From positions 135,466 to 199,465 of the forward strand of contig JAPPFM010000056.1 in assembly GCA_028821605.1 (NCBI GenBank): DNA of 64,000 bases. The letters are read 5' to 3'. How positions within the stretch are numbered: the stretch's first letter is position 1; each line of letters begins with the position of its first letter. The notes under the pieces are model-generated. The model saw only the letters and a program-made list of their open reading frames with translations, did not search any database and was not told where the DNA came from. Positions 1-64,000 of this stretch are shown piece by piece. Source of the DNA: Candidatus Poribacteria bacterium (GTDB lineage: Bacteria; Poribacteria; WGA-4E; WGA-3G). The translations under genes and the position numbers were made by a program.

Positions 1-1
1 C

Positions 2-2431
2 TCAAACGTAGAAACCCTTGTGACGGAGGAGTACATAAATAACCTCACCTTAGATGTATCGGGTGGGAAGATGTATTGGATAAACTCGAATCGGGACGCA
101 GGTACGTCTAAAATCCGTCGTGCCAACCTCGACGGTTCAAACGTAAAAATCCTTAGGGCGGAAGATCAGTACACAGCAGATCTTGTGTTGGATGTTTCGG
201 GCGGGAAGATGTACTGGATAGATTGGGACAGAGAGAACGACGAACCGTGGGGCGTTTTTCATCGTCGTCCTAAAATCCGTCGTGCCAACCTTGATGGCTC
301 AAATGTAGAAACTCTCAGGGCGGAGAAGGAGTTCGTCGTAGAGGCTCTTACCTTAGATATATCAAGCGGGAAGATGTATTGGCTCTCTGGCTATGATAGG
401 GACATCCATCGTGCGAACCTTGACGGATCAAACGTACAAACCCTTGTTGTGTCGGAAGCGGAGCCACATCAACTTGCCTTGGATGTTGCAGGCGGGAAGA
501 TGTACTGGATAGGCCGGGAGGGCCCGGGGTTATATAAAATCTTTCGTGCCAACCTCAACGGCTCAAATGTAGAAACCCTTGTGAAGCAAAGGTACACAAG
601 GGATGTCACCTTGGATGTCGCAGCTGGGAAGATGTATTGGATAGGTGTGGACGGAGGTGCCGATAAAATCCGTCGTGCGAATCTTGACGGATCAAACATT
701 GAGGACATTATCACAGCACCGGTAGAATACTTTGTCTTAATTCCCTCTCAAACACCGATGAACGCTCCATCGATGCCAGTGGTCTCGAAAAAACCTGAAG
801 TCGATACGCAACAGGTCCACGTCGATGCAGCCGATAGACCCCCGATGTATTGGATAAACACAACGGCAGGCACACTCCACCGGCTCGTCGATGCAGAAGT
901 GGAAAATCTCCTGCCAAGCGTCCGAAACGCTAATAGTCTCACCCTGGATGTCGTCAACGACAAGCTCTACTGGACAGAGAAGACCAGTAATACAACCGGC
1001 AGGGTTCGCCGCGCCGATCTGGATGGATCAAACGTTGCGTCGGTTCGGGAGTTCAACAACGTCCCCCTCGGTATTGCGGTTGATACATCAAATGGCAAGT
1101 TGTATGTGACCAACTCCCGTGGCAAAGTGCAGCGGTTAAACCTTGACGGGTCTAACTACGAGTGGAACTTCATCGTCAATTTGGATTCGCCGAAAGGGAT
1201 CGCTGTTGATGCTGCGGGGCGTAAAGTCTATTGGACAGAGCAGACAGGTGAGAATACTGGTAGGATTCGCCGCGCCGATCTGGATGGATCAAACGTTGCG
1301 TCGGTTCGGGAGTTCAACAACGTCCCCCTCGGTATTGCGGTTGATACATCAAATGGCAAGTTGTATGTGACCAACTCCCGTGGCAAAGTGCAGCGGTTAA
1401 ACCTTGACGGGTCTAACTACGAGTGGAACTTCATCGTCAATTTGGATTCGCCGAAAGGGATCGCTGTCGATGCTGCGGGGCAGAAGCTCTATCTCACAAG
1501 TTCTGACGGTAAAATCAGCCGTCGAAACTTGAGCGGTGGCGGTTCTCAAGTAGTCGTTGAAGGGTTAGTCAGCCCGGGGAATATAGTGCTGAACAACAGT
1601 ATCACAGCACCCGAGAAGTCCTCAACCTCGGAGACACCCGCCTCTAAAAATAAGTACGATGTGAATGGAGACGGCACGGTCAATGATGCAGATGCCAGCC
1701 TGGTCTCTGAAGCGATCAGCAACGGGTCAACGGATGCCAAATATGATGTCAACAACGATGGAAAAGTCAACTTTGATGACCTGAAACTCGTCTTGGACAA
1801 TCGGGATCGTGACCCTTACGATGTCAATGGAGATGGCACGGTCGATGACACGGACGCGAGTTTGGTCTCTGAAGCGATCAGCAACGGGTCAACCGATGCC
1901 ACATACGATGTCAACGACGATGGAAAAGTCAACTTCGATGACCTGAAACTCGTCTTAGACAATCGGGCAGAAGGGGCTGCGGGGGCACCGCTCATCGTTG
2001 GAAACCTGAAGTTGAATGCGGCACAGATTGCTCGCATTGAAGCACAGATCAATCTGCTGCTCGCAACAGGTGACCAGTCACCCGCAGCGATGCGGACGCT
2101 GGTTTACCTGCAGCAGCTCCTCACAACAGCACGTCCAGAGGAGACGCAGTTGCTTGCCAACTATCCGAATCCGTTCAACCCTGAAACTTGGATACCCTAT
2201 CAGTTGGCAGAGCCCGCCGAGGTCACGGTGTCGATCTATGCGATAGATGGGAAGTTAGTTCGGACGTTGGCGTTAGGGCACCAAGCGGCTGGCATCTATC
2301 AGTACCGGAATCGTGCGGCGTATTGGGATGGCAGAAATGATGTAGGTGAATCTGTAGCGAGTGGTGTGTATTTCTATACCCTAACCGCAGGCGATTTCAC
2401 TGCCACGCGAAAGATGCTAATTTGGAAATAG
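2..2431 (+). CDS. 5'-partial secreted YWTD (LDL-receptor class B type) beta-propeller repeat protein with two dockerin modules and a C-terminal Por_Secre_tail / FlgD-Ig-like sorting domain
   Basis: The ORF is open from the window edge (frame 2) to the stop at 2431, so the start lies upstream. It has at least 8 blades carrying KMYWI/KLYWT and RANLDGSNV motifs. Two dockerin type-I pairs follow (DVNGDGTVNDADASL / DVNNDGKVNFDDLKL). The C-terminus is NYPNPFNPETWIPYQL...SGVYFYTLTAGDF...KMLIWK. Confidence 0.75.
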   Translation, partial: SNVETLVTEEYINNLTLDVSGGKMYWINSNRDAGTSKIRRANLDGSNVKILRAEDQYTADLVLDVSGGKMYWIDWDRENDEPWGVFHRRPKIRRANLDGSNVETLRAEKEFVVEALTLDISSGKMYWLSGYDRDIHRANLDGSNVQTLVVSEAEPHQLALDVAGGKMYWIGREGPGLYKIFRANLNGSNVETLVKQRYTRDVTLDVAAGKMYWIGVDGGADKIRRANLDGSNIEDIITAPVEYFVLIPSQTPMNAPSMPVVSKKPEVDTQQVHVDAADRPPMYWINTTAGTLHRLVDAEVENLLPSVRNANSLTLDVVNDKLYWTEKTSNTTGRVRRADLDGSNVASVREFNNVPLGIAVDTSNGKLYVTNSRGKVQRLNLDGSNYEWNFIVNLDSPKGIAVDAAGRKVYWTEQTGENTGRIRRADLDGSNVASVREFNNVPLGIAVDTSNGKLYVTNSRGKVQRLNLDGSNYEWNFIVNLDSPKGIAVDAAGQKLYLTSSDGKISRRNLSGGGSQVVVEGLVSPGNIVLNNSITAPEKSSTSETPASKNKYDVNGDGTVNDADASLVSEAISNGSTDAKYDVNNDGKVNFDDLKLVLDNRDRDPYDVNGDGTVDDTDASLVSEAISNGSTDATYDVNDDGKVNFDDLKLVLDNRAEGAAGAPLIVGNLKLNAAQIARIEAQINLLLATGDQSPAAMRTLVYLQQLLTTARPEETQLLANYPNPFNPETWIPYQLAEPAEVTVSIYAIDGKLVRTLALGHQAAGIYQYRNRAAYWDGRNDVGESVASGVYFYTLTAGDFTATRKMLIWK
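1005..1490 (+). repeat. near-identical 2 x 261-bp tandem duplication (87 aa, two YWTD blades) inside the CDS
   Basis: The nucleotide string ttcgccgcgccgatctggatggatcaaacgttgcgtcggttcggg...gattcgccgaaagggatcgctgt occurs twice head to tail. The protein segment TGRVRRADLDGSNVASVREFNNVPLGIAVDTSNGKLYVTNSRGKVQRLNLDGSNYEWNFIVNLDSPKGIAVDAAG is repeated. Confidence 0.8.
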
Positions 2432-2594
2432 TATCAAATGACCTTAAGGTTTTATCCGCTTTATCCGAAAAGTCGCGAGTAGGAGTTTGCTCCTACAGCG
2501 CAGTGGCCTTCGGGGAGGGATGAAAATGAGTCGAGAGGCGCAGCCCCATATGAAGTTTAATAAAATATTTGGGTAATTCTATGTTCCCCCAGAC

Positions 2595-2623
2595 CCGGTA
2601 GGTGCGGTTTGTAACCGCACCGG
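2595..2623. terminator. GC-rich hairpin (ggtgcggtt-tgt-aaccgcacc) between convergent genes; possible bidirectional terminator, no U-tract
   Basis: Perfect 9-bp inverted repeat with a 3-nt loop, located between the stop at 2431 (+) and the stop at 2828 (-). Neither side has a T-run, so terminator function is uncertain. Confidence 0.3.
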
Positions 2624-2827
2624 ACTTCCACAAGAAATTACCCGATTAAATTCTTAATCTTCATTAGGGGCGGCATCTGTATAGGAATCGTTCTTTTGTG
2701 ATGTTCACTTTTTTACCCAACAGTTTTGCCCAAGGAGTTTTATCCCAGCCGAGTGTACCATTGGTTTACTTTCTCCCGAACGACCGTAAACCTCTCCAAA
2801 ACATAGATGCAAAGATTGATCGGTTGA

Positions 2828-3400
2828 TCAAAAATGTTCAAAATTTTTACGCAAACGAGAGCGATAGCCAGCACGTCTGAGCAGATCCGCGATAGTGGTT
2901 CTGTCGTGTTTTACCCCACCTTTAAGAAAAAACGCCTTGATTGCCCCGCCAACACCAACAGCCGCTGCAATACGAAATAACCAATCAACCAATGTTTTCT
3001 TATAAGTCGAAACGGCTGTCGTCCCTGCCACAGCGGCTTCAACATTTCGAAGCCGATCATCAATAGATTGCGTGTCTGATCGGACATCAGCAATCTGTGT
3101 CTTAACATCTGAAATCTGTGTCTTGACATCAGCAATCTGCGTTTGCATATCAGATTTGACATCAGCAATCTGTATTTGTATATCAGATTTGACATCAGTA
3201 ATCTGTGTTTGTATATCAGCAATCTGCGTTTGCATATCAGATTTGACATTAGCAATCTGCGTTTGCATATCAGATTTGACATTAGCAATCTGTGCCTTGA
3301 GTTCCGAAGACTGATTTTGTATATCAGAACGCAATAACTCAAACATCTCTTTAGTTGTTATCGTGTTATCGTTCACCTTTTTTTCTCCATTTGTCCACAA
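2828..3400 (-). CDS. coiled-coil tandem-repeat protein with a single C-proximal transmembrane helix (hypothetical; XhlA/DUF1640-like architecture)
   Basis: Translation shows seven or more 7-11-aa repeat units (QIA(N/D)VKSDMQT), then a hydrophobic helix LVDWLFRIAAAVGVGGAIKAFFL and a basic tail. The start is uncertain (MWTNG or the internal MFELL). Confidence 0.5.
   Translation of the reverse strand: MWTNGEKKVNDNTITTKEMFELLRSDIQNQSSELKAQIANVKSDMQTQIANVKSDMQTQIADIQTQITDVKSDIQIQIADVKSDMQTQIADVKTQISDVKTQIADVRSDTQSIDDRLRNVEAAVAGTTAVSTYKKTLVDWLFRIAAAVGVGGAIKAFFLKGGVKHDRTTIADLLRRAGYRSRLRKNFEHF
3060..3300. repeat. 33-bp (and truncated 21-bp) coding tandem repeats
   Basis: The unit atcagatttgacatcagcaatctg(t/c)gtttg(c/t)at is reiterated. 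Alternate-frame ORFs 2911..3342 and 3072..3314 are artifacts of this periodicity. Confidence 0.7.
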
Positions 3401-3463
3401 GCCGAAGGTTCGGAGTTTTAGACCTAAAGAAAATGTAGATCAAAAATTAGAGATGTCTAACTG

Positions 3464-4525
3464 TTAGACTTCGCCGTCCCAATAACTCAGACTCGGATCT
3501 TTACGGTAAATCTTTCCGACGACGTAAGGTAGTACTTTATTGGAATCAGGATATTCGCTTACGTCGTGTGGTGTAGTCGTACCGAGAATGAATAGCGTGA
3601 CTGGGGCATCGCTGCTATTCAAAAACTTATGTGCGCCAATTGTGCCCGGCGGAAAGGCGATGAAATCACCTTCCGTTACTTCCACATCGCCTCGTGGGGT
3701 CTTGAGTGTACAGGAGCCTTCCATCACATAGCACATCTCCTCGCCGAAGTTGTGGAAATGCATGGGGAAACTCATCTTATCCGGTTGGAGACGGATCACG
3801 CGGTATCCCAAATTTTTGCCACCGATGAGTGGATCAATGTCTTTGTCCTCGAAGTCGTAAGGATGAGGGGCGTTTTTATATTGCCACTCTATTTCATCAA
3901 TATGGATTCGGTTGATATAGATATCTCGACGCGCTTGCAGGCAATCAACGAGGTGTTGGCGTGCGTCTTTAAAGATAGAGTGACCGTCACCGACGAGAAT
4001 CGTATTGAAGCGGAGTGCTAAAATTTTGCGGAGTTCAAGTGCTGCTTTCGGCGGATCACTCAGTTTACTATCGGCAAGTAGTGTCAGTGCTCCCATCGGT
4101 TCACCCACTACGAGGTCTCCGAACAAGACGGTCTGTTTCTCTGGAAAATAAAGGGCGATTTCACCCGGACTTTTCCCGTGTCTGAGATGAATGGCGTGTA
4201 AGCCCGGCACAATCGCCTCACGGTCCTGAACCGTTCGAGTCGGTGTGATGTTCAACGCATCCGCATCGGCTTCATGCACAATCACATCGGCCCCTGTCCA
4301 TTCTTGAAACGCAGCAGCTTCGCGTTCATGATCGGCATTGGTCAGCACAATTGATTTTGCGCCGCCAAGTGCGGTCAGGTGCTCTCGATCATCCTCAGAG
4401 ATTGGGACCGGATCTATCAGAATATTTCCGTCCGAGCGCACCCACAAATGTCCGTTAAAATCTATCTGTCGCTCTGGACTAAAAACCCCCCAAGTGTATA
4501 TATCTTCAAAAATCGAACGTTTCAT
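3464..4525 (-). CDS. MBL-fold metallo-hydrolase domain fused to a C-terminal cupin domain
   Basis: The N-terminal 210 aa have the MBL-like pattern (LTNADHEREAAAFQEWTGADVIVHEADAD, HLRHGKSPGEIALYF...LFGDLV). The C-terminus carries cupin motifs HFHNFGEEMCYVMEG and PPGTIGAHKFLN. Its start codon overlaps the stop of the upstream lipoprotein gene. Confidence 0.7.
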   Translation of the reverse strand: MKRSIFEDIYTWGVFSPERQIDFNGHLWVRSDGNILIDPVPISEDDREHLTALGGAKSIVLTNADHEREAAAFQEWTGADVIVHEADADALNITPTRTVQDREAIVPGLHAIHLRHGKSPGEIALYFPEKQTVLFGDLVVGEPMGALTLLADSKLSDPPKAALELRKILALRFNTILVGDGHSIFKDARQHLVDCLQARRDIYINRIHIDEIEWQYKNAPHPYDFEDKDIDPLIGGKNLGYRVIRLQPDKMSFPMHFHNFGEEMCYVMEGSCTLKTPRGDVEVTEGDFIAFPPGTIGAHKFLNSSDAPVTLFILGTTTPHDVSEYPDSNKVLPYVVGKIYRKDPSLSYWDGEV

Positions 4526-5055
4526 TGTTGTTTACCCTTTGAAACAAGTCCGTAGACCTCAAGTTCATGTATGAAGGCTCTGCCTAACTTTATTTGCGGC
4601 ACAATTGCGCCACGCCTCGGATCATACCGACTGGCTTGTTTTTCATCATCGGTGGTGCCGCTGACGTAGATTCGGATTGCATCTGTCACAACACCACTGA
4701 CACGCATTTTAATGATTGGACTTTCGTTGTTCTGAATCTGCATAATTGCACGCCAACGTCCTTCGCCTTCCAATTTCTCGTATATCATGGCGTTTATAAT
4801 ATTAGTCCCGTTGATGGTAATCCGATGAATCGCCTTTTCTGTGGGTAAGTTTAGATGAATCCATCGTCCGTTGGTGTATCCTCTCGTCTTCACATTGCCA
4901 TCTATCATTTCAGGTGAGGTGCAAGTGACCCCTTCTGTAACGGCGTAATTGTAGAGCTCCTGCGGTTCTATCAGCATTTGCAGTGCCTTGGATTGGCACC
5001 CTGCAAGGAATGCTATTGCAAAAAACGTTATGAAAATAGAAAGGTAACGTCGCAT
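4522..5055 (-). CDS. lipoprotein of unknown function (signal peptide + lipobox LAGC)
   Basis: MRRYLSIFITFFAIAFLAGCQSK is a typical SPII signal. The ORF track extends to 5103, but the internal Met at 5055 gives the signal peptide. The stop overlaps the start of the MBL-cupin gene, so the two are translationally coupled. Confidence 0.55.
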   Translation of the reverse strand: MRRYLSIFITFFAIAFLAGCQSKALQMLIEPQELYNYAVTEGVTCTSPEMIDGNVKTRGYTNGRWIHLNLPTEKAIHRITINGTNIINAMIYEKLEGEGRWRAIMQIQNNESPIIKMRVSGVVTDAIRIYVSGTTDDEKQASRYDPRRGAIVPQIKLGRAFIHELEVYGLVSKGKQQ

Positions 5056-5342
5056 CTTTCCCTCCCGCTTGATGTTTTCACTTTTCAAGATATTATACCA
5101 CATTTCTCGGTTTCTTTAAAGCGGAATTTTACGAAAATCGTTGCTTTAAAACGGCACTCCACATATAATGCCTTATCTGTATTCATAAGTATAGTGACCT
5201 CTAAAAATAATGAGACACATTTTGGAAGACGGACGAGGAAACCTTGAAGAAACACCCAAGCAAAAACCCCCTACGAACCGTCTTCTGTTAAAGATAAAAT
5301 GTCTATTTAATTGTTGGTTTTACTATAAAAGGAGAAGACACA

Positions 5343-6380
5343 ATGTATAAAAGCGCGATATTGGGATGCCGCGGCCGTGCACGTGGACACGCACGCGCCT
5401 ACGAACACGTCAAGGGCGGGAAACTCGCCGCGATCTGCGACATGAAAGAAGACCTACTCAACGATTTCGGTGATGAATTTGGCATTGACGCTCGCTACAC
5501 CGATCTCGATGAGATGCTTTCAAAAGAAAAACCGGATCTGCTACACATCGTTACCGCACCGGTGCTACGCGGTAGCAATGAACGTATCCGCTATCCGCTA
5601 ATGAACCAGGCTTCTGAACACGGTGTACCTGCAGCAATCGTCGAAAAACCGATCGCCGTTGAAAGCGAAGATTGGCGGCAGATATCCGAGCTTGCCGAAC
5701 ATACTAAAACGAAGTTCGTTGTCAATACACAACTCAATTTCCATCCGCAGAACCTCGCCCTCAAGCGTGATGTCGCGGAAGGTAAAATCGGTGCGATTAA
5801 ATTTATTGAGGCAAGCGCGCGTAATCCTCCCGTTGACCAAGCACCACACGTCCTACAACTCGTGTCGTCCTATATTGACAACTCACAGCCCGTGAAGGTC
5901 CAAGGGCAAATTTCGGGGACAGGACAACTCGATTCTGCGCAACCCTCACCCGCAAACGCTACCGCTTTGGTTACTTACGCAAATGGCGTGCAAACCTCCG
6001 TTGCGTTCGGGCCGGAGATGGCACCACGCGTGCTTCCTGACACTGGAAATAACCGACATAAGCGCGTGTGTGTGTTCGGTGAACAAGGGTTTGTCCATTG
6101 GCGGTTTGAGAGTTGGGAACGGCATCTACCGGGAAGTGGATATGAAGGCGGCGACCTGAACTACGGCGCGCAGGATGTCATCGCCCAGGGTGGACTCACG
6201 GACGCGGTTTTTGAGTGGCTTGACGACGAAAGTAAAGTGCATCCGACACATCTCAAGCAATCTCTCGCCGAATTCAACCTGCTTTTGGGAATTTATTATA
6301 GCGGTCTGACAAACACCGTCGTTGAATTGCCGTTCGATCCACCAGATGGAATGATTGACATGTTCAGAGAACGGCTTTAG
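5343..6380 (+). CDS. Gfo/Idh/MocA family NAD(P)-dependent oxidoreductase
   Basis: N-terminal Rossmann motif ILGCRGRARGHARAY, plus the EKP motif (AAIVEKPIA). Strong SD aaaggag sits 9 nt upstream of the ATG. Confidence 0.8.
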   Translation: MYKSAILGCRGRARGHARAYEHVKGGKLAAICDMKEDLLNDFGDEFGIDARYTDLDEMLSKEKPDLLHIVTAPVLRGSNERIRYPLMNQASEHGVPAAIVEKPIAVESEDWRQISELAEHTKTKFVVNTQLNFHPQNLALKRDVAEGKIGAIKFIEASARNPPVDQAPHVLQLVSSYIDNSQPVKVQGQISGTGQLDSAQPSPANATALVTYANGVQTSVAFGPEMAPRVLPDTGNNRHKRVCVFGEQGFVHWRFESWERHLPGSGYEGGDLNYGAQDVIAQGGLTDAVFEWLDDESKVHPTHLKQSLAEFNLLLGIYYSGLTNTVVELPFDPPDGMIDMFRERL

Positions 6381-6549
6381 AGGTAGTAGGCGCGCCGTTC
6401 ACCGTTCCTTCACAGGCACCTTTCACGCATCCTAAAAGAATAGGACTTACGCAATTTTCTAATGAGTACCTTACCGACCGCACGCCGCTGGCGAGGTTTG
6501 AAACCTCGCCAGTAAAGAAAGCTGCATAAGTCCTGAAGAGATAACCCTC

Positions 6550-7701
6550 ATGAATAACATTATCTACATGGACAATCACGCCACAACACCGGTTGCACCC
6601 GAAGTGTTAGAGGCAATGCTGCCTTACCTTACCACGCATTTCGGTAACGCCTCCAGCACACACCCGTTTGGTCTTGCTGCAAAGAACGCAGTAGACCAGG
6701 CGCGCCATCAGGTCGCTGAATTACTCGGTTGTTCAGCAGAAGAGATTATCTTCACCAGTGGCGCGACCGAGTCGGACAATCTCGCTGTCAGAGGAATCGC
6801 CTACGCCTTTAAAGAAAAGGGTAACCACATCATTACAAGTGCCGCCGAGCATCACGCAATCCTTGATACCTGCCACGCTTTGGCAGCAGAAGGGTTCAAA
6901 ACGACATATCTTCCGGTGGACAAGTATGGGAGGGTAAGTCCTGACGATGTTGCAGCCGCGATAACCCCAAAGACCATTTTGATGAGTTTCATGTATGCGA
7001 ATAACGAAGTCGGCACGATAAATCCTATTACCGACATTGCCGCTGTTGCTGCCAAACATGACGTGCTTTTTCATTCAGACGCTGTGCAGGGAATCGGACA
7101 GCTGCCCTCGAATATGACGGCACTCGGCTTAGATCTCGCATCTCTGACGGCACATAAAATTTACGGTCCCAAGGGTATCGGCGCGCTTTACGTCCGGAGA
7201 AACTGTTCTCAACCGCGTTCGCTTTTCTATGGTGGTGGTCAGGAGGAGGGTGTTCGTCCGGGTACCTTGAATGTCCCCGGAATCGTCGGCTTAGGAGCAG
7301 CGTGTGAACTTTCTAAAAAATATATGGAGATGGGAAAAAGTCGTGTGGCAACCTTACGCGACGCACTCCATCAGAAATTAGGCATACACTTGGATGATCT
7401 TCACCTCAACGGGCATCCGGAACAGCGTCTGCCCGGCAATTTGAATCTTTGCTTTGCGGGTGTACAGAGCCATGCTTTGCTGATGGGGCTTAAAAGTGCA
7501 GCAGTATCAACTGGATCTGCATGTGATTCGGAGTCGGTGAAAGCATCACATGTCTTGGTTGCAATGGGGGTTCCGAACGAACTGGCGTTGACTGCTGTCC
7601 GTTTCGGTTTAGGACGCTACAACACTGCTGAAGAGGTTGGCATCGTTGCTGATGAAGTCATAAAAGTCGTCAATCGGTTGCGGGCATTGGCACCTGAATA
7701 G
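6550..7701 (+). CDS. cysteine desulfurase (IscS/NifS family, PLP-dependent class V aminotransferase)
   Basis: Motifs YMDNHATTPVAPEVLEAM, SAHKIYGPKGIGALYVRR (PLP lysine) and the active-site loop STGSACDSE. Length 383 aa. Confidence 0.85.
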   Translation: MNNIIYMDNHATTPVAPEVLEAMLPYLTTHFGNASSTHPFGLAAKNAVDQARHQVAELLGCSAEEIIFTSGATESDNLAVRGIAYAFKEKGNHIITSAAEHHAILDTCHALAAEGFKTTYLPVDKYGRVSPDDVAAAITPKTILMSFMYANNEVGTINPITDIAAVAAKHDVLFHSDAVQGIGQLPSNMTALGLDLASLTAHKIYGPKGIGALYVRRNCSQPRSLFYGGGQEEGVRPGTLNVPGIVGLGAACELSKKYMEMGKSRVATLRDALHQKLGIHLDDLHLNGHPEQRLPGNLNLCFAGVQSHALLMGLKSAAVSTGSACDSESVKASHVLVAMGVPNELALTAVRFGLGRYNTAEEVGIVADEVIKVVNRLRALAPE

Positions 7702-7726
7702 TAATGCTTTAAGTCCCTTGCTTCGG

Positions 7727-7945
7727 TTACGGATGATTTTTGGCGGCGTGTTCGGCAATCAATTCACGCACGGCAGGTACTAACTCTAAAGGAACCTCTA
7801 TCAGCACATTGGATTCATTCTGCAATGCCATTTCAGCTTCAGCGACGGCTTCATCCTCTGTTTGTTGGTCGTAGTATGCAATGACGCTCTGGACGCGTTC
7901 CTCATCCCAACCGGGTGGAAATTCATTTTGTTTTTTCATCGTCAA
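7727..7945 (-). CDS. small acidic hypothetical protein (antitoxin-like WDEE...VP..LVP.VRELIA family); no partner toxin seen
   Basis: 72-aa ORF whose sequence pattern PPGWDEERVQSVIAYYDQQTEDEAVAEAE...LVPAVRELIAEHA recurs in small cyanobacterial-type proteins. Function unknown. Confidence 0.4.
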   Translation of the reverse strand: MTMKKQNEFPPGWDEERVQSVIAYYDQQTEDEAVAEAEMALQNESNVLIEVPLELVPAVRELIAEHAAKNHP

Positions 7946-8130
7946 CCTTTCCTTACTATTTCATTGCTAAATCAAAATGATTATAGCGTAAATCGGATTA
8001 AGCTGCCAAGAGTATTTTTCTACAGAAACATCCTTCTGATCGTGACACTCTTACTTCTCGCTGGCAGGTCTCCTACCTCCCCTTTTCTCATGTTTACAGG
8101 TGTATAAAGTTCTGGCATTCGGTATAATCG

Positions 8131-8358
8131 TAGGTTGGGTTGAGCGGTAAACCCTCATGAACCGCACATTTTACAGAGAATGTCTATTGCAAGCAACGAG
8201 AATCGTATAGAAATAAGAATAGCGAAACCCAACACGCCAAATACGATAGCAGATATGTTGGGTTTCACTTCTGTTCTGGTGTTTTCAGGTGGTTGGTTGT
8301 ATCTGAAGATTATCGCTTCTATGAGGTCTTCAGTAAGGTCCCGTTCAACCCAACCTAC
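8131..8358 (+). ncRNA. candidate structured sRNA (rod-like, 6S-like closing stem) or MITE
   Basis: 18-nt arms gtaggttgggttgagcgg (8131-8148) and ccgttcaacccaacctac (8341-8358) are inverted repeats enclosing about 190 nt. An internal hairpin gaaacccaaca...tgttgggtttc is present. A TATAAT box lies at 8123-8128 just upstream of the 5' arm, and a U-rich run gggattttg follows the 3' arm. The overlapping ORFs 7862..8107 and 8180..8368 have no protein-like features. Confidence 0.3.
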
Positions 8359-8454
8359 GGGATTTTGACAAAATATTTATACATCCGTGCTGATGGAGTT
8401 GTTGAAATTTTCCTGATAATGTGTTACACTTTTATCACGTAGTCTAAGCATCGA

Positions 8455-9099
8455 GTGAAGGAAAAACGTATGTCATCTATTGCAGCCCGAACCTACCTAA
8501 CCCCAGAAGAATATATCGTTGCCGAACGCAAGGCGACACTCAAAAGCGAATATCTGAGCGGCGAGATCGTCGCAATGTCGGGGGCAAGTGATACACATAA
8601 TCTTATCACGATGAATACGTCAAATGCCCTTTACAATCAATTGGCAGACCGAGGATGCAGAGTCTACGCCAGCGATATGCGCGTCGGAATTAGCGCAGGA
8701 GTTTCCTACTTCTATCTGGATATTGCCGTTACTTGTGATAAACCCCGCTTCGAGGATGACGTTTTCGATACACGCATCAATCCACAGGTTATTATTGAAG
8801 TGCTTTCTGATTCAACCTTAGGCTATGATCAAGGCGAAAAATTCATACGCTATCGGCGACTGGAATCACTTCAAGAATACATCCTTATTTCACAAGATCA
8901 GGTTCAAGTCGATCACTATCTCCGTCAAGGCAAACAATGGGTGCTTACTGAATTCAGCGCACTTGAGGATGTGTTACGGCTTGTTTCAATTGGTGCAGAA
9001 CTCCCCTTGCATCAGGTTTACAGATTCATCGATCTGGAAACCGATGATGCCCTTCAAACCACCCATACCGTCTCAAAAAGGGACTCTATTTCATGCTGA
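8455..9099 (+). CDS. Uma2 family (DUF820) putative restriction-endonuclease-like protein
   Basis: Uma2 hallmarks: YLTPEEYIVAERKA...SEYLSGEIVAMSGASDTHN, CRVYASDMRV, YFYLDIAV, PQVIIEVLSDST. Confidence 0.75.
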   Translation: MKEKRMSSIAARTYLTPEEYIVAERKATLKSEYLSGEIVAMSGASDTHNLITMNTSNALYNQLADRGCRVYASDMRVGISAGVSYFYLDIAVTCDKPRFEDDVFDTRINPQVIIEVLSDSTLGYDQGEKFIRYRRLESLQEYILISQDQVQVDHYLRQGKQWVLTEFSALEDVLRLVSIGAELPLHQVYRFIDLETDDALQTTHTVSKRDSISC

Positions 9100-11141
9100 C
9101 CCTTGAGCAACTCGTCACTTGTGGATTGGAAAAAGCAGAGGCGTTGCAGATAACCGAAGCCGTCAATCGGATATTGCCAACACAGTCCCCAACAGCCTGC
9201 TGGTACGAAATTTCGCGCTACATCCTCACGCCACAACACCCGTTTGCCCTGCACCAATTGCTTTATGAAACAGTATACGCCGACTTTGATCGTACGACAC
9301 ACGGTCCTCCACCTGCATGGTTTCCTACAGATGAAGACATCACCGAAGCAAATATAACGCGTCTAATGGCGGAATTACACATCAAAACCTACCCTGAGTT
9401 TCATGCCTGGTCAATTGCCAATCGTGACACGTTTTGGCAGATGATGATCGACACATTGGGGATCAAAGCAGCAGGCGTATATCCGAAGGCACAACGAGAC
9501 GCAACGGGTATCGCAACAAAACTTGCGAAGCTCAACATCGTCGAAAGCTGCTTTAAGGCACCTAACGATGCCATCGCGATTGTTGCCCAACGCGAAAACG
9601 ACGAAAGGCTGCAAACGCTCACCTATCAGGAACTGGAATCTCTCACAAATCGGGTTGCAAACGGACTTGTTGAAATCGGTATGGAGCAAGGCGACGCTAT
9701 AGCAATTGACATGCCGATGACTGCTGAATCTGTCGCTGTCTATTTGGGGATTGTCAAAGCAGGATGTGTTGTTGTTGGTATTGCCGATAGTTTTGCACCG
9801 GATGAGATAGCTACCCGTCTCCGTATTGGCAATGCAAAAGCAATCTTCACACAGGATTATATCAACAGAGCAAGTAAACGTCTCCCGTTGTATGAAAAGG
9901 TTATCGCTGCAAATGCCCCGAAAGCGATTGTTTTTTCTTCTGAAGGCGGTGACACTGTTGCGCGACCTCAACGTGAAGACGATATGACGTGGGGCGACTT
10001 CCTTAGTGACATGGAGACCTTCACTGCTGTTCCGTGCCATCCTGATGCACATACCAATATCCTTTTCTCCTCCGGCACCACTGGCGAACCGAAGGCGATT
10101 CCGTGGACACATACCACACCGATTAAAACCGCCGTAGATGCCTACCTACACCACGACATTCACCCCGGCGATGTGCTGGCATGGTACACAAATCTCGGTT
10201 GGATGATGGGACCTTGGCTCATCTACGCCAGTTTCATCAACAAAGCCACTATCGCCTTATATGATGGCGTGCCAACTGGGCGTGGCTTCGGTGTTTTTGT
10301 CCAAAATGCGGAGGTCAGCATGCTCGGTGTCGTGCCTACCCTTGTCCGCGCATGGAAGAATACAGGGTGTATGCACGGGCTGGACTGGCGTGCGATTCGA
10401 GCGTTCAGTTCGACGGGTGAATGCTCTAATCCGGAGGAGATGCTTTTCCTCATGTCCCTCGCTGACTATAAGCCGGTGATTGAATACTGTGGTGGCACCG
10501 AAATCGGAGGCGGTTATATCACTGGCACACGCGTCCAACCCGCTGCACCTTCTATGTTCACAACGCCAGCACTCGGTGTGGATTTCCTACTCTTTGATGG
10601 GAACGGGAAACCGACAGAAAACGGCGAAGTTTTCATCATCCCACCCTCGCTCGGTCTCTCTACGAGTTTGCTCAACGCTGACCACAATGAAGTCTATTTT
10701 GCAGGAACGCCGCAACCCAATCTACGCCGCCACGGCGATGCGATTGAGCGGTTAGGCAATGGCTTTGAAACCGAACCTTGGCTTGCGGGGATTAAATATC
10801 GCGTTCACGGTCGGGTTGACGATACGATGAACCTGAGCGGTATTAAGGTAAGTTCGGCAGAGATTGAAGAGGTGCTTAACGTCGTCAGTGAGGTACAGGA
10901 GACAGCAGCGGTCGCTGTCTCACCGAAAGATGGCGGTCCGAGTCAACTCGTCATCTACGCCGTGCTGACAGTATCAGAAACAGCACCCACAAAACAAGAA
11001 CTTCACACGACGTTGCAAACCGCGCTTTCCGCCCATCTCAACCCGTTATTCAGAATTCACGAGGTCGTTATCGTAAACGCATTACCGCGAACCGCTTCTA
11101 ATAAAATTATGCGTCGTCTTTTGCGCCAGCAAGCGATGTGA
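9093..11141 (+). CDS. AMP-binding acyl-CoA synthetase (acetyl-/acetoacetyl-CoA synthetase-like)
   Basis: AMP-binding signature LFSSGTTGEPKAIPWTH, an N-terminal ACS/AACS-like region (ANITRLMAELHIKTYPEFHAWSIANRDTFWQ) and a C-terminal SNKIMRRLL. The ATG overlaps the upstream Uma2 stop by 7 bp. Confidence 0.8.
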   Translation: MLTLEQLVTCGLEKAEALQITEAVNRILPTQSPTACWYEISRYILTPQHPFALHQLLYETVYADFDRTTHGPPPAWFPTDEDITEANITRLMAELHIKTYPEFHAWSIANRDTFWQMMIDTLGIKAAGVYPKAQRDATGIATKLAKLNIVESCFKAPNDAIAIVAQRENDERLQTLTYQELESLTNRVANGLVEIGMEQGDAIAIDMPMTAESVAVYLGIVKAGCVVVGIADSFAPDEIATRLRIGNAKAIFTQDYINRASKRLPLYEKVIAANAPKAIVFSSEGGDTVARPQREDDMTWGDFLSDMETFTAVPCHPDAHTNILFSSGTTGEPKAIPWTHTTPIKTAVDAYLHHDIHPGDVLAWYTNLGWMMGPWLIYASFINKATIALYDGVPTGRGFGVFVQNAEVSMLGVVPTLVRAWKNTGCMHGLDWRAIRAFSSTGECSNPEEMLFLMSLADYKPVIEYCGGTEIGGGYITGTRVQPAAPSMFTTPALGVDFLLFDGNGKPTENGEVFIIPPSLGLSTSLLNADHNEVYFAGTPQPNLRRHGDAIERLGNGFETEPWLAGIKYRVHGRVDDTMNLSGIKVSSAEIEEVLNVVSEVQETAAVAVSPKDGGPSQLVIYAVLTVSETAPTKQELHTTLQTALSAHLNPLFRIHEVVIVNALPRTASNKIMRRLLRQQAM

Positions 11142-11248
11142 CCTTTGCAAAAAGATTGACTTATGCAATTTTTTTAGGTATACTTAACAGATACCCGAGT
11201 GACATACACTTGTTTTTTCTATCACTTTGTGGAAAAGGAGATGTTCTG

Positions 11249-11992
11249 ATGGAAACGCACCCCAATGCACGCCACATCCCTTACGCTCCCACAGAAACTG
11301 CCGACCTATACCCTGAATCGGATGGAAAACCTATGGCTGAGACGGATATGCACGCAGTGGCTATCATCGATTTACGGCAACGTTTTGACGGCTTCTTCGC
11401 GGATAACCCGGATACTTATGTATCGGGGACTCTCATGATGTATGATATAGAGGGCCCCAGCCGCACAGCCGTCTCACCCGATATCCTCGTCTCTTTCGGC
11501 ATAGGCAAGAAACTCCGCCGCACCTATAAGGTGTGGGAAGAGGGAAAGCCGCCAGACTTCGTGATGGAGTTTTCGAGCAAAGGAACGTTTCAAAATGACT
11601 TAGGGCATAAAAAGGCACATTACGCGTCAATGGGAATACCGGAGTATTTTCTCTGCGATATAGATAGACGCTATCTGCCCACGCCGCTGATGGGGTTTCG
11701 CCTCAAAGGTGAGACTTATGAGCGGATACCCGAGAACGTAGATGGTAGTATTCCTTCTGTGACGTTAGGCGTATCGTTCCATCTGTTGGATGAGGGGTTA
11801 GCCGTTTATGCGGAAGCGATGGAACACTGGCTGCAAACGCCTGCAGAGGCAGCAGAGGCAGCAGAGCAGCGTGCGGAACAAGAAGCCGCCGCACACGCGC
11901 GTGAAGCCGCCGCACGCGCCGAAGCGGAAGCGGAAGTCTCGCGCCTGCGCGAGGAGCTCGAGCATCTCAAAGCGCGCTTGTCAGATGACTAA
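11249..11992 (+). CDS. Uma2 family (DUF820) protein with C-terminal Ala/Glu-rich coiled-coil tail
   Basis: Starts METHPNARHIPYAPTETADLYPESDGKPMAETDMH with SD aaggag 7 nt upstream; the track ORF start at 11138 lacks an RBS. The C-terminal tail is AEAAEAAEQRAEQEAAAHAREAAARAEAEAEVSRLREELEHLKARL. Confidence 0.75.
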   Translation: METHPNARHIPYAPTETADLYPESDGKPMAETDMHAVAIIDLRQRFDGFFADNPDTYVSGTLMMYDIEGPSRTAVSPDILVSFGIGKKLRRTYKVWEEGKPPDFVMEFSSKGTFQNDLGHKKAHYASMGIPEYFLCDIDRRYLPTPLMGFRLKGETYERIPENVDGSIPSVTLGVSFHLLDEGLAVYAEAMEHWLQTPAEAAEAAEQRAEQEAAAHAREAAARAEAEAEVSRLREELEHLKARLSDD

Positions 11993-12060
11993 CGCTTGAT
12001 GCGCGCAGCCCCAAAATTTCGTACTATATTAGAAAATCACGCACTTGCAATGGAGACCAC

Positions 12061-13276
12061 TATGGAAAAACAGTTCAAAGTTAGAGCAGCACATTGTGAT
12101 TATCGCGCAACGGAAGAGGAAATCTATCAAACACTCCGTCGCATCACCGACCCGCTCACCCGTGCTTGGAAACCGATTGAAACCGCCAAGAAGGTGGTCA
12201 TGAAATTCAACATGATGAAGCCACCTGAGCGGATTATCTATTACGAGGGTCGGCGCCGAGAATTAGTAGATGATGCCACCTGCCGTGCCGTGCTGCGGTT
12301 GATTAAGGAGCATACGACAGCGCAGCTTATCGCGACTGACACAAACCCCTACACGCATGGACATCGGATGCCGCCTGATTTCAATTACCTGCACCATTTG
12401 AAAGAATTTGATGTGCAGTTCGTTGATTCCAACTTACCACCTTTCAAGGACTACGATGTGCCCGGCGGCGGTTCAATGTTTGACCGCTACACGTTGAGTG
12501 CGTGTTTCGACGATGCGGATGCGGTCGTCTCCGTGGCGAAGATGAAGAACCACGCCTTCATGGGGATTACCTTATGCACCAAAAACCTGTTCGGATTGCC
12601 GCCGATGCTCCTTCCAGAAGGGAGGACACGCAGTTATTACCACCATCTCATCCGCCTCTCCTATGTGCTTCCAGACCTGGCACTCATTACGAAGCCGTGT
12701 CTCAATATCATTGACGCATTGACCGGACAGTGGGGACGCGAATGGGGCGGCGAGGGCAGAATCTGTAACGCACTCATCGCGGGTGACCATCCAATCTCCA
12801 CCGATACTGTTGGGATGTACTTGATGGGACACGATCCGGCATCCGATTGGCCCACACCACCGTTCAAACGCGATCGGAACCATATCCTCATCGCTGCGCA
12901 GCGTGGATACGGCACTGTTAACCTCGATGACATCGATTGGGAGAGTGAAGTCACGGCACCCTTAGCGGAGTTTGATTCTGTCGAAACAGATACTCCTGAA
13001 ACAGTCGCGAACTGGCGACGGACAACGTGTGAGCAGGGGTTGGTCTATCAAGAAAATCAGAAAGAACTCATTGACCGGTATCGAGACAACTTCATCTATA
13101 TGCAAGGCGGTGAAGTCGTTTGGAGCGGACCGGATCCGTCGAATCTCGGCAGCCGTCGGCAGCTAAGCGGTAAAAAGAAGGACAGTGCGCTCTGGCTCAA
13201 GCTCGTTGATGCTGAGGAACATGAAGGTGAACGTTTTAACGTCTATGACGAGTGCTTGAAAGACTTTGCTGCATAA
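12061..13276 (+). CDS. DUF362-like domain protein (hypothetical)
   Basis: The K-V-V-M-K-F-N-M-M-K-P motif resembles the DUF362 N-terminal strand. The start is placed at MEKQF, which has a GGAG 7 nt upstream; 11996 and 12049 are alternative starts. Confidence 0.4.
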
Positions 13277-13386
13277 ATTCCTTTGTCTGAATCTCGGATT
13301 ATCATGGATGACGCCGATTTTAAGAGGTTTCTGACTTGAGAAAGACAGTCCACTTTGGATAGAAAAGTTAAGAAGGAGCGTTCAAA

Positions 13387-14139
13387 ATGGGTATCACCGA
13401 CGCGCAAAAGAAGCAATTGGACGAACAGGGGTGCATCGTCATTCCAGACGTGCTTTCCGACGAGGAGATTGAGGTCTATAGAGCCGATATTCTCAGGTTG
13501 GCAGAAGAGGAGAAGCAGAACGGGTTGGCGCGTCAACATACCGACGGGCGTGGACAGCATGTCCGTTGGTTGGTGAACAAGGGACAGATGTATGAGAAAC
13601 TCGTTGCCAGACCCAAAGTGATGCCCTTCTTTGAGCACCTCCTTGGTCCCGATTATACGTTGAGCACGCTTACCTCGAACATTATTGATCCGGGCGCACC
13701 AGATGGTGGCTACCACGTTGATAGCGTGTTAGGGTCTATGCCGGAGCCGCTGCCCAGTTTCCCACTGGTCGCCAACAGCCTCTGGCTGCTCGACGATTTC
13801 ACACCGGAGAACGGTGGTACACGTCACGTCCCCGGTATCCATCTTCAGCGAATTAAACCGCCCCCAGGCACGACGCACCACCCCGATGAGGTCCGACTCT
13901 CTGCCCCGAAAGGTTCCGTATTCCTGTTCAACGGTGCGATCTGGCATTCTGCGGGTGCCAACAAAACTGATCGGCAGCGCATCGCGTTGATCTGTTTCTG
14001 TTGCCGTTCTTTTATCAAACCGATGTTTGACTTCGTGCATCATCTCAACCCGGAAGTCGTCGAGCGCGCCACCCCAACCATGCGCCGAATCTACGGGTTT
14101 GATTCCCAACCTCAACCCCCAGATCAACCCACGCGGTAA
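13387..14139 (+). CDS. phytanoyl-CoA dioxygenase (PhyH) family Fe(II)/2-oxoglutarate oxygenase
   Basis: Facial-triad context GGYHVDS ... AIWHSAGAN, with an arginine in KTDRQRIAL. Confidence 0.75.
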   Translation: MGITDAQKKQLDEQGCIVIPDVLSDEEIEVYRADILRLAEEEKQNGLARQHTDGRGQHVRWLVNKGQMYEKLVARPKVMPFFEHLLGPDYTLSTLTSNIIDPGAPDGGYHVDSVLGSMPEPLPSFPLVANSLWLLDDFTPENGGTRHVPGIHLQRIKPPPGTTHHPDEVRLSAPKGSVFLFNGAIWHSAGANKTDRQRIALICFCCRSFIKPMFDFVHHLNPEVVERATPTMRRIYGFDSQPQPPDQPTR

Positions 14140-14186
14140 TTACATTTCACTGACGGGGTTTCTTAACTTCTCCTTTCATGATGGAT

Positions 14187-14212
14187 GCCCTCTTCGTTGG
14201 CGAGGGTTTTGG
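14187..14212 (+). terminator. weak intrinsic terminator (gccctc-ttcgttggc-gagggtttt)
   Basis: 5-6-bp stem, 9-nt loop, then TTTT, 48 nt after the PhyH stop. Confidence 0.35.
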
Positions 14213-14513
14213 AAGAACTCACACGCGGTTCTTCCTAACCTCGCAAATAAAACTGTACCCTTAACCGTAAATCTCACGTTATAACTTAAAGCGCATGCTT
14301 TAGCAATTTCTGACCTTTATGCAATAACCTATAAAAGGTCGTTATCTGATACCATTTTTAATTGAATACCTTTCAATGTGCATGTAGCATAAACTTTTAG
14401 TTTGTGCCACCCTATTTCCTTTCAGAAAAGTTGTTCATGCGATATTTATTTTCAGAAATGGTATGAGAACTGAATAATCGCTTCCTAAAAGGAGAACAAG
14501 AGGAGATTCTATT

Positions 14514-14939
14514 ATGACTATGATAACCGTTCAGTGGCAGAGATGTCTCAAGAACTCTCTTTGGTGTCAATTCAATGAAAAACTCTTGAGCAATGGTCGT
14601 TTTGAGACCCGTCTCGGTGACCATAGTGTCAATATTAGCGGCATCTATATCATCTGGACAGGGATTGACAACCGCACGGTACTTAAAGTCGGAAGCGGAA
14701 TTATTAAGGATAAATTGGAAGAACATCTCAGAGATCCTGAAATTCAAGCCTATAAACCTACACGATTATACGCTACGTGGGCTTCTACTCTATCTGTAAT
14801 TGGAGCAGAAGAGATCCAAAAAGGCGTAGAGAAGTTTCTTGATATTGTATTTAAACCGAAATTGGTAGAACACTTACCTGATGTTGATCTTGTAATGGTC
14901 AACCTACCTCGGTGGAATAAACCGGTGCCCCCACTGTGA
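14514..14939 (+). CDS. GIY-YIG nuclease-domain small protein (UPF0213/YhbQ-like core with 40-aa N-terminal extension)
   Basis: Motifs SGIYIIW...VLKVGSG.IKDKLEEH follow the GIY-YIG consensus. A good SD gaggag lies 9 nt upstream. The antisense ORF 14412..14747 was rejected. Confidence 0.45.
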   Translation: MTMITVQWQRCLKNSLWCQFNEKLLSNGRFETRLGDHSVNISGIYIIWTGIDNRTVLKVGSGIIKDKLEEHLRDPEIQAYKPTRLYATWASTLSVIGAEEIQKGVEKFLDIVFKPKLVEHLPDVDLVMVNLPRWNKPVPPL

Positions 14940-15178
14940 GAAGTCCAACTATAGTGGATTTCAAAATTGATGAAACACGCCACAGCGGGCGAGGGAATCT
15001 TGCCCCTACGAGAGGTGGTCTCCGCGCAACCCTGACATAGGAGATTGCCTGCTGTGTTTCTAACCTCACCTAATTCCGAAAACCGGTAATTGTCCTTTCC
15101 TCATACAAGAGCAGGCTCCAACTCGCGATCATGGAACCAACAGAAACCCGCATGGCTCTGGCTATGTCTTGTTTTTAC

Positions 15179-15208
15179 TTGCCTTCATCAGAATTGGCAT
15201 GCTATACT
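15179..15208 (+). promoter_or_regulatory. sigma70-like promoter candidate (TTGCCT-18 nt-TATACT) upstream of the RM-fusion gene
   Basis: The hexamers are read directly from the sequence, 59 nt upstream of the ATG at 15267. Confidence 0.3.
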
Positions 15209-15266
15209 GATGCCATATCCACGTCCTTTTTTAATGACCCAAGCCTAAATATTTACAGAAAATATC

Positions 15267-18224
15267 ATGCCAAACCGACGCGAAACAACAATCACAAATG
15301 AATTGGTGAACATCTTACGAAACATGCGCCACGGATGGGAGCTCGAAACGGAAGTCAACGCTTTCATCCGAGGCAATAGCGAACTTGATGCCATTGTCAT
15401 TGAACACGGTAGAGAACCCGTCGGGATTGAAGCAAAATTCGCAACCACCACCAATGCCAGAAATTTGATTGAACAGGCAGAAACAAGGCTTGTTCTGGAA
15501 CTTGAAACGGAATATCATGTCGTTGGAAAAACGCTCAATAACGTCATGGCAATCCTGTACCCTGACCGTTTTAAGACGATGCAGGGAAAGGATATCAACC
15601 CACACCTACGCGCTGCGGATGACCTACAATACAAACTCGTCAATACAGTCGGTAATACCGTAGGACACTTCCCAGAAAATGGATGGGCGGAAGGCACTGT
15701 AGGCGACATCGCAAACGCGCTCCACGTTGGCGCAATGCCGACCTCTCAACTTGAAGAGGCAGCGGAAGAGATGGAGAAAAGTATCAACAAGGCAGCTTAC
15801 CTTCTTGAAGATGCTATCGTTGATCATCCTGCCATCGCCAAGAAAATTGAGACGATTCTGCACCAAGAGGTTTCCTCTAAAACGGAAGATAACACAGAAG
15901 AAAAACCGAATGTCCAGACACTCCGCATGGCAGCATTGATTATCACCGATGCTTTTGTCTTCCAAAGTTCCCTTGCCGGTAAAGCAGAGATGGAATCTGT
16001 TCGCTCACTCCGACAACTCCTACCGATAATTGATTATGCTGATGTTATTGAGGACTGGAACACGATTCTCAAGGTTAATTATCGCCCAATCTTTGAGGAT
16101 GCCCGAAACCTCGTTGAGGCACTCGCTACGGATGACAGACTTGTCAAATATATCTTAAAACTCCTCTGTGAGGCTGCAAAAGACCTTGTTGATACCGGTA
16201 TTGCCCAGATTCACGAACTCGCGGGTATTGTGTTCCAAAAACTCATCACCGACAGGAAATACGTCAAGGCGAACTATACGCTTCCCGAAAGCGCGGTGCT
16301 GCTCTCCACCCTTGTGATGCCTGAACTGCCGAAGGGTAAACTCCCGAAAGTGGCAGACTTCGCTTGCGGAACAGGGGCACTCCTCAACGGTGTCTATCAA
16401 CGTATTCTGTCTCTGTATGAGCAATCGGGCGGCAACGGTAAAGACATCCATCAGCGAATGTTAGAGAAGCACATCGGTGGTGTAGATATTATGCCGAATG
16501 CGACACACCTCACCGCTGCTGCGCTTGCGAGTACGTATGCAGGTGTCAAAATCGGCGGCACGCAAATAGTTACTGCCCCTTACGGTGTAATCGATACTGG
16601 CGGCTACGCGATCGGCTCATTGGAATTGCTTGATGATATAAAACTATTTGACACAGAGGCAGAGCAGATAGGCGGTGAGGAAAATACCGTCGTTAAACTC
16701 CAACAGACATTCCAACACGGTGATATTGATATTGTCATACAAAATCCTCCCTTCACAAGGCCGGGATCGGATAGCAATACCGAGGTGCCAAAATCTACTT
16801 TCCAAGGCAGTGATCGACCCAAAGAAGATCAGAAGTTGATGCAGGCCACGCTGAAATCTAAAAATACAAGAGTAACTGATGGCGCTAACGGCTTCGTTTC
16901 TGCTTTCGTAGACCTTGCTGACAAAAAACTGAGGAACGGTGGTACAATGGGTTTCATTTTGCCACTGACAGTGTTGAGATCTCCGACTACGCAAGAACTG
17001 CGCGATATGTGGGCAAACGAATACCACAACGTAGTCGTGATAACCATGGCGCAGGCAAAAGCAGAAGACTGCACATTCTCTGCAGACACAACTATGGCAG
17101 AATGTATCATTGTCGCAACGAAAGGCATAGATGAAAACACTGGACGTGGGAAGTTTATCTGTCTTGCTGATAAACCACATAGTTCTCTTGAATCCGTTGA
17201 AATAGCAAATCGGGTTAATAGAAGCGACGAAGCACGAAGACTTGAAGATGCCCCTAACGGCGGTGATACTATTAACGTTGGAAACACAAATAACGGTCTA
17301 ATGTTGGATTGCCCAATCAAAGAAGGTGTTCCGTGGATCGCAACACGAGCAAGATCCGTGGCATTACTACAGATGGCAAACAAGCTGACAATTGGGAAAC
17401 TGCACTTTCCGATGTCAAGAGAGACTTTACCGATTCACATTTGCCAAGTACAAGATATTGCAAAGGTGGGTTCAGCAGATTCTTATCGGGAAAAAGATGG
17501 CCCGTTTATTATGGTTGAGGATTATGAGCCAAATAGTGATGGTTATGACGCATTGTGGAGAGTTGATGCTCCTTTACAGCGTGCTATGATTGCCGCACCG
17601 GATTCTACTGCGATACCACGTTCAAATGACAATGCTATGGTCAAGCGGATTTTAGACTGTTTCAGCAGAACTCACTATCATATTAATCTGAGATTTACCT
17701 CAAATTCGATTATTTCTTCCTTGACAGAAAAGCCCTCCATCGGTGTACGTTCAATGATTAACGTTTTACTCAATGACCAGCGTCACGAAATTGCTTGGAC
17801 GGTGTGGTGCAACTCAAGTTTAGGTTTGTTTTGTCACTGGGCACACAGCAGTAAACAACAGATGGGACGTGGCACCCTACGTCAACAAACATTAGAGACA
17901 CTGCCTACGCTGGATGTCCGTCAACTCTCCGATGAGGCGTTAGCAAACGCTGAAAAGGTGTTTGAACGGTTGAAATATAAACGTATGCTGCCTTTCAATG
18001 AGTGCGATCATGACCCCGTACGCAAAGAATTAGACTGCTGTCTACTAACAGAGGTGTTGGGAATTACGAGCGATAACGTGCTTGAATCCATGCAGACACT
18101 CCGCGAGATGCTCTGTGCTGAACCGAGTATTCACGGTGGGAAACAGTCTAAGTGCGACCTTGATACCGAGTTGGCGATGCTTAAGAAGAAGCGGATTGCT
18201 TTTCCGAGTTGGTATGTTGATTAA
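15267..18224 (+). CDS. MmeI-like single-chain restriction-modification enzyme candidate (Type IIG/IIL): N-terminal PD-ExK nuclease, gamma-class N6-adenine MTase, C-terminal TRD
   Basis: Order of motifs: D41...E55-A-K57 (ELDAIVIEHGREPVGIEAKF), then MTase motif I DFACGTGALL, motif IV NPPF, and GGTMGFILP, followed by about 380 aa of presumed target-recognition domain. The 985-aa length and domain order match MmeI-family enzymes. Confidence 0.65.
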   Translation: MPNRRETTITNELVNILRNMRHGWELETEVNAFIRGNSELDAIVIEHGREPVGIEAKFATTTNARNLIEQAETRLVLELETEYHVVGKTLNNVMAILYPDRFKTMQGKDINPHLRAADDLQYKLVNTVGNTVGHFPENGWAEGTVGDIANALHVGAMPTSQLEEAAEEMEKSINKAAYLLEDAIVDHPAIAKKIETILHQEVSSKTEDNTEEKPNVQTLRMAALIITDAFVFQSSLAGKAEMESVRSLRQLLPIIDYADVIEDWNTILKVNYRPIFEDARNLVEALATDDRLVKYILKLLCEAAKDLVDTGIAQIHELAGIVFQKLITDRKYVKANYTLPESAVLLSTLVMPELPKGKLPKVADFACGTGALLNGVYQRILSLYEQSGGNGKDIHQRMLEKHIGGVDIMPNATHLTAAALASTYAGVKIGGTQIVTAPYGVIDTGGYAIGSLELLDDIKLFDTEAEQIGGEENTVVKLQQTFQHGDIDIVIQNPPFTRPGSDSNTEVPKSTFQGSDRPKEDQKLMQATLKSKNTRVTDGANGFVSAFVDLADKKLRNGGTMGFILPLTVLRSPTTQELRDMWANEYHNVVVITMAQAKAEDCTFSADTTMAECIIVATKGIDENTGRGKFICLADKPHSSLESVEIANRVNRSDEARRLEDAPNGGDTINVGNTNNGLMLDCPIKEGVPWIATRARSVALLQMANKLTIGKLHFPMSRETLPIHICQVQDIAKVGSADSYREKDGPFIMVEDYEPNSDGYDALWRVDAPLQRAMIAAPDSTAIPRSNDNAMVKRILDCFSRTHYHINLRFTSNSIISSLTEKPSIGVRSMINVLLNDQRHEIAWTVWCNSSLGLFCHWAHSSKQQMGRGTLRQQTLETLPTLDVRQLSDEALANAEKVFERLKYKRMLPFNECDHDPVRKELDCCLLTEVLGITSDNVLESMQTLREMLCAEPSIHGGKQSKCDLDTELAMLKKKRIAFPSWYVD

Positions 18225-18260
18225 TTTAAACTACCTGCAGGAAATCCGGAGAAATAAATT

Positions 18261-19067
18261 ATGCCAAACAAACGGTATCAAGAATTACTATTCTCATCTC
18301 AGAAAAAACTGGATATTTCTGCTGAGCAGATCAGAAAATTAATCCCTACCTCAGGTGAAATAGGTACACTAATTGAAGAAATGTTCAGGTCCTATCTGGC
18401 AGAAGTATTACCTGAAAAAATAGGGATATCAAACGGATTTGTAATGGATTCGGAAGGTGGCGAATCAAGGCAAATGGATATTATCCTATATGATAAAATG
18501 AACACACCTCGCATATTTACCAGTACCGCTGCTCAAGTTTTCCCAGTTGAATCTACATTCGCTTGTGGTGAAATTAAGACTCAACTCAATGCAAGAGAAC
18601 TAAAAGATAGTTTTGAAAAATGCTTAAGTTACAAGAATCTACATCGAAAAGCTTATTTTGATCAAAATGATAGCGATATAAAGTACTTCCATAAATTGTT
18701 CGGAGAAGAAAAAGAACATTGGGAATCAATTTTTTTCACTATTTCTGTTGAGTGTATGACTGGTAGTGGTCTGTTGATGGAATACCAACGTATTATTGAG
18801 GCAGAAAGCCTACCTCTTCATAAGAGAATAGATACAATTTTTTCATTATATAGCACCGATGGGAATAACATAATAGCAAATTGTAGTGAAGAAGGACTCG
18901 ATTTTCTTCCTAATAAGAATGGTCAGTTTCGTGCTATATCAGTGGAAAAATCCTGGGCATTGTTTATCAATCTGTTATTGAGATACATGGTTAACGTACC
19001 CGCGGAACCTATTAATATGATTAAATATGCTGGGAGATCCCTTAGTGATTACGGAATTATAAATTAA
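18261..19067 (+). CDS. AT-rich orphan hypothetical protein with PD-(D/E)xK-like core (QMDIILYD ... ACGEIK)
   Basis: About 35% GC and A/T-ending codons, against about 50% for the window. The putative catalytic strands are D-hydrophobic (MDIILYD) and E-x-K (GEIKTQ). No family could be assigned by eye. Confidence 0.4.
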   Translation: MPNKRYQELLFSSQKKLDISAEQIRKLIPTSGEIGTLIEEMFRSYLAEVLPEKIGISNGFVMDSEGGESRQMDIILYDKMNTPRIFTSTAAQVFPVESTFACGEIKTQLNARELKDSFEKCLSYKNLHRKAYFDQNDSDIKYFHKLFGEEKEHWESIFFTISVECMTGSGLLMEYQRIIEAESLPLHKRIDTIFSLYSTDGNNIIANCSEEGLDFLPNKNGQFRAISVEKSWALFINLLLRYMVNVPAEPINMIKYAGRSLSDYGIIN

Positions 19068-19119
19068 GATTCTGGATCCAGTATATTCTGATCATACTTA
19101 CTATTTTGGAGAGATTGAC

Positions 19120-19518
19120 ATGCAAATTGAAGATTATTTTAACTTTTTGGCAGAAGATGATATTCGCATTAAAGGCACACGTATAGGCATAGAATCTGTC
19201 CTAGACGAGTATATTAACTACAAACAAACAGCAGAGACAATTGCTGAACGTTTTCATACGGTTACACTGGAACAGGTTTATGCTACAATCCTATATTATC
19301 TGCAAAATAAAGAAAAAGTTGGTGCGTATTTGGAGGATTATCTGGAATATTGCCGAAAAGCTCGAGAAGAGCAGGAGAAAAATCCTTCTCCTGGTGTTAT
19401 TCGCCTGCGTGAACTTATAGCAGAAAGGCGAAAAACTTCTGATAATTCACGCCCGGATATCTCGAAAAACAGTTCCGAAAGCACAACACCATCTCCATCC
19501 AAATATGAACGGGAATAA
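19120..19518 (+). CDS. DUF433 domain protein (antitoxin-like partner of DUF5615)
   Basis: IRIKGTRIGIESVLDEY...ERFHTVTLEQVYATILYY matches the DUF433 pattern (GTRI.V..VL....EEI...YP.LT.E.V.AAL.YY). Confidence 0.6.
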   Translation: MQIEDYFNFLAEDDIRIKGTRIGIESVLDEYINYKQTAETIAERFHTVTLEQVYATILYYLQNKEKVGAYLEDYLEYCRKAREEQEKNPSPGVIRLRELIAERRKTSDNSRPDISKNSSESTTPSPSKYERE

Positions 19519-19520
19519 AG

Positions 19521-19880
19521 ATGCGTCGGTATCTGTTGGACGAACATATTCCGCCAATCTACCGCACGCAATTGCTTTATCATGAATCCTCACTAACGGT
19601 CTTGGAGATTGGCGATCAAGGCGTACCTGCAAGAGGAACATCCGACCCGGAAATCCTGCGCTGGTGTGAGCAGAACGACTTCAGTTTGATAACAAACAAT
19701 CGGAAAAGTATGCCCCAACATCTCGCTGACCATCTATCAGCAGGACATCATATACCAGGCATTTTCACGATTAATCTCAATGCGTCAATAGGATTGATAA
19801 TTGAACAATTGATTCTCATTGCTGGAGCATCCGATGAAGATGAATATATTGACCAAATCGTCTTCATCCCACTTAGATGA
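19521..19880 (+). CDS. DUF5615 (Mut7-C/PIN-like) putative toxin
   Basis: LLDEHIPPI...SDPEILRWCEQNDFSLITNN matches the DUF5615 consensus. The start lies 3 nt after the DUF433 stop, so the two form a classic coupled pair. Confidence 0.6.
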   Translation: MRRYLLDEHIPPIYRTQLLYHESSLTVLEIGDQGVPARGTSDPEILRWCEQNDFSLITNNRKSMPQHLADHLSAGHHIPGIFTINLNASIGLIIEQLILIAGASDEDEYIDQIVFIPLR

Positions 19881-19904
19881 GGAAAAGGATGGAAATCTCC
19901 AAAG

Positions 19905-20693
19905 TTAGTTTCGTTCGATCATTGACTGCTTGAGTGAACCCCACGTTACCGCCAGTTTTCCAATAGGTTCAACCGCCAACGCCAGTGTATGCAATCGCCT
20001 CACGTCGGCATCACTTAACGCCCCCTCAAAAATGGCAACTTCGTCAATAGCACCGGCGTACCAGATACCGCCCAAGTGCTGTGTGTAGGCGATTGTCGGC
20101 TTGTGGGCGGCACCGTAAGCGATACTGATTGGATCGGGTGCCGGAGTCGTCTTTTTTAGTTCACCGTCCAGGTAGATACGGACAGATTTTTTGCTCTCAA
20201 CAACTCCAACAACATGATGCCACTCGCCATCGGCGGGGAACGGCACATAAGCGGAGGGCCAATGCTTTGCCGCGTTTGCTGTGTCCGCACGAATCCAGAT
20301 GCCAACACTATTGTTATCAAGCAGTTGGATGCCGTAGTTGTATTTGTCATAGATCGGATTTCGTGTGCCAAGGGTCGGCTTAATAATCGCCTCCATCGTC
20401 ACAGAAGGGAAGAAGAGGTCCTCACCCATTCGTATCAAATCAACAGCACCGTCAAAATCAAGGGCTTCACTGCGAAACCCATCTATTTGGTTGGGTTTGC
20501 CTGTAATGGTTCCGCCGTTCTTTCCGAAAACATCTTTAACGTCTTTGCCTTGAACGGTGTTTTTGTCAAGGGTCCAAAGTGCCGCAAGCCCCATTTTGAC
20601 TCTTGGATCCTCGGCTACTGCGGATTGAATCACCGTGATAGAAATCACGAAACCGACTAAAAGCAGAGCGGAGAGAGACAATTTCGTTTTCAT
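19905..20693 (-). CDS. secreted LamG/concanavalin-A-like jelly-roll domain protein
   Basis: Signal peptide MKTKLSLSALLLVGFVISITVIQSAVA. LamG-type core (ALDFDGAVDLI...; WHHVVGVVESKKSVRIYLDGEL). Paralog of the next gene. Confidence 0.65.
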   Translation of the reverse strand: MKTKLSLSALLLVGFVISITVIQSAVAEDPRVKMGLAALWTLDKNTVQGKDVKDVFGKNGGTITGKPNQIDGFRSEALDFDGAVDLIRMGEDLFFPSVTMEAIIKPTLGTRNPIYDKYNYGIQLLDNNSVGIWIRADTANAAKHWPSAYVPFPADGEWHHVVGVVESKKSVRIYLDGELKKTTPAPDPISIAYGAAHKPTIAYTQHLGGIWYAGAIDEVAIFEGALSDADVRRLHTLALAVEPIGKLAVTWGSLKQSMIERN

Positions 20694-20742
20694 TGAAACA
20701 TTCCTCCTTAGATTCTAATTTCCTTCTCTGGAATCTTCAAAG

Positions 20743-21561
20743 TTAGTTCTGTTCAGCCATTGATTGTTTTATCCTGCCCCATGTTACAGTGAGTTTACCT
20801 GACGCTTCAACTGACAATGCATCCCGAAGTTTCATCGTGATGTCTTGGATCTCATTTTCAGTCAACGCCTGACTGAAAATTGCCACATCATCAAGCACTC
20901 CTGCCCAATAATCGCCTCTTGGCGCGCCCCAGCGTCCGATTCTTATCGGTTCTGTATTGTGGTCGGGCGGAATATCGGTCGCAGTTTCGCCCTCCATCTC
21001 GCCGTCTATATACGCCCGAAGCACCTTGCCATCGTATGTCGCAGCGACGTGATGCCATTTACCGTCCGCAGCGACTGTTGTGCTAAAGGCAGTCTTCCAA
21101 TTGGCACCCGTCGTGTAGTTCACGCCCAACAATTTTGTATCACCAGCAATAAAGACACCGTAATTTCTCGGTCTCCCAGCAATAGGCTCTTTTCCGAGCA
21201 CGGTTTGCCACTTACCGTTCGGATTCGTTTTGACCCATGCTGATATCGTGTATTCCGTGAGATTGAAAATATCATCGTGTCGGATTTCCACGATATTACC
21301 GTTTCCATCGAAATCGAGGGCTCTTCCCGTCTTGCCCGGAACCCGTTTCGCGCCCATAATATCGCCATCATGCCCGTTCCCTGAAGCATCCTCTGCCGTA
21401 TCGCCTCCGTTCTCGTCAAAAAGCCATGCGGCAAGGAGCGCATCTTCCAATACATTTGCTACGGATATGCTGGTCGTACACAGTAGCCCAATCAGAGTTA
21501 TTAATATCCCTACAAGTGATTTCTGAACAGCCATCATACGCTCCTTTTCCAGCAACATCAA
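20743..21561 (-). CDS. secreted LamG/concanavalin-A-like jelly-roll domain protein (paralog)
   Basis: Signal-like TM LVGILITLIGLLCTTSISVA. Core motifs ALDFDGNGNIVEI...YTISAWVK...WHHVAATYDGKVLRAYIDGE. The ATG overlaps the upstream PhyH stop (ATGA). Confidence 0.65.
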   Translation of the reverse strand: MMLLEKERMMAVQKSLVGILITLIGLLCTTSISVANVLEDALLAAWLFDENGGDTAEDASGNGHDGDIMGAKRVPGKTGRALDFDGNGNIVEIRHDDIFNLTEYTISAWVKTNPNGKWQTVLGKEPIAGRPRNYGVFIAGDTKLLGVNYTTGANWKTAFSTTVAADGKWHHVAATYDGKVLRAYIDGEMEGETATDIPPDHNTEPIRIGRWGAPRGDYWAGVLDDVAIFSQALTENEIQDITMKLRDALSVEASGKLTVTWGRIKQSMAEQN

Positions 21562-22421
21562 TTGGACTCGGAAACAGGCAGCACATCGCGTTCGACTTCG
21601 TGGACCTTGTCTGGAAAGGTTTTACCACGAATCCATACGACGGGTTGCCTTGTCCTACTATTCGGTGCAGCAGGATGTGCCCAGTCTGCTTGGGCACTGA
21701 GGTAGTGGATAACATAACTCCGACGAAACCGTAGACTATGATTGTCCATGCTCTTATGCAGGAGATGACTATGGAACCAGATCACAGCGCCGGGTGGTAC
21801 TTCTACCGGAATACCGTCTTCATCGCGTGCACCGCGCGCCAACTTGAACTCGCGTTGTTGTGAACCCTCAAGATCGTCATGCTCAAAAATATCCCATTTA
21901 TGGCTGCCGGGGATAACATAGAGACAACCGTTTTCGCGATCTGCCGCGTCAATGGCTGTCCACGTTCCAACAGTCGTCTCGGTATTAAACCGATTGCAGA
22001 AATAGAACTTGTCCTGATGCCATGGGAAACCGAGACCAATCTTCGGTGCCTTCCAGATAAACAGATTATTGATACCGAGGATGTCTGGACCAAGAATGTC
22101 AACAAGTGGATCGGTGAGGCGAGGATCGCGGACGCGGGCAAGGAATTCTGGGCAGTAGCAGCTGGGATGATGAATCTTGTGCATCGCATAAATGCCTTGC
22201 TCCTCCGCTTTCCCATCTCTGACGAGTGCGTTTTGATTGATGTTTGTGGACGGAAATGGACGTTTCCTGTCCACAACGTCTTCAGCGACTTGACGGAGGA
22301 CATCATTCTCTTCAGCGGAAAATACGTTCAACCGAACAACGTAACCCTTCTCGTTCCAGTGTGTCAACTCCTTCGCGCTCAAACCAAAACGCCTGTCTTG
22401 TGGTGTTGCTTCTGTCGGCAT
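21558..22421 (-). CDS. phytanoyl-CoA dioxygenase (PhyH) family oxygenase
   Basis: WHQD ... WFHSHLLHKS motifs. Highly similar, at protein and nucleotide level, to the adjacent upstream paralog. Confidence 0.75.
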   Translation of the reverse strand: MPTEATPQDRRFGLSAKELTHWNEKGYVVRLNVFSAEENDVLRQVAEDVVDRKRPFPSTNINQNALVRDGKAEEQGIYAMHKIHHPSCYCPEFLARVRDPRLTDPLVDILGPDILGINNLFIWKAPKIGLGFPWHQDKFYFCNRFNTETTVGTWTAIDAADRENGCLYVIPGSHKWDIFEHDDLEGSQQREFKLARGARDEDGIPVEVPPGAVIWFHSHLLHKSMDNHSLRFRRSYVIHYLSAQADWAHPAAPNSRTRQPVVWIRGKTFPDKVHEVERDVLPVSESN

Positions 22422-22439
22422 GGCTGTCTCCTGTTAATG

Positions 22440-23294
22440 TCAAGCCGATTCTGGGATTGGTAGAACATCGCGTTCGACTTCGTGAACCTTGTCGGGAAAG
22501 GTCCTACCGCGAATCCACATGACGGCTGAACCTCCCGTAGGTTTAGGCGTTGTCCATTCTGCTTGCGCACTGAGGTAATGAGCAACGAAACTACGGCGGA
22601 ACCGTAGGCTATGATTGTCCATGCTCTTATGCAGAAGGTGGCTGTGAAACCAGATGACTGCCCCCGGTGGCACCTCTACTGGGACACCGTCTTCGTCGCG
22701 GACACCACGTGCCAATTTGAATTCACGTTGTTGTGAACCTTCAAGGTCGTCGTGCTGAAAGATGTCCCATTTATGGCTACCCGGGATAACGTAGAGACAC
22801 CCGTTCTCCCGATCTGCTGGGTCGATAGCCGTCCACGTCCCGACAGTCGTCTTTGTCCTAAACCGAGTGCGGAAATAGAATTTATCTTGATGCCATGGGA
22901 AACCGAGACCAATCTTCGGTGCTTTCCAGATAAACAACGTATTGATACCGAGAATGTCTGGACCGAGAAGGTCAACGATTGGGTCGGTTAGACGCGGATC
23001 GCGCACACGGGCGAGGAATTCTGGGTCGTAGCAGCTCGGAAAATGAATTTTGTGTATGGCGTAGATACCTTGCTGCTCTGCTTTTCCATCTCTAACGAGG
23101 GCATTCTGATCAATATGTTCAGGCGGAAATGGACGTTTCCGGTCAACAATATCTTCCGCAACTTGCCGGAACGCATCGTTTTCTTCAGCGGTGAATACGT
23201 CCAAGCGGACCAGATAACCGTTCTCATTCCAATATGCTAATTCGTCCGCGCTCAAGCCAAAACGCCGATCCTGTAGCGTTGATTCTGTGTTCAT
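22440..23294 (-). CDS. phytanoyl-CoA dioxygenase (PhyH) family oxygenase (tandem paralog)
   Basis: Same motifs as the previous gene, in the same orientation, with an 18-bp spacer. Confidence 0.75.
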   Translation of the reverse strand: MNTESTLQDRRFGLSADELAYWNENGYLVRLDVFTAEENDAFRQVAEDIVDRKRPFPPEHIDQNALVRDGKAEQQGIYAIHKIHFPSCYDPEFLARVRDPRLTDPIVDLLGPDILGINTLFIWKAPKIGLGFPWHQDKFYFRTRFRTKTTVGTWTAIDPADRENGCLYVIPGSHKWDIFQHDDLEGSQQREFKLARGVRDEDGVPVEVPPGAVIWFHSHLLHKSMDNHSLRFRRSFVAHYLSAQAEWTTPKPTGGSAVMWIRGRTFPDKVHEVERDVLPIPESA

Positions 23295-23441
23295 TACGAT
23301 CTCCTGTTTCAGAGCATACGGGACAGATGAAAGAATTTCCGAACCGCCGCAAAAATCATAGCATATTTTGGGAAAAAGTCAAGAAAAATCAGAACGGTTC
23401 AATTACCGCGAGGTGCCCTTACACAAAAGCGGATACGTGCG

Positions 23442-25586
23442 TTAAAATTTATATGTGGCTCCGAAAGTGAAATTAAACGGAAACCGCACAGGACTCTTAT
23501 ACTCCGAGGTCTCCAAGTCTATCGGAAATTCTTCGGAATCCGCTTTCTTGAATTCCTCAACAAATTTATCAGGGAAACTGAAATTTATCTCATTTTGGCT
23601 GTTATAGACATTCCAGACTTCAATGAATTCAGTTACAGGAATGCTCCATTGCGTTCTTTCCCGACTCAACCGAAGGTCTAAGCGGTGATATGCTTGAAAC
23701 GCAGTGGGTGCAATCGCGCCTGCGACATCAGAGAGAAGTGGATGCATACCGAGCGTGACGGGATCTTGGATCATTAGGAGTGTGCTTAGAGGAACTGCGG
23801 AAGTACCGCTTACATATTGCCACTTTGCGCCGATACTGACTTTGGGTCTCGGACTATAGTTAGCAACGAGACTGGCAATGTGTGTATTGTCAAAAAGAAA
23901 GGGTTTGTAGAGTGCGTCGGGGGTCTCACGCCGTTCTGCATGGGTGTAGGCGTAAGAGAGCCATCCGAAAAACCTTTCGCTCATACGGTGCCTCAGGAAA
24001 ATCTCTGCCCCGTTTACAAAGCCAGTGCCTTGATTGCGATATGCGGTTGTAATCAGTGTATCCGTGTCATCAAAGAGTGCGTCAACATTGACAGCTCGGG
24101 TGACCAATTTTTCCATGTCTTTGTAATAAAGCGCAAATTTGAGTTGTGTTTGGGGTGAGAGTTCATGCTCTAATTCGACGACATAATGTTCGGTTATGCT
24201 CGATTTCAGGTCTCTGTTCCCATCTGTTTTGAGGACTTGATACGCGAACGGGCTCTGTTCGTATCTACCATAAGCGAATCGGAGGGTAGAGGTCGTCGGG
24301 AGTGTTAAGCTAAGGCTGCCGCGTGGTTGAATTGAGAGTTCCTCCGTCAAATTGAGGTAATCAAACCGCACGCCCAGCGCGACTGATAGAAAGGATAGTG
24401 GATCGTAACGTGCCTGTAGGTATCCCTCTGCCTGCTGGAAGTCGTAATGGAATGCATCGAATTTCTCTTTCCAAACGAGTTTCTCGTCATCAGCACTGAT
24501 ATTCTGTGGGAGAAGGGTGTGTGTCGCACTCTCGGCTGGACTGAAGGCGAAGAGAAATCCTGGTTCAAGTTGAAGTTTCGGAGTGAGCTTGTAGGCGATG
24601 TCTTCGCGAAGGGTATACGTTGGCGTGTTAACTTGGACTGAGTAGATAAATTTCTCACTTGGCGATGCTTCACTTTGGCTCGGATTGCCACCGAAATTGA
24701 TATTGAGGAAGTTATAAGAATGCGTAAGTGAAAGATGGGATATGAGTCTATCGGTGAGATGCGAGCGGAGGTGGATGCCTTCTGCCTGAAACCCGTTCTT
24801 GAAATAGGCGGAAGAACGTGATGTTTCTTCTGATTCGGTGTTAGAAAAGTCGAAATGATCTGTCGCACCTATAGCGTTGACAGTGAGGTGATGTTTTTCG
24901 GTGAGTTGGTATGCAAATTTAAGTTCATAATCCGACCAAGTGGGAAATGTCCAATCAAAGAAAAGTCCGAGTATAAGATTATAGGTTGCGAAACGTCCAG
25001 CGACGGACGCATAACCCTTGTCCCCGATTTTGGTTTCAAAGAACCCATACGGCGATATAAAATTGAAGTCCACGACACCGCCCCTCTGTTTATTCAAACG
25101 TTCGCGCGTTCGGATGTCAATAACCGATTGCGCATCCAATCCGAATTCTGCACCGTAGCCAGCTGCATACACATAAATACTTTCAATACTATCCGAATGT
25201 GTCGTTGAGAAGAGTCCGCCAAAGTGAAACGGATAACTCAGCGGAGTCCTGTCAATATAGATGCGCGTATCGCCGGGTGCACTCCCGCGGATATGGAAGG
25301 CGCGGAGGAAATCGTTGGGGACACCGATTCCTGGCAGTGTCGTGATGGCTCTGAGTGCATCACTTCCTGCACTGATCTGGACGAGTTCGCTGCCTCGCAT
25401 TTCTTTACGGCTGATCGTTGGGTGAAGGCGTTGTCCTTCCACAACCACTGTTTCAAGTTGGACACCTGTTCCAACGGACTGTTCGGTGCTTTCCGGTGTA
25501 TCCTCTTGAGCAGGGTTCGTCTCGGCAAACACAGAGAACGGCATCATGATCCCAATAGATAGGAGGAAAAATAAGCAAGATTTCAT
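23442..25586 (-). CDS. TonB-dependent receptor-like outer-membrane beta-barrel protein
   Basis: Signal peptide MKSCLFFLLSIGIMMPFSVFA. Plug-like region VVVEGQRL...LPGIGVPNDFLRAFHIRGSAPGD. C-terminal aromatic terminus ...FGATYKF. The track ORF start at 25667 was trimmed to the signal-peptide Met. Confidence 0.65.
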   Translation of the reverse strand: MKSCLFFLLSIGIMMPFSVFAETNPAQEDTPESTEQSVGTGVQLETVVVEGQRLHPTISRKEMRGSELVQISAGSDALRAITTLPGIGVPNDFLRAFHIRGSAPGDTRIYIDRTPLSYPFHFGGLFSTTHSDSIESIYVYAAGYGAEFGLDAQSVIDIRTRERLNKQRGGVVDFNFISPYGFFETKIGDKGYASVAGRFATYNLILGLFFDWTFPTWSDYELKFAYQLTEKHHLTVNAIGATDHFDFSNTESEETSRSSAYFKNGFQAEGIHLRSHLTDRLISHLSLTHSYNFLNINFGGNPSQSEASPSEKFIYSVQVNTPTYTLREDIAYKLTPKLQLEPGFLFAFSPAESATHTLLPQNISADDEKLVWKEKFDAFHYDFQQAEGYLQARYDPLSFLSVALGVRFDYLNLTEELSIQPRGSLSLTLPTTSTLRFAYGRYEQSPFAYQVLKTDGNRDLKSSITEHYVVELEHELSPQTQLKFALYYKDMEKLVTRAVNVDALFDDTDTLITTAYRNQGTGFVNGAEIFLRHRMSERFFGWLSYAYTHAERRETPDALYKPFLFDNTHIASLVANYSPRPKVSIGAKWQYVSGTSAVPLSTLLMIQDPVTLGMHPLLSDVAGAIAPTAFQAYHRLDLRLSRERTQWSIPVTEFIEVWNVYNSQNEINFSFPDKFVEEFKKADSEEFPIDLETSEYKSPVRFPFNFTFGATYKF

Positions 25587-25728
25587 AGGTGAGTTTCGAC
25601 TTCCTTTAGGATAGGTTGTGAACGGTGTAAACAGAATGAGATACTTGAAAAACGTCAATCTCAGCATGCTGAATAGCGTGCTTATCGCCTATGCAGCCAC
25701 ACAAGCGTTTGCGAACAACGCTGAAACC

Positions 25729-27288
25729 TTACGGTTTCTCAAAAATCGTCTCGTCTAACGTGCTGTCAATCTCTGTTTTTGTAATGGTGTAATTGACCGT
25801 TAGCGCACCGTCCCCAATAGAGATTTCATAGGAATTGGGCAACATTACACCTTCATAATCCGTATAATCGGCGTAGTGAAGGACCGCGATAGCATTTTTG
25901 ACGTTTAGATCTGTATAGGTAGTCTTCGCCCCGACGAGTAGGTTAGAAGCTTTATCGATATAGAATACATCTTCCGTGTCAATAACTCGAATCACGGAGC
26001 ATTCCTTACCTCGGAACAGTTCATCTTCAATTTGTTGAAATACACTGCTACCAAGTTCTTCGTAGATTGCCTGCAATGGATCTATATAGGTTGTGCTTTT
26101 GGCACGCCCATATTCTGTTTCTGGCAGGATAGTTGGACTATTTCCCATAACGGATTTCCAACCGCCTTCATCATTCCAGACACTGGTTTCACTGAAGAGT
26201 TCACCGAAGTCCTGCTGGTTATACGATTTTTTTCCAACGACTGCTGCTATTTCAACGCGACCTGATTCGTTTACAGGTTGCCCATTCCACTGCGTTAATT
26301 GTGCGTCGCCGGAACGTCGGACATTCCGAATTTCTGAGAGCCGCGCGAGACCGCCAATAGCATTAAAGTGTGATTCAAGTATATCGTTGAGTTTCATGCC
26401 TGTACTACTCCTTTTATTACTGCTGTCAATATTTCCAAACTGATTTCGGACATCAGGCTTTGATGTGAGATCAAGAACAATGGGAACGTCAATAAGCTCG
26501 ACAGTCATCTCGGATGTAGCATCAAAACTGTAAGGCCGCTGGAAACGCGCCAAGTATTGGTTGCTGATGCCGAGCATCATCACAACCAGAATAAGAGTTG
26601 AAGTCGCAATTGCCCACGGCACTACTGGTGGGTTTCCGCCAGTAGGAGATAAGGGTTTGATCCGCGGAATTTCTCGCATGATGTTTTCGGTTAAATTGGG
26701 AGACAGTTGGAAACTGCTCAGTGCCTCGCGAATCATCGGTTCGTGCTTTTTTAAGCGTTGCAGGGCGCGGCGGACACGCATCCGAACTGTATCGGCGGAC
26801 ATCCCTAAAAACGCGCCTATCTCCTCATAAGTCATTTCGCCGAAGTAGTAGAGCGTGACGACAGTGCGATCGCTTTCCTTCAACTTCGCCAATAAGTTTT
26901 TGACCAATTCGCGTTTGGTTTCCGCTGCACTTTCCGCTTGCTTTGTAGCTACGTAACTGGAGTAAGAAGTTCCGTCTGCTATTGCCATATCTATTTCCTC
27001 CACGGATTGCGTTTGGATCCGTTTCTTGCGAAGCCACGCGAGGCAGCAACGGTTCGTAATAACGTAAAGCCATCCCGGAAACTGACTTGGATTTTTCAGC
27101 GTTGCCAATTTTCGATAGACCTGTAGGAATGTTTCCTGCGTAATATCTTCAGCGATATGGAAATCCCCTATTTTTCGCCATGCAAGCGCGTGAACCCGCT
27201 TCTGGTACTTTCTAACCAAACACGCAAAAGCAGCATCGTCACCTTCAAGGATACGTTGAATTAGTTCAATATTGTCATTTCTCATCAA
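25729..27288 (-). CDS. ECF sigma-70 factor fused to a transmembrane anti-sigma-like C-terminal extracytoplasmic domain (LolA/DUF4367-like)
   Basis: Sigma region 2 (HIAEDITQETFLQVYRKL) and region 4 (YEEIGAFLGMSADTVRMRVRRALQRL), then a TM helix VVPWAIATSTLILVVMMLGI and about 280 aa of extracytoplasmic domain. Confidence 0.7.
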   Translation of the reverse strand: MMRNDNIELIQRILEGDDAAFACLVRKYQKRVHALAWRKIGDFHIAEDITQETFLQVYRKLATLKNPSQFPGWLYVITNRCCLAWLRKKRIQTQSVEEIDMAIADGTSYSSYVATKQAESAAETKRELVKNLLAKLKESDRTVVTLYYFGEMTYEEIGAFLGMSADTVRMRVRRALQRLKKHEPMIREALSSFQLSPNLTENIMREIPRIKPLSPTGGNPPVVPWAIATSTLILVVMMLGISNQYLARFQRPYSFDATSEMTVELIDVPIVLDLTSKPDVRNQFGNIDSSNKRSSTGMKLNDILESHFNAIGGLARLSEIRNVRRSGDAQLTQWNGQPVNESGRVEIAAVVGKKSYNQQDFGELFSETSVWNDEGGWKSVMGNSPTILPETEYGRAKSTTYIDPLQAIYEELGSSVFQQIEDELFRGKECSVIRVIDTEDVFYIDKASNLLVGAKTTYTDLNVKNAIAVLHYADYTDYEGVMLPNSYEISIGDGALTVNYTITKTEIDSTLDETIFEKP

Positions 27289-27480
27289 ACACCTCTAACG
27301 GAAAATGCTTTATCTACCTTTATCTACTATATAGTGACGCGACTTGAGGGGAAAAGCGTACACAATTCCGCGAAAAAGTGGAAAACTTTACACACCTACC
27401 TCAAAGTTTGCGTAAATATTCTAAAGTATGCTAAAATAGCGTACTGGTTCAAAATCACTGTCTGACACGGAGGAACGACA

Positions 27481-28659
27481 ATGAGCACGAATGAATCACA
27501 AGCGAAGGAAACTTACCGCGCGACTGCATTCGCGGATTTCGAACCTGAACTTTCGGCTCCGGGTGCCACACCTGAAAGATTGGCATACTTAAAGGAGCAC
27601 GGCTTTGTCATCATCAACGATTTTGTTGATAACCCGTGGATTCCTATTCTTCGAGAAGCCGGACGGCGTGTTACCGAGGCATGCGCCCCGGAACACGTCT
27701 ACGACAAAATCGACTGTTCAAAGGGTTACGTACATCGTGCAGCGGAAGATGAACCGTGGGCAATCCGGGGACTCATCCATCCTGCTTTCGATGAGCCAAG
27801 TTTCGCCGAATTCCACGGCTCTTCGGATTTCTTGGATTTCATTACCTCATGGTGTCACGGGGTTCAACCTGAGGACCTGACATTTAGTGGCATGCTGCTA
27901 TGGGCGAACCCCCGACGGAACGAGAATGGTCCAAGTTGGCACAGAGACGTGACATGGTGGGGTGATGGAGCAGGCTACTTCTCACAGCGGGAGATCCGTG
28001 GAGATACCCCTGAAGATTATTCAGAAGAGGTGGAGCGGATCCGTTGGAAAGAGATTCAAGAAGGCAACGAGAAGCGAATCACCGAACGGAACGGCGTAAG
28101 CATGTTTTTGGCACTCACAGACGACGAATGCCATGAACTCATCCCTGGTAGCCACCACCGGTGGCGCACTCCGTTTGAACACGATGTCCTACTCCCACAA
28201 TCGATGAAGGATCAAGGTGTTCCGTATACACCGAGCTGGAATAAGAAAGACCCGTTACCTGGTCAGGTCGCCATTCGGCTCAAGCCGGGTGAGGCACTCA
28301 TCCGAAATGGCAACAACATCCATACCGGACACACTGTGCCTGAACGGGAGCGCAACACACTGTCAATTGGTTGGTCGAAATGGTCGGGTGAATTCACTGG
28401 CGAGCCGTCAGTCGCGGACGCACGGAACGCGTGGCAATTGGATCCTGCTGTCCGAGAGGCTTTACCGCACACGTGGATGCAGACGGCGTGGGACCGCTGG
28501 GCGGAAACGCAGAAACTCGGTGAAACACTTGAAGACCGGTATGCTGGTTATGACATCCGGCAGATCAAATCCGGAAAAGTCGTTGGCTGGCGCACTGAAT
28601 TGGAACGTCAAGCCGCTGCAGCCGGTGACGCGTGGGAATCTTTCCAAACCGTTGGCTAA
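27481..28659 (+). CDS. PhyH-like Fe(II)/2OG dioxygenase family protein with C-terminal extension
   Basis: GPSWHRDVTWWGDG and NIHTGHT motifs. 392 aa. Confidence 0.55.
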   Translation: MSTNESQAKETYRATAFADFEPELSAPGATPERLAYLKEHGFVIINDFVDNPWIPILREAGRRVTEACAPEHVYDKIDCSKGYVHRAAEDEPWAIRGLIHPAFDEPSFAEFHGSSDFLDFITSWCHGVQPEDLTFSGMLLWANPRRNENGPSWHRDVTWWGDGAGYFSQREIRGDTPEDYSEEVERIRWKEIQEGNEKRITERNGVSMFLALTDDECHELIPGSHHRWRTPFEHDVLLPQSMKDQGVPYTPSWNKKDPLPGQVAIRLKPGEALIRNGNNIHTGHTVPERERNTLSIGWSKWSGEFTGEPSVADARNAWQLDPAVREALPHTWMQTAWDRWAETQKLGETLEDRYAGYDIRQIKSGKVVGWRTELERQAAAAGDAWESFQTVG

Positions 28660-28735
28660 TCCCCAACTATAGTGAATTCTCAAAATAGGTAGACTTTTAC
28701 CTATAGGTACTCCATTAGCGAACTTTCTAAATTCA

Positions 28736-28777
28736 CCTATCCCCTGTCCCCCTGATAAGGGGGATTTAGGGGATAGG
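28736..28777. other. C-rich imperfect palindrome (cctatcccctgtccccc tgataa gggggatttaggggatagg)
   Basis: 17-nt arms with one 3-nt bulge, 77 nt after the PhyH-like stop, in a 600-bp AT-rich non-coding gap. Confidence 0.4.
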
Positions 28778-29272
28778 TGCCGATTGGTTACGTCTCGGTC
28801 GTGGGTGTTGTTCACACATTCCCTTTCCCTTTCTATCTCTTTCTTTCCCTTCTTACCGCCCAAATCGCTGAATATAGCAATTTTTTGCGTTTTATCCTAA
28901 ATAGGACTTACGCAGTCTGCTCATTTGTAGCACAAACTTTCCAGTTTGTGTCAGAAAAATGTGTGTTTTTAGGAAAGTTCCGATCTCACAGGACGTGCTA
29001 TGACTACAATCGCGTAAGTTCTGCTAAATTTACACTTACTCACAGTAAAGGGACTTGCAGAGAGTTCTCCGTTTTCTAAAGCCCATGCCGTAAACTCTTA
29101 AATCAAGTTCACGTTAATATTAGCACTTGAGAAAGTAAAGCAAAATAAAACATACTATAGTTGGTTTTCGTTGTCTGATGAAAAATATCAAATAGAAAGC
29201 CAGAAATTAGCAAAACTGAGATGCCTACCGAAAATACGGTCAGAAGTGGGGCTAAAATGGGGGATTCTTAAA

Positions 29273-30466
29273 ATGAAGAACCTAAGCACAATCCTTTGTG
29301 GATTAATCCTGTTCGGGTTACTTGTTTTCATACTAAAAGTTAGTACGCCTGATGTACCAAAACGGATGGTATTCATTCCAGCGGGCGATGGCATGGACGC
29401 GTTCTACATGGATGTCTATGAAGTCACGAACGCAGACTATAAAAAATTCATTGATGCCAATCCTCAGTGGCAAAAAGACAAAGCCTTAATCTCAATTGTA
29501 GGGAATAAATACCTATCCGTTTGGGATAACAATATGTATCCAAAGGGTAAAGCAAATCATCCAGTAGTGAACGTTAGTTGGTTTGCAGCGAAGGCTTATG
29601 CGGAATGGGTTGGCAAAGACTTGCCGACAGACGCACAGTGGGAAAGAGCGGCGCGCGGCACACCGGTAGGGAAGAGATACAACTCCGTTGCATCTATCAC
29701 GTTCGGTTTTCCCGCGGCGCGTGCCACCTTGATAGAGAGGAAATATCCTTGGGGCGATGCTGAACCCCAGAGTAGAGCGAACTATAACCGTTACACACCT
29801 ACGACGGACTTCAGCGATCCGCCTACAAAAGAGGTTGGTAGTTATTTCCCAAACGAATACGGACTCTACGACATGGTAGGTAACGTTGCGGAATGGTGCT
29901 TAGACGGGTTAAATTTTGACGATATCCGTGGTAGGTATCATAGAGTCCGCGGCGGTTCTTGGTTTGACGGTGCCGAGGGTATCCGAATCACGAGGAAAAG
30001 TCAATACCCCGTAGATGGTGCTGTAGCGACGCTGGGTTTTCGTTGCGCGTCGTCAACAGCGGAGACGAATCCAACGACAAAGGTGGCAACTGAGATGGCT
30101 TCTTTTCTCTATGATGAGATGCGTAACCAGTTTGATAACGTATGCTATAGCGTGTCAAAAGGTTATGCTGCACATACTGACCTTAATCTCAAGTTCGCTG
30201 AAATTGTGACCTCCAATACCGGCTATCCTCGTACATTTGGAAAGGAGCTCATCCGTATTTTCCGAGAGGTCAATGCTGAACAGATGGAACCGGACAGCTT
30301 TTCTGAGCGGCTTGCTATCAACCACGATCTGATGCTTAGACTGTGGAGGCTCTATCTTGAGATTCACTTCGAGCACAGTGAGAAGAGTGCTTATGAGAAG
30401 TTACGTCTGTTCAAGGAGAACCTTACGGAAAATATGAACGACATTATTGTGCCAGATAGAAGCTAA
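29273..30466 (+). CDS. formylglycine-generating enzyme (FGE/SUMF1) family protein with N-terminal TM anchor and 130-aa C-terminal extension
   Basis: MVFIPAGDG, FYMDVYEVTNADYKKFI, HPVVNVSWFAAKAYAEWVGKDLPTDAQWERAARG, GLYDMVGNVAEWCLD, RVRGGSWFD, GFRCA. Start placed at MKNLSTILCGLILFGLLVFIL. Confidence 0.7.
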   Translation: MKNLSTILCGLILFGLLVFILKVSTPDVPKRMVFIPAGDGMDAFYMDVYEVTNADYKKFIDANPQWQKDKALISIVGNKYLSVWDNNMYPKGKANHPVVNVSWFAAKAYAEWVGKDLPTDAQWERAARGTPVGKRYNSVASITFGFPAARATLIERKYPWGDAEPQSRANYNRYTPTTDFSDPPTKEVGSYFPNEYGLYDMVGNVAEWCLDGLNFDDIRGRYHRVRGGSWFDGAEGIRITRKSQYPVDGAVATLGFRCASSTAETNPTTKVATEMASFLYDEMRNQFDNVCYSVSKGYAAHTDLNLKFAEIVTSNTGYPRTFGKELIRIFREVNAEQMEPDSFSERLAINHDLMLRLWRLYLEIHFEHSEKSAYEKLRLFKENLTENMNDIIVPDRS

Positions 30467-30481
30467 AAGCACACCATCCGA

Positions 30482-30545
30482 ATAGGCACGGGGTGGAAGT
30501 TACACCCCGCGCCTATCCCATCACTACTCCCTTTCTTTGTTTTAT
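30482..30545 (+). terminator. intrinsic terminator (ataggcacggggtg...caccccgcgcctat followed by T-rich tract)
   Basis: 14-bp stem with one mismatch, then cccatcactactccctttctttgtttt. Confidence 0.5.
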
Positions 30546-30731
30546 CCTCAAAAACCGAAGCGGTCTCCAAATTTTTGCTTGACTTTGCCTTCTGGGTATG
30601 GCATCATAAATTTGGATATGCTCTCTTGCTCACAATACAAATCAACCGGTGCATTATAATTAAACAACAGCCAACTGCATTGCCTAAAAAATTGGCAGGG
30701 GAGGCGCACGAGGTAGGGGAGGCGAATTGTA

Positions 30732-32186
30732 ATGACAGGATTTGAGGAATACAACACTGATGGATTTTATGACGAGATGTTCGCGCCAGATGGGAGTGCC
30801 CGTCCTGCTGCCCAGATGTTGGCAGAGCGGATTGAGAGTTTTCCTGAAGGCGAACTCACGCGTCGCCAAATTGCCGCTGAATATGCGTTGCTCCGAATGG
30901 GCATCACGTTCAACGTCTACGCGGACGAGCAGGGTGTCGAAAAAATCTTTCCGTTCGATCTCATTCCACGAATTATTGATGCCAGTGAATGGGAATGGAT
31001 AGAACGTGGACTCAAACAGCGCATCCAAGCGCTGAACCTATTCATTGACGACGTTTACCACGACCAAAAAATTCTTAAAGACGGTATCGTCCCGGCAGAT
31101 GTGGTGCTTTCATCGGAAAGATACCTACAACCCTGCATCGGTTTAGACCCGCCGCGCGGGATCTGGTGCCATATCACTGGCACAGATTTAGTTCGCGATG
31201 GCGATGGACAAGTTTATGTATTGGAAGATAATCTCGGTTGTCCATCTGGTGTCTCTTATGTCGTGGAAAACCGGCAGTTAATGAAGCGCACCTTTCCGCA
31301 ACTCTTTGGGATGTCGCAAATTCAACCGGTCGAAGATTATCCGAGTCAACTGCTGAATACGCTCCGGTACCTCGTAACCGACAAAATCTTATCTCCTGAA
31401 GTTGCGGTACTAACCCCTGGCGTTTATAACTCCGCATACTTTGAGCACTCCTTTCTGGCGCAGCAGATGGGGGTTGAATTGGTTGAGGGGCGCGATCTCG
31501 TCGTAATGGACGGGTTTGTGCACGCGCGAACGACGAAGGGTTTTGAGCGGGTTGATGTTATCTACCGCCGCATTAACGACGATTTCCTTGACCCGAAAGC
31601 GTTCAAACCGGAATCAATGCTCGGCGTTCCGGGATTGATGGAGGTTTACAAAGCCGGACGTGTCGCTTTGGTTAATGCCCCTGGCACCTGTGTCGCTGAC
31701 GACAAAGTCGTCTGTGCTTTCGTCCCTGAGATCATCAAGTATTATCTCGGTGAAGACATTATCGTCCCAAACGTTCCGACCTATATGTGTTGGAAAGATA
31801 GCGATCAGAAATATGTGCTGGAGCATCTCGACGAACTCGTTGTGAAAGAAGCCAACCAGTCTGGCGGCTATGGAATGCTGATCGGTCCCCACGCAACTAA
31901 AGCAGAACACGAGGAGTTTGCCCGCCGAATCAAAGATAATCCGCGTAATTACATCGCGCAACCGACACTCTCGCTTTCACGTGTGCCGGTGCTTATTGAC
32001 GATCATTTTGAGGGACGGCACGTTGATTTGCGTCCGTTTATCCTTTACGGTGAAGAGATTTACGTCCTCCCAGGTGGATTGACACGGGTCGCACTCAAAA
32101 AGGGTTCGCTTGTCGTCAACTCGTCACAGGGTGGGGGTAGCAAGGATACGTGGGTCTTATCGGGGCCGTCAGGAAAAGGCGCGTAG
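30732..32186 (+). CDS. circularly permuted type-2 ATP-grasp protein (CP_ATPgrasp_2)
   Basis: The N-terminus FEEYNTDGFYDEMFAPDGSARP...GITFNVY and the overall pattern are typical of this family. SD ggggagg upstream. Confidence 0.8.
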   Translation: MTGFEEYNTDGFYDEMFAPDGSARPAAQMLAERIESFPEGELTRRQIAAEYALLRMGITFNVYADEQGVEKIFPFDLIPRIIDASEWEWIERGLKQRIQALNLFIDDVYHDQKILKDGIVPADVVLSSERYLQPCIGLDPPRGIWCHITGTDLVRDGDGQVYVLEDNLGCPSGVSYVVENRQLMKRTFPQLFGMSQIQPVEDYPSQLLNTLRYLVTDKILSPEVAVLTPGVYNSAYFEHSFLAQQMGVELVEGRDLVVMDGFVHARTTKGFERVDVIYRRINDDFLDPKAFKPESMLGVPGLMEVYKAGRVALVNAPGTCVADDKVVCAFVPEIIKYYLGEDIIVPNVPTYMCWKDSDQKYVLEHLDELVVKEANQSGGYGMLIGPHATKAEHEEFARRIKDNPRNYIAQPTLSLSRVPVLIDDHFEGRHVDLRPFILYGEEIYVLPGGLTRVALKKGSLVVNSSQGGGSKDTWVLSGPSGKGA

Positions 32187-32282
32187 AGGCGAGATTCCTT
32201 CGCCTCTACACAAAAGCGCGAAAAGCCAAACAACGTGCGGCTTGGATTCTCTAACGGATCGGTGTTCATAAAATCTATCTGA

Positions 32283-32306
32283 CTGACCGCAAGGAAAATT
32301 AAAAAT
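32283..32306 (+). promoter_or_regulatory. copy 1 of conserved leader motif (C)TGACCGCAAGGAAAATTAAAAAT immediately 5' of the alpha-E gene
   Basis: Shares about 22-27 nt with the leaders at 33418-33450 and about 40683-40711. Confidence 0.45.
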
Positions 32307-33293
32307 ATGCTGAGTCGCGTTGCTGAATCAATTTATTGGATGAGTCGCTACATTGAACGTGCCGAGAATGTCGCCCGTTTTGTCGATGTCAACCTGCGTT
32401 TAATCCTTGATGCACCCGTCGGTATGCAGGCACAGTGGGAGCCTCTTGTTGCGACCACAGGCGATGATGAAGTGTTTGCTGAGCGTTACGGAGAGGCATC
32501 ACGTGAAGCCGTCATCCGATTTTTAGCGTTTGACACTGAAAATCCAAATTCAATTGTCTCTTGCTTGCGGGCTGGTCGAGAAAACGCGCGGTCGATACGC
32601 GAAAATATATCGTCAGAGATGTGGGAGCAGCTGAACGATGCCTACTTACTGGTAGCAAACACTTCCGAACAGTGGGCGATGGCAGAACCGCATGAATTCT
32701 TTACAGAGATCAAACTCGCATCACACCTCTTCATGGGACTCACAGATAATATCATGTCCCATAGCGAAGGGTGGCACTTCTGTCAGTTGGGACGTTTGAT
32801 TGAACGCGCGGACAAAACCTCGAGAATCGTTGATGTTAAATATTTTATTCTCCTTCCGTCTATCTGGGATGTGGACACACCTTTTGACGACATTCAATGG
32901 GGGGCACTTTTACACTCTGCCAGCGGTTTTGAAATGTATCGACGTACCTATGGACTCATCTCTCCGGACGATGTCGTCGCTTTTTTGCTGTTAGATCGTG
33001 AATTTCCACGGTCGGTTCTCTACTGTCTCTCCAAGGCGGAGGAGTCACTGCACGCGATATCCGGTACCCCGTTGGAAACCTTCTCCAATCCAGCAGAGCA
33101 GCGTTTGGGGCAGCTCCGTTCCGAATTTGCGTATGCCCAAGTCAAACAGGTACTCACGTCGGGTTTGCATGAATTCCTTGATGCTTTCCAAACCAAGCTG
33201 AACTTAGTCGGTGATGATATTTACAAGACATTTTTTGCCTTGCGACCTGTCAATGGAGAACCCGCTGCGGAACAGGAACAGTCTCAGTTGTGA
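32307..33293 (+). CDS. alpha-E domain protein (partner of CP ATP-grasp)
   Basis: The N-terminus LSRVAESIYWMSRYIERAENVARFVDVN is the alpha-E signature. Confidence 0.8.
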   Translation: MLSRVAESIYWMSRYIERAENVARFVDVNLRLILDAPVGMQAQWEPLVATTGDDEVFAERYGEASREAVIRFLAFDTENPNSIVSCLRAGRENARSIRENISSEMWEQLNDAYLLVANTSEQWAMAEPHEFFTEIKLASHLFMGLTDNIMSHSEGWHFCQLGRLIERADKTSRIVDVKYFILLPSIWDVDTPFDDIQWGALLHSASGFEMYRRTYGLISPDDVVAFLLLDREFPRSVLYCLSKAEESLHAISGTPLETFSNPAEQRLGQLRSEFAYAQVKQVLTSGLHEFLDAFQTKLNLVGDDIYKTFFALRPVNGEPAAEQEQSQL

Positions 33294-33417
33294 GTTATTT
33301 AAAGAGAAGGGGCGGGAAACCTGTCCCCTACGGAGCATCTAATTCTCCTCTTAAACGGAAAGCAAAGCATCGCGCCGGGACGGATATACGGAGTGGGATC
33401 TTATCAGTAAAATTCCG

Positions 33418-33450
33418 CTAACCGAACCGCAAGGAAATATTAAAAAAACA
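33418..33450 (+). promoter_or_regulatory. copy 2 of conserved leader motif CTAACCGAACCGCAAGGAAATATTAAAAAAA
   Basis: Immediately 5' of the long transglutaminase gene. Confidence 0.45.
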
Positions 33451-33453
33451 GAT

Positions 33454-36400
33454 ATGTCAATTCGTGTAGGAATCAACCACAAATCTCTATATCGCTATGA
33501 CCGGCTCGTCGGCTTATCGCCACATATTTTTCGGTTGAGACCCGCGGTCCACTGTCGCACACCGATTGAGGCGTATTCGCTCAAAATTGAACCCGAAGAA
33601 CACTTCATTAATTGGCAGCAAGATCCGTTTGGCAATTATCAAGCCCGTGTCGTTTTTCTACAACCCACATACGCCTTGTCGGTTGAGGTCGATCTTATTG
33701 CGGATATGACCGTCATCAATCCCTTCGATTTTTTCCTTGAAGCGAGTGCTGAACATTACCCATTTTTCTATGAGGCGCAGCTCAAACAAGAACTCACACC
33801 GTTCCTTGAAGTCAAAGAAAACGGACCCTTGTTGACAGCGTGGTTGGCAGATATTCCTCGGACGAAGAAGAAATTCAATGACTTCCTTGTTGACATCAAC
33901 AGATCTTTGCGGGAACATATAAAATACACGATTCGGATGGAACCAGGGGTCCAGTCCTGCGAAGAGACTTTAGGAAAGCAAATCGGTTCATGCCGGGACA
34001 CAGGGTGGCTGCTTGTCCAGATTTTGCGACATCTCGGTTTGGCTGCCCGTTTTGTTTCTGGTTACCTTGTACAACTTGTCGCTGATCAAAAACCTGTGAC
34101 AGGTCCCGCCGGTCCTCCGCAGGACTTCACCGATTTGCACGCTTGGTGCGAGGTTTACGCACCCGGAGCAGGGTGGATAGGATTAGATCCGACATCCGGC
34201 TTACTTGCAGGAGAAGGACATATTCCATTGGCGTGTGTGCCAGACCCGGTGAGTGCCGCGCCTGTCACTGGCTACACAGATCCATGCCAAACAGAATTTA
34301 CCTATAGCAACACTGTCCAACGTATCTACGAAGACCCGCGCGTGACGAAACCCTACACGGAAACACAGTGGGCTGATATTAATGCGCTCGGTCAACAGGT
34401 TGATGAGGATATAATTCAGAATGATATCCGATTGACAATGGGCGGTGAACCTACTTTCGTGTCAGTGGATGACACAGAGGGTGCGGAATGGGATACGGAA
34501 GCGGATAGCCCGAGGAAAAGAGAATTAGGTGCCGGACTCTTACAACGTTTACGCGATAGTTTCGGACCCAGCGGTGCACTCTACTACGGACAAGGGAAAT
34601 GGTATCCGGGTGAACCTTTACCGCGATGGAAATTCGGGTGTTTTTGGCGCAAGGACGGGGTGCCCGTGTGGCGGAACGATAAACTTCTCGCTGAACCTCA
34701 CAAGGATTATGGCTTCGGTTCCCGAGACGCAGAGCGATTTACACATCGCCTCGCCGAATGCTTGAAACTCTCACCAGACCAGATAGTTCCAGCTTATGAA
34801 GATGCACTCTTTTTCCTTTGGACAGAAGACAGGCTTCCGGTTAACATTAATCCGCTTGAATTTGACTTCAAGGAGGCTTCCGAACGACATCGTCTCGCGC
34901 AACTTCTGCAAACAGAGACACTCGGTGAACCCGTTGGCTACGCCCTACCGTTACGCTGGGATCTTGTGGACGATACTTGGGAGAGTTGTGTATGGAATTT
35001 CCGGGGTGGACAGATGTTCTTAACGCCCGGTGATTCACCCATCGGGTTGCGTCTGCCACTGGAGTCTATACAATGGGTGCCACCGAAACAGCGGGAGATG
35101 GTTTATGAGCGCGACCCGCTTGAACCGCGTGAGGAGAGTTTAGATACAGATAGTGAAGACAGACTCCCAACAGAGAACAGAGAGGCGGAAGCAATTTTTC
35201 ACACTGCCTTATGTATTGAACCGCGCGAGGGACGATTGCACATTTTTATTCCACCCTTGACGCACTTAGAGCACTATCTGCGACTCCTTGAAGCAATTGA
35301 AGCGACCGCTGAAGCCTTGGGTATGCCGGTAATTCTTGAAGGATATGAGGTCCCATACGATTCCCGAATTGAATCTCTGAATGTGACACCCGACCCAGGG
35401 GTCATTGAGGTAAACATTCATCCAGCGAAAAATTGGGATGAGGTGGTACATAACACCACAACGCTCTATGCACAAGCAAGGTTAGCTGGACTTAGTGCTG
35501 AAAAATTCATGTTGGATGGTCGGCATACTGGCACGGGAGGCGGCAATCATATTGTGATTGGTGGAGCCGCCCCGGCGGATAGCCCGTTTTTGCGAAAGCC
35601 TCACTTACTGCGAAGCCTTATCACCTATTGGCAGCATCATCCCGCTTTGTCTTATCTCTTTTCCGGTACATTCATCGGACCGACGAGTCAAGCTCCTCGC
35701 GTGGATGAGGGGCGCGATGAACAACTCTATGAACTTGAGGTCGCTTTTGAGCAGATGCCTGATGAAATGGGTGATGAGGAAGATGTTCCACCTTGGCTGG
35801 TAGACCGGCTGCTGAGACACCTCATGGTAGATCTCACCGGTAATACGCATCGTGCGGAGTTCTGTATTGATAAACTTTATTCACCCAATGCAGCGAGTAG
35901 AAGACTCGGATTGCTTGAACTACGGGCTTTTGAGATGCCGCCGCACGCCCAGATGAGTGTCGTGCAGATGCTGTTGGTGCGCGCATTAATCGCCAAATTC
36001 TGGAAGACACCCTACAAAGGCAAACTGGTACGCTGGGGGACAGAATTACACGATCGCTTCATGCTCCACCACTACGTCCACGCCGATATACAGGAGGTCA
36101 TTACTGAACTCCAAGCAGCAGGCTATTCGTTTGAAATGGCGTGGCTTGAACCGTTTTTTGAATTCCGTTTTCCGAAGTTGGGCACTACAAATATACAAGA
36201 TATTGAATTGGAACTAAGGATGGCAATTGAACCGTGGCATGTACTCGGTGAGGAGGTAACCCGGACGGGGACCTCGCGTTTCGTTGATTCTTCTGTTGAG
36301 CGGCTCCAAGTGAAGGTCAGTGGATTGACAGATTCCCGCTACATCGTCACATGCAATGGACGACGCTTGATACTTCACAACACTGGCACACATGGAGAAT

Positions 36401-36777
36401 ATGTCGGTGGGGTGCGCTATCGTGCGTGGCAACCGCCATCAGCGTTGCATCCTACAATCGGTGTCCACTCACCGCTCGTGTTTGACATCATCGACACATG
36501 GAACGGGCGCGCAATTGGTGGCTGTACCTATCACGTTTCCCATCCGGGTGGGCGACACTATGACACCTTCCCAGTCAACGCCTACGAGGCGGAAGCCCGA
36601 CGTGTAAGTCGGTTCGGGGCTGATGGACATACACCAGGCGTTATTCAACCGCGCCCGTCAGCACCTGCAGCTGGACATTTTCTGGCTGAGGGGAATCCGC
36701 CTGGTCCGATAGATGTCCCACCAGAAGAGACAAATGCTGAATATCCTTACACTTTAGATCTCCGCCGAATTCTTTAG
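33454..36777 (+). CDS. long transglutaminase-family protein (Bact_transglu_N + transglutaminase core + DUF2126-like C-terminal region; Rv2566-like)
   Basis: N-terminus MSIRVGINHKSLYRYDRLVGLSPHIFRLRPA. Cys-containing core GSCRDTGWLLVQILRHLGLAARFVSGYL. 1107 aa. Confidence 0.8.
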   Translation: MSIRVGINHKSLYRYDRLVGLSPHIFRLRPAVHCRTPIEAYSLKIEPEEHFINWQQDPFGNYQARVVFLQPTYALSVEVDLIADMTVINPFDFFLEASAEHYPFFYEAQLKQELTPFLEVKENGPLLTAWLADIPRTKKKFNDFLVDINRSLREHIKYTIRMEPGVQSCEETLGKQIGSCRDTGWLLVQILRHLGLAARFVSGYLVQLVADQKPVTGPAGPPQDFTDLHAWCEVYAPGAGWIGLDPTSGLLAGEGHIPLACVPDPVSAAPVTGYTDPCQTEFTYSNTVQRIYEDPRVTKPYTETQWADINALGQQVDEDIIQNDIRLTMGGEPTFVSVDDTEGAEWDTEADSPRKRELGAGLLQRLRDSFGPSGALYYGQGKWYPGEPLPRWKFGCFWRKDGVPVWRNDKLLAEPHKDYGFGSRDAERFTHRLAECLKLSPDQIVPAYEDALFFLWTEDRLPVNINPLEFDFKEASERHRLAQLLQTETLGEPVGYALPLRWDLVDDTWESCVWNFRGGQMFLTPGDSPIGLRLPLESIQWVPPKQREMVYERDPLEPREESLDTDSEDRLPTENREAEAIFHTALCIEPREGRLHIFIPPLTHLEHYLRLLEAIEATAEALGMPVILEGYEVPYDSRIESLNVTPDPGVIEVNIHPAKNWDEVVHNTTTLYAQARLAGLSAEKFMLDGRHTGTGGGNHIVIGGAAPADSPFLRKPHLLRSLITYWQHHPALSYLFSGTFIGPTSQAPRVDEGRDEQLYELEVAFEQMPDEMGDEEDVPPWLVDRLLRHLMVDLTGNTHRAEFCIDKLYSPNAASRRLGLLELRAFEMPPHAQMSVVQMLLVRALIAKFWKTPYKGKLVRWGTELHDRFMLHHYVHADIQEVITELQAAGYSFEMAWLEPFFEFRFPKLGTTNIQDIELELRMAIEPWHVLGEEVTRTGTSRFVDSSVERLQVKVSGLTDSRYIVTCNGRRLILHNTGTHGEYVGGVRYRAWQPPSALHPTIGVHSPLVFDIIDTWNGRAIGGCTYHVSHPGGRHYDTFPVNAYEAEARRVSRFGADGHTPGVIQPRPSAPAAGHFLAEGNPPGPIDVPPEETNAEYPYTLDLRRIL

Positions 36778-36778
36778 G

Positions 36779-36843
36779 GGTTATCGGTCATCGGTTAAAG
36801 AGGTAGTTGATTTTACAAAACCACCTCTTAACTGACAACTAAT
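36779..36843. repeat. short member of MITE-like palindromic element family (arms GTTATCGGTCATCGGTTAAAGAGGT / ACCTCTTAACTGACAACTAAT)
   Basis: Inverted arms around an 18-nt centre, between the transglutaminase stop and the next ATG. Confidence 0.55.
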
Positions 36844-36860
36844 TGGATAAAGACAAAGAA

Positions 36861-39587
36861 ATGCAACGCGCAGATGTAAAAGATTGGACGGTAATCGGTG
36901 ATAGTTATAACACCATCGAATCGTCCCGTGGACGTACAGGCAATGTTCCCGGTAAGCAGATCGATGAGATGTTGGGTGCGGATAGACAAATAAATCCGCA
37001 CTGGCACGCCTTCATGCAGGCACTCGACACGTTAGGACTCGCGGAGATGGAATCTCGCGACAAAGAGGTGCAACGTCTGCTTCGAGAGAACGGTGTCACC
37101 TACGTCTTACACGGGGAACAGCAGGGACATCGCCCGTGGGAATTAGATCCCATTCCACTAATTATCTCAAAAATAGATTGGGAAACGATCTCTGACGGAC
37201 TTACACAACGAGCGGAGCTGCTAAACCTAATTTTGGCGGATCTCTATGGTGAGCGAACCTTAATCAAAGATGGGTTGATACCACCAGAAGTGATTTATGC
37301 GCATGCTGGATTTTTGCGAGCGTGTGTCGGGCTTGTTCCGTTTGGATTCCCTTTCCTCTTGAGTTATGCCGCCGATTTGGCGCGCGGACCGGACGGCGAA
37401 ATGTGGATACTCGGTGATCGGGCACAGGCACCATCAGGTGCAGGCTACGCGCTCGAAAATCGCACCGCCCTCGCGCGCGCACTACCGAACCTCTTTGGTG
37501 AAGTCGGCGTTCATCGACTCTCTTTTTTCTTCCGCGCACTACAAAACAGCGTCGTGGACCTACAACACCAACTTGAAACTGCTTCCCGTATTGCGCCGCA
37601 TCAAACAGACAACCCACAGGTCGTTGTACTGACCCCTGGTCCCCTCAACGAAACTTATTTTGAACACGCGTATCTCGCAAACTACCTCGGTTACACCTTA
37701 GTCCAAGGTGATGACTTGACGGTGTGGGATGGGCGCGTTTGGTTGAAGTCGCTTGATGGCTTGCGCCCTGTCGATATTATTTTGCGCCGAGTGGATGATG
37801 TTTTTTGTGATCCGTTGGAACTCCGACAGGATTCAAGACTTGGGGTCGCAGGTTTGCTGGAAGCGATTCGACAGGGAAACGTGGTTGTGATAAATCCGCC
37901 GGGCAGCGGTGTTTTAGAAAATCCGGGCTTGATGCCGTTCCTGCCGAACATCGCAAAACGGTTGTTGGGTGAAGACCTACGTCTCCCCTCTGTCGCAACA
38001 TGGTGGTGTGGGCAACCGAAGCAGCGCGACTATGTGTTGGCAAACCTTAAAAAGTTAGTCGTCAAACCTATTCACCGTCAACCGGGCGGACGACCCCTGT
38101 TTGGAAGTGAACTCGATAGTAGTCAACTTGATGCACTTCGCGCTCGGATTAATGCCAAACCGCATCTCTATGTCGGGCAGGAGCATGTTCACTTCTCCAC
38201 AACACCCTCGCTGATTGAAGGGAAACTTGAACCCCGCCGTGCGATTCTTCGTAGTTTTTTGTTCGCAGAGAGAGATGGCTACACCGTGATGCCAGGTGGG
38301 CTTACCCGTTGTGCAGGCGAGAAGGGTGAACTGACAATCTCAATCCAAGATGGTGGAGTTAGTAAAGACACCTGGGTACTTGCCTCTGAACCTGAACCGC
38401 ATGTCAGTTTATGGCAGCGACGTATCACCGAGGTGATGGGTCCTGCTTCTACGAGTCCGGCTGGATTGTCGAGTCGTGCAGCTGAGAATCTGTTCTGGGT
38501 AGGTCGCTATGCGGAACGGGCAGAGGGACAAGCGCGGCTCCTGCGGATTATGTTGAATAAGGTCAAGATGGGTAGGATGGGCTTGGAGACTTCCCACTTA
38601 GCACAAGGACTACCTTCCGCGCTCTTTACGGAGACCTTCGGTGACGATGAAAGGGAAGTATCGGAACTCGCGTATCTCCACAGCATGCTCCGCTCCCTGA
38701 CCGGTTTAACTTCATCGCACCCGGGTTTCGTCAGAAAAGACGAACAGTCGTTAGAAGATGAGCTTCTTTCCATCATGCTGGACGTGGAAAACACCGGCAG
38801 CTTGGTGTCTACGCTTCAGGCACTTCTCACCGCGGCTTACGCAGTCAGAGACCGCTGGTCTACCGACACATGGCGTGTGATGAACGGCATTGAAGATCTA
38901 TGTGCTGCCCTTGAAAAAAGCGTTCCCGGAGATGGAGATGCAAGTCCACAGATATTGACGGACCTCGTGCTGCAAGAAGCGGAATTAGCCTCACTGGATC
39001 AACTCATGATCTTTCTTTCAGCACTGAGTGGGCTTAATGCCGAAAACATGACGCAAACGATCGGTTGGATTAGTTTGGATATGGGACGGCGTATTGAACG
39101 CGCACTGCTTCTCATGGTGCTTTGCCGTTCGAGTCTTGTCGCCGTTCAGGACGACTGGGTTGAATATATGTTACTTGAATCTGTCCTTGCTGCCGCCGAG
39201 AGCCTGATCACTTACCGCAGCCGCTATCGTACAACACTCCACTTTCCAACTGTCTTAGAGTTGCTACTTCTTGACGAGAACAACCCGCGCTCGCTCTTAT
39301 ATCAGTTGAAACGGCTTGAGGAACAGATACGTATCCTCCCAAGGGAAAAACTCGGTTACCGGCTTAGCGAGGAGGAACAACTCATTCTGGAGGCTTTAAC
39401 GCAGTTGCAGCTTTCTAATACAATTGACCTCGCCGAGCGTTCGGAGCACACAACACAACGTAAGGGGTTAGAAAAACTCCTTGTCCGCCTTGCACAGATA
39501 CTGGTTGACATTTCCGATGTCCTCACGCAGACCTATTTTAGCCACGTCCAAAGACCGCAGCAGTTGATTACAACCGATAACCTTTAG
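36861..39587 (+). CDS. CP type-2 ATP-grasp fused to alpha-E domain (Rv2567-like)
   Basis: The N-terminal half parallels ORF 30732 (IDEMLGADRQINPHW...). The C-terminal half carries AENLFWVGRYAERAEGQARLLRIML (alpha-E). 36843 is an alternative start. Confidence 0.75.
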   Translation: MQRADVKDWTVIGDSYNTIESSRGRTGNVPGKQIDEMLGADRQINPHWHAFMQALDTLGLAEMESRDKEVQRLLRENGVTYVLHGEQQGHRPWELDPIPLIISKIDWETISDGLTQRAELLNLILADLYGERTLIKDGLIPPEVIYAHAGFLRACVGLVPFGFPFLLSYAADLARGPDGEMWILGDRAQAPSGAGYALENRTALARALPNLFGEVGVHRLSFFFRALQNSVVDLQHQLETASRIAPHQTDNPQVVVLTPGPLNETYFEHAYLANYLGYTLVQGDDLTVWDGRVWLKSLDGLRPVDIILRRVDDVFCDPLELRQDSRLGVAGLLEAIRQGNVVVINPPGSGVLENPGLMPFLPNIAKRLLGEDLRLPSVATWWCGQPKQRDYVLANLKKLVVKPIHRQPGGRPLFGSELDSSQLDALRARINAKPHLYVGQEHVHFSTTPSLIEGKLEPRRAILRSFLFAERDGYTVMPGGLTRCAGEKGELTISIQDGGVSKDTWVLASEPEPHVSLWQRRITEVMGPASTSPAGLSSRAAENLFWVGRYAERAEGQARLLRIMLNKVKMGRMGLETSHLAQGLPSALFTETFGDDEREVSELAYLHSMLRSLTGLTSSHPGFVRKDEQSLEDELLSIMLDVENTGSLVSTLQALLTAAYAVRDRWSTDTWRVMNGIEDLCAALEKSVPGDGDASPQILTDLVLQEAELASLDQLMIFLSALSGLNAENMTQTIGWISLDMGRRIERALLLMVLCRSSLVAVQDDWVEYMLLESVLAAAESLITYRSRYRTTLHFPTVLELLLLDENNPRSLLYQLKRLEEQIRILPREKLGYRLSEEEQLILEALTQLQLSNTIDLAERSEHTTQRKGLEKLLVRLAQILVDISDVLTQTYFSHVQRPQQLITTDNL

Positions 39588-39626
39588 TCCCGGGGAGCAC
39601 CTCACAGTCTCCATAGGATTACTGCG

Positions 39627-40508
39627 ATGAATTACAAGATCGTCCATAAAACTGAATACAGCTATACCCATCCCGTGAACCTCTGCTATAACGAGGCGCG
39701 TTTGAGTCCCCGGAGTTTTGCTCATCAGGATTGTAGCGAGAGTCAGTTCGTTGTGGACCCCGAACCTAAAGAGTGCCGAGAACGTCAGGATTTCTTTGGA
39801 AACACCGTTTACTATTTCACAATCCAGCAGCCTCATAATCAACTCACCGTTAGGGTTACGAGTCGTGTGAACGTCAAAGACAGAGAGATGCAACTGAATT
39901 TCGCCAAGCACCTCACTTGGGAGGAGGTGCGACAGCAGTTGCAAACGGATCAGAATTCGGGAATTCTGGAGATGCGGCAATATGTTCTTGACTCTCCAAT
40001 GGTTCCGATGATGCCCGAACTCCACGCTTATGCTGAAAAGTCGTTTACCAAAAGAAAACCGCTGCTCGAAGCTGTTAACGATTTGACCACTCGTCTCTAC
40101 ACCGATTTTACCTACGATCCGGGCTTCACGACAATCGCAACACCGTTGGCTGATGTCATAGAGCATCGTCGGGGTGTTTGTCAAGATTTTGCGCACCTCG
40201 GTATCGGGTGTCTACGTGCGTTGGGGCTTGCTGCGCGTTACGTCAGCGGCTATATTGAGACTGTCCCGCCACCGGATCAGGAGCCGTTAGCGGGTGCCGA
40301 TGCCTCCCATGCGTGGTTTTCTGTTTATCTCCCGCAGCTTGGCTGGGTAGATTTCGATCCGACAAATAACCAGATACCAGCAGATCAGCACATCACAATC
40401 GCATGGGGAAGAGACTATGCGGACGTAACGCCGCTGAAGGGTGTTGTCTTTGGGAGTGGCACACATGAATTATCTGTCTCGGTGGATTGTAAACGGGAAA
40501 ATTTTTAA
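39627..40508 (+). CDS. transglutaminase-family protein (Bact_transglu_N + core; Rv2569c-like)
   Basis: MNYKIVHKTEYSYTHPVNLCYNEARLSPRS, RGVCQDFAHLGIGCLRALGLAARYVSGY, HAW...DPTN. Confidence 0.8.
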   Translation: MNYKIVHKTEYSYTHPVNLCYNEARLSPRSFAHQDCSESQFVVDPEPKECRERQDFFGNTVYYFTIQQPHNQLTVRVTSRVNVKDREMQLNFAKHLTWEEVRQQLQTDQNSGILEMRQYVLDSPMVPMMPELHAYAEKSFTKRKPLLEAVNDLTTRLYTDFTYDPGFTTIATPLADVIEHRRGVCQDFAHLGIGCLRALGLAARYVSGYIETVPPPDQEPLAGADASHAWFSVYLPQLGWVDFDPTNNQIPADQHITIAWGRDYADVTPLKGVVFGSGTHELSVSVDCKRENF

Positions 40509-40521
40509 CCAGTCGCATGCT

Positions 40522-40640
40522 GGTTATCAGTTTTCAGTTCGGTTTTTCTGCGAAAAACCTTTCAGTTTTCAGAAAGAGACTTTGGAATTATCCAAAACCT
40601 CTTGTAACTGACGACTGACAGCTGATAACTGAAAACTATT
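40522..40640. repeat. MITE-like palindromic element copy (TIR GGTTATCAGTTTTCAGTTCGG ... CTGACGACTGACAGCTGATAACTGAAAACTATT)
   Basis: Inverted terminal arms. The right end is identical over about 30 nt to the copy at 44430-44459. Confidence 0.6.
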
Positions 40641-40682
40641 AAAGCGGATCTACGGAGAGGAACGCGAAAATCACCAAGACCC

Positions 40683-40711
40683 CTAACCGAACCGCAAGGA
40701 AAATTAAAATA
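40683..40711 (+). promoter_or_regulatory. copy 3 of conserved leader motif CTAACCGAACCGCAAGGAAAATTAAAATA
   Basis: Immediately 5' of the MazG-like gene. Confidence 0.45.
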
Positions 40712-40996
40712 ATGACAATTGAAGCGTTTCAGAAGCAAATTGAAGCTATCTATTACACGCGCGATGCTGAGCGCGGCGTACCACTAACCTTTACATGGTT
40801 CGTTGAAGAGGTCGGCGAATTGGCGAAGGAAATCCGCAAACAGCCGCAGGACATAGAACGGCTGCGAGAGGAATTCGCCGATGTTTTTGCATGGCTCGCC
40901 ACGTTAGCGAGCCTGCTCGGTATTTCCTTAGAAGATGCCGCGCAAATCTACGCAGCGGGCTGCCCGAAATGCAAAGATACGCCCTGCGACTGTTAA
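40712..40996 (+). CDS. MazG-like nucleotide pyrophosphohydrolase domain small protein with C-terminal CPKC...C.C motif
   Basis: EEVGELAKE ... EEFADVFAWL matches the MazG NTP-PPase helical core. 94 aa. Confidence 0.55.
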   Translation: MTIEAFQKQIEAIYYTRDAERGVPLTFTWFVEEVGELAKEIRKQPQDIERLREEFADVFAWLATLASLLGISLEDAAQIYAAGCPKCKDTPCDC

Positions 40997-41010
40997 CTCG
41001 CGTGGTGGAC

Positions 41011-42282
41011 TTAATTTCCATTCAAAAACCGATCGAAGTTACCGCCGAACAGGTTGTTGACATCCCGCTCAATCTCTGCCGAAGTCGGTGCCCACCCGAC
41101 ATCGAGAAGCGTTTGATATTTCTCTACCAAAACGTCCGCGATAATCTGACGCGAGTGTTTCCACTTATAGACAAGCTGATCCAAAATTCGTGCATCGGAA
41201 TGCTGTGGGATAACACTCAAACCGAGCAGTTCAATCCGTTCTCGTGTAATCTCCTCAATGACGCTCGGATTGTTCATAAACCACCAACATCCGAATATCA
41301 TCAAATTCTTGAATTTCCGCCCAATCACACACAATTCATGCTGGTTCTCGCGAGACAGCAGGGTAACGAGAAACTTATTGTCAGGATTTTCACGGAGTAG
41401 CGTTTCCAGACTCGTCAGATCCGCTTTCCCACTTCCGTCACCTGCCATCTGAAGTTGTGGGTTAACGGCGCGTTTCACGCCAATCATCAGCGCGAACGGA
41501 ACGTTAAATTCACGCGAAATCGGTAGTATGCAGTTGTCAAAGAGCCTTCCAAGGACACCATCCTCAGGGTATTGGAAATCCGGTGGGAGGGAGACCGCCA
41601 TATATTTCGGGTTCATTCGTTGAATCCATGTTTCCAAAAATCTGCGGACTTCCTTGTAAGTCTTCTCTGTTGATAGATCAGGATCAACATCATAGCCGAG
41701 ACCGAGAAGGTGATCATAACCGACTTCTTGGTAAGTGTTGATGAGGACATCCATCCGAAGTGCCGCTTCAAAGCGCGTGTCACCCGTGTCACCAGATTGC
41801 CAGACCGGTGCTTCTGCCGAATCAAAAGGATCGTTCGTCATCACCACTTTAGAGACTTTTGCGCGTTCAAAAACAGTGTCAATAAATGCCTCAACGGTGG
41901 TATCCGCAAAGTAGTCGCGGTAGTCCTGTAGATTGCGAGAACCGACATCTAACCCCAATTCATTTAAAGCCGTCACAACCCCTCGGCACGCCTCACTCAC
42001 CGGTGAGTTCTCAATAAAAAGCGTCTGCCAGATGAGATCTGCTTGTTCCGTCTTTGTCATCGCCCAGAACTGCTGATATGAGATATCCGATTTGCGGAAG
42101 ACTTCAGCGATAAGGTAGTGATAGGTAAGCAATTCATCTATACCCCATAACAACAAGTCACCGAAGGGCGGACTAAAGAGGTGTGTGTGAATATCTGTGA
42201 TGTTTTGCGTGTCAACAGCGTCAAAAACAGCGGTTTTCAACTGTTCTGTGGTAGCAAGTGTCTGTGTTTGATTCATGTTCAT
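41011..42282 (-). CDS. uxaC: glucuronate (uronate) isomerase family protein
   Basis: ITDIHTHLFSPPF aligns with UxaC PIFDYHCHLPP. The C-terminal FGCWWFMNN...DARILDQLVYKW...NLFGGNFDRF aligns with E. coli UxaC FGSGWWFND...DSRSFLSYTRHEYFRR...NICFNNARDYF. Confidence 0.6.
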   Translation of the reverse strand: MNMNQTQTLATTEQLKTAVFDAVDTQNITDIHTHLFSPPFGDLLLWGIDELLTYHYLIAEVFRKSDISYQQFWAMTKTEQADLIWQTLFIENSPVSEACRGVVTALNELGLDVGSRNLQDYRDYFADTTVEAFIDTVFERAKVSKVVMTNDPFDSAEAPVWQSGDTGDTRFEAALRMDVLINTYQEVGYDHLLGLGYDVDPDLSTEKTYKEVRRFLETWIQRMNPKYMAVSLPPDFQYPEDGVLGRLFDNCILPISREFNVPFALMIGVKRAVNPQLQMAGDGSGKADLTSLETLLRENPDNKFLVTLLSRENQHELCVIGRKFKNLMIFGCWWFMNNPSVIEEITRERIELLGLSVIPQHSDARILDQLVYKWKHSRQIIADVLVEKYQTLLDVGWAPTSAEIERDVNNLFGGNFDRFLNGN

Positions 42283-42385
42283 TTAACCCTCCAGATTCTG
42301 AAAAAAATAATTAAAAAAAACGGACGTTGACACCTTCCAACTCCCTTTGAACGAACTCGCCGCAGTCCTTCATTGAAACGTTGGA

Positions 42386-43387
42386 TCATAAAATAGAGTC
42401 AAACGGCGGATACTCCAATCCCCACTGTTCCCTAACAGTATCCATGGTCTTCATGATGGATAGAGACTCATCCAGCGGCATCACACGGCTTTCGAGTCTC
42501 CGTTCTCGGAGGCAGTTTATAACCTCAATCACTTGGTTTTCAAAGCCATTTGCGATGAACGGTATCTTGATGTGTACGGGATCTTTTCCAGTCCGAATGA
42601 GCGTCGCAGAAGTCGCTTGCCAGAATTCGGGAATATGTATTGATCCTTCGGTTCCGATGATGCGTGCTTCCTTTGAGGTTTCGGTTCTGATAGCACAGAA
42701 TAAATTGGCTATCTGTCCAGCGTCATAGCCTAACAGGATAGACGCTTGTTCGTCCACGTTGGTTGCTCCGATGTGTGCCAGACTGGTGATCTTAGATGGT
42801 GCACCGAATACCATATAGGCAAGCGCGACCGTATAAACGCCAACGTCCAAAAGCCCACTGCCCCCTAACTTTGGATTGAACAATCTACCTTCAAGGACTT
42901 CGGTACTCAGCGTTTTTCGAGATCCGTGATCCGCTGTCAGCAAACGCGGTTCGCCTATGGCACCCTCAGCCAACCATTCCCGAACTTTAACGATTATGGG
43001 AAGAAAGCGGGTCCACATGGCTTCCATCAGAAATTGCTGGCTTTCTCGAGCGCATGCTATCAGTTCCTCTGCCTGCCCTGCGTCCACAGTGAGAGGCTTT
43101 TCACATAAAACCGCTTTCCCTGCTTCCAGACACAGCATCGCACACTCCTTGTGAAAAGGGTGCGGCGTTGCCACATAGATAACGTCCACTTCAGGATCGT
43201 TCGCCAATTCGATGTAACTGCCGTGTCTATATGGAATGTCAAACGTGTCTGCAAATGTGTTGGCTCTCTGGGGATCGCGTGAACCGACAGCGACAATCTC
43301 AGTGTCAGGAACCGCTTTCAGTCCAGTGGCGAATTTATGTGCAATACCACCGGGACCGAGTATACCCCACCTGATCTTCTTCGGCAT
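42386..43387 (-). CDS. Gfo/Idh/MocA family oxidoreductase
   Basis: IRWGILGPGGIAHKF Rossmann motif; LCEKPL. Confidence 0.8.
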   Translation of the reverse strand: MPKKIRWGILGPGGIAHKFATGLKAVPDTEIVAVGSRDPQRANTFADTFDIPYRHGSYIELANDPEVDVIYVATPHPFHKECAMLCLEAGKAVLCEKPLTVDAGQAEELIACARESQQFLMEAMWTRFLPIIVKVREWLAEGAIGEPRLLTADHGSRKTLSTEVLEGRLFNPKLGGSGLLDVGVYTVALAYMVFGAPSKITSLAHIGATNVDEQASILLGYDAGQIANLFCAIRTETSKEARIIGTEGSIHIPEFWQATSATLIRTGKDPVHIKIPFIANGFENQVIEVINCLRERRLESRVMPLDESLSIMKTMDTVREQWGLEYPPFDSIL

Positions 43388-43402
43388 TCGGATCTCCTAT
43401 TT

Positions 43403-43834
43403 TTAAGGAGTAGGTTCTGATTCAATTTTGCTGGTAATAAAATTAATGATCTCTTCGGGGGAGTGTTTGCCGAATCGGATGTAAACACCGCGGAAGTTTT
43501 CGAGGCGTGTTGGGTGGGCGAACGGACTGAGCAGCACCCCGTTCGCGTCGGTGTAGAAACTGCGAAATGTTTCCCAAGGTCGTTCCAACTTGTAGAAACA
43601 ACAACTTGTAATGATAAGCTTATCCACTTCAAACTGGTGGTGAAACGGCAGAAAATATTTATAGAGCGACCCGATCAAAAAAATAGCCGACAGGACAGCG
43701 ACATAAATTAATTGGAAACCCAGATAGATGATAAGCAAGAGGAGTAGAAGAAAAAGCCCTAACAATACAGATTTGCGCCAATTCTCAACGAGTGGATGCA
43801 CTGTCCATGAAAGCGTTGTAGGCGCGTGCGACAT
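43403..43834 (-). CDS. hypothetical membrane protein (2 TM)
   Basis: Hydrophobic LLGLFLLLLLLIIYLGFQLIYVAVLSAIFLIGSLY. No recognisable family. Confidence 0.4.
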   Translation of the reverse strand: MSHAPTTLSWTVHPLVENWRKSVLLGLFLLLLLLIIYLGFQLIYVAVLSAIFLIGSLYKYFLPFHHQFEVDKLIITSCCFYKLERPWETFRSFYTDANGVLLSPFAHPTRLENFRGVYIRFGKHSPEEIINFITSKIESEPTP

Positions 43835-43876
43835 ATCGGAACTCTTTTTTATACGTGTTTGTGGACGCGAACGAGG

Positions 43877-44296
43877 CTATTCTGTGGTATCTGTGGCACC
43901 GCCATCAATCTCTGTCTTTGAGTCATCTTGGGTATCACTCCCACTGCCTTCATCTGTTGGGGTTTCGATAGTCTCTCCACCTGTAGTATCAGCAGGCTCG
44001 GTTGTGGCTTCCTGTGTCGTTTTCTGCTCAATCGGCGTGAGTTCACTGCCGGTATCTTCACCGTAGAAACGCATGAGGAACAGTGAAATAACCATAAACC
44101 CGATAGCGAGCCATGTCGTCAACTTACCCAGAAATGTCGCTGCACCGCGCCCTCCGAGGACAGACTGCATTTCCGCACCACCGAACGCGCTCGATGAAAG
44201 CCCTTCGCCTTTGCTGTCCTGCAAAAGAATAATCAGTGTCAGAACAACACAGATTGGCACGAAGAGAAACACTATAAAACCCATGATAATTTCCAT
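43877..44296 (-). CDS. secG: preprotein translocase subunit SecG with acidic Thr/Glu-rich C-terminal extension
   Basis: LLQDSKGEGLSSSAFGG...GGRGAATFLGKLTTWLAIGFMVISLFL matches SecG. Strong SD aggagga 8 nt upstream of the ATG. Lies downstream of tpiA, as is typical. Confidence 0.7.
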   Translation of the reverse strand: MEIIMGFIVFLFVPICVVLTLIILLQDSKGEGLSSSAFGGAEMQSVLGGRGAATFLGKLTTWLAIGFMVISLFLMRFYGEDTGSELTPIEQKTTQEATTEPADTTGGETIETPTDEGSGSDTQDDSKTEIDGGATDTTE

Positions 44297-44318
44297 CTGA
44301 TCATTTCCTCCTATGAAT

Positions 44319-44459
44319 GGTTATCAGTTACCAGTTATCGGTTGTCGGTTAAGAGGGTGTTTGGTAACAATTCCCCAACTTCGGGTACTCCAGAAGGAGG
44401 TAAATCGTTACAAATTCCCTCTTTAACTGATAACTGACGACTGACAACTGAAAACTATT
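44319..44459. repeat. MITE-like palindromic element copy (GGTTATCAGTTACCAGTTATCGGTTGTCGGTTAAGAGGG ... CCCTCTTTAACTGATAACTGACGACTGACAACTGAAAACTATT)
   Basis: Long inverted terminal repeats, inserted between tpiA and secG. The right arm overlaps the last 12 codons and the stop of tpiA. Confidence 0.65.
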
Positions 44460-45193
44460 TTCGCAAACGATTCCGCTTCAAGACTTGCACCGCCGACAAG
44501 GGCACCGTCCACATCAGGCTGCGCTATGAGTTCCGCCGCATTTTCCGGTTTAACACTACCACCGTATTGAATACATATCTGTGACGCGACTTCTGCTGAG
44601 TAAGCGTCTACCAGTAGCCCTCGAATGAAATTATGCACTTCCTGTGCTTGGTCGGGTGTCGCCGTTTTTCCAGTGCCGATTGCCCAAACCGGTTCGTAAG
44701 CAATGACACAAGACAACAGGTCGGCGGCGGATAAACCCGCAATACCTCCTGTGACGTGACTCTCAATCACTGCTTTCGTTTGATTGGCTTCTCGTTCTTC
44801 AAGCTGCTCTCCGACACAGATAATCGGCTTTAAGTCGTGTGCTAAGGCTGCTTTCGTCTTCTGATTAACGCTATCATTTGTCTCGCCGAAGTATTGCCGC
44901 CGCTCCGAGTGCCCGATAATGACGTAGTCACATCCGACATCTTTTAACAGTGGTGCTGAGACTTCACCGGTAAATGCACCGCTGTCTTCTGAATAAACAT
45001 CTTGGGCAGCGAGGCGAATGTTACTGTCGGCTATAGTGTCGCTAACCGCGGCAAGGGCGGTGAACGGGGGTGCTACGATGATTTCAACATCGGTGTCATC
45101 TGCAACTAACGCCTTTAACGCCGTTGTGAGCGCGACCGCCTCTGAGATCGTTTTGTTCAGTTTCCAATTCCCTGCAATGATCGGTATTCTCAT
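44423..45193 (-). CDS. tpiA: triose-phosphate isomerase
   Basis: IIAGNWKLN, IIGHSERR, AYEPVWAIGTG. Start placed at MRIPIIAGNWK with SD ggaaagga; the track ORF starts 4 codons earlier and overlaps the gap stop. The C-terminal 10 aa (FSCQSSVIS) are encoded by the MITE-like element. Confidence 0.9.
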   Translation of the reverse strand: MRIPIIAGNWKLNKTISEAVALTTALKALVADDTDVEIIVAPPFTALAAVSDTIADSNIRLAAQDVYSEDSGAFTGEVSAPLLKDVGCDYVIIGHSERRQYFGETNDSVNQKTKAALAHDLKPIICVGEQLEEREANQTKAVIESHVTGGIAGLSAADLLSCVIAYEPVWAIGTGKTATPDQAQEVHNFIRGLLVDAYSAEVASQICIQYGGSVKPENAAELIAQPDVDGALVGGASLEAESFAKIVFSCQSSVIS

Positions 45194-45204
45194 AGTCCTT
45201 TCCA

Positions 45205-46323
<1,119 letters not shown>

Positions 46324-46473
46324 TCAGAATACAGGCTTGCAAGCGATACTCCTTGATTTGCTATGATACAAGTCTTACGATTTACATCTTTTTTAATTAT
46401 ACTCTAAACTGCAGTAAATTGCAAACGCGTTGTTAACGGATTTGACCGCTCTGAGGCAATTTGACTTGACAAT

Positions 46474-47322
46474 TTGAATAATTTCAGATACCCTATTGGC
46501 ATGTCCACAGACACCAATAAAAAATCGTATCAACCTACCGAGAGTTTCCGTGCTATCCCTGTCGCAGTGCCCGAGAATCTCGGTAACATTCGAGTTATCC
46601 TCTTTGAACCACGTGAACCCGGAAATATTGGCTCTGTCGCCAGAGTCGTGAAAGGTATGGGGCTATCACAGCTCTATCTGGTAAATCCTGTTCCGTTCCA
46701 AGATGTCGATGCAGCGTGGTATATGGCACACGGTGCGAAGGATATTCTCGAAAATTGCCACGTCGTTCCTGAACTGAAAGACGCACTTGACGGCATCCAA
46801 TATCTGGTGGGGACGACACACCGTCGCCGTGATGTACGTCTACCGCAGCCTGTACCTGCCCGCGAGGCGGCGCAAACGATCGCTACAATTTCGCAGGATA
46901 AATCGGTCGCACTGCTTTTTGGACGCGAAGACTTTGGCTTGTCTACCGATCAAATGAGTCTCTGCCAGTTGACCGCAAGCGTACCAATGGCGACGAAAAA
47001 CCCATCTCTGAACTTAGCACAGGCAGTCCAAATCTTTGCCTATGAGGTCTTCGTCGCGAGTCTGGATGAGTATCCACCCTCCGAAATCGACCACGCCGAA
47101 GTGAACGCCTTGGAAGAGTTCTACGAGCGTGTGACTCGCCTGTTGGATAAGGTAGGCGTGACTCCATATAACCAAGACTGGGAGACGTATTTAAAGTCAT
47201 TGCGGCGCGTCTTCTCTCGTACCCCGTTGGAGGCAAGAGACATCGCTACACTGGACATAATTTTCTCTACGACCTATCGGCACATTGAACGTCTTGAGAA
47301 AAAATTAGCAGAGGATAAATAG
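46474..47322 (+). CDS. SpoU/TrmH-class RNA 2'-O-methyltransferase (TrmJ-like)
   Basis: IRVILFEPREPGNIGSVARVVKGMGLSQLYLVNP matches TrmJ motif 1. The start may be the internal Met at about 46501. Confidence 0.65.
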   Translation: MNNFRYPIGMSTDTNKKSYQPTESFRAIPVAVPENLGNIRVILFEPREPGNIGSVARVVKGMGLSQLYLVNPVPFQDVDAAWYMAHGAKDILENCHVVPELKDALDGIQYLVGTTHRRRDVRLPQPVPAREAAQTIATISQDKSVALLFGREDFGLSTDQMSLCQLTASVPMATKNPSLNLAQAVQIFAYEVFVASLDEYPPSEIDHAEVNALEEFYERVTRLLDKVGVTPYNQDWETYLKSLRRVFSRTPLEARDIATLDIIFSTTYRHIERLEKKLAEDK

Positions 47323-47378
47323 TTTTCGTCGCATCTGTTGTCGAAATGGATACGCCCAAAATCTTACGGTAAGAAGTC

Positions 47379-48974
47379 ATGAAAACATTTGGCACTTATG
47401 GACCCGTGAATCCTGAAGAGAATTACGTCGTCTCACGCGCTGAGGAGCTCGCTGATTTCATCAAGCGCGTCAAACTCGGGCGATATATCGTTATCTTCGC
47501 GCCACGACAAACAGGTAAGACCACGTTTTTCCAATGGGCTTTGGAAGCACTCGCAGCTGATACCACAGAAACCTATTTCCCGATTGAACTCAATTTTGAA
47601 GTGTATGAAGACTATACGGCACCTGATTTCTACGCATCGCTCTACAAAAGAATTTACAAAGAGATTAAGCGCGTTTTCCAGAAGCGCGGCATCGTGCCAT
47701 CTGAAGCTTTAATCCAATTCTTGGAGAACACACAGTTAACCAATCACGTTGCAATGCTCGAATTCTTTCAAGAGTTCGCAACTTTTCTTGAAGATGAGAA
47801 ACTCGTCTTCATCATTGACGAGTTTGATGGTATCCCGCGCGATGCTGTGAGCGGTTTCCTTCGTTCACTCCGTAATATCTATGTTCACAGTTCTATGAGT
47901 CAATGTCCCTACAGTGTTGGCATTGTAGGCGTTAAGAATATCGCGCAGCGCAATTTAGACCGCTCTATCTCGCCCTTCAATATCCAAGACGAGTTCACCT
48001 TGCCTAACTTCACAGTTGAACAGGTCAACGAACTCCTTGCACAGTATACGCATGAAGTTGGTCAAGCCTTCGCACCCGAGGTTGTTGAGAATATTCACAG
48101 ACAGACTGCTGGACAGCCGTTCCTCGTCAATCGGTTCGCGCAAATCCTTACCGAGGAGATGAACGTTCTGAAGACCGAGACGATTACAATGACGCACTTT
48201 TCAAAAGCACACGCAGAAATTCTTGAAGAGAATAACACCAACCTTACACATCTGGTGACGAATATTCGCAGGGACCCGCGCTTTAAAAACATTCTAATGG
48301 AAATCGTTTCTTACGAGAGGGGAGTCCGTTTTAGTTTACGCCAAGAAATCATCAGCGAACTCGCCACTTACGGCGTAATCGCGAGAGGGGCTGACGATCG
48401 CTGTGAAATCATCAACCCGATTTATCACTACTGCATCCTACAAACATTCAGACCTATAGTGAACGGGTTAGAAAAAGATTACTTCCCTGAAGATACCGAT
48501 TTTCCCGACTATCTCACACCCATGGAGCAGATTAATATGGAGCCGCTCCTTGATAACTTCCGAGATTTCATCACACGTGTCGGATTTCGGATACTCCAAG
48601 TCCCAGAAACACCGAAAGAATTTGCCGGTCAAGACCTTCTCTATGCCTACCTCGACCAGTTCGTTAGTTTAATCCGCGGGGTAATGTACCTTGAAGTTCA
48701 AACAGGACGCGGCAGAATGGACCTTGTCATCTTCCAAAATGGACAGAAATACATCGTCGAAACAAAGATTTGGGAAGGTCAGCGTCGCTATGAGGCAGCT
48801 AAGAAACAACTCGCAGCATATCTCAAACTGGAGGGAGTGAGCGAAGGATATTACGTCGTCTTCGACCATCGTGCCGAGCCAGAACCCCGCGTAGAAACAG
48901 AGACAATAGACAATTTGACAATCCGGAGTTACGTTATCCCTGTCGTCCAAGAAGCCCCTTCACAACAGAGATAA
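47379..48974 (+). CDS. AAA-ATPase-like (PF09820-type) protein with C-terminal PD-(D/E)xK (PDDEXK_9-like) domain
   Basis: Walker A IFAPRQTGKTTF, Walker B FIIDEFDGIP. C-terminus MDLVIFQNGQKYIVETKIWEG (D...E-T-K). Confidence 0.6.
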   Translation: MKTFGTYGPVNPEENYVVSRAEELADFIKRVKLGRYIVIFAPRQTGKTTFFQWALEALAADTTETYFPIELNFEVYEDYTAPDFYASLYKRIYKEIKRVFQKRGIVPSEALIQFLENTQLTNHVAMLEFFQEFATFLEDEKLVFIIDEFDGIPRDAVSGFLRSLRNIYVHSSMSQCPYSVGIVGVKNIAQRNLDRSISPFNIQDEFTLPNFTVEQVNELLAQYTHEVGQAFAPEVVENIHRQTAGQPFLVNRFAQILTEEMNVLKTETITMTHFSKAHAEILEENNTNLTHLVTNIRRDPRFKNILMEIVSYERGVRFSLRQEIISELATYGVIARGADDRCEIINPIYHYCILQTFRPIVNGLEKDYFPEDTDFPDYLTPMEQINMEPLLDNFRDFITRVGFRILQVPETPKEFAGQDLLYAYLDQFVSLIRGVMYLEVQTGRGRMDLVIFQNGQKYIVETKIWEGQRRYEAAKKQLAAYLKLEGVSEGYYVVFDHRAEPEPRVETETIDNLTIRSYVIPVVQEAPSQQR

Positions 48975-48990
48975 TGCTGAGGAAAAATCT

Positions 48991-49215
48991 GTGAAAGATA
49001 AGATACTTGAGAAATTTGAGGCAATCGCAAAAGCAGAAGGGATATGCCCTATTGAAGATGTGATGCGTCGTGGTATGGATGCCCTCGAAAAAGAACTTGA
49101 TCCAATTGAACTCAGTCGCTTTATTGTCGAATTACGACGGATGAAATCAGGCGTATCCGAAATCCAAGACCGGATTCCACTTGATAAATCTGCGAAACGG
49201 ATCCGCAATGATTGA
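48991..49215 (+). CDS. small hypothetical protein (GTG start)
   Basis: 74-aa ORF with an aggaaa SD-like sequence 7 nt upstream. No recognisable motifs. Confidence 0.3.
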   Translation: MKDKILEKFEAIAKAEGICPIEDVMRRGMDALEKELDPIELSRFIVELRRMKSGVSEIQDRIPLDKSAKRIRND

Positions 49216-49333
49216 ACACACTAAAAAGAAGTTAGAAAATTCAACTTGAAATTCTGGGGTGTACTAACGTATCATATATGTATAGGAACGGAATAGTCTT
49301 GCAAGTGTGGAACGTTTATAAAATAGACGAAAA

Positions 49334-52300
49334 ATGCGATATATCAAACCCATCGTTTGGCTCATCTTTATCCTCTCTGGTGCCAGTGGACTCATTTATG
49401 AAGTCATCTGGATGCGGCAGCTCACGCTCATCTTCGGCAGCACCGTCTTCGCAACGAGTACCGTCCTGACCGCATTTATGGCAGGACTCGCACTCGGCAG
49501 CTACTACTTCGGTAGGAAGATCGACGAAAGCACACAGTCACCACTACGGATTTACGCGCTTTTGGAAGCGGGTATCGGTGCGTTCTGCCTTGTCTGGCCC
49601 CTCATTTTAGGGGCATTAAGTGCCATTTATGTTTTGGTTCATCGCAATATCACATCAGAGTTCTACACCCTCTCGCTCATCCGGTTCGTGCTAACGTTCG
49701 GGGTTCTGTTAATTCCCTCCACACTGATGGGTGGCACTCTACCGGTGCTAACCCGCTTTTTTGTGAAAAGGTTGGAGCAGCTCGGCACCAATATTGGGAT
49801 TCTGTATGCGTTGAACACATTCGGTGCCGTTATCGGAACTGTGGCAGCAGGATTTTTCCTAATTGAAGCGTTAGGTGTTCGATGGACGCTCGGTGTCGGT
49901 ATCGCTATTAATTTCGGCGTAGCAGCGGTTGCATTAGCGTTATCACAGAAGGTATCGGAAACAGAAGAGGTCAGCAGTCAGCAAAGCGATTTTCTTGCTG
50001 ATAGCCGACAGCCGACGGTTTCCGATAGCCATCCCTCCGACAACCGACAACCGACAACCGACAACTCTAAATTGGTATTATGGGCAATAGGCATCTCCGG
50101 GTTCTGTGCGTTGGCTTATGAAGTGTTGTGGACACGCATCATGGTCTTCTTCCTTGGGAGTACAACCTATGCGTTCGCGACGATGCTTGCTGCGTTCCTA
50201 TTCGGTATCGCGCTGGGGAGTATGGTATTTGCACGTTGGGTTGACCGGGTTAAACAACCTGTAGTAGTTTTCGGTATTATTCAACTCGGTATCGGACTTT
50301 TCGCGCTTCTCCTGATGCCCGCGTTTGAGGAGTTGTACGGCATGAGCCGTGCGTTCCAGTCCACCTTTGGCGGAAGTAGGTTCTGGGCATTTTTCTCCTG
50401 TTTCCTTGTGATGTGCCTTCCAACGTTTCTGATGGGCACGAGTTTTCCACTTGTGACGAAAATCTATACCGGCAGCGCACGTCAACTCGGTAGGAGCATT
50501 GGGAACGTCTATGCAGTCAACACAGTCGGGAGCATTTTAGGGGCGTTTTTTGCAGGATTCATCCTGATCCCACTTCTGGGCATCCGACCGAGCATCGTGC
50601 TAATGGTGGCTTTGAACACAGGCATCGGGTGCCTGCTTGTTTTAAGAGGTGAATGGCGGGCTGAAACCGGGAAATCGCTCCTACAAGGGGTAAGCATCGG
50701 GATGCCGATCCTCAACGCTGGATTGGCTGTTATCATGTTGCTCACCGTGAATCAACCGCTCTTTCTGAAAAGTGCCATTTTCAAAACGCAACGCCCCGGC
50801 GATACACTCGTTGATTACAACGAGGAGGTGGACGCGACCGTAACAACGTTAAAAGATGATGAAGGGGTCTATCGTCTCTATGTAGACACAAATCAGGCAG
50901 CGGATGCCTCGCGCTGGGATTCACCGTCGCATCGCGTCATCGCACATCTACCGTTGCTACTGCATCCACGTCCAAAACGTGCCCTCGTCGTCGGGTTCGG
51001 TATGGGGCTTACTTCGTATTCCATAACACAGCACGGTGTGCAAGTTGACGCAGTGGAACTGTCGAGCGGCGTGATTTCCGCTGCACAGAAGTATTTCACG
51101 CACGTCAACGGGAATGTGTTTGAAAACCCTCAATTTAACTATAGACTCAACGATGGGCGAAACCATATCCTGATGACGAAGACGAAATACGATATGATCT
51201 CGACGGGGATCATTCATCCGCTCGTCAGTGCGGGGAGTTCCAACATTTACACCGCCGATTTCTACCGTTTGTGTCGTCGGATTTTGAGCGAAGATGGGAT
51301 CATGTGCCAGTGGGTGCCATTGCATCGCTTACCAGAGGCGCACTATAAGATGATTGTGCGCACCTTCATTGAGGTGTTCCCGCACACAACGCTCTGGTAT
51401 AAGTACACACCGGATTTTGTGATTCTTATCGGCACACGTGAACCGCTGCGGATTGACTACAAAAACTTCATCGAACGCTCACAGATAGCGAGTATTCGAG
51501 AAGGGCTTGCTGCCGATGATCTGGATGGGATGTCGCTGCTCGATTCATTCATGATGGGACCTGAGAATGTACGTAAGTACGCAGACATTGGACCTATCCA
51601 CACAGACAACCGACCTCGATTGGAATTTTTCCGTGGGGCAGATTTGGTGGGTACAACAACACAGAACGTTAAAGGGATGGCAGAATACCGGGAACGGGTG
51701 CTGCCTTACCTCACCAACTACGGCACGACACTCGCAGAGAAACGGGACGCACGAGAGAAACTTGACACCTATTTTAGAGCCACACAGAGATTGATTCGTG
51801 GACAAATTGCTTATGCAAGCGCGCAGTATCAAAATGCCGCGGCACTCATGAACGAAGCGGTGGAACTCAATCCCGTTGACGAGACGATTCGCTATAACTT
51901 TGGGGTCGTCGCAGGTTTAATTCGCGAAGGTGAACAGGAAGAACTCCAACAGATTGAACGGCAGGTACAGCAGACGATGGCACAAAACCCTGATGACCTT
52001 CAGGGACACCTCCATTTGGCAACGTTGTATGAGATGCAAGGTGAACTCGGAAAGGCAGCAACGGAGTTAGAGGAATTACTCAGACGCGATCCGAAGAGAT
52101 TTGAGGTCTATCTGCTCTTAGGTCCGCTGTATGAACGTCAGGAACGCTACAAAGACGCGCTTCGCACCTATGAACGGCTTGAACGACTGGAGACAACTTT
52201 GCAATTGCCAGCACCCATTTTTGCAGCAATGGCGGGCCTCCATCTGCAATTGGAAAACATAACTGAAGCCGAAAAATATGGAAAGAAGGGCATCGCCGCG

Positions 52301-52495
52301 GATGTCAATTCGTGGCGGTCCTATTACGTTCTCGGAAACGTTTACGCCGCCATGAATCAGCTGGAGAAACAGATAGATGCCTACAACAACGCTTTGAAAG
52401 CGATTGATGAGGTCATTCGTGTCACCGCTGATTCGAGCGATCTATTGAGTGCCAGAGAACAGATCCAGAACGAACTTGAACAACTTAAAAGATAA
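49334..52495 (+). CDS. fused polytopic-membrane / spermidine-synthase-like (polyamine aminopropyltransferase fold) protein with C-terminal TPR repeats
   Basis: About 12 TM helices in two halves. Then ALVVGFGMGLTSYSITQHG...VDAVELSSGVI...NYRLNDGRNHI (SpeE-like). Then TPR-like repeats (YNFGVVAGL..., LATLYEMQGELGKA, YLLLGPLYERQERYKDA). Confidence 0.7.
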   Translation: MRYIKPIVWLIFILSGASGLIYEVIWMRQLTLIFGSTVFATSTVLTAFMAGLALGSYYFGRKIDESTQSPLRIYALLEAGIGAFCLVWPLILGALSAIYVLVHRNITSEFYTLSLIRFVLTFGVLLIPSTLMGGTLPVLTRFFVKRLEQLGTNIGILYALNTFGAVIGTVAAGFFLIEALGVRWTLGVGIAINFGVAAVALALSQKVSETEEVSSQQSDFLADSRQPTVSDSHPSDNRQPTTDNSKLVLWAIGISGFCALAYEVLWTRIMVFFLGSTTYAFATMLAAFLFGIALGSMVFARWVDRVKQPVVVFGIIQLGIGLFALLLMPAFEELYGMSRAFQSTFGGSRFWAFFSCFLVMCLPTFLMGTSFPLVTKIYTGSARQLGRSIGNVYAVNTVGSILGAFFAGFILIPLLGIRPSIVLMVALNTGIGCLLVLRGEWRAETGKSLLQGVSIGMPILNAGLAVIMLLTVNQPLFLKSAIFKTQRPGDTLVDYNEEVDATVTTLKDDEGVYRLYVDTNQAADASRWDSPSHRVIAHLPLLLHPRPKRALVVGFGMGLTSYSITQHGVQVDAVELSSGVISAAQKYFTHVNGNVFENPQFNYRLNDGRNHILMTKTKYDMISTGIIHPLVSAGSSNIYTADFYRLCRRILSEDGIMCQWVPLHRLPEAHYKMIVRTFIEVFPHTTLWYKYTPDFVILIGTREPLRIDYKNFIERSQIASIREGLAADDLDGMSLLDSFMMGPENVRKYADIGPIHTDNRPRLEFFRGADLVGTTTQNVKGMAEYRERVLPYLTNYGTTLAEKRDAREKLDTYFRATQRLIRGQIAYASAQYQNAAALMNEAVELNPVDETIRYNFGVVAGLIREGEQEELQQIERQVQQTMAQNPDDLQGHLHLATLYEMQGELGKAATELEELLRRDPKRFEVYLLLGPLYERQERYKDALRTYERLERLETTLQLPAPIFAAMAGLHLQLENITEAEKYGKKGIAADVNSWRSYYVLGNVYAAMNQLEKQIDAYNNALKAIDEVIRVTADSSDLLSAREQIQNELEQLKR

Positions 52496-52701
52496 TATTT
52501 TTTAATTGACATTCATCCATCGTTTCTGATGTTGTCAAGGCTAACTGTCTGAGTGTCTTGCTTATTGAGCAGGCGCGGTTTTGATATGAATTTCGGAAAC
52601 GATTCGGTGTTTAATGATGTAAAATGCCTACCGTAAATGGTGGGAATTTCTGAATAGGAGGAACCCTTGCATCTGGTAAACAAGCAAGGGAATATCTAAC
52701 A

Positions 52702-54729
52702 ATGTCTCAAGAAACCCAAGAAGCCACATCGCCTTGTTTAAAAAGAACCCATTATTGTGGGGACCTACGCTTAACCGATGCGGGAACGACCGCACAACTC
52801 AACGGTTGGGTCAAACGTCGCCGCGACCACGGTGGGGTCATCTTCGTCGATTTACGCGACAGGACAGGCATCACACAAGTCGTCTTTGACCCGCAGATTG
52901 ACGAAAAAGCACATGTTCTCGCCGATGCTGTTAGAGGTGAATTCGTGCTGAACGTCAGCGGCACCGTCCGTGAACGCGATCCGGGCGAATTGCTCTTCCA
53001 CGCAGATGCAGCGTATCAGGCAGAACTCGCCGATGGCACCCTTTCCCCCGCGTTCCGAGCCTTGTTTTCGGATGTTGACGCTAAATACACCCTCTCTGAA
53101 GAAATTGAAGTCGCAATCCGAGTCGCTGGCACGCGTTGGCTGCTCACCGATGTCGAAAATAATCGGACATATCATATTGAGAACGGGGAAAACGGACTCG
53201 ACATCTTTCAAGGCACAGTCAATCCAGAACTTGATACGGGTGAGATTGAAGTCGCTGTGGATTCTCTGCAGATTCTAAATACTGCCAAAACACCGCCGTT
53301 CCCTGTTGAAGATGATATTGACGTGGCGGAAGACATTCGGATGCGCTATCGGTTCATTGATCTGCGTCGTCCTGAGATGCAAAAAACTTTGGCAATGCGG
53401 CATCAGGCGGCACTCGCAGCACGTAACTACATGAACGAGCAGGGTTTCCTTGAAATTGAGACACCTATTTTGATGAACAGCACGCCCGAAGGGGCACGCG
53501 ATGTCCTTGTGCCGAGTCGTCATTATCCGGGTAGATTCTATGCGCTCCCGCAATCACCGCAGCAGTTTAAGCAGATTCTCATGATGAGCGGTGTTGATCG
53601 GTACTTCCAAATCGCGCGATGCTTCCGCGATGAAGACACCCGTTCCGACAGGCAGCTGGAGTTCACGCAGCTTGATATTGAGATGTCATTCGCAGGGGTG
53701 GACGATGTACTTGAGGTGACCGAAGGGTTGATGAAACGAATATTTGAGGAGGCAGGTGGTATTCCTGTCCAAACACCTTTCCTACGTCTACCCTATCATG
53801 AATCAATGGCACGTTTCGGAAACGACAAACCCGATACGCGATTCGGCATGGAACTCACCGAGCTCTCTGATGTTATGGCGGATTGTGATTTCCAAGTGTT
53901 CACACGCACCTTGGAAAGCGGTGGAGAAGTCAAAGCTATCGCTGCACCGGGTGGAGCGGACTTTTCACGCAAAGATATTGACGATCTGACCGAGTTTGTT
54001 GCCACTTACCGAGCAAAAGGCTTGGCGTGGGTCAAGGTCACAACAGATGGCTTCTCGTCCGGTATCGTTAAGTTCTTCACAACAGAGCAACTTGAAACGG
54101 CACAAGAACGAACAGGGGCGCAGCCGGGGGACATCATGTTCTTTGTTGCTGACAGACCGAAAGTCGTTGCCGATGCACTTGGCAATCTCCGTCTCCATCT
54201 CGGACGAAAACTCAACCTTATTGACGAAACCCGATACAATTTCTTGTGGATTGTCGATTATCCGCTGTTTGAATGGAACGAGGATGAAAATCGGTACGAA
54301 CCTTTCCACCATCTGTTCACAGGCGCGACGGGAGAGACTTTACCGCTGTTAGAAACAGATCCGGGGAAGGTCCAGAGCCAACACTACGATCTCGTATGTA
54401 ATGGGTATGAAATCTGTAGCGGAAGCGTCAGGATTCACCAATGGGATATCCAACAGAAGATCTTCAACATTCTGGACATCACCCCGGAAGAGGTCGAAAG
54501 TCGGTTTGGCTATTTCATAGAGGCATTGGCGTATGGCACACCCCCGCATGCCGGCATCGCACCCGGACTTGACCGGATGGTGATGTTGATGAGAAACGAG
54601 GAAAACATCCGTGAAGTCATCGCATTCCCGAAATCGCAACAGGGGCTTTGCCCGCTCACGCATGCCCCGTCCGTTGTAACGGATGCACAGTTAGAAGAAC
54701 TCTCCATCCACGTTGATGTAGACGGCTAA
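52702..54729 (+). CDS. aspS: aspartate--tRNA ligase with about 78-aa insertion in the N-terminal anticodon-binding domain
   Basis: Class II motifs FRDEDTRSDRQLEFTQLDIEMSF and GSVRIHQWDIQQKIF...YGTPPHAGIAPGLDRMVMLM. 675 aa against about 590 typical. Confidence 0.9.
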   Translation: MSQETQEATSPCLKRTHYCGDLRLTDAGTTAQLNGWVKRRRDHGGVIFVDLRDRTGITQVVFDPQIDEKAHVLADAVRGEFVLNVSGTVRERDPGELLFHADAAYQAELADGTLSPAFRALFSDVDAKYTLSEEIEVAIRVAGTRWLLTDVENNRTYHIENGENGLDIFQGTVNPELDTGEIEVAVDSLQILNTAKTPPFPVEDDIDVAEDIRMRYRFIDLRRPEMQKTLAMRHQAALAARNYMNEQGFLEIETPILMNSTPEGARDVLVPSRHYPGRFYALPQSPQQFKQILMMSGVDRYFQIARCFRDEDTRSDRQLEFTQLDIEMSFAGVDDVLEVTEGLMKRIFEEAGGIPVQTPFLRLPYHESMARFGNDKPDTRFGMELTELSDVMADCDFQVFTRTLESGGEVKAIAAPGGADFSRKDIDDLTEFVATYRAKGLAWVKVTTDGFSSGIVKFFTTEQLETAQERTGAQPGDIMFFVADRPKVVADALGNLRLHLGRKLNLIDETRYNFLWIVDYPLFEWNEDENRYEPFHHLFTGATGETLPLLETDPGKVQSQHYDLVCNGYEICSGSVRIHQWDIQQKIFNILDITPEEVESRFGYFIEALAYGTPPHAGIAPGLDRMVMLMRNEENIREVIAFPKSQQGLCPLTHAPSVVTDAQLEELSIHVDVDG

Positions 54730-54738
54730 GGTAGAAAG

Positions 54739-54860
54739 AGTTATCGGTTTGCCTCGCAGTGAGAGTTATCAGTTTTCAGTCCGAGACGCTTTGTGGCAGT
54801 AACACAATTTGTACCTGCCACAAGAAGTTAACTGACAACCGATAACTGATGACTGATAAC
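54739..54860. repeat. MITE-like palindromic element copy with internal TTGTGGCAG...CTGCCACAA hairpin
   Basis: Arms GAGTTATCGGTTTGCC...GAGAGTTATCAGTTTTCAGTC and GTTAACTGACAACCGATAACTGATGACTGATAAC, between aspS and the Uma2 gene. Confidence 0.6.
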
Positions 54861-54883
54861 CAAAAAATAAAGGAGATAGCACG

Positions 54884-55591
54884 ATGAAAAGAAAAATAGG
54901 CACTGCCCCGACATTCGTCTATCCCGAATCAGACGGAGAACCGATGGCAGAAACTCCGAAACATCAGCAGGTGATGATAGATTGCATGGATATCCTACGA
55001 AACCATTTCCATGGGATCCGAGATGTGTATATCGGTGGGAACATGCTACTGTATTATGAAGAGGGGAATCCTCGGAAGAGCGTCTCCCCGGATGTCTTCA
55101 TGGTTCGTGGGCTGTCGAAAAAAGAACTCCGAACATATAAAACCTGGGAACAACCCGCCACCCTTGATTTTGTGTTAGAAGTTGCCAGCCCGAGTACGTA
55201 TACGAGAGACTTCAACGAGAAGATGGAGATATATGCCAAGATTCTGCGTGTCAAAGAGTATTATATCTATGACCCCTATCATGAAATTGAGCCCTATTTC
55301 GTTGGGTTCCGGCTTGTGGGTGAAACTTATGAGGAGATAGCATTCGTGAACGCACGACTCCCGTCTTCAGTGTTAGGTTTGGAGTTGGGTGAGCATGAGG
55401 GTTTGCTGCGTTTATATGACCCTGTTAAGTCTGCGTGGTTACTTACTTCTCAAGAACGCGTAGGAGAGGCGGAAACCCGCGTAGCACAAGAATCCCTGGC
55501 ACGACAGGAGGCGGAAACCCGTGTGCAACACGCCGAAGCCGAACTTGAAAAACTGCGTGCAGCACTCCAACGTTTAGAAACAACCAAATAG
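54884..55591 (+). CDS. Uma2 family (DUF820) protein with C-terminal coiled-coil tail
   Basis: TFVYPESDGEPMAETPKHQQ..., PDVFMV, coiled-coil EAETRVAQESLARQEAETRVQHAEAELEKLRAALQRL. This is the third Uma2 paralog in the window. Confidence 0.75.
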   Translation: MKRKIGTAPTFVYPESDGEPMAETPKHQQVMIDCMDILRNHFHGIRDVYIGGNMLLYYEEGNPRKSVSPDVFMVRGLSKKELRTYKTWEQPATLDFVLEVASPSTYTRDFNEKMEIYAKILRVKEYYIYDPYHEIEPYFVGFRLVGETYEEIAFVNARLPSSVLGLELGEHEGLLRLYDPVKSAWLLTSQERVGEAETRVAQESLARQEAETRVQHAEAELEKLRAALQRLETTK

Positions 55592-55595
55592 GAAA

Positions 55596-58500
55596 TTGAT
55601 GGTGAAAATCGGCAAATACCTCCCTATAGTGATCCTAATATGCGTCGGATTAGCGTTTGCAACAGCAGATGCCCAAGAAAACCTTGCACAACAGGTGTCC
55701 GCTATTTTTCAGCAAAACTGCTTGAATTGTCATGGACCCTCCGGTTCCTTTAAGGAAGCACTCCTGCTTGACCGCACCGCGCTTATTGATACGCAGGTCA
55801 TCATCCCAGGAAACCCAGAAAACTCAGAATTCTATAAACGACTCCTTGGACCGACTGAGAAGGGTCCGCAAATGCCGCTCAATCTACCACCGCTCTCACC
55901 AGAAGCCATTGAAACGATTGCCCGTTGGATTACCGCAGGCGCGCCAGATTGGGATGTGCAGCACGACATCAATTTCATAACCACAGATACAATACTCAAT
56001 ACCATCCGAAACCATCTAAAGTCGCTGGATCCGTTTGATCGTCCCTCCGCACGCTATTTTACAATGACGCATCTCTATAATGCCGGTGAAAGCCCTGAAA
56101 CTCTCAGCGACTATCGGATCGCGCTCTCTAAACTGATAAATAGCCTCTCGTGGAAGTTTGAGATCACGAATCCAACACCTATTGATGAAGCACAAACAAT
56201 CTTCCATATTGACCTACGGCGTTACGAATGGAATAATATCAGAACCGATGTGTGGACACAAATTGAGCAAGTATATCCGTACAACATTGTGTTTGATCCA
56301 GAAACACAAGCCGGTCTCCTTGAAAAACTGACACACCTGCAGACTGAAATGGGCAGCACAGTGCCGTTTGTCCATGTCGATTGGTTTCTTACGACCGCGT
56401 CGTTGCCACCACTCTATCACGACATTTTAGGTCTTCCACAAACAGACCGTGTGTTAGAGGCACAACTGGAGGTAAATGTTGCGAGCAATATCAGGAACGC
56501 CCCGGGGATAAATGTCTGGCGTGCGGGTTTCAACGATTCGGGTGTCTCCTCAAACAACCGCGTTGTGGAACGCCATACGTCTCGGTATGGTGCGTATTGG
56601 AAAAGTTACGACTTTGCTGGGAGCGTAGGTTCACAGAATATCTTTACGCACCCACTTGATTTCACACACGATGGTGGCGAAATTATCTTCAATCTCCCCA
56701 ACGGATTGCAGGCGTACTTGCTGGTTGACGTTAATGGTAACCGGCTGAACGACGCACCAATTGACATCGTTAGGAACCTTGCTGCGAGCAATCCGACAGT
56801 CCGGAACGGTCTCTCGTGTATTGGGTGCCATACGCAAGGCATGAAGAAGTTTGAAGATAGTGTGCGAGTGGCGATTGAACAAGATGACAACCCGCCGTAT
56901 AACAAAGAACAGGCACTACGCCTCTACGCTAAACAGTCAGTGCTTGATAATCTGGTTGCAAAAGATACACTAAGGTTTCAGCAGGCATTGGAAAAGATTG
57001 GCGGTCCGTTTGCGGATGATGCATCCAGACAACGCTTCTTCAAGCAACATGAAAATGAACCCATCCAACGGTTTCATGAATCGTTTCAATCACCCCTAAA
57101 TGCCTCGGACGCTGCTGCCGCTGTTGGATTGGAAACAGAAGCATTCCTCACACAGATCCGTGAGAAACAGAGTTTAAAAAACTTAGGACTACAAACGCTC
57201 ATAGATGTGAAGGGCACCGTGAAACGGGATGCATGGACATCTAACTTTGACGATGTAATTTCTGCGTTGAATACCCCTGATAGCATCCTTCCGCCAGTCG
57301 TGCAGCGTCCAGAACGCATTCCGGGTGCTGGTGTATACATTCCCGACCCGAACCTCCGCGCGGCAATTGCCGAAGCACTCGGCAAAGCACCTGGTGATCC
57401 GATTACGGTAGAAGATATGGCGATGTTGGCTGATCTGGACGCAAGGAATTATGATGAGCCGCGCAAGGAAAATATTAACAATTTAACGGGACTTGAGTTC
57501 GCAGTGAATCTCAAATTTCTACATATTGGTGGTAATTCAGTATCAGATTTATCGCCCCTTGCGGGGCTAATAAAACTAGATTTCTTAGATGTCCAGGATA
57601 ACTTAATATCAGATATATTGCCGCTTAAAGGATTGACTCGTCTAAAAGATTTAGTTCTTACTGATAACGTGATATCTGATTTTTCTCCCCTTATGGAGTT
57701 AACAACATTAAAAGAGGTATGGATTTCTGACAGCCCGGCATTTGACCTGTCACTACTTGGAAGATTGATTAACCTTGAGGGTGTGCATGCTTGGGATGTC
57801 CCCATAAAAGATCTATCCCCTCTTGCAGGATTGACAAAATTGAGATGGTTAGACTTTGGTCGTATTCCAATATCAGATCTTGCACCGTTAGCGAACCTAA
57901 CAAACCTGAGAAAACTGATATTTTACGATTGCGGCATAGAAGATATCTCGTCTCTGGCAGGATTGAAAGAGTTGAGATCTCTTATAATTCCTCACAACGC
58001 GATCTCAGATCTCTCGCCGTTGGCGGGGTTAACTCGTTTAGAAACTTTACATATCGTCAATAACCAAATATCAGATGTATCGCCCTTGGCAGGGTTAACC
58101 AACTTAGGCGAACTAAACCTCCGCAACAACTCAATAACAGATTTCTCACCTTTAGAGGCACTTTCCCAAAATACAAATATACTTACTGGTGAAGTGGCTA
58201 TACCCGATCTAAACCTCCGCGATGCAATTGCAGAGGCACTCGGTAAAGGTGATACTACAGTTGTTTCAATTACCGCTGAGGAAATGGCTACATTGACAAG
58301 TCTTGTTGTCAATGACAGAGGTATTCAAGATTTGATAGGACTTGAGTTTGCTATAAATTTGGAAAACCTATGGTTTGAACACAATCAGGTATCTGACCTA
58401 TCTTCTATCGCTAAATTAACCAAACTGCGCGAGTTACGGTTTGTAAGCAATCAGGTATCTGACCTATCCTCTATTGCTAAATTAACCAAACTGCGCGAGT

Positions 58501-61487
58501 TAAGGATTGATCACAATCCTATATCCGACTTATCGCCTATTGCAGGTTTCACGCAATTAGAAGTACTATCAATAAACGAGTTCCCACTATCTGACATATC
58601 ACCACTTTCAGGATTAATTAACTTGAAAACCTTTCACTCTTGGGGCAGCCCGATCGTTGACATGTCACCGCTCGTCAACTTATCGAAACTGGAAACACTT
58701 GATCTCTGCGGTGCCAAATTAGCAAATATACCATCTTTAGATAACTTAAAAAGTTTGAAAACACTGTATCTTGTTGATTGCAATATTTCGGATGTATCGT
58801 CCTTGTCAAGTTTAAGAGGTTTAGAACATTTTACAAAACTGAATCTCCATAGAAACAACATTATCTCAGACATATCGCCTTTAGCAGTGCTAACTAACCT
58901 GAAATGGCTAAATCTTTCATGGAATAATATCTCGGATGTATCTGCTTTAACAGACCTAACCAATCTGAAATGGCTAAGCCTTGAATTAAACAATGTTTCT
59001 GACGTATCTCCTTTAGCAAAGTTAACTAACTTGGAATGGCTAAATCTTACCAAGAATCCAATACCAGATTTCTCCGCTTTAGCGGTTCTTTCACAAAGTG
59101 CAAATATTCTTACTGGCGAGGTTGTTATCCACGATCCGAACCTCCGCGATGCAATTGCAGAGACACTCGGTAAAGGTGATACTACAGTTGTTTCAATTAC
59201 CGCTGAGGAAATGGCTACATTGACAAGTCTTGTTGCCAATAACAGAGGCATTGAAGATTTGACGGGGCTTGAGTTTGCAACAAATATAAACAGTCTGGAC
59301 CTCAATGGCAATCAGATTAGTGACATTTCACCCTTATCAGAATTGGTTAACTTGTCTCATTTAGAGCTTCGCCGTAACCAGATTAGCGATATCTCAGCCC
59401 TCACAGGATTAACCAACATAGTTTCTTTAAATATACGAGTCAATCCACTATCTGACATCTCATCCCTCGCGAATCTAATGAAAATGGACTTTTTAGAGGT
59501 TACTGATACCAACGTTTCTGACCTGTCACCGCTAGCAGAATTGGATAATCTGCGCGAATTTAAATCTTGGCACAGTCCTATATCTGACCTCTCTCCATTG
59601 GCACATCTAACCGTTATAGATGTATGTGGTGCCCCCATATCGGATCTCTCGGCACTGACAAACTCAACAAATTTGAGAGAGTTGTATCTTGTCAGAAACA
59701 ATATCTCAGATGTTTCATCCTTAGCGGGGTTAACAGGTTTAATACGTCTGAGTCTCGAGGGGAACAAAATATCGGATATATCGCCGCTTGTGGGTTTAAC
59801 GAACTTGAAATCACTAGCACTTCAGCACAACTCAATATCCGATTTTTCGCCTTTGGAACGATTAACTAAGACAACAGCTATATCTCGAGCCTTCAATCCT
59901 GGTTCACCCACAGGGGGTGCGAAGATAGAGGGACCTTGGCTATGGGTGACGGTCCCGGGAGATCACCTTGACAGCAGCACGGATTTACTCGCAGAAGCTA
60001 GTGGAGGTGACGTAACAGAACAGAACATTGCCATCAATGGTGTATCAGAAGGAATGTCTGTGGGACGCAATGTCTGGACAACTGGCAAGATTGCGCCTGA
60101 AGGACGCGCTAACATCACCGAAATGCTCAATTCTATCGGCATGGGAAACTATAGAGATAGTGGCAACCGTATCGTCTATGGTTCTGTAACCTTGGATTCA
60201 CCGCGTGAACAGAAGACAACAATGTTCGTGGGAAGCGATGACGGAATAAAGGTCTGGCTCAACGGTGAATTGGTTCACCAAGCACTTTTTTGGCATAGAG
60301 CTGAAGATTACCAGTATTTTTTCCCTGTCACCTTGAAACGTGGAAAAAATGTCTTGTTGGTCGCAGTTGACGGCAGGGGTTGGAACTCGAACAACGGTTT
60401 TTTTGGATTTGAAGTGGGTACAGAATACACTCTGCCAAACCCGCGTGTCAGATATATCTTCTCTGAGCCTTCAATCCATTCAGGTGATACCTTCACCCTC
60501 CAAATTGAAGCAGAAGATGTTTACGATTTAGCGGGATGGCAATTTAATATTGCGTTCGATTCTACCCCACTCGAAGCCGTTGAAGTCAACGAAGGCGATT
60601 TCCTCAAGACAGATGGTGGAACGACCTTCTTTCAGCAGGGTACAATTGATAACACTATAGGCAAAATTACCAAACTCAGTTCAGCAAGACTCAGCGAAGA
60701 CGGGGTCAGCGGTAAAGGTACGCTTCTGTCGGTGACATTTACAGCAAAAACAGCTGGACAAACGCAGTTGAAACTCGAAAATTTTCAACTCGCTGCTATC
60801 ACCGGTGTATCTATCCCTGCGGGTCCACATGAGGTTGTTATCACTGTAGAAGGGCAACTCGCTACTGGAGATGTGAATCGAGATGGACAGGTAAATATCC
60901 TGGATATGGTGCTTGTCGCTCGACACTTCGGGAAAACCGTGTCTGCCAACTCGGAAATTGACATGAATGGTGATGGTGTTGTCAATATCCAGGACCTTAT
61001 CATCGTGGCGCAACATCTCGGTGAATCAACCACCGCTGCATCACCTTCCGTCACTGCAGCAATAGACAACGGCGAACTAACGCCTGCGATGATACAAGCC
61101 TGGATCACGCAAGCGCAAATTGAAAACGACGGTTCCATCGCCTTCCAACAGGGCATCGCCAATCTTGAACGACTTTTGGCACTATTTATCCCAGAAGAAA
61201 CCGCCTTACTTCACAACTATCCAAACCCGTTCAACCCAGAGACGTGGATACCCTATCAACTGTCCGAACCGGCTGAGGTTACCTTGCGTATCTATGCTGT
61301 GAATGGCAGTTTGATCCGAACATTAGCATTAGGACAAATGCCCGCCGGCATCTACCAAACCCGCACCCGTGCCGCATATTGGGACGGCAAAAATAAGGTA
61401 GGCGAATCGGTCGCGAGTGGTGTCTATTTTTACACACTAACTGCAGGCGACTTTAACGCCACGAAAAAAATGTTGATAAGGAAATAG
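55596..61487 (+). CDS. giant (1963-aa) secreted multidomain protein: planctomycete-type cytochrome-c (PSCyt1-like, CxxCH) module, three leucine-rich-repeat blocks, beta-sandwich domain, cohesin-like domain, dockerin, Por_Secre_tail-like C-terminus
   Basis: Signal peptide. CLNCHGPSG...IIPGNPENSEFYKRLLGP...QMP (PSCyt1 pattern) and a second CIGCHT. About 37 22-aa LRRs (L.L..N.ISD.SPLA.LT.L). TFTLQIEAEDVYDLAGWQFNIAFDS...EGDFL (cohesin-like). DVNRDGQVNILDMVLVARHFG / DMNGDGVVNIQDLIIVAQHLG (dockerin). C-terminus NYPNPFNPETWIPYQL...SGVYFYTLTAGDFNATKKMLIRK. Confidence 0.8.
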   Translation: MMVKIGKYLPIVILICVGLAFATADAQENLAQQVSAIFQQNCLNCHGPSGSFKEALLLDRTALIDTQVIIPGNPENSEFYKRLLGPTEKGPQMPLNLPPLSPEAIETIARWITAGAPDWDVQHDINFITTDTILNTIRNHLKSLDPFDRPSARYFTMTHLYNAGESPETLSDYRIALSKLINSLSWKFEITNPTPIDEAQTIFHIDLRRYEWNNIRTDVWTQIEQVYPYNIVFDPETQAGLLEKLTHLQTEMGSTVPFVHVDWFLTTASLPPLYHDILGLPQTDRVLEAQLEVNVASNIRNAPGINVWRAGFNDSGVSSNNRVVERHTSRYGAYWKSYDFAGSVGSQNIFTHPLDFTHDGGEIIFNLPNGLQAYLLVDVNGNRLNDAPIDIVRNLAASNPTVRNGLSCIGCHTQGMKKFEDSVRVAIEQDDNPPYNKEQALRLYAKQSVLDNLVAKDTLRFQQALEKIGGPFADDASRQRFFKQHENEPIQRFHESFQSPLNASDAAAAVGLETEAFLTQIREKQSLKNLGLQTLIDVKGTVKRDAWTSNFDDVISALNTPDSILPPVVQRPERIPGAGVYIPDPNLRAAIAEALGKAPGDPITVEDMAMLADLDARNYDEPRKENINNLTGLEFAVNLKFLHIGGNSVSDLSPLAGLIKLDFLDVQDNLISDILPLKGLTRLKDLVLTDNVISDFSPLMELTTLKEVWISDSPAFDLSLLGRLINLEGVHAWDVPIKDLSPLAGLTKLRWLDFGRIPISDLAPLANLTNLRKLIFYDCGIEDISSLAGLKELRSLIIPHNAISDLSPLAGLTRLETLHIVNNQISDVSPLAGLTNLGELNLRNNSITDFSPLEALSQNTNILTGEVAIPDLNLRDAIAEALGKGDTTVVSITAEEMATLTSLVVNDRGIQDLIGLEFAINLENLWFEHNQVSDLSSIAKLTKLRELRFVSNQVSDLSSIAKLTKLRELRIDHNPISDLSPIAGFTQLEVLSINEFPLSDISPLSGLINLKTFHSWGSPIVDMSPLVNLSKLETLDLCGAKLANIPSLDNLKSLKTLYLVDCNISDVSSLSSLRGLEHFTKLNLHRNNIISDISPLAVLTNLKWLNLSWNNISDVSALTDLTNLKWLSLELNNVSDVSPLAKLTNLEWLNLTKNPIPDFSALAVLSQSANILTGEVVIHDPNLRDAIAETLGKGDTTVVSITAEEMATLTSLVANNRGIEDLTGLEFATNINSLDLNGNQISDISPLSELVNLSHLELRRNQISDISALTGLTNIVSLNIRVNPLSDISSLANLMKMDFLEVTDTNVSDLSPLAELDNLREFKSWHSPISDLSPLAHLTVIDVCGAPISDLSALTNSTNLRELYLVRNNISDVSSLAGLTGLIRLSLEGNKISDISPLVGLTNLKSLALQHNSISDFSPLERLTKTTAISRAFNPGSPTGGAKIEGPWLWVTVPGDHLDSSTDLLAEASGGDVTEQNIAINGVSEGMSVGRNVWTTGKIAPEGRANITEMLNSIGMGNYRDSGNRIVYGSVTLDSPREQKTTMFVGSDDGIKVWLNGELVHQALFWHRAEDYQYFFPVTLKRGKNVLLVAVDGRGWNSNNGFFGFEVGTEYTLPNPRVRYIFSEPSIHSGDTFTLQIEAEDVYDLAGWQFNIAFDSTPLEAVEVNEGDFLKTDGGTTFFQQGTIDNTIGKITKLSSARLSEDGVSGKGTLLSVTFTAKTAGQTQLKLENFQLAAITGVSIPAGPHEVVITVEGQLATGDVNRDGQVNILDMVLVARHFGKTVSANSEIDMNGDGVVNIQDLIIVAQHLGESTTAASPSVTAAIDNGELTPAMIQAWITQAQIENDGSIAFQQGIANLERLLALFIPEETALLHNYPNPFNPETWIPYQLSEPAEVTLRIYAVNGSLIRTLALGQMPAGIYQTRTRAAYWDGKNKVGESVASGVYFYTLTAGDFNATKKMLIRK

Positions 61488-61488
61488 T

Positions 61489-61580
61489 TCTCGGTTATCA
61501 GTTGTCAGTTAAGCCTTGTGGCAGTTGTACGTTACATGACTTCCACAACCCTCACTTTAACCTAAAACTGATAACTGAAA
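61489..61580. repeat. MITE-like palindromic element copy (CGGTTATCAGTTGTCAGTTAAG ... CTGATAACTGAAAG) with TTGTGGCAG...CCACAA core
   Basis: Lies between the stop of the giant gene and the transporter gene. Its arms match the family consensus. Confidence 0.6.
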
Positions 61581-61626
61581 GCCTGTATAGCAGGCGTGCC
61601 GACAACGAATAAAAGGGAGTCAAACT

Positions 61627-63222
61627 ATGAATGAAAACGAAAATGGAAGTAAGCCAAAGGTCAGTCTCGGTCTACTTTACGGAATTATCATTGCCATTGT
61701 TGCTGGTGCACTTATTGGAGGTTATGCCCCAGACTATGCAATCCACACAACAATCCTCGGTGAGATATTCTTAAACCTATTGAAGATGATAGTGGTACCG
61801 CTTGTCGTCTTGTCTATGATAGTCGGGATAACGAATTTAGGCGACATCCGTAACATCGGTTCCATCGGCGGACGGACTGTGCTGTACTACATGGCGACAA
61901 CCGCGCTCTCCGTTCTCGTTGGGATAATTCTCGTGAACATCATCTCACCGGGGAAGGGGTTATCACAAGGCGAAGAGCGTGCCGATCTGAGTTACACACT
62001 CTCTGGTGCTGAGATGCTCACGCTTGAAATGAGTGGCGAATTCAATCGGACCTATAACAATAAATATGTGATTACCCTCACGGACCAGGACATCCGTGGT
62101 GAAGTCGAATCCATTGACGGAACAACAGTCACAGTAAAATCGTGGCAACCCTTCAGGGATGCCCGTTACGTCACCACAGACGATGGGGAACGCTTGTTAT
62201 TCTCTGACGGTCAGCTCGTCCGGATAGAACCCGAAAGTACCGGTGAAGGCATTGACATCAGTTTGCCGATCGCCACAAGAATGTCCGACAAAACCGAGCG
62301 GACGATGGGTAATACCATCAAAGAGGTGTTCCTCGGCAACGAGAAGACCGGCAAAGAGGGGATGATCCCCTCAAACGTCTTCAAAGCGATGGTGCACACC
62401 GACATTCTGCCCTTAATCTTCTTCTCGCTCCTTATCGGTGCGGCTTTATCCATGCTTGGTGATGTTGGGAAACCCGTCATCTCTGTGATTTCGGGGTTAA
62501 ATGAGGCGGTGATGAAACTCGTCCATTGGATAATGTATGTCGCGCCTGTAGGTATCTTCGGTTTAATCGCAGGTAGGATCGGCGAGGCAAAAGGGTTCGC
62601 AGGTTTCTGGCCCGAACTTATCGCAGTTGGTAAGTATAGTGCGACAGTTATTTTAGGGCTTGGCGTACACGCTGTTATCATTTTACCGATACTCTTACTG
62701 TTCCTCGGACGTAGAAATCCGCTTAACTATTTCAAAGGTATGGCAACCGCTTTACTCAACGCCTTTTCGACAGCGAGTTCAAGTGCGACTTTGCCCCTAA
62801 CGATGGAGGGCGTTGAAAACCAGAACGGTGTCTCCAGACGCACCTCCAGTTTCGTGCTTCCGTTGGGCGCAACCATCAACATGGATGGCACCGCACTCTA
62901 TGAGGCAGTCGCTGTCATGTTCATCGCGCAGGTCTATGCAATTTCCATGGATCCAGCACAACAAATAGTTGTCGTGTTGACCGCGACTTTGGCAGCTATC
63001 GGCGCAGCGGGGATACCGGAAGCAGGGCTTGTTACAATGGTTATCGTACTCAGAGCCGTCGATCTCCCGGTTGAGGGGATAACGCTCATTCTTTCCATTG
63101 ATTGGCTACTCGACCGATTCCGTACCGCAGTTAACGTCTGGGGCGACAGCATTGGCGCAGGCGTGATTGAGACGTATGAATCCAGAGACAGCGATACAAC
63201 CGAAGCCCCAGCTACCACATAG
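61627..63222 (+). CDS. dicarboxylate/amino-acid:cation symporter (DAACS/GltP family) with about 130-aa insertion in the TM3-TM4 loop
   Basis: FLNLLKMIVVPLVVLSMIVGI, SSSATLPLT and NMDGTALYEAVAVMFIAQ are DAACS hallmarks. 531 aa against about 420-440 typical. Confidence 0.75.
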   Translation: MNENENGSKPKVSLGLLYGIIIAIVAGALIGGYAPDYAIHTTILGEIFLNLLKMIVVPLVVLSMIVGITNLGDIRNIGSIGGRTVLYYMATTALSVLVGIILVNIISPGKGLSQGEERADLSYTLSGAEMLTLEMSGEFNRTYNNKYVITLTDQDIRGEVESIDGTTVTVKSWQPFRDARYVTTDDGERLLFSDGQLVRIEPESTGEGIDISLPIATRMSDKTERTMGNTIKEVFLGNEKTGKEGMIPSNVFKAMVHTDILPLIFFSLLIGAALSMLGDVGKPVISVISGLNEAVMKLVHWIMYVAPVGIFGLIAGRIGEAKGFAGFWPELIAVGKYSATVILGLGVHAVIILPILLLFLGRRNPLNYFKGMATALLNAFSTASSSATLPLTMEGVENQNGVSRRTSSFVLPLGATINMDGTALYEAVAVMFIAQVYAISMDPAQQIVVVLTATLAAIGAAGIPEAGLVTMVIVLRAVDLPVEGITLILSIDWLLDRFRTAVNVWGDSIGAGVIETYESRDSDTTEAPATT

Positions 63223-63239
63223 CAACCTCTGATATGTTT

Positions 63240-63335
63240 AATCTGGAAGCATGGAAGTCTCAGCCTTCCATCCCTTCCGTTGAAAAATCGAAAACTGGAA
63301 GTATGGAAGGTTGGAAAAATCTCCTTCCATCCTTC
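63240..63335. terminator. two GGAAG-based hairpins (atggaag-tctcagc-cttccat; atggaaggttggaaaaatctccttccat) downstream of the transporter gene
   Basis: Inverted repeats read directly from the sequence. The ORF 63234..63437 over them is not protein-like. Confidence 0.35.
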
Positions 63336-63364
63336 CTTATACCGTTAATCTGTTTCTGTAAACA

Positions 63365-64000
63365 TAATGAGCACTCGAACCGAACCGAACCCACAGCAAC
63401 CAGCACTCAACGGTGCAGCAATCCTCGCAATTATTAGTGTCGTGCTCGCCGCGGGGTGGATAGCATTCGCCTACTACAAAGGATCTTCCGCAGAGAGTAG
63501 CCGGATCCTGCTCTTACACCCGATAGTGCCGATACTGTTGATTGTGTTGCTTATCCGCGTTTACCGCTGGATCGACATCAGAAGTATCGTCATTCTGGAA
63601 ATACTGATGATTGCTCTGTGGATTTTTATACGTTTGTTAGGTGTGCTAACGCCTTTCATTTTGGGGTTCGGATTTGCTTATATCTTCAGGTTTCTCTGGA
63701 ATTCTTTTCCCTTCAAAGCGCGCTACCAACGCGGCATCGCAACTGTACTGATTGTGCTCCTCTGTGGCGGGCTGCTTTTCTACACAGGAAAACAGGTTAG
63801 CAAGCAAGCGAGCCAAATGGGAAGTGGATTGCTGAAGTTTTATCATGAAACTATGCTTCCGTATGCCATAGGTGAAACCTTTGAGGCAGTTGCTATCAGT
63901 AGAGGTGAGGTTACCTCACCCCTACATGAGGACGAGATTACAGAAAGAAACGAACAAGCGACAGAAACGTTCTATCTCGGGACGAATCATGGGGTTTATG
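63365..64000 (+). CDS. 3'-partial polytopic membrane protein (AI-2E/UPF0118-like transporter N-terminus)
   Basis: Frame-2 ORF open to the window end and absent from the ORF track: MSTRTEPNPQQPALNGAAILAIISVVLAAGWIAF...LLGVLTPFILGFGFAYIF... Confidence 0.4.

Follow-up and report, generated by a model that had tools for sequence, protein, structure and literature searches.

The four genes described here occupy positions 19,905 to 23,294 of a window of 64,000 nucleotides, by which we mean the whole stretch of Candidatus Poribacteria DNA that was analysed. The order proposed in an earlier sequence-only reading, PhyH-PhyH-LamG-LamG on the minus strand, is borne out by four consecutive open reading frames and their Pfam matches. 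The genes and their associated features are:

23355..23382, minus strand: candidate sigma-70-like promoter, with TTGACT and TG-TATGAT separated by 16 nt, in the 147 nt that precede PhyH-A
22440..23294, minus strand: PhyH-A, a 284-aa Fe(II)/2-oxoglutarate dioxygenase without signal peptide (Pfam PF05721, E=2.7e-37)
21558..22421, minus strand: PhyH-B, a 287-aa paralogue of PhyH-A (Pfam PhyH, E=5.7e-34)
20743..21537, minus strand: LamG1, 264 aa, with signal peptide, lectin-like beta-sandwich, helix and C-terminal tag (Laminin_G_3, E=5e-30)
21457..21537, minus strand: LamG1 signal peptide, residues 1-27, predicted cleavage SVA/N (slash marks the cut)
20746..20811, minus strand: LamG1 tag, V243 to N264, VEASGKLTVTWGRIKQSMAEQN
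19905..20693, minus strand: LamG2, 262 aa, with the architecture of LamG1 (Laminin_G_3, E=2.2e-16)
20613..20693, minus strand: LamG2 signal peptide, residues 1-27, predicted cleavage AVA/E
19908..19973, minus strand: LamG2 tag, V241 to N262, VEPIGKLAVTWGSLKQSMIERN

The intergenic gaps measure 18, 20 and 49 nt in the order PhyH-A/PhyH-B/LamG1/LamG2 (with LamG1 counted from its ATG), an AGGAG-type ribosome-binding site stands before each of the four genes, AGGAG itself preceding PhyH-B, and none of the three gaps contains a terminator-like site, all same-strand matches falling inside coding sequence. Close spacing, ribosome-binding sites, terminator-free gaps and a gene order kept in relatives thus support the proposed operon. 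The genes had also been described as overlapping or nearly adjoining at their stop and start codons; the close spacing holds, but the overlap comes down to the single PhyH-B/LamG1 junction and depends on a TTG start at 21561, whereas a 100% identical NCBI protein (P0001, 264 aa) begins at ATG 21537 and leaves the 20-nt gap. The promoter candidate before PhyH-A, a consensus match only, agrees at 10/12 positions, carries an extended -10 element and is the best in the scanned region, where the total of promoter-like matches is no higher than in shuffled sequence; weak matches (9/12) also precede LamG1 and LamG2, a point against co-transcription. We conclude that the four genes form a genuine and conserved operon in a Poribacteria genome associated with sponges, its co-transcription being predicted from these sequence features.

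Orthologous loci in four other genomes all retain PhyH(-PhyH)-LamG1, and LamG2 is kept in all except L131, with orthologues of 258-262 aa in L001, L129 and L130:

L129 locus: PhyH-PhyH-LamG-Pec_lyase-LamG
L130 locus: PhyH-PhyH-LamG-Pec_lyase-LamG
L131 locus: PhyH-PhyH-LamG
L001 locus: PhyH-LamG-...-LamG

The Pec_lyase gene (PF09492) inserted in the L129 and L130 loci has a signal peptide, and the presence of a secreted pectate-lyase-family gene within the operon points to polysaccharide use. Upstream of PhyH-A, the window holds three further genes of interest:

23442..25667, minus strand: divergent TonB-dependent-transporter-like outer-membrane protein, a neighbour in this lineage alone
25729..27288, minus strand: ECF sigma factor with a fused transmembrane helix and extracytoplasmic domain, a neighbour in this lineage alone
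27481..28659, plus strand: divergent 392-aa PhyH-like protein, a conserved syntenic neighbour, divergently transcribed

The putative receptor has a signal peptide followed by a TonB-box-like 'LETVVVEG', a weak Plug match whose 22.2 bits fall short of the 23.9 cut-off, and weak NCBIfam TonB-receptor matches in its C-terminal half, while the sigma factor shows Sigma70_r2 and r4 regions (NCBIfam sigma70-ECF, 94 bits against a cut-off of 42.9) and a transmembrane segment at about residues 231-252. Both genes are absent from L001 and L129-L131 and hence lie outside the conserved unit, and no transporter is conserved in the operon across the loci compared. The 392-aa gene adjoins an FGE-sulfatase gene in L001, L130 and L131; its Pfam PhyH match (E=0.0038) falls below the cut-off, and a PhyH profile from which it had been left out finds it at E=3e-12. 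With this protein included, we count four PhyH-like genes in the window, three of which pass Pfam (PhyH-A, PhyH-B and 13387-14139), and did not find the fifth that had been claimed.

PhyH-A and PhyH-B score 129.6 and 118.7 bits with PF05721 (cut-off 22), over positions 1-212 of the 213-position profile. By sequence, the nearest solved structure to PhyH-A is human PHYH (2a1x, E=2.5e-19), followed by EvdO2 and PHYHD1, and in both paralogues W-H135-Q-D137, H222 and R233 line up with the 2a1x residues that bind the metal and 2-oxoglutarate. The catalytic residues are therefore intact in this alignment, and since both proteins retain the Asp of the HxD motif, they are predicted to be of the hydroxylase rather than the halogenase type. 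NCBIfam provides no equivalog-level match to a characterised enzyme for either protein, all matches lying far below their cut-offs. The one biochemically tested Poribacteria PhyH is a 2'-O-methyl-nucleoside demethylase (PMC12709175), which shares 28-31% identity with the PhyH proteins of this operon over 119-165 aligned residues. The two genes had been taken for products of a recent tandem duplication, near-identical over large stretches, and neither description survives comparison: they share 78.9% nucleotide and 82.7% amino acid identity, with 57% identity at third codon positions and a longest identical run of 35 nt, and the same duplication is present in three other species. Indeed, L129, L130 and L131 hold the same pair (PhyH of about 281 aa, then PhyH of 287 aa), with a 287-aa PhyH-B orthologue in all three, and the single PhyH of L001 is closer to PhyH-A (85.9% nucleotide, 91.5% amino acid identity) than PhyH-B is, which together argue for an old and retained duplication. 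The PhyH-A subfamily is highly conserved, and its orthologues occur at 70-74% identity in unrelated contexts without LamG, so that PhyH-A does not appear to need a LamG partner.

As had been presumed, the two enzymes are predicted to be cytoplasmic and the LamG proteins exported, a Sec-type signal peptide being found in both LamGs and in neither PhyH. Signal peptides were read from the sequence with a simple hydrophobic-core heuristic and their cleavage sites are estimates; by this prediction both LamG N-termini combine positive charge, a hydrophobic core and a small-x-small site. A lipoprotein reading of LamG1 was considered and rejected, as the G-L-L before Cys20 does not fit the lipobox [LVI][ASTVI][GAS]C, and LamG2 is no lipoprotein either, its signal peptide being devoid of cysteine. 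LamG1 and LamG2 match Laminin_G_3 with 105.1 and 60.8 bits (cut-off 27.6), and the former has a 100% match in NCBI, the Poribacteria MAG protein 'LamG domain-containing protein [Candidatus Poribacteria bacterium]', which supports the assignment of the genome to this phylum. An AlphaFold2 model of LamG1 (mean pLDDT 90) places the beta-sandwich at residues 34-221, and Foldseek relates it at E about 1e-11 to non-catalytic lectin or carbohydrate-binding domains, namely neurotoxin Hc-N, the lectin domain of trans-sialidase and AbnA domain 4. With 31% identity, the two LamGs are distant paralogues, and the tail is their best-conserved part.

This tail carries the C-terminal motif that had been reported for the pair, present as KLTVTWGRIKQSMAEQN and KLAVTWGSLKQSMIERN, and a search of all six frames found these two copies alone in the 64-kb window. 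The tag spans about 16 residues, A-V-E-P-x-G-K-L-(T/A)-(T/V)-T-W-(G/A)-x-(I/L)-K, and is separated from the stop codon by 1-3 mostly basic or polar residues in most family members and by 7 in LamG1 and LamG2. Across 40 homologues of LamG1, down to 28% identity, W253 never varies and V243, K248, L249 and K257 hardly do; given the low local pLDDT (56-79), the model shows no confident packing of the tail against the domain. Rather than a trait of two paralogues, as first supposed, the motif proves to be a lineage-wide modular tag on many unrelated exported proteins. Scanning 185,579 species genomes gave at least 120 matching genomic stretches; among the 120 listed, 111 are labelled Poribacteria and 6 'uncultured bacterium', 2 come from MAGs assigned to other phyla, and one is an internal match due to chance. 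The tag lies 0-7 residues before the stop in 171 of 178 non-identical open reading frames and within 12 in all 178, and a signal-peptide-like N-terminus is present in 156 of 168 tag-bearing frames. Its carriers include LamG_3, 3-keto-disaccharide hydrolase/DUF1080, HmuY, CBM9, LTD, DUF3108-like, PD40-like and several unknown families, often encoded in tandem arrays of 2-5 paralogues. Neither Pfam nor NCBIfam has a model that matches the tag, the NCBIfam sorting-signal models miss these tails even at E<=10, and the motif strings searched for occur in no paper. The tag is thus modular on unrelated secreted proteins and, among the matches listed, appears restricted to the phylum.

To what extent the PhyH-LamG pairing recurs was determined in an independent sample of other Poribacteria genomes, where 20 of 112 LamG-tail genes have a PhyH gene no more than 300 bp away; the published frequency of PhyH genes (PMC3909097) would lead one to expect 3.8% (binomial P = 9e-9). 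The enrichment persists when orthogroups are counted (7 of 46 with a PhyH neighbour, P = 0.002) and is not shared by the non-LamG tail frames, only one of which in 67 has PhyH within the same distance (Fisher P=4e-4). PhyH is also the commonest non-self same-strand neighbour of LamG-tail genes (18/110), typically at gaps of 7-22 bp on the same strand, and the LamG-adjacent PhyHs represent at least 8 clusters that share less than 45% identity, none with a signal peptide. The pairing is not obligate, the remaining 39 of 46 orthogroups having no PhyH neighbour. Other neighbouring families are carbohydrate-related (GFO/IDH/MocA, sulfatase, FGE-sulfatase, BNR sialidase-like and UxuA), although these are also simply abundant in the same genomes. 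PhyH abundance in Poribacteria has been published (PMC3909097), and we found no report in the literature of recurrent operonic pairing of PhyH with exported LamG.

We tentatively favour, at slightly less than even confidence, a nutrient-scavenging module that would combine envelope-retained binding proteins with cytoplasmic oxygenases. In such a module the LamG proteins would be exported by Sec, kept at the cell envelope via the tag and there could bind a polymer, either a glycan or another one derived from the host or from particles, while PhyH in the cytoplasm would hydroxylate a small molecule from this nutrient or remove a substituent from it oxidatively. Binding proteins and enzymes would be connected through a pathway or regulon rather than in a physical complex: the earlier idea of substrate capture plus hydroxylation is an inference and cannot describe a tight two-component machine, because most LamG-tail orthogroups lack PhyH and PhyH-A orthologues occur without LamG.

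That same looseness also fits a purely passive association, in which PhyH and the LamG-tail proteins, both hugely expanded families, became neighbours by local duplication and shuffling and were passively inherited without any functional link. PhyH alone accounts for more than 1.9% of poribacterial genes (PMC3909097), and the position of PhyH is not fixed, some groups having it upstream and others downstream, in keeping with the unpaired LamG-tail orthogroups and the unrelated contexts of PhyH-A orthologues. We nevertheless regard this explanation as unlikely, though the most serious of the alternatives: adjacency reaches about 5 times expectation for open reading frames and about 4 times for orthogroups, the tagged non-LamG genes of the same genomes serve as a nearly unpaired control, many dissimilar PhyH clusters are involved, and in two large orthogroups (6/9 and 8/9) different species keep the 7-22 bp same-strand gaps. 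The arrangement in the window, moreover, survives divergence of LamG1 to 75% identity despite the insertion of an IS element, Pec_lyase and TBDT/ECF genes.

Rather improbable, in our estimate, is a role of the LamG-tail proteins in host interaction or adhesion, with eukaryote-like LamG domains binding sponge matrix and PhyH serving as a co-regulated housekeeping or detoxification enzyme. The Foldseek matches to toxin receptor-binding and trans-sialidase lectin domains, the sponge and coral origin of many of the genomes and the tandem tail paralogues, typical of surface-protein families, fit this view; against it, tag and family also occur in non-sponge MAGs such as the hot-spring-type assembly SpSt-970, CBM9 and DUF1080 proteins bear the tag, as does HmuY in a heme-uptake operon, and a secreted pectate-lyase-family gene lies within the orthologous operon. 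Direct modification of the LamG proteins by PhyH, for example hydroxylation of a domain or tag residue before export, would account for the tight gene coupling, has precedent in protein-hydroxylating 2-oxoglutarate oxygenases and would find candidate residues in the invariant Lys, Thr and Trp positions of the tag. We consider it very unlikely, as the 67 tagged non-LamG proteins all but lack PhyH neighbours, most LamG-tail genes do without PhyH and PhyH-A orthologues without LamG, the nearest PDB relatives (PHYH, EvdO2, PHYHD1, EctD and SyrB2) are annotated for small-molecule or carrier-tethered substrates, and the LamG substrates would be Sec preproteins, exported unfolded.

The envelope retention invoked in the nutrient-scavenging proposal draws on a second reading, for and against which we see the balance as even: that the tag is an undescribed, Poribacteria-specific C-terminal sorting or anchoring signal, which an envelope component or enzyme would recognise so as to hold small binding proteins at the outer membrane or on the cell surface. 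By the same reading, and with equally balanced confidence, the set so held would comprise many small single-domain proteins, including those of lectin-like, CBM9, DUF1080 and HmuY types. A Poribacteria heme-uptake operon, at a locus different from the window, encodes a TonB receptor, two HmuY proteins, a binding protein, a permease and an ATPase; one HmuY has a lipobox-like Cys and linker and lacks the tag, and the other lacks the Cys and has the tag, so that the tag stands in place of the N-terminal lipid anchor, our main argument for an anchoring function.

Among known systems, the T9SS CTD, PEP-CTERM/exosortase, LPXTG/sortase and GlyGly-CTERM/rhombosortase signals resemble the tag in being strictly C-terminal, modular, lineage-restricted and often present on many paralogues per genome. 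The tag differs in its length of about 16 residues, with neither a transmembrane helix nor a folded domain of about 80 residues and with a small number of polar or basic residues at its end, and no processing enzyme or receptor was found for it. A T9SS sorting domain (about 70-100 residues, Por_Secre_tail/FlgD_ig-type) was rejected, since LamG1 and LamG2 yield no profile match and their tails span about 16-22 residues; true T9SS-type CTDs occur on other proteins of the window, and the same genomes have them separately from the tag. Exosortase, sortase and rhombosortase signals were likewise set aside, the motif being followed by just 0-12 polar or basic residues and no hydrophobic stretch.

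The enzymes themselves share with the PhyH family (human PHYH, PHYHD1, the FJS 2'-O-methyl-nucleoside demethylases, EvdO2, ectoine hydroxylase and PhnY) a full-length Pfam match, the HxD...H and 2-oxoglutarate Arg residues and a predicted cytoplasmic location, but match none of its members at equivalog level. As in Bacteroidota PULs (SusC/SusD, SusE/F, ECF sigma/anti-sigma), exported carbohydrate-binding-type modules lie beside intracellular catabolic enzymes, the window also has an ECF sigma factor and a putative receptor of TonB type, and relatives carry a secreted polysaccharide-lyase-family gene; here, however, receptor and sigma factor are not conserved, the binding proteins are tagged rather than lipoproteins and the enzymes are 2-oxoglutarate dioxygenases rather than glycoside hydrolases. 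A Bacteroidota-type PUL was accordingly rejected, with no SusD-family match among the window proteins scanned and a TonB-type match that is weak and not conserved. The HmuY/HmuR system of Porphyromonas and other Bacteroidota resembles the Poribacteria heme operon in its TonB receptor, HmuY homologues and heme/iron ABC importer, and differs in that one Poribacteria HmuY bears the tag in place of the N-terminal lipid anchor. If the sorting-signal reading is correct, PhyH-LamG operons would be one of several kinds of nutrient-acquisition cassette to use the tag, which would do the job of the N-terminal lipid anchors of Bacteroidota.

The four genes under study lie consecutively on the minus strand in the order PhyH-PhyH-LamG-LamG, as the sequence-only reading had described, and all four are assigned by Pfam (PhyH being PF05721, an Fe(II)/2-oxoglutarate (2OG) dioxygenase family). 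They are set out here with other features of the window:

20-2431 and 55596-61487, plus: large secreted proteins ending in a T9SS-type CTD ('LLANYPNPFNPETWIPYQL...')
8455-11992, plus: 682-aa AMP-binding (acyl-CoA-synthetase-like) gene between two Uma2-family putative endonuclease genes, an arrangement found likewise in the orthologous locus L130
15267-19880, plus: islet of defence or toxin-antitoxin appearance, directly downstream of LamG2
19905-20693, minus: LamG2, 262 aa, Pfam Laminin_G_3 (E=2.2e-16)
20743-21537, minus: LamG1, 264 aa, Pfam Laminin_G_3 (E=5e-30)
21558-22421, minus: PhyH-B, 287 aa, full-length Pfam PhyH match (E=5.7e-34)
22440-23294, minus: PhyH-A, 284 aa, full-length Pfam PhyH match (E=2.7e-37)
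23442-25667, minus: very divergent TonB-type receptor, weak Plug match, TonB-box-like LETVVVEG
25729-27288, minus: single protein joining an ECF sigma factor to a transmembrane helix and an extracytoplasmic domain of ~270 aa
27481-28659, plus: divergent PhyH-like protein, 392 aa, with an internal insertion (Pfam E=0.0038, below cut-off)
30732-40508, plus: two successive sets of genes for circularly permuted ATP-grasp, Alpha-E and transglutaminase/DUF2126; in the second set, ATP-grasp and Alpha-E form one fused 914-aa protein

The four genes are indeed closely spaced, with gaps of 18, 20 and 49 nt, but the overlap of stop and start codons also described arises only through a mechanically assigned TTG start of LamG1; in P0001, a 100% identical NCBI protein named 'LamG domain-containing protein [Candidatus Poribacteria bacterium]', the start is the ATG at 21537. 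An AGGAG-type ribosome-binding site precedes every one of the four genes, and the 147-nt gap ahead of PhyH-A contains a sigma-70-like candidate site (TTGACT, 16 nt, TG-TATGAT). The three intergenic gaps are free of terminator-like sites, the same-strand matches all falling inside coding sequence, and together the sigma-70-like site and the terminator-free gaps make co-transcription of PhyH-A, PhyH-B, LamG1 and LamG2 plausible. The islet beside LamG2, where GC falls to 0.39 between 18 and 20 kb of the window, encodes an Eco57I-like 985-aa methylase/restriction fusion, DUF6602 and a DUF433/DUF5615 pair; DUF5615 and Eco57I also flank the operon in the orthologous locus L129.

In both PhyH-A and PhyH-B, H135-x-D137, H222 and R233 align with the iron and 2OG ligands of human PHYH, and neither protein carries a signal peptide on reading of its sequence. 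While the initial observation was largely right overall, it requires three factual corrections, one of them the codon overlap discussed above. The PhyH pair, taken to be near-identical, shares 78.9% nucleotide and 82.7% amino acid identity, with third codon positions 57% identical, a longest identical run of 35 nt and codon differences at a ratio of roughly 2 synonymous to 1 non-synonymous. Nor is the tandem duplication recent, as a PhyH(~281 aa)-PhyH(287 aa) pair is also found in the orthologous loci L129, L130 and L131, whose LamG1 proteins are 82-87% identical to that of the window; PhyH-A is, moreover, closer to the lone PhyH of the orthologous locus L001 (85.9% nucleotide, 91.5% amino acid identity) than to PhyH-B. 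Judged from these sequence comparisons, the duplication is old and has been retained. Finally, the window holds four PhyH-superfamily genes rather than five, three of them passing Pfam; the 392-aa protein reaches E=3e-12 against an independent PhyH profile built without it, and its gene adjoins an FGE-sulfatase gene in the window, L001, L130 and L131. Some PhyH-family enzymes act on sugars, and EvdO2 ranks by sequence as PhyH-A's second-best relative of solved structure. PHYHD1 and FJS demethylate 2'-O-methyl nucleosides, an activity also reported for one Poribacteria enzyme (PMC12709175). That enzyme shares no more than 28-31% identity with the window PhyHs, across 119-165 aligned residues, which is too little for the transfer of a specific function.

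The proposed export of the LamG proteins is borne out by type I signal peptides predicted on both LamG1 and LamG2 from sequence reading and a simple heuristic; neither contains a lipobox. The two are 31% identical overall, their best-conserved stretch being the C-terminal tail, a short motif of the TTWGxIK type. The AlphaFold2 model of LamG1 (mean pLDDT 90) comprises a beta-sandwich (34-221) and a helix (227-243), followed by a linker and tail of low confidence (pLDDT 56-79). Foldseek comparison with the PDB retrieves non-catalytic lectin-like or carbohydrate-binding domains, namely the clostridial neurotoxin Hc-N domain, the C-terminal lectin domain of trans-sialidase and domain 4 of AbnA, a GH43 arabinanase, and on the basis of these non-catalytic matches we read LamG1 and LamG2 as putative binding modules, not enzymes.

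The gene order in the four orthologous loci from other genomes is as follows:

L129: PhyH, PhyH, LamG, Pec_lyase (9969-11015), LamG
L130: PhyH, PhyH, LamG, Pec_lyase (9848-10894), LamG
L131: PhyH, PhyH, LamG
L001: PhyH, LamG, small opposite-strand ORF, LamG

The Pec_lyase gene (PF09492) between LamG1 and LamG2, whose L129 product has a predicted signal peptide and lacks the tail, is missing in the window, the two LamG genes there lying only 49 nt apart. The right flank of the window (the 392-aa PhyH-like gene, FGE-sulfatase and circularly permuted ATP-grasp) is syntenic in L001, L130 and L131, and the left flank of L129 differs. The conserved unit is thus a compact run of genes for two intact, predicted cytoplasmic 2OG dioxygenases and two lectin-like proteins that are exported. 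The ECF sigma fusion and the TonB-type receptor sit between the FGE-sulfatase/392-aa gene and the PhyH operon, yet their inclusion in one conserved system with PhyH and LamG is contradicted by their absence from all four orthologous loci; among the window and these loci, they belong to the window lineage only. In L001, the 397-aa 'gene' that precedes PhyH appears to be a spurious ORF.

For recurrence of the pairing, the commonest tail form, GKL[TA]TTW[GA]xIK, was back-translated to DNA and scanned over one genome per species (185,579 species), yielding at least 120 stretches (910 kb) that contain, among the matches listed, at least 179 tail-bearing ORFs, 112 of LamG type and 67 of other families. 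A PhyH gene lies within 300 bp of 20 of the 112 LamG-tail ORFs but of only 1 of the 67 others among the matches listed (Fisher test, P=4e-4), and the former count exceeds the 3.8% expected from two neighbours and the published 1.9% PhyH frequency in poribacterial genes (PMC3909097; binomial P=9e-9). At the level of orthogroups (>=55% identity), pairing is seen in 7 of 46 LamG-tail orthogroups among the matches listed (P=0.002) and is retained in 6/9 and 8/9 members of two large ones. In almost every case the neighbouring PhyH shares the strand, with gaps typically of 7-22 bp, and no LamG-adjacent PhyH carries a signal peptide. Leaving aside other LamG-tail genes, no same-strand neighbour of LamG-tail genes is commoner than PhyH among the matches listed (other LamG-tail genes 39/110, PhyH 18/110, GFO/IDH/MocA 12/110). 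The LamG-adjacent PhyHs fall into at least eight clusters below 45% identity and are at most 29% identical to PhyH-A. For PhyH and LamG alike, the pairing recurs in several lineages that diverge deeply. It is real and recurrent but not obligate, 39 of the 46 orthogroups among the matches listed being without it. The PhyH-A subfamily itself is highly conserved (at least 67% identity across the best 120 clusters), unusually so compared with other poribacterial PhyHs, and its orthologues of 70-74% identity also occur in non-LamG contexts (6001-6855 in each of the further loci L133-L135 and L136): Memo-PhyH-SH3_3 in a MAG labelled Planctomycetota, AP_endonuc_2-PhyH-GFO_IDH_MocA with gaps of ~15 bp, and one further context.

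As judged from the neighbourhoods alone, the surroundings of such PhyH-LamG pairs are rich in carbohydrate-related genes; they include GFO/IDH/MocA dehydrogenases (predicted cytoplasmic, with no Tat signal), sulfatases, FGE-sulfatase, BNR sialidase-like genes, UxuA and a secreted pectate-lyase-family protein. In a possible mechanism, tagged LamG proteins would capture a polymer at the envelope and the PhyH enzymes would then oxidise a polymer-derived small molecule inside the cell. Such substrate capture plus hydroxylation, as originally suggested, is plausible but only partly supported, most LamG-tail orthogroups among the matches listed having no PhyH neighbour. Poribacteria are dominant, still uncultured sponge symbionts, and the reason for the ~2% PhyH share of their genes is a question standing since 2014; a PhyH subset repeatedly wired to exported lectin-like proteins offers a concrete handle for substrate choice.

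The C-terminal tag raises interest beyond the operon. In an alignment of 40 homologues with identities as low as 28%, its Trp never varies, while V, K, L and the last K are nearly invariant. Among the matches listed, 178 non-identical ORFs give the consensus A-V(91%)-E-P(65%)-x-G-K-L-T/A-T-T-W-A/G-x-I-K, whose V, E and P lie outside the search pattern and so provide independent evidence of conservation; the motif ends within 12 residues of the stop in all 178, and in 171 the intervening 0-7 residues (mostly 1-3) are Arg/Lys-rich. A signal-peptide-like N-terminus was found heuristically in 156 of 168 full-length tail ORFs versus 1 of 48 PhyH ORFs among the matches listed, the tail ORFs without one being mostly truncated at locus ends. 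Carriers are otherwise unrelated: Laminin_G_3, 3-keto-disaccharide hydrolase/DUF1080, HmuY, CBM9, LTD, DUF3108-like and PD40-like repeat proteins, a 277-aa family and several others without a Pfam match. The ~277-aa family ('GGPLxE..LLxDPxPN...IYPDKSxDQxSFF...'), also without a Pfam match, is the second largest tail-bearing family (36 members, 16 loci, among the matches listed), and the 8-kb loci L024, L085, L051, L081 and L128 consist of tandem arrays in which 3-5 paralogues bear the tail, many of them from this family. Of 120 matches listed, 111 are labelled Poribacteria, 6 'uncultured bacterium' and 2 come from MAGs binned to other phyla (a 3.7-kb contig with a fragmentary ORF; a tail-bearing ORF of 215 aa that is truncated where the stretch begins). 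The remaining one, internal to a 921-aa ORF in a Lachnospiraceae MAG, is a chance match. When tails were scanned in isolation against Pfam and NCBIfam (E<=10), no meaningful match emerged; the motif strings occurred in no paper of the literature searched, and nothing relevant was found on Poribacteria laminin G or sorting.

The tag is not the last integral strand of the LamG sandwich: it is present on unrelated folds, and in the LamG1 model it forms a low-confidence appendage beyond the helix. Nor is it the start of a T9SS-type CTD ('...TTWGxIK...QNYPNPFNPETWIPY'): in the window and 128 loci, other sequence precedes the NPFNPETW-type CTDs, and tail and CTD never occur together. It has the appearance of a sorting or anchoring signal that is specific to the phylum and has not been described before. 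A heme/iron-uptake operon in the further locus L089 (1073-4867: PepSY_TM, TonB receptor, HmuY, HmuY, periplasmic binding protein, FecCD permease, ABC ATPase) encodes one tail-less HmuY paralogue, in which a lipobox-like Cys precedes a long acidic linker, and a second without the Cys that ends in ...VDPKGKLTTTWAAIKS (a GKLTTTWAAIKS tail). Bacteroidota HmuY is an outer-membrane surface lipoprotein serving the TonB receptor HmuR, and the complementary Cys/tail pattern suggests that the tail may offer another way for a small binding protein to be retained at the envelope. No conserved sorting enzyme, receptor or processing enzyme was found among the clustered neighbours of tail genes.

The tag sets apart an entire class of exported Poribacteria proteins and is a practical marker of poribacterial contigs in metagenomes; as a sorting or anchoring signal, it would define the surface-exposed binding proteome of the phylum by sequence alone and point to further envelope machinery. 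The PhyH-LamG operon taken by itself adds modestly, as one more member of a loosely PUL-like kind of gene cluster that is new. The T9SS-type CTD is a separate C-terminal system, distinct from the TTWGxIK tail and borne by other proteins of the same genomes, such as the 20-2431 protein with its FlgD_ig and Por_Secre_tail matches and its upstream LDL-receptor/NHL beta-propellers and dockerin repeats; beside it, the tag, if it sorts or anchors, would represent a new and very short type among C-terminal sorting signals.

Follow-up and report, generated by a model that had tools for sequence, protein, structure and literature searches.

The locus is an ordinary Poribacteria copy of a widespread bacterial cluster of five genes (G1 to G5), to which the adjoining MazG-type gene (G6) does not belong. 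Between them, the five genes encode two transglutaminase-like thiol enzymes and three ligases predicted to make amides at the expense of ATP, and are organised as the pair G1-G2, the single gene G3 and the pair G4-G5, rather than as two equal three-gene modules; G3 is the hub, which the two tight pairs join variously. With moderate confidence, we regard the cluster as anciently assembled and cytoplasmic, its products making and trimming amide bonds on peptides or proteins, the mechanism being deduced. The DNA originates from a sponge-associated Poribacteria genome and was analysed as a window of 64 kb, with the ORFs named G1 to G6 along the plus strand. All six are present on this strand at the positions listed in the first-pass annotation, and none of the six proteins contains a signal peptide or transmembrane segment. 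The literature searched reports no function for the cluster, in agreement with that annotation.

G3 (33454-36777, + strand) contains three Pfam domains, Bact_transglu_N (4.4e-23), Transglut_core (1.2e-14) and DUF2126 (1301 bits, residues 276-1104). The N-terminal part (33454-34278, +) combines Bact_transglu_N (PF08379) with a transglutaminase-like papain-fold core (PF01841), where the triad Cys180/His229/Asp245 is intact and invariant in 54 G3 homologues, while the C-terminal part (34279-36777, +) consists of DUF2126, a carboxylate-amine ligase domain of the glutamine synthetase/GCL/PafA-Dop fold. The initial description of G3 as a long transglutaminase is correct for the transglutaminase part but overlooks DUF2126, a third ligase domain whose 826 aa account for three quarters of the protein. 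The fold of this domain is of the glutamine synthetase/GCS2/PafA type, with glutamine synthetases, gamma-glutamylmethylamide synthetase and glutamate-cysteine ligases as its closest matches; the predicted model of G3 is of only moderate confidence (pLDDT 68.7) and drops below pLDDT 50 in several of the best conserved loops. The protein shares 57-68% identity over its full length with homologues in other phyla. Its architecture of an N-terminal transglutaminase-like domain and a C-terminal DUF2126 within about 1100 aa, as assigned by Pfam, is that of the Rv2566 family, upholding the proposed kinship to M. tuberculosis Rv2566, which has been described as a transglutaminase fused to a carboxylate-amine ligase (PMC2588565).

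G1 (30732-32186, +; 484 aa) is a stand-alone circularly permuted (CP) type-2 ATP-grasp ligase, matching Pfam CP_ATPgrasp_2 (PF14403) over its full length (E 3.3e-166) and PDB 3N6X with an E-value of 2.4e-172, and shares 52-71% identity with orthologues in other phyla. A GGAGG Shine-Dalgarno sequence lies 5' of the gene, and the 265-nt spacer before it holds a candidate sigma-70-type promoter (30579-30607, +; TTGACT, 17 nt, TG-n-CATCAT), which was called by consensus scan only and shows 9/12 consensus matches plus an extended -10 TG. G2 (32307-33293, +; 328 aa) is a stand-alone alpha-E protein (Pfam Alpha-E, PF04168; E 1.2e-105) with two ERA motifs, at residues 17 and 166, and sequence search returned no solved relative of it. 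In all surveyed loci having G2, it is located directly 3' of G1.

G4 (36861-39587, +; 908 aa) carries both of these domains in one ORF, a CP-ATP-grasp (nt 37155-38315; CP_ATPgrasp_2, full-length match, 2.1e-149) being fused to an alpha-E domain (nt 38466-39539), and also matches PDB 3N6X (E 1.7e-83). The contrast between split and fused sets noted earlier is real, and the Pfam assignments bear out the proposed domain identities; for CP-ATP-grasp and alpha-E the E-values lie between 1e-105 and 1e-166, apart from the alpha-E domain of G4 (2.3e-65). The start codon ATG 36861 is preferred over TTG 36843 of the longest ORF, as the N-termini of Poribacteria orthologues correspond to the Met-Gln at this position and tblastn alignments begin at query residues 6-12; numbered from TTG 36843, the ERA motifs of G4 are located at residues 558 and 752. 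G5 (39627-40508, +; 293 aa) is a short transglutaminase-like protein (Bact_transglu_N 4.1e-28; Transglut_core 1.4e-19) with an intact Cys185/His228/Asp244 triad. The transglutaminase-like fold of G3 and G5 matches PDB 3ISR (E 3.4e-18 for G5). G5 lies directly 3' of G4 on the same strand in all surveyed loci containing both.

At least 596 related loci were found, from which the 80 most similar to Poribacteria G3 were fetched; since they were chosen by this similarity, the architecture frequencies given here are not an unbiased census. Among the 51 fully flanked loci, which come from other species, 21 contain all five genes, 16 contain G3 with G4-G5, 7 contain G1-G2 with G3 and 7 contain G3 alone, G3>G4>G5 being the commonest core. 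The exact gene order of the window recurs in 10 of the 51, in delta- and gammaproteobacteria and Poribacteria, so that the arrangement is not the unusual one supposed at first. Since G3 can accompany G1-G2, G4-G5 or both pairs, or stand by itself, and contains an extra ligase, the two presumed copies are not equivalent.

The first-pass annotation took the locus for a tandem-duplicated three-gene module, with fusion or fission in one copy and the MazG gene recruited as a partner. The order of ligase, alpha-E, transglutaminase, fused ligase::alpha-E and transglutaminase does read in this way. However, identity between the split and fused sets within the window is as low as 35% for ATP-grasp and 27% for both alpha-E and transglutaminase, and each paralogue is far closer to its orthologues in other phyla than to the other copy. 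The phylogeny of the ATP-grasps, proposed earlier as a means of dating the duplication, points to ancient divergence: G1-type and G4-type enzymes are reciprocally monophyletic across phyla, with a median identity of 35% between the clades as against 60% and 52% within them. Judged from these comparisons, the split set and the fused set of ATP-grasp and alpha-E diverged anciently as paralogues rather than arising by tandem duplication, and the duplicated-module explanation as a whole is very improbable.

The domain architectures of G3, G4 and G5 are the same as those of M. tuberculosis Rv2566-Rv2567-Rv2569c, where we take Rv2567 to be the fused CP-ATP-grasp::alpha-E protein, Rv2569c to be the short, G5-type transglutaminase-like protein, and the gene order to be as written. 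The window differs in having G1-G2 directly upstream of G3, whereas in M. tuberculosis the equivalent pair, presumably Rv2411c-Rv2410c, lies apart from this cluster and has a short transglutaminase of its own. Recombinant Rv2569c has been reported to degrade E-cadherin, casein and fibronectin in vitro (PMC11081392), according to which the transglutaminase-like proteins could be secreted general proteases and the ligases unrelated neighbours. That activity responded to serine-protease inhibitors but not to E-64 or NEM (PMC11081392); such a profile is at odds with the conserved Cys-His-Asp fold, and what was measured may differ from the native activity. Moreover, neither G3 nor G5 has a signal peptide or hydrophobic segment, and G5 follows right after G4 wherever both occur, in bacteria from many phyla, whether free-living or symbiotic, all of which makes the secreted-protease explanation hardly credible.

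The Anbu operon, reportedly described by Valas and Bourne in 2008 and by Iyer et al. in 2009, is said to comprise CP-ATP-grasp, alpha-E, transglutaminase and Anbu genes. G1-G2 correspond to its first two genes and are likewise followed by a transglutaminase domain; this domain belongs, however, to the giant G3 fusion instead of a short transglutaminase, and the window has a second ligase/alpha-E/transglutaminase set. Compared with the CP-ATP-grasp/alpha-E/transglutaminase module, the window contains the ATP-grasps, the alpha-E domains with two ERA motifs each and the Cys-His-Asp transglutaminases, but lacks Anbu, a frequent though not universal member: a tblastn search of the 64 kb with the Anbu-like proteins of six related loci detected none, and a Peptidase_Mx gene is likewise lacking. 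Of the 80 related loci, 19 encode an Anbu-like proteasome homologue, whose gene directly follows G5 or G2 or directly precedes G3, and 8 encode Peptidase_Mx; these partners point to peptide or protein substrates. For the Anbu operon as for the related clusters, the only demonstrated activity is ATP hydrolysis by one ATP-grasp (PMC3235984, PMC6376114, PMC5666114), orthophosphate being released from ATP by the Yersinia enzyme (PMC6376114), and the operon proteins formed no stable complexes by co-expression and pull-down (PMC6376114, PMC5666114).

For the five genes, we infer a mechanism in which amides are ligated with ATP and a transglutaminase-like enzyme reverses this step. Each of the three ligases would spend ATP on converting a carboxylate to an acyl-phosphate, which would then react with an amine to give an amide or isopeptide bond on a peptide or protein, with additions possibly of the gamma-glutamyl type. 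The alpha-E domains would be obligatory partners of the ligases in substrate binding or regulation, and hydrolysis or transfer of the amide bonds would fall to the two transglutaminase-like domains with their Cys-His-Asp triads, so that both groups of enzymes may form a cycle of writing and erasing or of building and trimming. In other lineages, this cycle would be coupled to the Anbu proteasome homologue and induced by nitrogen limitation. The resemblance to pupylation would concern working logic and not membership, since no sequence-level similarity to PafA/Dop was found, and the putative eraser is a papain-fold domain rather than a second ligase-fold enzyme as in PafA (ligase)/Dop (deamidase/depupylase). 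The cluster spacers, which are not conserved among Poribacteria, encode no pupylation-like tag protein (small, disordered, with a C-terminal Gly-Gly-Gln/Glu) and no Pup-like or conserved ORF of at least 20 aa; any tag would therefore have to consist of amino acids or come from a gene located elsewhere. Thiol amidase and ligase are also combined in E. coli Gss (glutathionylspermidine synthetase/amidase), where a papain-like thiol amidase and an ATP-dependent amide ligase form one polypeptide. G3 shares this combination of an amidase-like and a ligase domain, but its ligase has the glutamine synthetase fold and not the ATP-grasp fold, and its amidase is of the transglutaminase rather than the CHAP type.

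Alternatively, the cluster may serve small-molecule metabolism, the ligases making and the thiol amidases breaking down a low-molecular-weight amide, much as in the bifunctional E. coli Gss; the product could be a gamma-glutamyl-amine, a thiol-polyamine conjugate like glutathionylspermidine or a short nitrogen-storage peptide of non-ribosomal origin. Such a role would agree with the nearest DUF2126 fold matches, which are small-molecule ligases, with the name of putative glutathionylspermidine synthase given by its depositors to 3N6X, the G1 homologue, with the lack of a Pup-like ORF at the locus (likewise in PMC2588565), and with the Anbu operon being the most induced gene set of P. putida under nitrogen limitation (PMC3235984). 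Against it, related loci recurrently carry the polypeptide-acting peptidases Anbu-like and Peptidase_Mx, and the large alpha-E and Bact_transglu_N accessory domains would better fit the recognition of a macromolecular substrate. Lysates with Rv2567 and Rv2411c made no GABA-trehalose, a very narrow test covering one amide. A small-molecule product is thus a tenable but rather unlikely alternative to amide bonds on peptides or proteins.

G6 (40712-40996, +; 94 aa) is a small MazG-type NTP pyrophosphohydrolase (Pfam MazG, PF03819; E 1.7e-9, 38.3 bits against a cut-off of 22), matching PDB 1VMG (SSO3215) with an E-value of 4.5e-16 over 75 aligned residues. It keeps the metal-binding motifs ExxE...ExxD as E33xxE36 (E33vgE36) and E54xxD57 (E54faD57), but differs from SSO3215-type proteins in its Cys-rich C-terminal tail (CPKCKDTPCDC). 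The whole neighbourhood including MazG is syntenic in two Poribacteria loci (L001 and L002), where MazG follows G5 on the same strand after 70 and 26 nt, respectively, a spacing in favour of the recruited partner proposed at first. By contrast, the remaining 78 fetched loci, of which a single one is from Poribacteria, contain no MazG gene even at E<=1, and in one further Poribacteria genome (L088/L089) MazG is kept without G1-G5 at an unchanged chromosomal position, beside the same block of a 428-aa protein, SecG, TIM and GAPDH, with a lactonase gene upstream. More distant homologues lie in unrelated gene contexts. Among the loci surveyed, MazG adjoins the cluster only in Poribacteria, and on this genomic evidence it appears to be an unrelated housekeeping bystander whose adjacency reflects lineage-specific synteny, not partnership.

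Two non-coding elements bear on the same question. A leader motif, CTAACCGAACCGCAAGGAAA[AT]ATTAAAA, which includes an AAGGA Shine-Dalgarno sequence, lies just 5' of the G3 start (33418-33445, +), with further copies before G2 (32286-32305) and MazG (40683-40710); these three matches, all at this locus, are the only ones in the window (0.02 expected). Shared by G2, G3 and MazG, it gives a weak hint of co-regulation that we do not fully dismiss, and would favour a recruited MazG in this genome; the motif is only partial in L002 and absent in L001, L003 and L088. Against recruitment, a palindromic heptamer-repeat element (40521-40637, no strand assigned; MFE -47.7 kcal/mol, z -5.0) separates G5 from MazG, with two terminator-like hairpins called at 40506-40559. 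It marks the 3' boundary of the cluster, possibly as a terminator or attenuator, and is absent from the G5-MazG spacers of L001 and L002. Elements similar to this palindromic repeat recur elsewhere in the window.

The locus belongs to a known, functionally uncharacterised type of gene cluster, of which it is a typical copy; a split and a fused ligase set commonly stand side by side in such clusters, and the MazG gene is a coincidental neighbour. All six open reading frames lie on the + strand where the first-pass annotation had placed them, and every domain it named is upheld by Pfam. G1 (30732-32186) is a stand-alone CP-ATP-grasp protein (CP_ATPgrasp_2, E 3.3e-166), G2 (32307-33293) a stand-alone alpha-E protein (Alpha-E, E 1.2e-105), and G3 (33454-36777) contains Bact_transglu_N, Transglut_core and DUF2126. 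G4 is a fusion of CP_ATPgrasp_2 (2.1e-149) to Alpha-E (2.3e-65), and the ATG at 36861 first proposed as its start is preferable, as the same Met-Gln opens the Poribacteria orthologues. G5 (39627-40508) is a short transglutaminase (TGase)-like protein containing Bact_transglu_N and Transglut_core, while G6 (40712-40996) matches Pfam MazG with 38.3 bits against a cut-off of 22. Each alpha-E domain of the locus carries two ERA motifs; neither signal peptides nor hydrophobic segments are seen in the six proteins, the cluster proteins being cytoplasmic, and NCBIfam has no model for any of them. Near-identical relatives of G3, G4 and G6 occur in Candidatus Poribacteria assemblies. For the fused G4, structure prediction (pLDDT 37, pTM 0.25) did not yield the placement of alpha-E on the ATP-grasp domain; the alignment is too shallow, as all 120 of the 120 listed homologues are from Poribacteria with at least 80% identity.

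The scan for G3 relatives, with one genome per species, returned at least 596 loci, the best being Poribacteria MAGs, and the six window proteins were mapped onto the best 80 of these. Of the loci, 51 have 8 kb or more on both sides of G3; among these, all five genes (G1 to G5) occur within 10 kb in 21, G3 with G4-G5 in 16, G1-G2 with G3 in seven and G3 without the other four in seven, proportions which are not a census, as the 80 loci are those most similar to the query. The exact window order G1>G2>G3>G4>G5 is found in 10 loci (two Poribacteria and eight delta- or gammaproteobacteria), so that the arrangement cannot be called unusual, as it had been. Marinobacterium, Cellvibrionaceae and Halioglobus (L032, L040, L065, L076) are examples with this five-gene order. 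In the mapped loci, G2 wherever present comes directly after G1, and G5 directly after G4 where both occur, while the pairs are placed upstream, downstream, divergent or convergent relative to G3. The natural division is therefore into [G1-G2], [G3] and [G4-G5], a hub (G3) with two detachable ligase pairs, rather than into two equivalent triplets. The original observation is borne out, its interpretation only in part.

The description as two tandem copies is contradicted by the divergence of the paralogues, which within the window share only 35% (ATP-grasp), 27% (alpha-E) and 27% (TGase) identity. The phylogeny proposed for deciding between an ancient and a recent duplication was run on 37 G1-type and 53 G4-type ATP-grasp sequences from the window and the 80 other-species loci. 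G1-type and G4-type sequences are reciprocally monophyletic across phyla, with a median identity of 35% across types versus 60% and 52% inside them. The duplication is ancient, older than the split of the sampled phyla, and hence no tandem duplication of recent date.

The label of long TGase given to G3 is correct for its TGase domains, whose triad C180/H229/D245 is intact and invariant across 54 homologues, but missed that most of the protein is another domain, as DUF2126 covers residues 276-1104 (1301 bits). Sequence-level PDB searches and Foldseek with G3 detected the TGase part alone. The fold of DUF2126 matches gamma-glutamylmethylamide synthetase (12.7), Dop (10.9), PafA (10.6), the YbdK-like protein 1TT4 (10.8) and glutamate-cysteine ligases (8.1-10.7). 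DUF2126 is thereby confirmed at the fold level as a GS/PafA-type ligase, in independent support of the profile-based statement on this family by Iyer et al. 2008 (PMC2588565). An internal duplication in DUF2126 was considered and rejected, as hhalign of residues 276-580 versus 581-1107 gave a probability of 0.6%, with none detectable. With DUF2126 identified as a ligase, the locus encodes three ligases (G1, the C-terminal part of G3 and the N-terminal part of G4), two alpha-E domains and two thiol-enzyme domains, the triad of G5 (C185/H228/D244) also being intact. Conservation within the cluster is highest for G3 (57-68% identity to other phyla, versus roughly 40-50% for G4 and 31-61% for G2), and an exhaustive search among 50%-identity cluster representatives gave 2633 at E<=1e-30.

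ATP-grasp and GS-fold enzymes convert a carboxylate to an acyl-phosphate, which is then coupled to an amine, while papain-fold TGase-like enzymes act on amide bonds via a thioester, by hydrolysis or transfer. The cluster may accordingly run a build-and-trim cycle of amide bonds, the substrates of which are most likely peptides or proteins, as the accessory domains are large and related loci recruit polypeptide peptidases. The latter emerged when the flanking ORFs from all 80 loci were clustered. A protein of ~250 aa with the N-terminus MTYCIA, located right after G5 or G2 or right before G3, is present in 19 of the 80 (L005, L007, L012-L014, L016, L018, L021, L027, L037, L039, L047, L050, L054, L063, L064, L066, L068 and L072); it matches a proteasome subunit weakly (E 4.9e-4, under the Pfam cut-off) and is taken from gene context to be Anbu, the proteasome homologue. 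A ParA/MinD-like ATPase of ~235 aa lies between G5 and Anbu in eight loci, mostly of Methylococcales, and no mention of this partner was found in the Anbu literature examined. Another peptidase partner of the hub gene G3 is a Zn-ribbon plus Peptidase_Mx metallopeptidase (E 1.7e-106), which adjoins G3 in eight of the 80 loci, one gammaproteobacterial (L016, Thiohalomonadales) and the others from Bacteroidota (L025, L028, L031, L038, L041, L046 and L058; Chitinophagales). Neither an Anbu-like nor a Peptidase_Mx gene is found in the 64-kb window. A serious rival to peptide or protein substrates is a small-molecule product (a gamma-glutamyl-amine or glutathionylspermidine-like compound, for example), as the best fold matches of DUF2126 are small-molecule ligases and the locus has no tag ORF, the cluster spacers containing no Pup-like small ORFs.

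If the substrates are proteins, the cluster might even be a G3-centred protein-marking machine, pupylation- or ubiquitin-like, in many bacterial phyla, a reading we consider rather unlikely. The GS/PafA-fold ligase of G3 and the two CP-ATP-grasp/alpha-E ligases would furnish target proteins with tags of amino acids or short peptides (e.g. gamma-glutamyl chains), which the two transglutaminase-like domains would shorten or take off, and lineages keeping Anbu would pass the tagged proteins to that proteasome ancestor. The unusually strong conservation of G3 (57-68% identity between phyla across 1100 residues) would in that case be due to many protein contacts at once.

Computational descriptions of the cluster date from 2008-2009, and public Poribacteria genomes already carry its annotation; what is added here is the corrected unit structure, the fold confirmation of DUF2126 and the removal of MazG as a false lead. 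Few published data bear on its function. One homologous ATP-grasp hydrolyses ATP, with no stable complexes seen (PMC6376114; PMC5666114), the Anbu operon of P. putida is strongly induced under nitrogen limitation (PMC3235984), and lysates with the M. tuberculosis (Mtb) proteins Rv2567 and Rv2411c did not make GABA-trehalose (bioRxiv 10.64898/2026.04.15.718621). Rv2569c has been reported as a secreted serine-type protease (PMC11081392), a poor fit to both fold and cytoplasmic context. No literature was found for DUF2126, and no functional account under Pfam/COG identifiers or Mtb locus tags. The class of three ligases and two thiol enzymes, conserved in Proteobacteria, Bacteroidota, Planctomycetota, Nitrospirota, Verrucomicrobiota, Actinobacteria and Poribacteria and tied in some lineages to Anbu and nitrogen limitation, is a real gap, while the window locus matters little on its own.

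G6 is a genuine small MazG protein (PDB 1VMG, E 4.5e-16) with the ExxE and ExxD motifs. Its tail (residues 84-94; 40961-40993) reads CPKCKDTPCDC, with four cysteines in 11 residues, and could be a zinc knuckle. Four lines of evidence place it outside the ligase/TGase system, of which it had been proposed as a partner. MazG follows G5 in two Poribacteria loci, which provide no independent evidence, as the whole neighbourhood is syntenic there, and is absent, even at E<=1, from the remaining 78 loci retrieved, only one of which is from Poribacteria. In another Poribacteria genome (L088/L089), an 81% identical MazG adjoins the same downstream block (428-aa protein, SecG, TIM and GAPDH) with a lactonase gene upstream and none of G1-G5 within 6 kb; MazG therefore belongs to the housekeeping block. 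Remoter homologues are located after a citrate synthase gene or, on their own, beside a PhyH gene. The remaining counter-hint is a leader motif, CTAACCGAACCGCAAGGAAA[AT]ATTAAAA, which includes a Shine-Dalgarno sequence and lies, over 20-28 nt, directly 5' of the start codons of G2 (32286-32305), G3 (33418-33445) and MazG (40683-40710), with three matches versus 0.02 expected and no other copy in 64 kb. It was rejected as evidence of co-regulation, as L001, L003 and L088 lack the full 20-nt motif, L002 has only its 3' part before G2 and MazG, and the leader-bearing spacers show no unusually stable fold (z -0.4 to +0.3). The motif is regarded as a local repeat or strong ribosome-binding site; it may have been copied locally, or may be a shared translational control site.

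The surrounding genes are ordinary. Upstream lie an ECF-type sigma factor (25729-27288, - strand), which has a C-terminal extension of ~330 aa without a Pfam match, a divergent gene for a 392-aa protein with a weak PhyH match (27481-28659, + strand), which shares the synteny of the cluster in both L001 and L002, and a gene for an FGE-sulfatase-domain protein. On the downstream side, the genes run on the opposite strand and code for a 423-aa protein, a GFO/IDH/MocA oxidoreductase, SecG, triose-phosphate isomerase and GAPDH. An upstream TGGCAT, considered by eye as a sigma-54 site, lacks the GG-N10-GC spacing, and no Rfam family matched at E<=1 over 29000-42500. The 120-nt G1-G2 spacer contains a strong 13-bp hairpin with seven G-C pairs across the G1 stop codon (32180-32212), and the window carries an insertion there, as the spacer is only ~10-20 nt in the Poribacteria loci L001-L003. 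The G5-MazG spacer is 203 nt, versus 70 nt in L001 and 26 nt in L002, and contains a 117-nt palindromic element (40521-40637; MFE -47.7 kcal/mol, z -5.0) with terminator-like hairpins. It is one of four such intergenic elements of roughly 90-130 nt (the others at 44322-44449, 54764-54856 and 61491-61578), all four giving folds far more stable than those of shuffled sequence (z -3.4 to -6.1). Each has a variable, self-pairing centre flanked by arms of heptamer runs (GTTATCAGTTTTCAG... in one arm, AACTGAYAACTGAC... in the other), the heptamer pattern having 21 matches versus 3.3 expected; one-armed runs occur at 36830-36842 and 50042-50061, and the L002 spacers contain runs of a similar kind. 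By appearance, these elements are REP- or MITE-type repeats belonging to this Poribacteria lineage.

Follow-up and report, generated by a model that had tools for sequence, protein, structure and literature searches.

The motif that recurs in front of three genes in and beside an ATP-grasp/transglutaminase cluster of Poribacteria is probably the 3' ribosome-binding module of a mosaic repeat, which would act as a portable intercistronic translation-initiation leader. Judged from its sequence, the element most likely supplies the ribosome-binding site of the genes downstream of it. It appears to be specific to Poribacteria, a sponge-associated phylum, and to be both phylum-wide and high-copy there.

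Three copies in the window

In the window (the whole stretch of 64 kb that was analysed), the 12-mer ACCGCAAGGAAA with its A/T-rich tail occurs exactly three times, at 32286, 33426 and 40691, always on the + strand; 0.42 matches to the 12-mer would be expected by chance with one mismatch allowed. The preliminary description of a conserved leader motif before the alpha-E, long transglutaminase and MazG-like genes is borne out: all three copies are present, far from chance, and each is a sense-strand 5'-leader element with the only Shine-Dalgarno-like (SD-like) sequence before its gene. Some details need correction. The quoted string is 28 letters long instead of 27, and the gaps between motif and ATG are 1 nt (32307), 8 nt (33454) and 1 nt (40712) rather than 0-6 nt. 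The full string is found with three mismatches at 33418-33445 and with one at 40683-40710, with no match in shuffles. Copy 1 (32279-32306) escaped the search with three mismatches because its upstream half differs (CTGACTG-ACCGC, with a one-base deletion). Copies 2 and 3 have CGGAT(A/C)TACGGAG(T/A)GG in common upstream of the reported motif, and an nhmmer profile extends the similarity upstream in all three copies (32213-32309, E=4.5e-9; 33366-33449, E=2.8e-13; 40643-40718, E=1.6e-13).

According to a Pfam scan, the host gene cluster (30732..40508, + strand) consists of CP-ATP-grasp (30732-32186), Alpha-E (32307-33293), the long transglutaminase, transglutaminase-DUF2126 (33454-36777), an ATP-grasp+Alpha-E fusion (36843-39587) and a transglutaminase of 293 aa (39627-40508), all on the + strand. 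The MazG-like gene (40712..40996, +; 94 aa; Pfam PF03819, E=1.7e-9) lies beyond its end.

Copy 1 (32213..32306, +), supported also by its alignment against element-free relatives, has every part of the unit, with a middle section that has diverged, and stops 1 nt short of the alpha-E ATG (32307). Its hairpin module (32223..32243, +; AAGCC aaacaacgtgc GGCTT, loop pattern at 32226) has a 'type 3' loop, a type found in many Poribacteria copies, and its core and tail, ACCGCAAGGAAAATTAAAAAT (32286..32306, +), include the SD-like AAGGA at 32291-32295. Directly 5' of this copy, a 13-bp hairpin (32180..32212) spans the ATP-grasp stop codon and is also present in the minimum-free-energy fold. Copy 2 (33366..33447, +), which leads the long transglutaminase gene, has a decayed hairpin 5' arm and carries its core and tail, ACCGCAAGGAAATATTAAAA, at 33426..33445 (+). 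Between its end and the ATG at 33454 lie 6-8 nt, and the leftover ACAGAT aligns with ACAGCT at the same place in the related locus L003. Copy 3 (40643..40711, +) is left-truncated and without a hairpin module. It begins at GCGGATCTACGGAG, has its core and tail, ACCGCAAGGAAAATTAAAAT, at 40691..40710 (+), and stops 1 nt short of the MazG-like ATG (40712). The distance from AAGGA to ATG is 11 nt in copies 1 and 3 and 18 nt in copy 2.

The motif is found at three of about 38 long ORFs of the window and is absent from the other 35 or so, at least 10 of which have GGAG or GGAGG 5-9 nt before the start. This use of GGAG implies that the anti-SD is presumably standard.

Architecture of the repeat

The motif forms the 3' part of a mosaic repeat 70-100 bases long. 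A full unit comprises a head of consensus GTAG, a covarying hairpin of 4-7 bp, a leader of about 45 nt and then the CCGCAAGG(A/T)AA box with an A/T-rich tail of consensus ATTAAAAAA (box and tail together, CCGCAAGG(A/T)AA-TTAAAAA). The leader is A/C-rich and G-poor, constant in length and variable in sequence, and the distance from hairpin to box is fixed at 44-45 nt. Exact GTAG heads precede 17 of the 83 hairpins; ATAG, GCAG, TAAG and CAAG are also common, with A in column 3 and G in column 4 in 64 of 83 each. The unit is mosaic with other small repeat modules, and arrays are direct tandems with a period of 85-137 nt. No terminal inverted repeats were found, the two ends (GTAG-hairpin and A/T-rich tail) being unrelated.

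In the left hairpin module, 90.2% of cells are paired, as against 73.9% in shuffles (none of 500 as high) and 33-56% in slid controls, and compensatory change has altered both sides in 110 cells as against 34.3 in shuffles. Mismatches include 8 G-U and 9 A-C, and this lack of a G-U excess means that the hairpin could act at the level of DNA instead of RNA. Covariation is restricted to this separate 5' module; the 3' half does not have the features of a structured cis-regulatory RNA. In the 3' 90 nt, RNAalifold gives only a 2-bp CC/GG mini-stem around GCAA, mutual information reveals no Watson-Crick helices in the 3' part, and the reported 27-nt motif is not itself palindromic. A hand-built long-range pairing of GGAUAUACGG with CCGAACC and an extended hairpin around CC-GCAA-GG were both rejected as unsupported by RNAalifold or mutual information.

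Position relative to start codons

The position of the element was assessed with 154 exact-core copies, counting ORFs from 60 aa upwards. In 99 of the copies (64%), an ORF begins 7-11 nt beyond the 12-mer, as against 5% at random positions, and the spacing is exactly 9 nt in 75 of the 154. The genes that follow are unrelated (76 proteins, 100 Pfam families). Copies are co-oriented with the downstream gene almost without exception; 130 lie between co-directional genes and nine behind a divergent neighbour. The segment from -45 to +15 of element-led genes (G content 14.5%) folds weakly, with a mean of -4.3 kcal/mol compared with -7.9 for genes with a canonical SD at the same loci (p=9e-21), and copies 2 and 3 of the window fold no better than shuffles.

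Several observations count against a reading of the element as a ribosome-binding site. About 19% of copies, upstream members of tandem arrays and orphans, have no following ORF. The SD pairing involves few bases (AAGG or AAGGA) and is set about 3 nt farther from the AUG than the GGAG of window genes, and an AAGGT variant is common. Moreover, CCGC is conserved as strongly as AAGG, so that an SD role alone is an insufficient explanation.

Filled and empty orthologous sites

The near-identical relative L002 keeps all three copies. Absence at the same genes in close relatives, which the preliminary description had named as evidence against its proposal, was found in two others: L003 (93% alpha-E identity) and L006 (86%) are without the motif at the alpha-E and transglutaminase starts, where their junctions are tight and have their own GGAGG-type SD. 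In L003, the motif sits before the ATP-grasp gene instead. Empty orthologous sites have GGAGG or AAGGAG at the normal distance, and in filled sites the element ends at the ATG or at most 8 nt from it. Since relatives without the element have a canonical SD at the same starts, the element has taken the place of the native ribosome-binding region as far as the ATG. The filled-versus-empty alignments show no target-site duplication; the native spacer has been replaced.

Among 54 orthologous starts in other species, the core is present in 30 and absent from 24, about five of which appear, on reading the listed sequences, to be decayed copies. Three of these have lost CCGC and kept AAGGAAAATTAAAAA, an indication that selection acts on the SD and spacer. 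Across 19 orthologous pairs from different species, leader identity is 63%, close to the 66% at third codon positions, and ACCGCAAGG is identical in all 19, conservation figures that are biased by ascertainment because the loci were fetched by exact core match.

Distribution in Poribacteria and phages

A motif scan over contigs of one genome per species, whose counts are lower bounds, found the motif in at least 120 stretches; among the matches listed, about 112 lie in 42 Poribacteria assemblies and about eight, isolated and core-only, lie elsewhere. The nhmmer profile detects 215 copies in 1.05 Mb of Poribacteria DNA that was picked because it contains the core. In 585 kb of alpha-E loci, nearly all of which come from other organisms, it detects the L003 copy only. 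An extrapolation from the three copies of the 64-kb window and from this core-selected DNA would give on the order of 100-400 copies per genome. The motif is not upstream of most genes, the other result that the preliminary description had named as evidence against its proposal, since only a minority carry it. Local clustering of copies, as in the window, is also common at other loci.

Three related IMG/VR phage contigs, encoding terminase, portal, head protease, major head and ParA-like proteins, carry full units (at least seven, at least six and two). Wherever the next ORF can be read, its start codon lies 11-12 nt past CCGCAAGG. Phage or phage-plasmid contigs with the element could carry it between hosts.

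Proposed function and alternatives

The element would be transcribed within mostly polycistronic mRNA, possibly with processing, and would provide the downstream cistron with a translation-initiation region of its own. This region would consist of an SD-like AAGG(A) about 11 nt 5' of the AUG and an A/U-rich spacer of fixed length, and the structure-poor platform would serve as a ribosome loading site, so driving translation. The hairpin may act on RNA, as a stabiliser or processing site, rather than on DNA. On arrival at a gene, the element takes the place of the native SD region, as it does at the alpha-E, long transglutaminase and MazG-like genes of the window. A more far-reaching version can be put forward only tentatively: a self-propagating 'RBS cassette' common to Poribacteria and their phages might be installed precisely at start codons by undescribed targeting or recombination, overwriting the native SD, and its CCGCAAGG box might be read by a lineage-specific factor involved in propagation, RNA processing or initiation. 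A considerable part of the proteome would then be translated from one leader.

The most serious alternative, a real possibility although not a probable one, is a selfish non-autonomous mobile element of the REP/RAYT or MITE kind whose association with start codons reflects tolerated insertion sites and not function. The GTAG-like head with its covarying hairpin, the lack of G-U over A-C asymmetry, the tandem arrays and orphan copies, the presence/absence polymorphism at orthologous sites, the mosaic structure and the presence on phage or phage-plasmid contigs, possible host-to-host carriers, all fit such an element. Neutral insertion would not, however, be expected to place half of the copies exactly 9 nt from the ATG, nor to give near-total co-orientation and a 130:9 preference for co-directional neighbours; terminal inverted repeats and target-site duplications are missing, filled sites look like replacements, and orthologous genes have kept the core, with a leader that drifts almost as fast as synonymous sites. 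The two explanations are partly compatible, as a mobile element could carry a functional ribosome-binding site. It is unlikely that the CCGCAAGG box binds a global post-transcriptional factor (CsrA-like, an sRNA with a CCUUGCGG seed, or an endoribonuclease) governing a very large regulon. The CsrA core consensus is A(N)GGA, which CAAGGA fits, and ACGGA motifs occur upstream in the element; the conservation of CCGC beyond the needs of an SD and the fixed distance of 44-45 nt between hairpin and box would also suit such a factor. Against it, no covariation places GGA in a hairpin loop, the 2-bp CC/GG mini-stem being all that is predicted, and the three decayed orthologues dispense with CCGC while retaining AAGGAAAATTAAAAA.

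An internal promoter or terminator-promoter cassette, which would make the downstream gene an independent transcription unit, seems quite improbable. A frequent variant does have GGGGTTTTTGCTTGGGTGTTTCTTCAGATATACGG after the hairpin, giving the order stem and T-run, TTGCTT, about 15 nt and TATACG, and GATATACGG is among the better-conserved upstream blocks. Yet hexamers and spacing are poor, divergent positions, where a promoter would be needed, are avoided (9 versus 130), copy 3 is without any module upstream of GCGGATCTACGG, and none of 17 promoter-like sites between 30400 and 41100 falls in a window copy on the + strand, as judged by the sigma-70 consensus in a phylum whose promoters are uncharacterised. 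A leaderless promoter (TTGACC, 17 nt, TAAAAT) was rejected because its -10 element would abut the ATG. The preliminary description had favoured regulation shared by the cluster and a functional tie of the MazG-like gene to it. A cluster-specific site coordinating three ATP-grasp/transglutaminase genes and tying in MazG would account for the motif at three of six consecutive genes and nowhere else in the 64 kb, and for the retention of all three copies in L002, but it is now very hard to sustain: the same motif and spacing precede 100 Pfam families in Poribacteria, as well as genes of the three phage contigs, the element being found phylum-wide before unrelated genes; it is missing from the same junctions in L003 and L006, the L003 copy standing before a different cluster gene; and local clustering is common elsewhere. 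MazG adjacency is limited to L001-L003, being absent from the 77 other alpha-E loci; as this synteny is confined to close relatives, it was discarded as independent support for a link. Nor is the element evidence for counting MazG among the genes of the cluster. Terminator-like hairpins also separate the cluster from the MazG-like gene: together with a palindrome of NNACYGA heptamers (repeat families D13, D17 and D20), which belongs to a repeat family separate from the leader element, they occupy 40506..40640, between the 293-aa transglutaminase gene and copy 3. Scarcely any credence can be given to the notion that the motif is the generic ribosome-binding context of the organism. It does contain AAGGA and an A-rich spacer, but only three of about 38 long window ORFs have it, the rest using GGAG/GGAGG, and the similarity spans 70-100 nt including the hairpin module.

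Comparison with known systems

REP/BIME sequences, the RAYT-associated repeats of enterobacteria and pseudomonads, are high-copy, as the present element appears to be, and likewise extragenic and often intercistronic mosaics of small modules, with a hairpin of covarying arms and a consensus-GTAG head (exact only in 17 of 83 cases here); REPs affect mRNA stability within operons. The Poribacteria element differs in being oriented with the downstream gene, in occurring singly or in direct tandem and not as inverted pairs, and in that its conserved end is a non-palindromic candidate ribosome-binding site at a fixed distance from the ATG. Neisseria Correia elements, ERIC/IRU and pneumococcal BOX/RUP are also short non-coding repeats, which are co-transcribed with their neighbours and can create promoters or processing sites or alter mRNA stability. 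They have terminal inverted repeats, target-site duplications and a variable distance to genes, whereas the present element has neither such repeats nor duplications and ends at the start codon. SD sequences with A/U- or CA-rich enhancers (S1-dependent standby sites) resemble its AAGG(A), A/U-rich spacer and unstructured A/C-rich leader. Those signals evolve gene by gene, whereas here one homologous cassette is reused, with an invariant box, CCGCAAGG, longer than SD pairing needs.

A further likeness is to the putative mobile promoters reportedly described by Matus-Garcia et al. 2012 and to the 'upstream homology box' of Borrelia, which are said to place homologous upstream sequence with expression signals, including a ribosome-binding site, before non-homologous genes, as the Poribacteria element does. 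In contrast to these, it has no detectable promoter, is mostly intercistronic, phylum-wide and apparently of higher copy number, and forms a defined unit with a hairpin and a fixed-length spacer. A Poribacteria-1 motif, likewise a conserved non-coding element in Poribacteria, reportedly figures in Weinberg et al. 2017; the main text of that article does not mention Poribacteria. Nothing matching the element was found in the literature on Poribacteria repeats, intergenic DNA, Shine-Dalgarno sequences, structured RNA or 'Poribacteria-1'. With Rfam 15, no family matches the whole window at the gathering score, and no family falls at the element at E<=10 in 32000-41000 or at E<=1 in eight element-rich loci (61 kb, about 15 units), where matches elsewhere are at chance level only.

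Implications

If the proposed function is correct, an uncultivated candidate phylum of sponge symbionts would start perhaps 100 or more unrelated genes from one homologous leader, which its phages would also use. Such a leader would parallel, in nature, the standardised, insulated RBS parts of synthetic biology, and would be an unusual dispersed repeat that replaces a core gene-expression signal rather than adjoining one. The element could mark true start codons in Poribacteria MAGs, provide a compact taxonomic signature with which to bin sequences and to link phages with Poribacteria hosts, and serve as a ready-made expression element for heterologous work on the phylum. It also cautions that shared upstream motifs of neighbouring genes are not evidence of a functional link.

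Two minor observations may be added. The HIP1 sequence GCGATCGC occurs once in the window, which rules out a HIP1-rich cyanobacterium as the source. The box CCGCAAGG may resemble 16S rRNA at helix 27 and at helix 45 (5' strand), in both cases probably by coincidence.

The leader motif in the window

The motif reported in the preliminary description is present, by direct reading, at all three sites on the + strand: as ctgactgACCGCAAGGAAAATTAAAAAT up to the ATG of the alpha-E gene at 32307 (copy 1), as ctaaccgaACCGCAAGGAAATATTAAAAAAACAGAT up to that of the long transglutaminase gene at 33454 (copy 2) and as ctaaccgaACCGCAAGGAAAATTAAAATA up to that of the MazG-like gene at 40712 (copy 3). The string quoted there as 27 nt has 28 letters, and its distance from the ATG, given as 0-6 nt, measures 1, 8 and 1 nt, respectively; the upstream half of copy 1 carries a one-base deletion. 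The 64 kb contain exactly three matches to the 12-mer ACCGCAAGGAAA, all of them on the + strand, and the full string has no occurrence in shuffled sequence. Pfam confirms genes for CP-ATP-grasp, Alpha-E, transglutaminase-DUF2126, ATP-grasp/Alpha-E fusion, transglutaminase and a 94-aa MazG-like protein. A general ribosome-binding context of the window was considered and rejected, since the other long ORFs lack the motif; at least ten of them carry GGAG/GGAGG 5-9 nt ahead of the start codon. The ATP-grasp stop codon lies within a perfect 13-bp hairpin (32180-32212), whose loop has a further 28-nt insertion in L002, a related 6.19-Mb contig.

Distribution and anatomy of the repeat

A scan of one genome per species (GTDB) for ACCGCAAGGAAAWWTWAAA gave at least 120 stretches. 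About 112 of the matches listed fall in 42 assemblies, 40 labelled Poribacteria and 2 labelled 'uncultured bacterium' but bearing full elements; about 8 others, in other phyla, match the core alone and stand isolated. When an nhmmer profile made from the scan instances was run on 1.05 Mb of Poribacteria DNA, it detected 215 copies; in the window it recovered just the three already described and, in 585 kb of alpha-E loci from almost exclusively other organisms, only the copy of the alpha-E relative L003. Direct tandem copies lie 85-137 nt apart in several loci. Among 61 copies without the exact seed, the 8-mer core CCGCAAGG is almost invariant; an A or T comes next, then an A/T-rich tail.

Anchored profiles and inspection give a full unit composed of (C)GTAG, a hairpin, GGATATACGGAGAGGCACGTCAAA..CCAAACCCACCTGACCGA and ACCGCAAGG(A/T)AAATTAAAAAA, followed by ATG. 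The hairpin stems vary yet stay complementary (GCCC/GGGC, GTCC/GGAC, GCTT/AAGC, GCCTGC/GCAGGC, AGCCC/GGGCT). When hairpins were picked by loop motif alone and pairs then counted, 90.2% of cells were paired versus 73.9% in shuffles (0 of 500 reached this value) and 33-56% in slid controls, and 110 cells were changed on both sides versus 34 in shuffles. One inner pair alternates between C-G (41) and U-A (39), and the mismatches G-U (8) and A-C (9) are equally rare, with no RNA-versus-DNA or strand signal. The hairpin lies 44-45 nt from the box in most copies; a second spacing class of 65-67 nt carries an extra module, GGGGTTTTTGCTTGGGTGTTTCTTCA. No secondary structure is supported in the 3' 60-90 nt of the element. 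The hairpin also occurs alone: no CCGCAAGG lies within 90 nt of 25 of the 84 hairpins of alignment A5 (loci L083-L202), and stems in this group are often longer, at 7 bp. Given the conserved G.A, U.G and A.G oppositions and the GAA triloop of its internal loop, the hairpin may itself constitute a structured motif. Of the window copies, the first is a full unit whose middle part has diverged, in the second the 5' arm of the hairpin has decayed, and the third is cut short at GCGGATCTACGG.

The small module GGGGTTTTTGCTTGGGTGTTTCTTCA is found in both orientations in intergenic spacers of Poribacteria loci, often between hairpin and leader (sense in, for example, L092, L101, L121 and L176; reverse complement in L089, L093 and L133), and resembles a stem followed by a T-run. 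The 8-mer core (32287-32294, 33427-33434 and 40692-40699) would be the same 8-mer that forms the GCAA tetraloop hairpin of E. coli 16S rRNA helix 27, and AACCGCAAGG would resemble the 5' strand of helix 45; either likeness may be coincidence.

Relation to genes

Of 154 exact cores, 99 are followed by the start of an ORF of at least 60 aa at 7-11 nt from the 12-mer (exactly 9 nt in 75), a spacing found at 5% of random positions; 30 have no start within 45 nt. Neighbouring genes are co-directional on both sides of 130 copies and only 9 copies follow a divergent neighbour, so that the element is mainly intercistronic. Start regions (-45 to +15) led by the element fold weakly, with a mean of -4.3 kcal/mol versus -7.9 for genes with a canonical SD in the same loci (Mann-Whitney p=9e-21), and are rich in A+C (67%) and poor in G (14.5%). 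Folding of window copies 2 and 3 is no stronger than that of shuffled sequence, and no sigma-70-like site was found inside the window copies.

The 76 distinct downstream proteins match 100 Pfam families, including PhyH, GFO/IDH/MocA, xylose-isomerase-like barrels, TrpE, TrpG, HisRS, E2 acyltransferases and ABC transporters, with no functional theme. A phylum-wide motif before such unrelated genes contradicts the regulation specific to the ATP-grasp/transglutaminase cluster that had been proposed. Nor does it tie the MazG-like gene (40712-40996; 18343-18627 in L003) to the cluster, which this gene adjoins in L001, L002 and L003 alone; L006 and the other 76 alpha-E loci lack it at this position, and terminator-like hairpins lie between cluster and MazG.

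Gain and loss at gene starts

L001, an 80-kb metagenome scaffold, and L002 both encode the alpha-E protein, and L002 keeps all three copies. A protein-guided scan of metagenome contigs gave 80 alpha-E loci, and junctions were compared in two relatives with long flanks, L003 and L006 (alpha-E identity 93% and 86%). In both, alpha-E has its own SD (gtgtaggaggatatcATG) and begins at most about 12 nt after the ATP-grasp gene, the spacer from alpha-E to transglutaminase is about 14 nt (L003) or 66 nt (L006), and the motif is absent from both junctions; L003 has it before the ATP-grasp gene instead (tttgACCGCAAGGAAAATTAAAAAAgcaATG). The transglutaminase ATG is preceded by ACAGAT in the window and ACAGCT in L003, and retention of ACAGAT accounts for the larger gap of copy 2. 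These differences indicate that the motif is gained or lost at single gene starts over short evolutionary distances and, judged from the junction sequences, replaces the native SD region where present. In L002 (5819-8131), an opposite-strand DDE transposase gene (PF13612) interrupts the FGE-sulfatase gene upstream of the cluster, and a DDE_3/HTH pair stands in place of the PhyH genes of L001.

Across 19 cross-species orthologous pairs (N-terminal amino acid identity 90%), taken from loci fetched by exact core match, the leader (-62 to -3) is about as conserved as third codon positions (63% versus 66%); ACCGCAAGG is identical in all 19 and tail length is kept within about 1 nt. With the same ascertainment bias, the core is present at 30 of 54 orthologous starts in other species and absent at 24, most of which carry AAGGAG or GGAGG at normal spacing. 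Judged by eye from the sequences concerned, about 5 of the 24 are decayed copies, 3 of which have lost CCGC and kept AAGGAAAATTAAAAA. Where filled and empty sites are aligned, the right boundary is sharp and falls at the ATG, the left boundary varies, and the target is not duplicated.

Copies on phage contigs

IMG/VR scans revealed three related phage or phage-plasmid contigs with repeat copies, of 33.9, 78.7 and 41.7 kb: IMGVR_UViG_3300012932_000188 (L204, L210), IMGVR_UViG_2740892559_000001 (L211-L214) and IMGVR_UViG_3300012947_000033 (L215, L216). Their genes encode terminase large subunit, portal, head maturation protease, major head protein and ParA-like partition protein. Full units number at least 7 in one contig, at least 6 in another and 2 in the third, with the start codon 11-12 nt after CCGCAAGG wherever the following ORF is readable. 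The element is used before phage genes, whether the contigs are phage, phage-plasmid or prophage in a host contig. Their many full copies point to Poribacteria as host and to the contigs as a possible means by which the element spreads. A bare CCGCAAGGAGAAAAAATG, in which the 8-mer box runs into a canonical AAGGAG SD and the rest of the element is missing, precedes the major head protein gene in two of these contigs (L204 1997-2014; L216, - strand, ORF 2936-4324).

Nature of the element

The most economical reading is that of a portable, mainly intercistronic translation-initiation leader. It would offer ribosomes an SD-like AAGG(A), an A/U-rich spacer of fixed length and a platform free of structure on which to load, and the hairpin, often 5' of the leader, may stabilise or delimit an RNA segment. 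The data show the element's distribution, orientation, spacing, weak folding, occurrence on phage contigs and substitution for native SDs; that it drives translation, what the hairpin does and how the element spreads are inferred. The invariance of CCGC and the orphan and tandem copies go beyond what an SD role explains, and keep two other explanations alive: a REP/MITE-like selfish element, which is compatible with functional cargo, and a box that binds a global factor. With REP/BIME mosaics the element shares a hairpin and an intercistronic position, and perhaps copy number and a GTAG-like head, but it lacks their inverted pairs and orientation-free placement; unlike MITEs, it has neither terminal repeats nor target duplications. 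No Rfam family matches it, and no published description was found in the literature. We place the leader among the dispersed repeats of intergenic DNA that influence gene expression. What sets it apart is that its conserved end would itself serve as the ribosome-binding region, lying at a constant spacing from the starts of many unrelated genes.

Other repeats in the window

A second family consists of NNACYGA heptamer arrays (TAACTGA, CAACCGA and similar) and their reverse complements, which form palindromes at gene ends (36786-36840, 40523-40541, 40605-40640, 44320-44338, 44424-44451, 50041-50061, 54765-54783, 54829-54856 and 61491-61512). The two families may be related, as the 7-mer directly 5' of the core (TAACCGA, TGACCGA, TGACTGA) fits this heptamer. 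Internal repeats occur in large genes at 20-2431, 55596-61487 and 2828-3400. A 66-nt period runs across 57.3-59.9 kb in one of them, possibly leucine-rich repeats; another has units of about 130-160 nt at 1-720 and a third has 33-nt units at 3068-3327.
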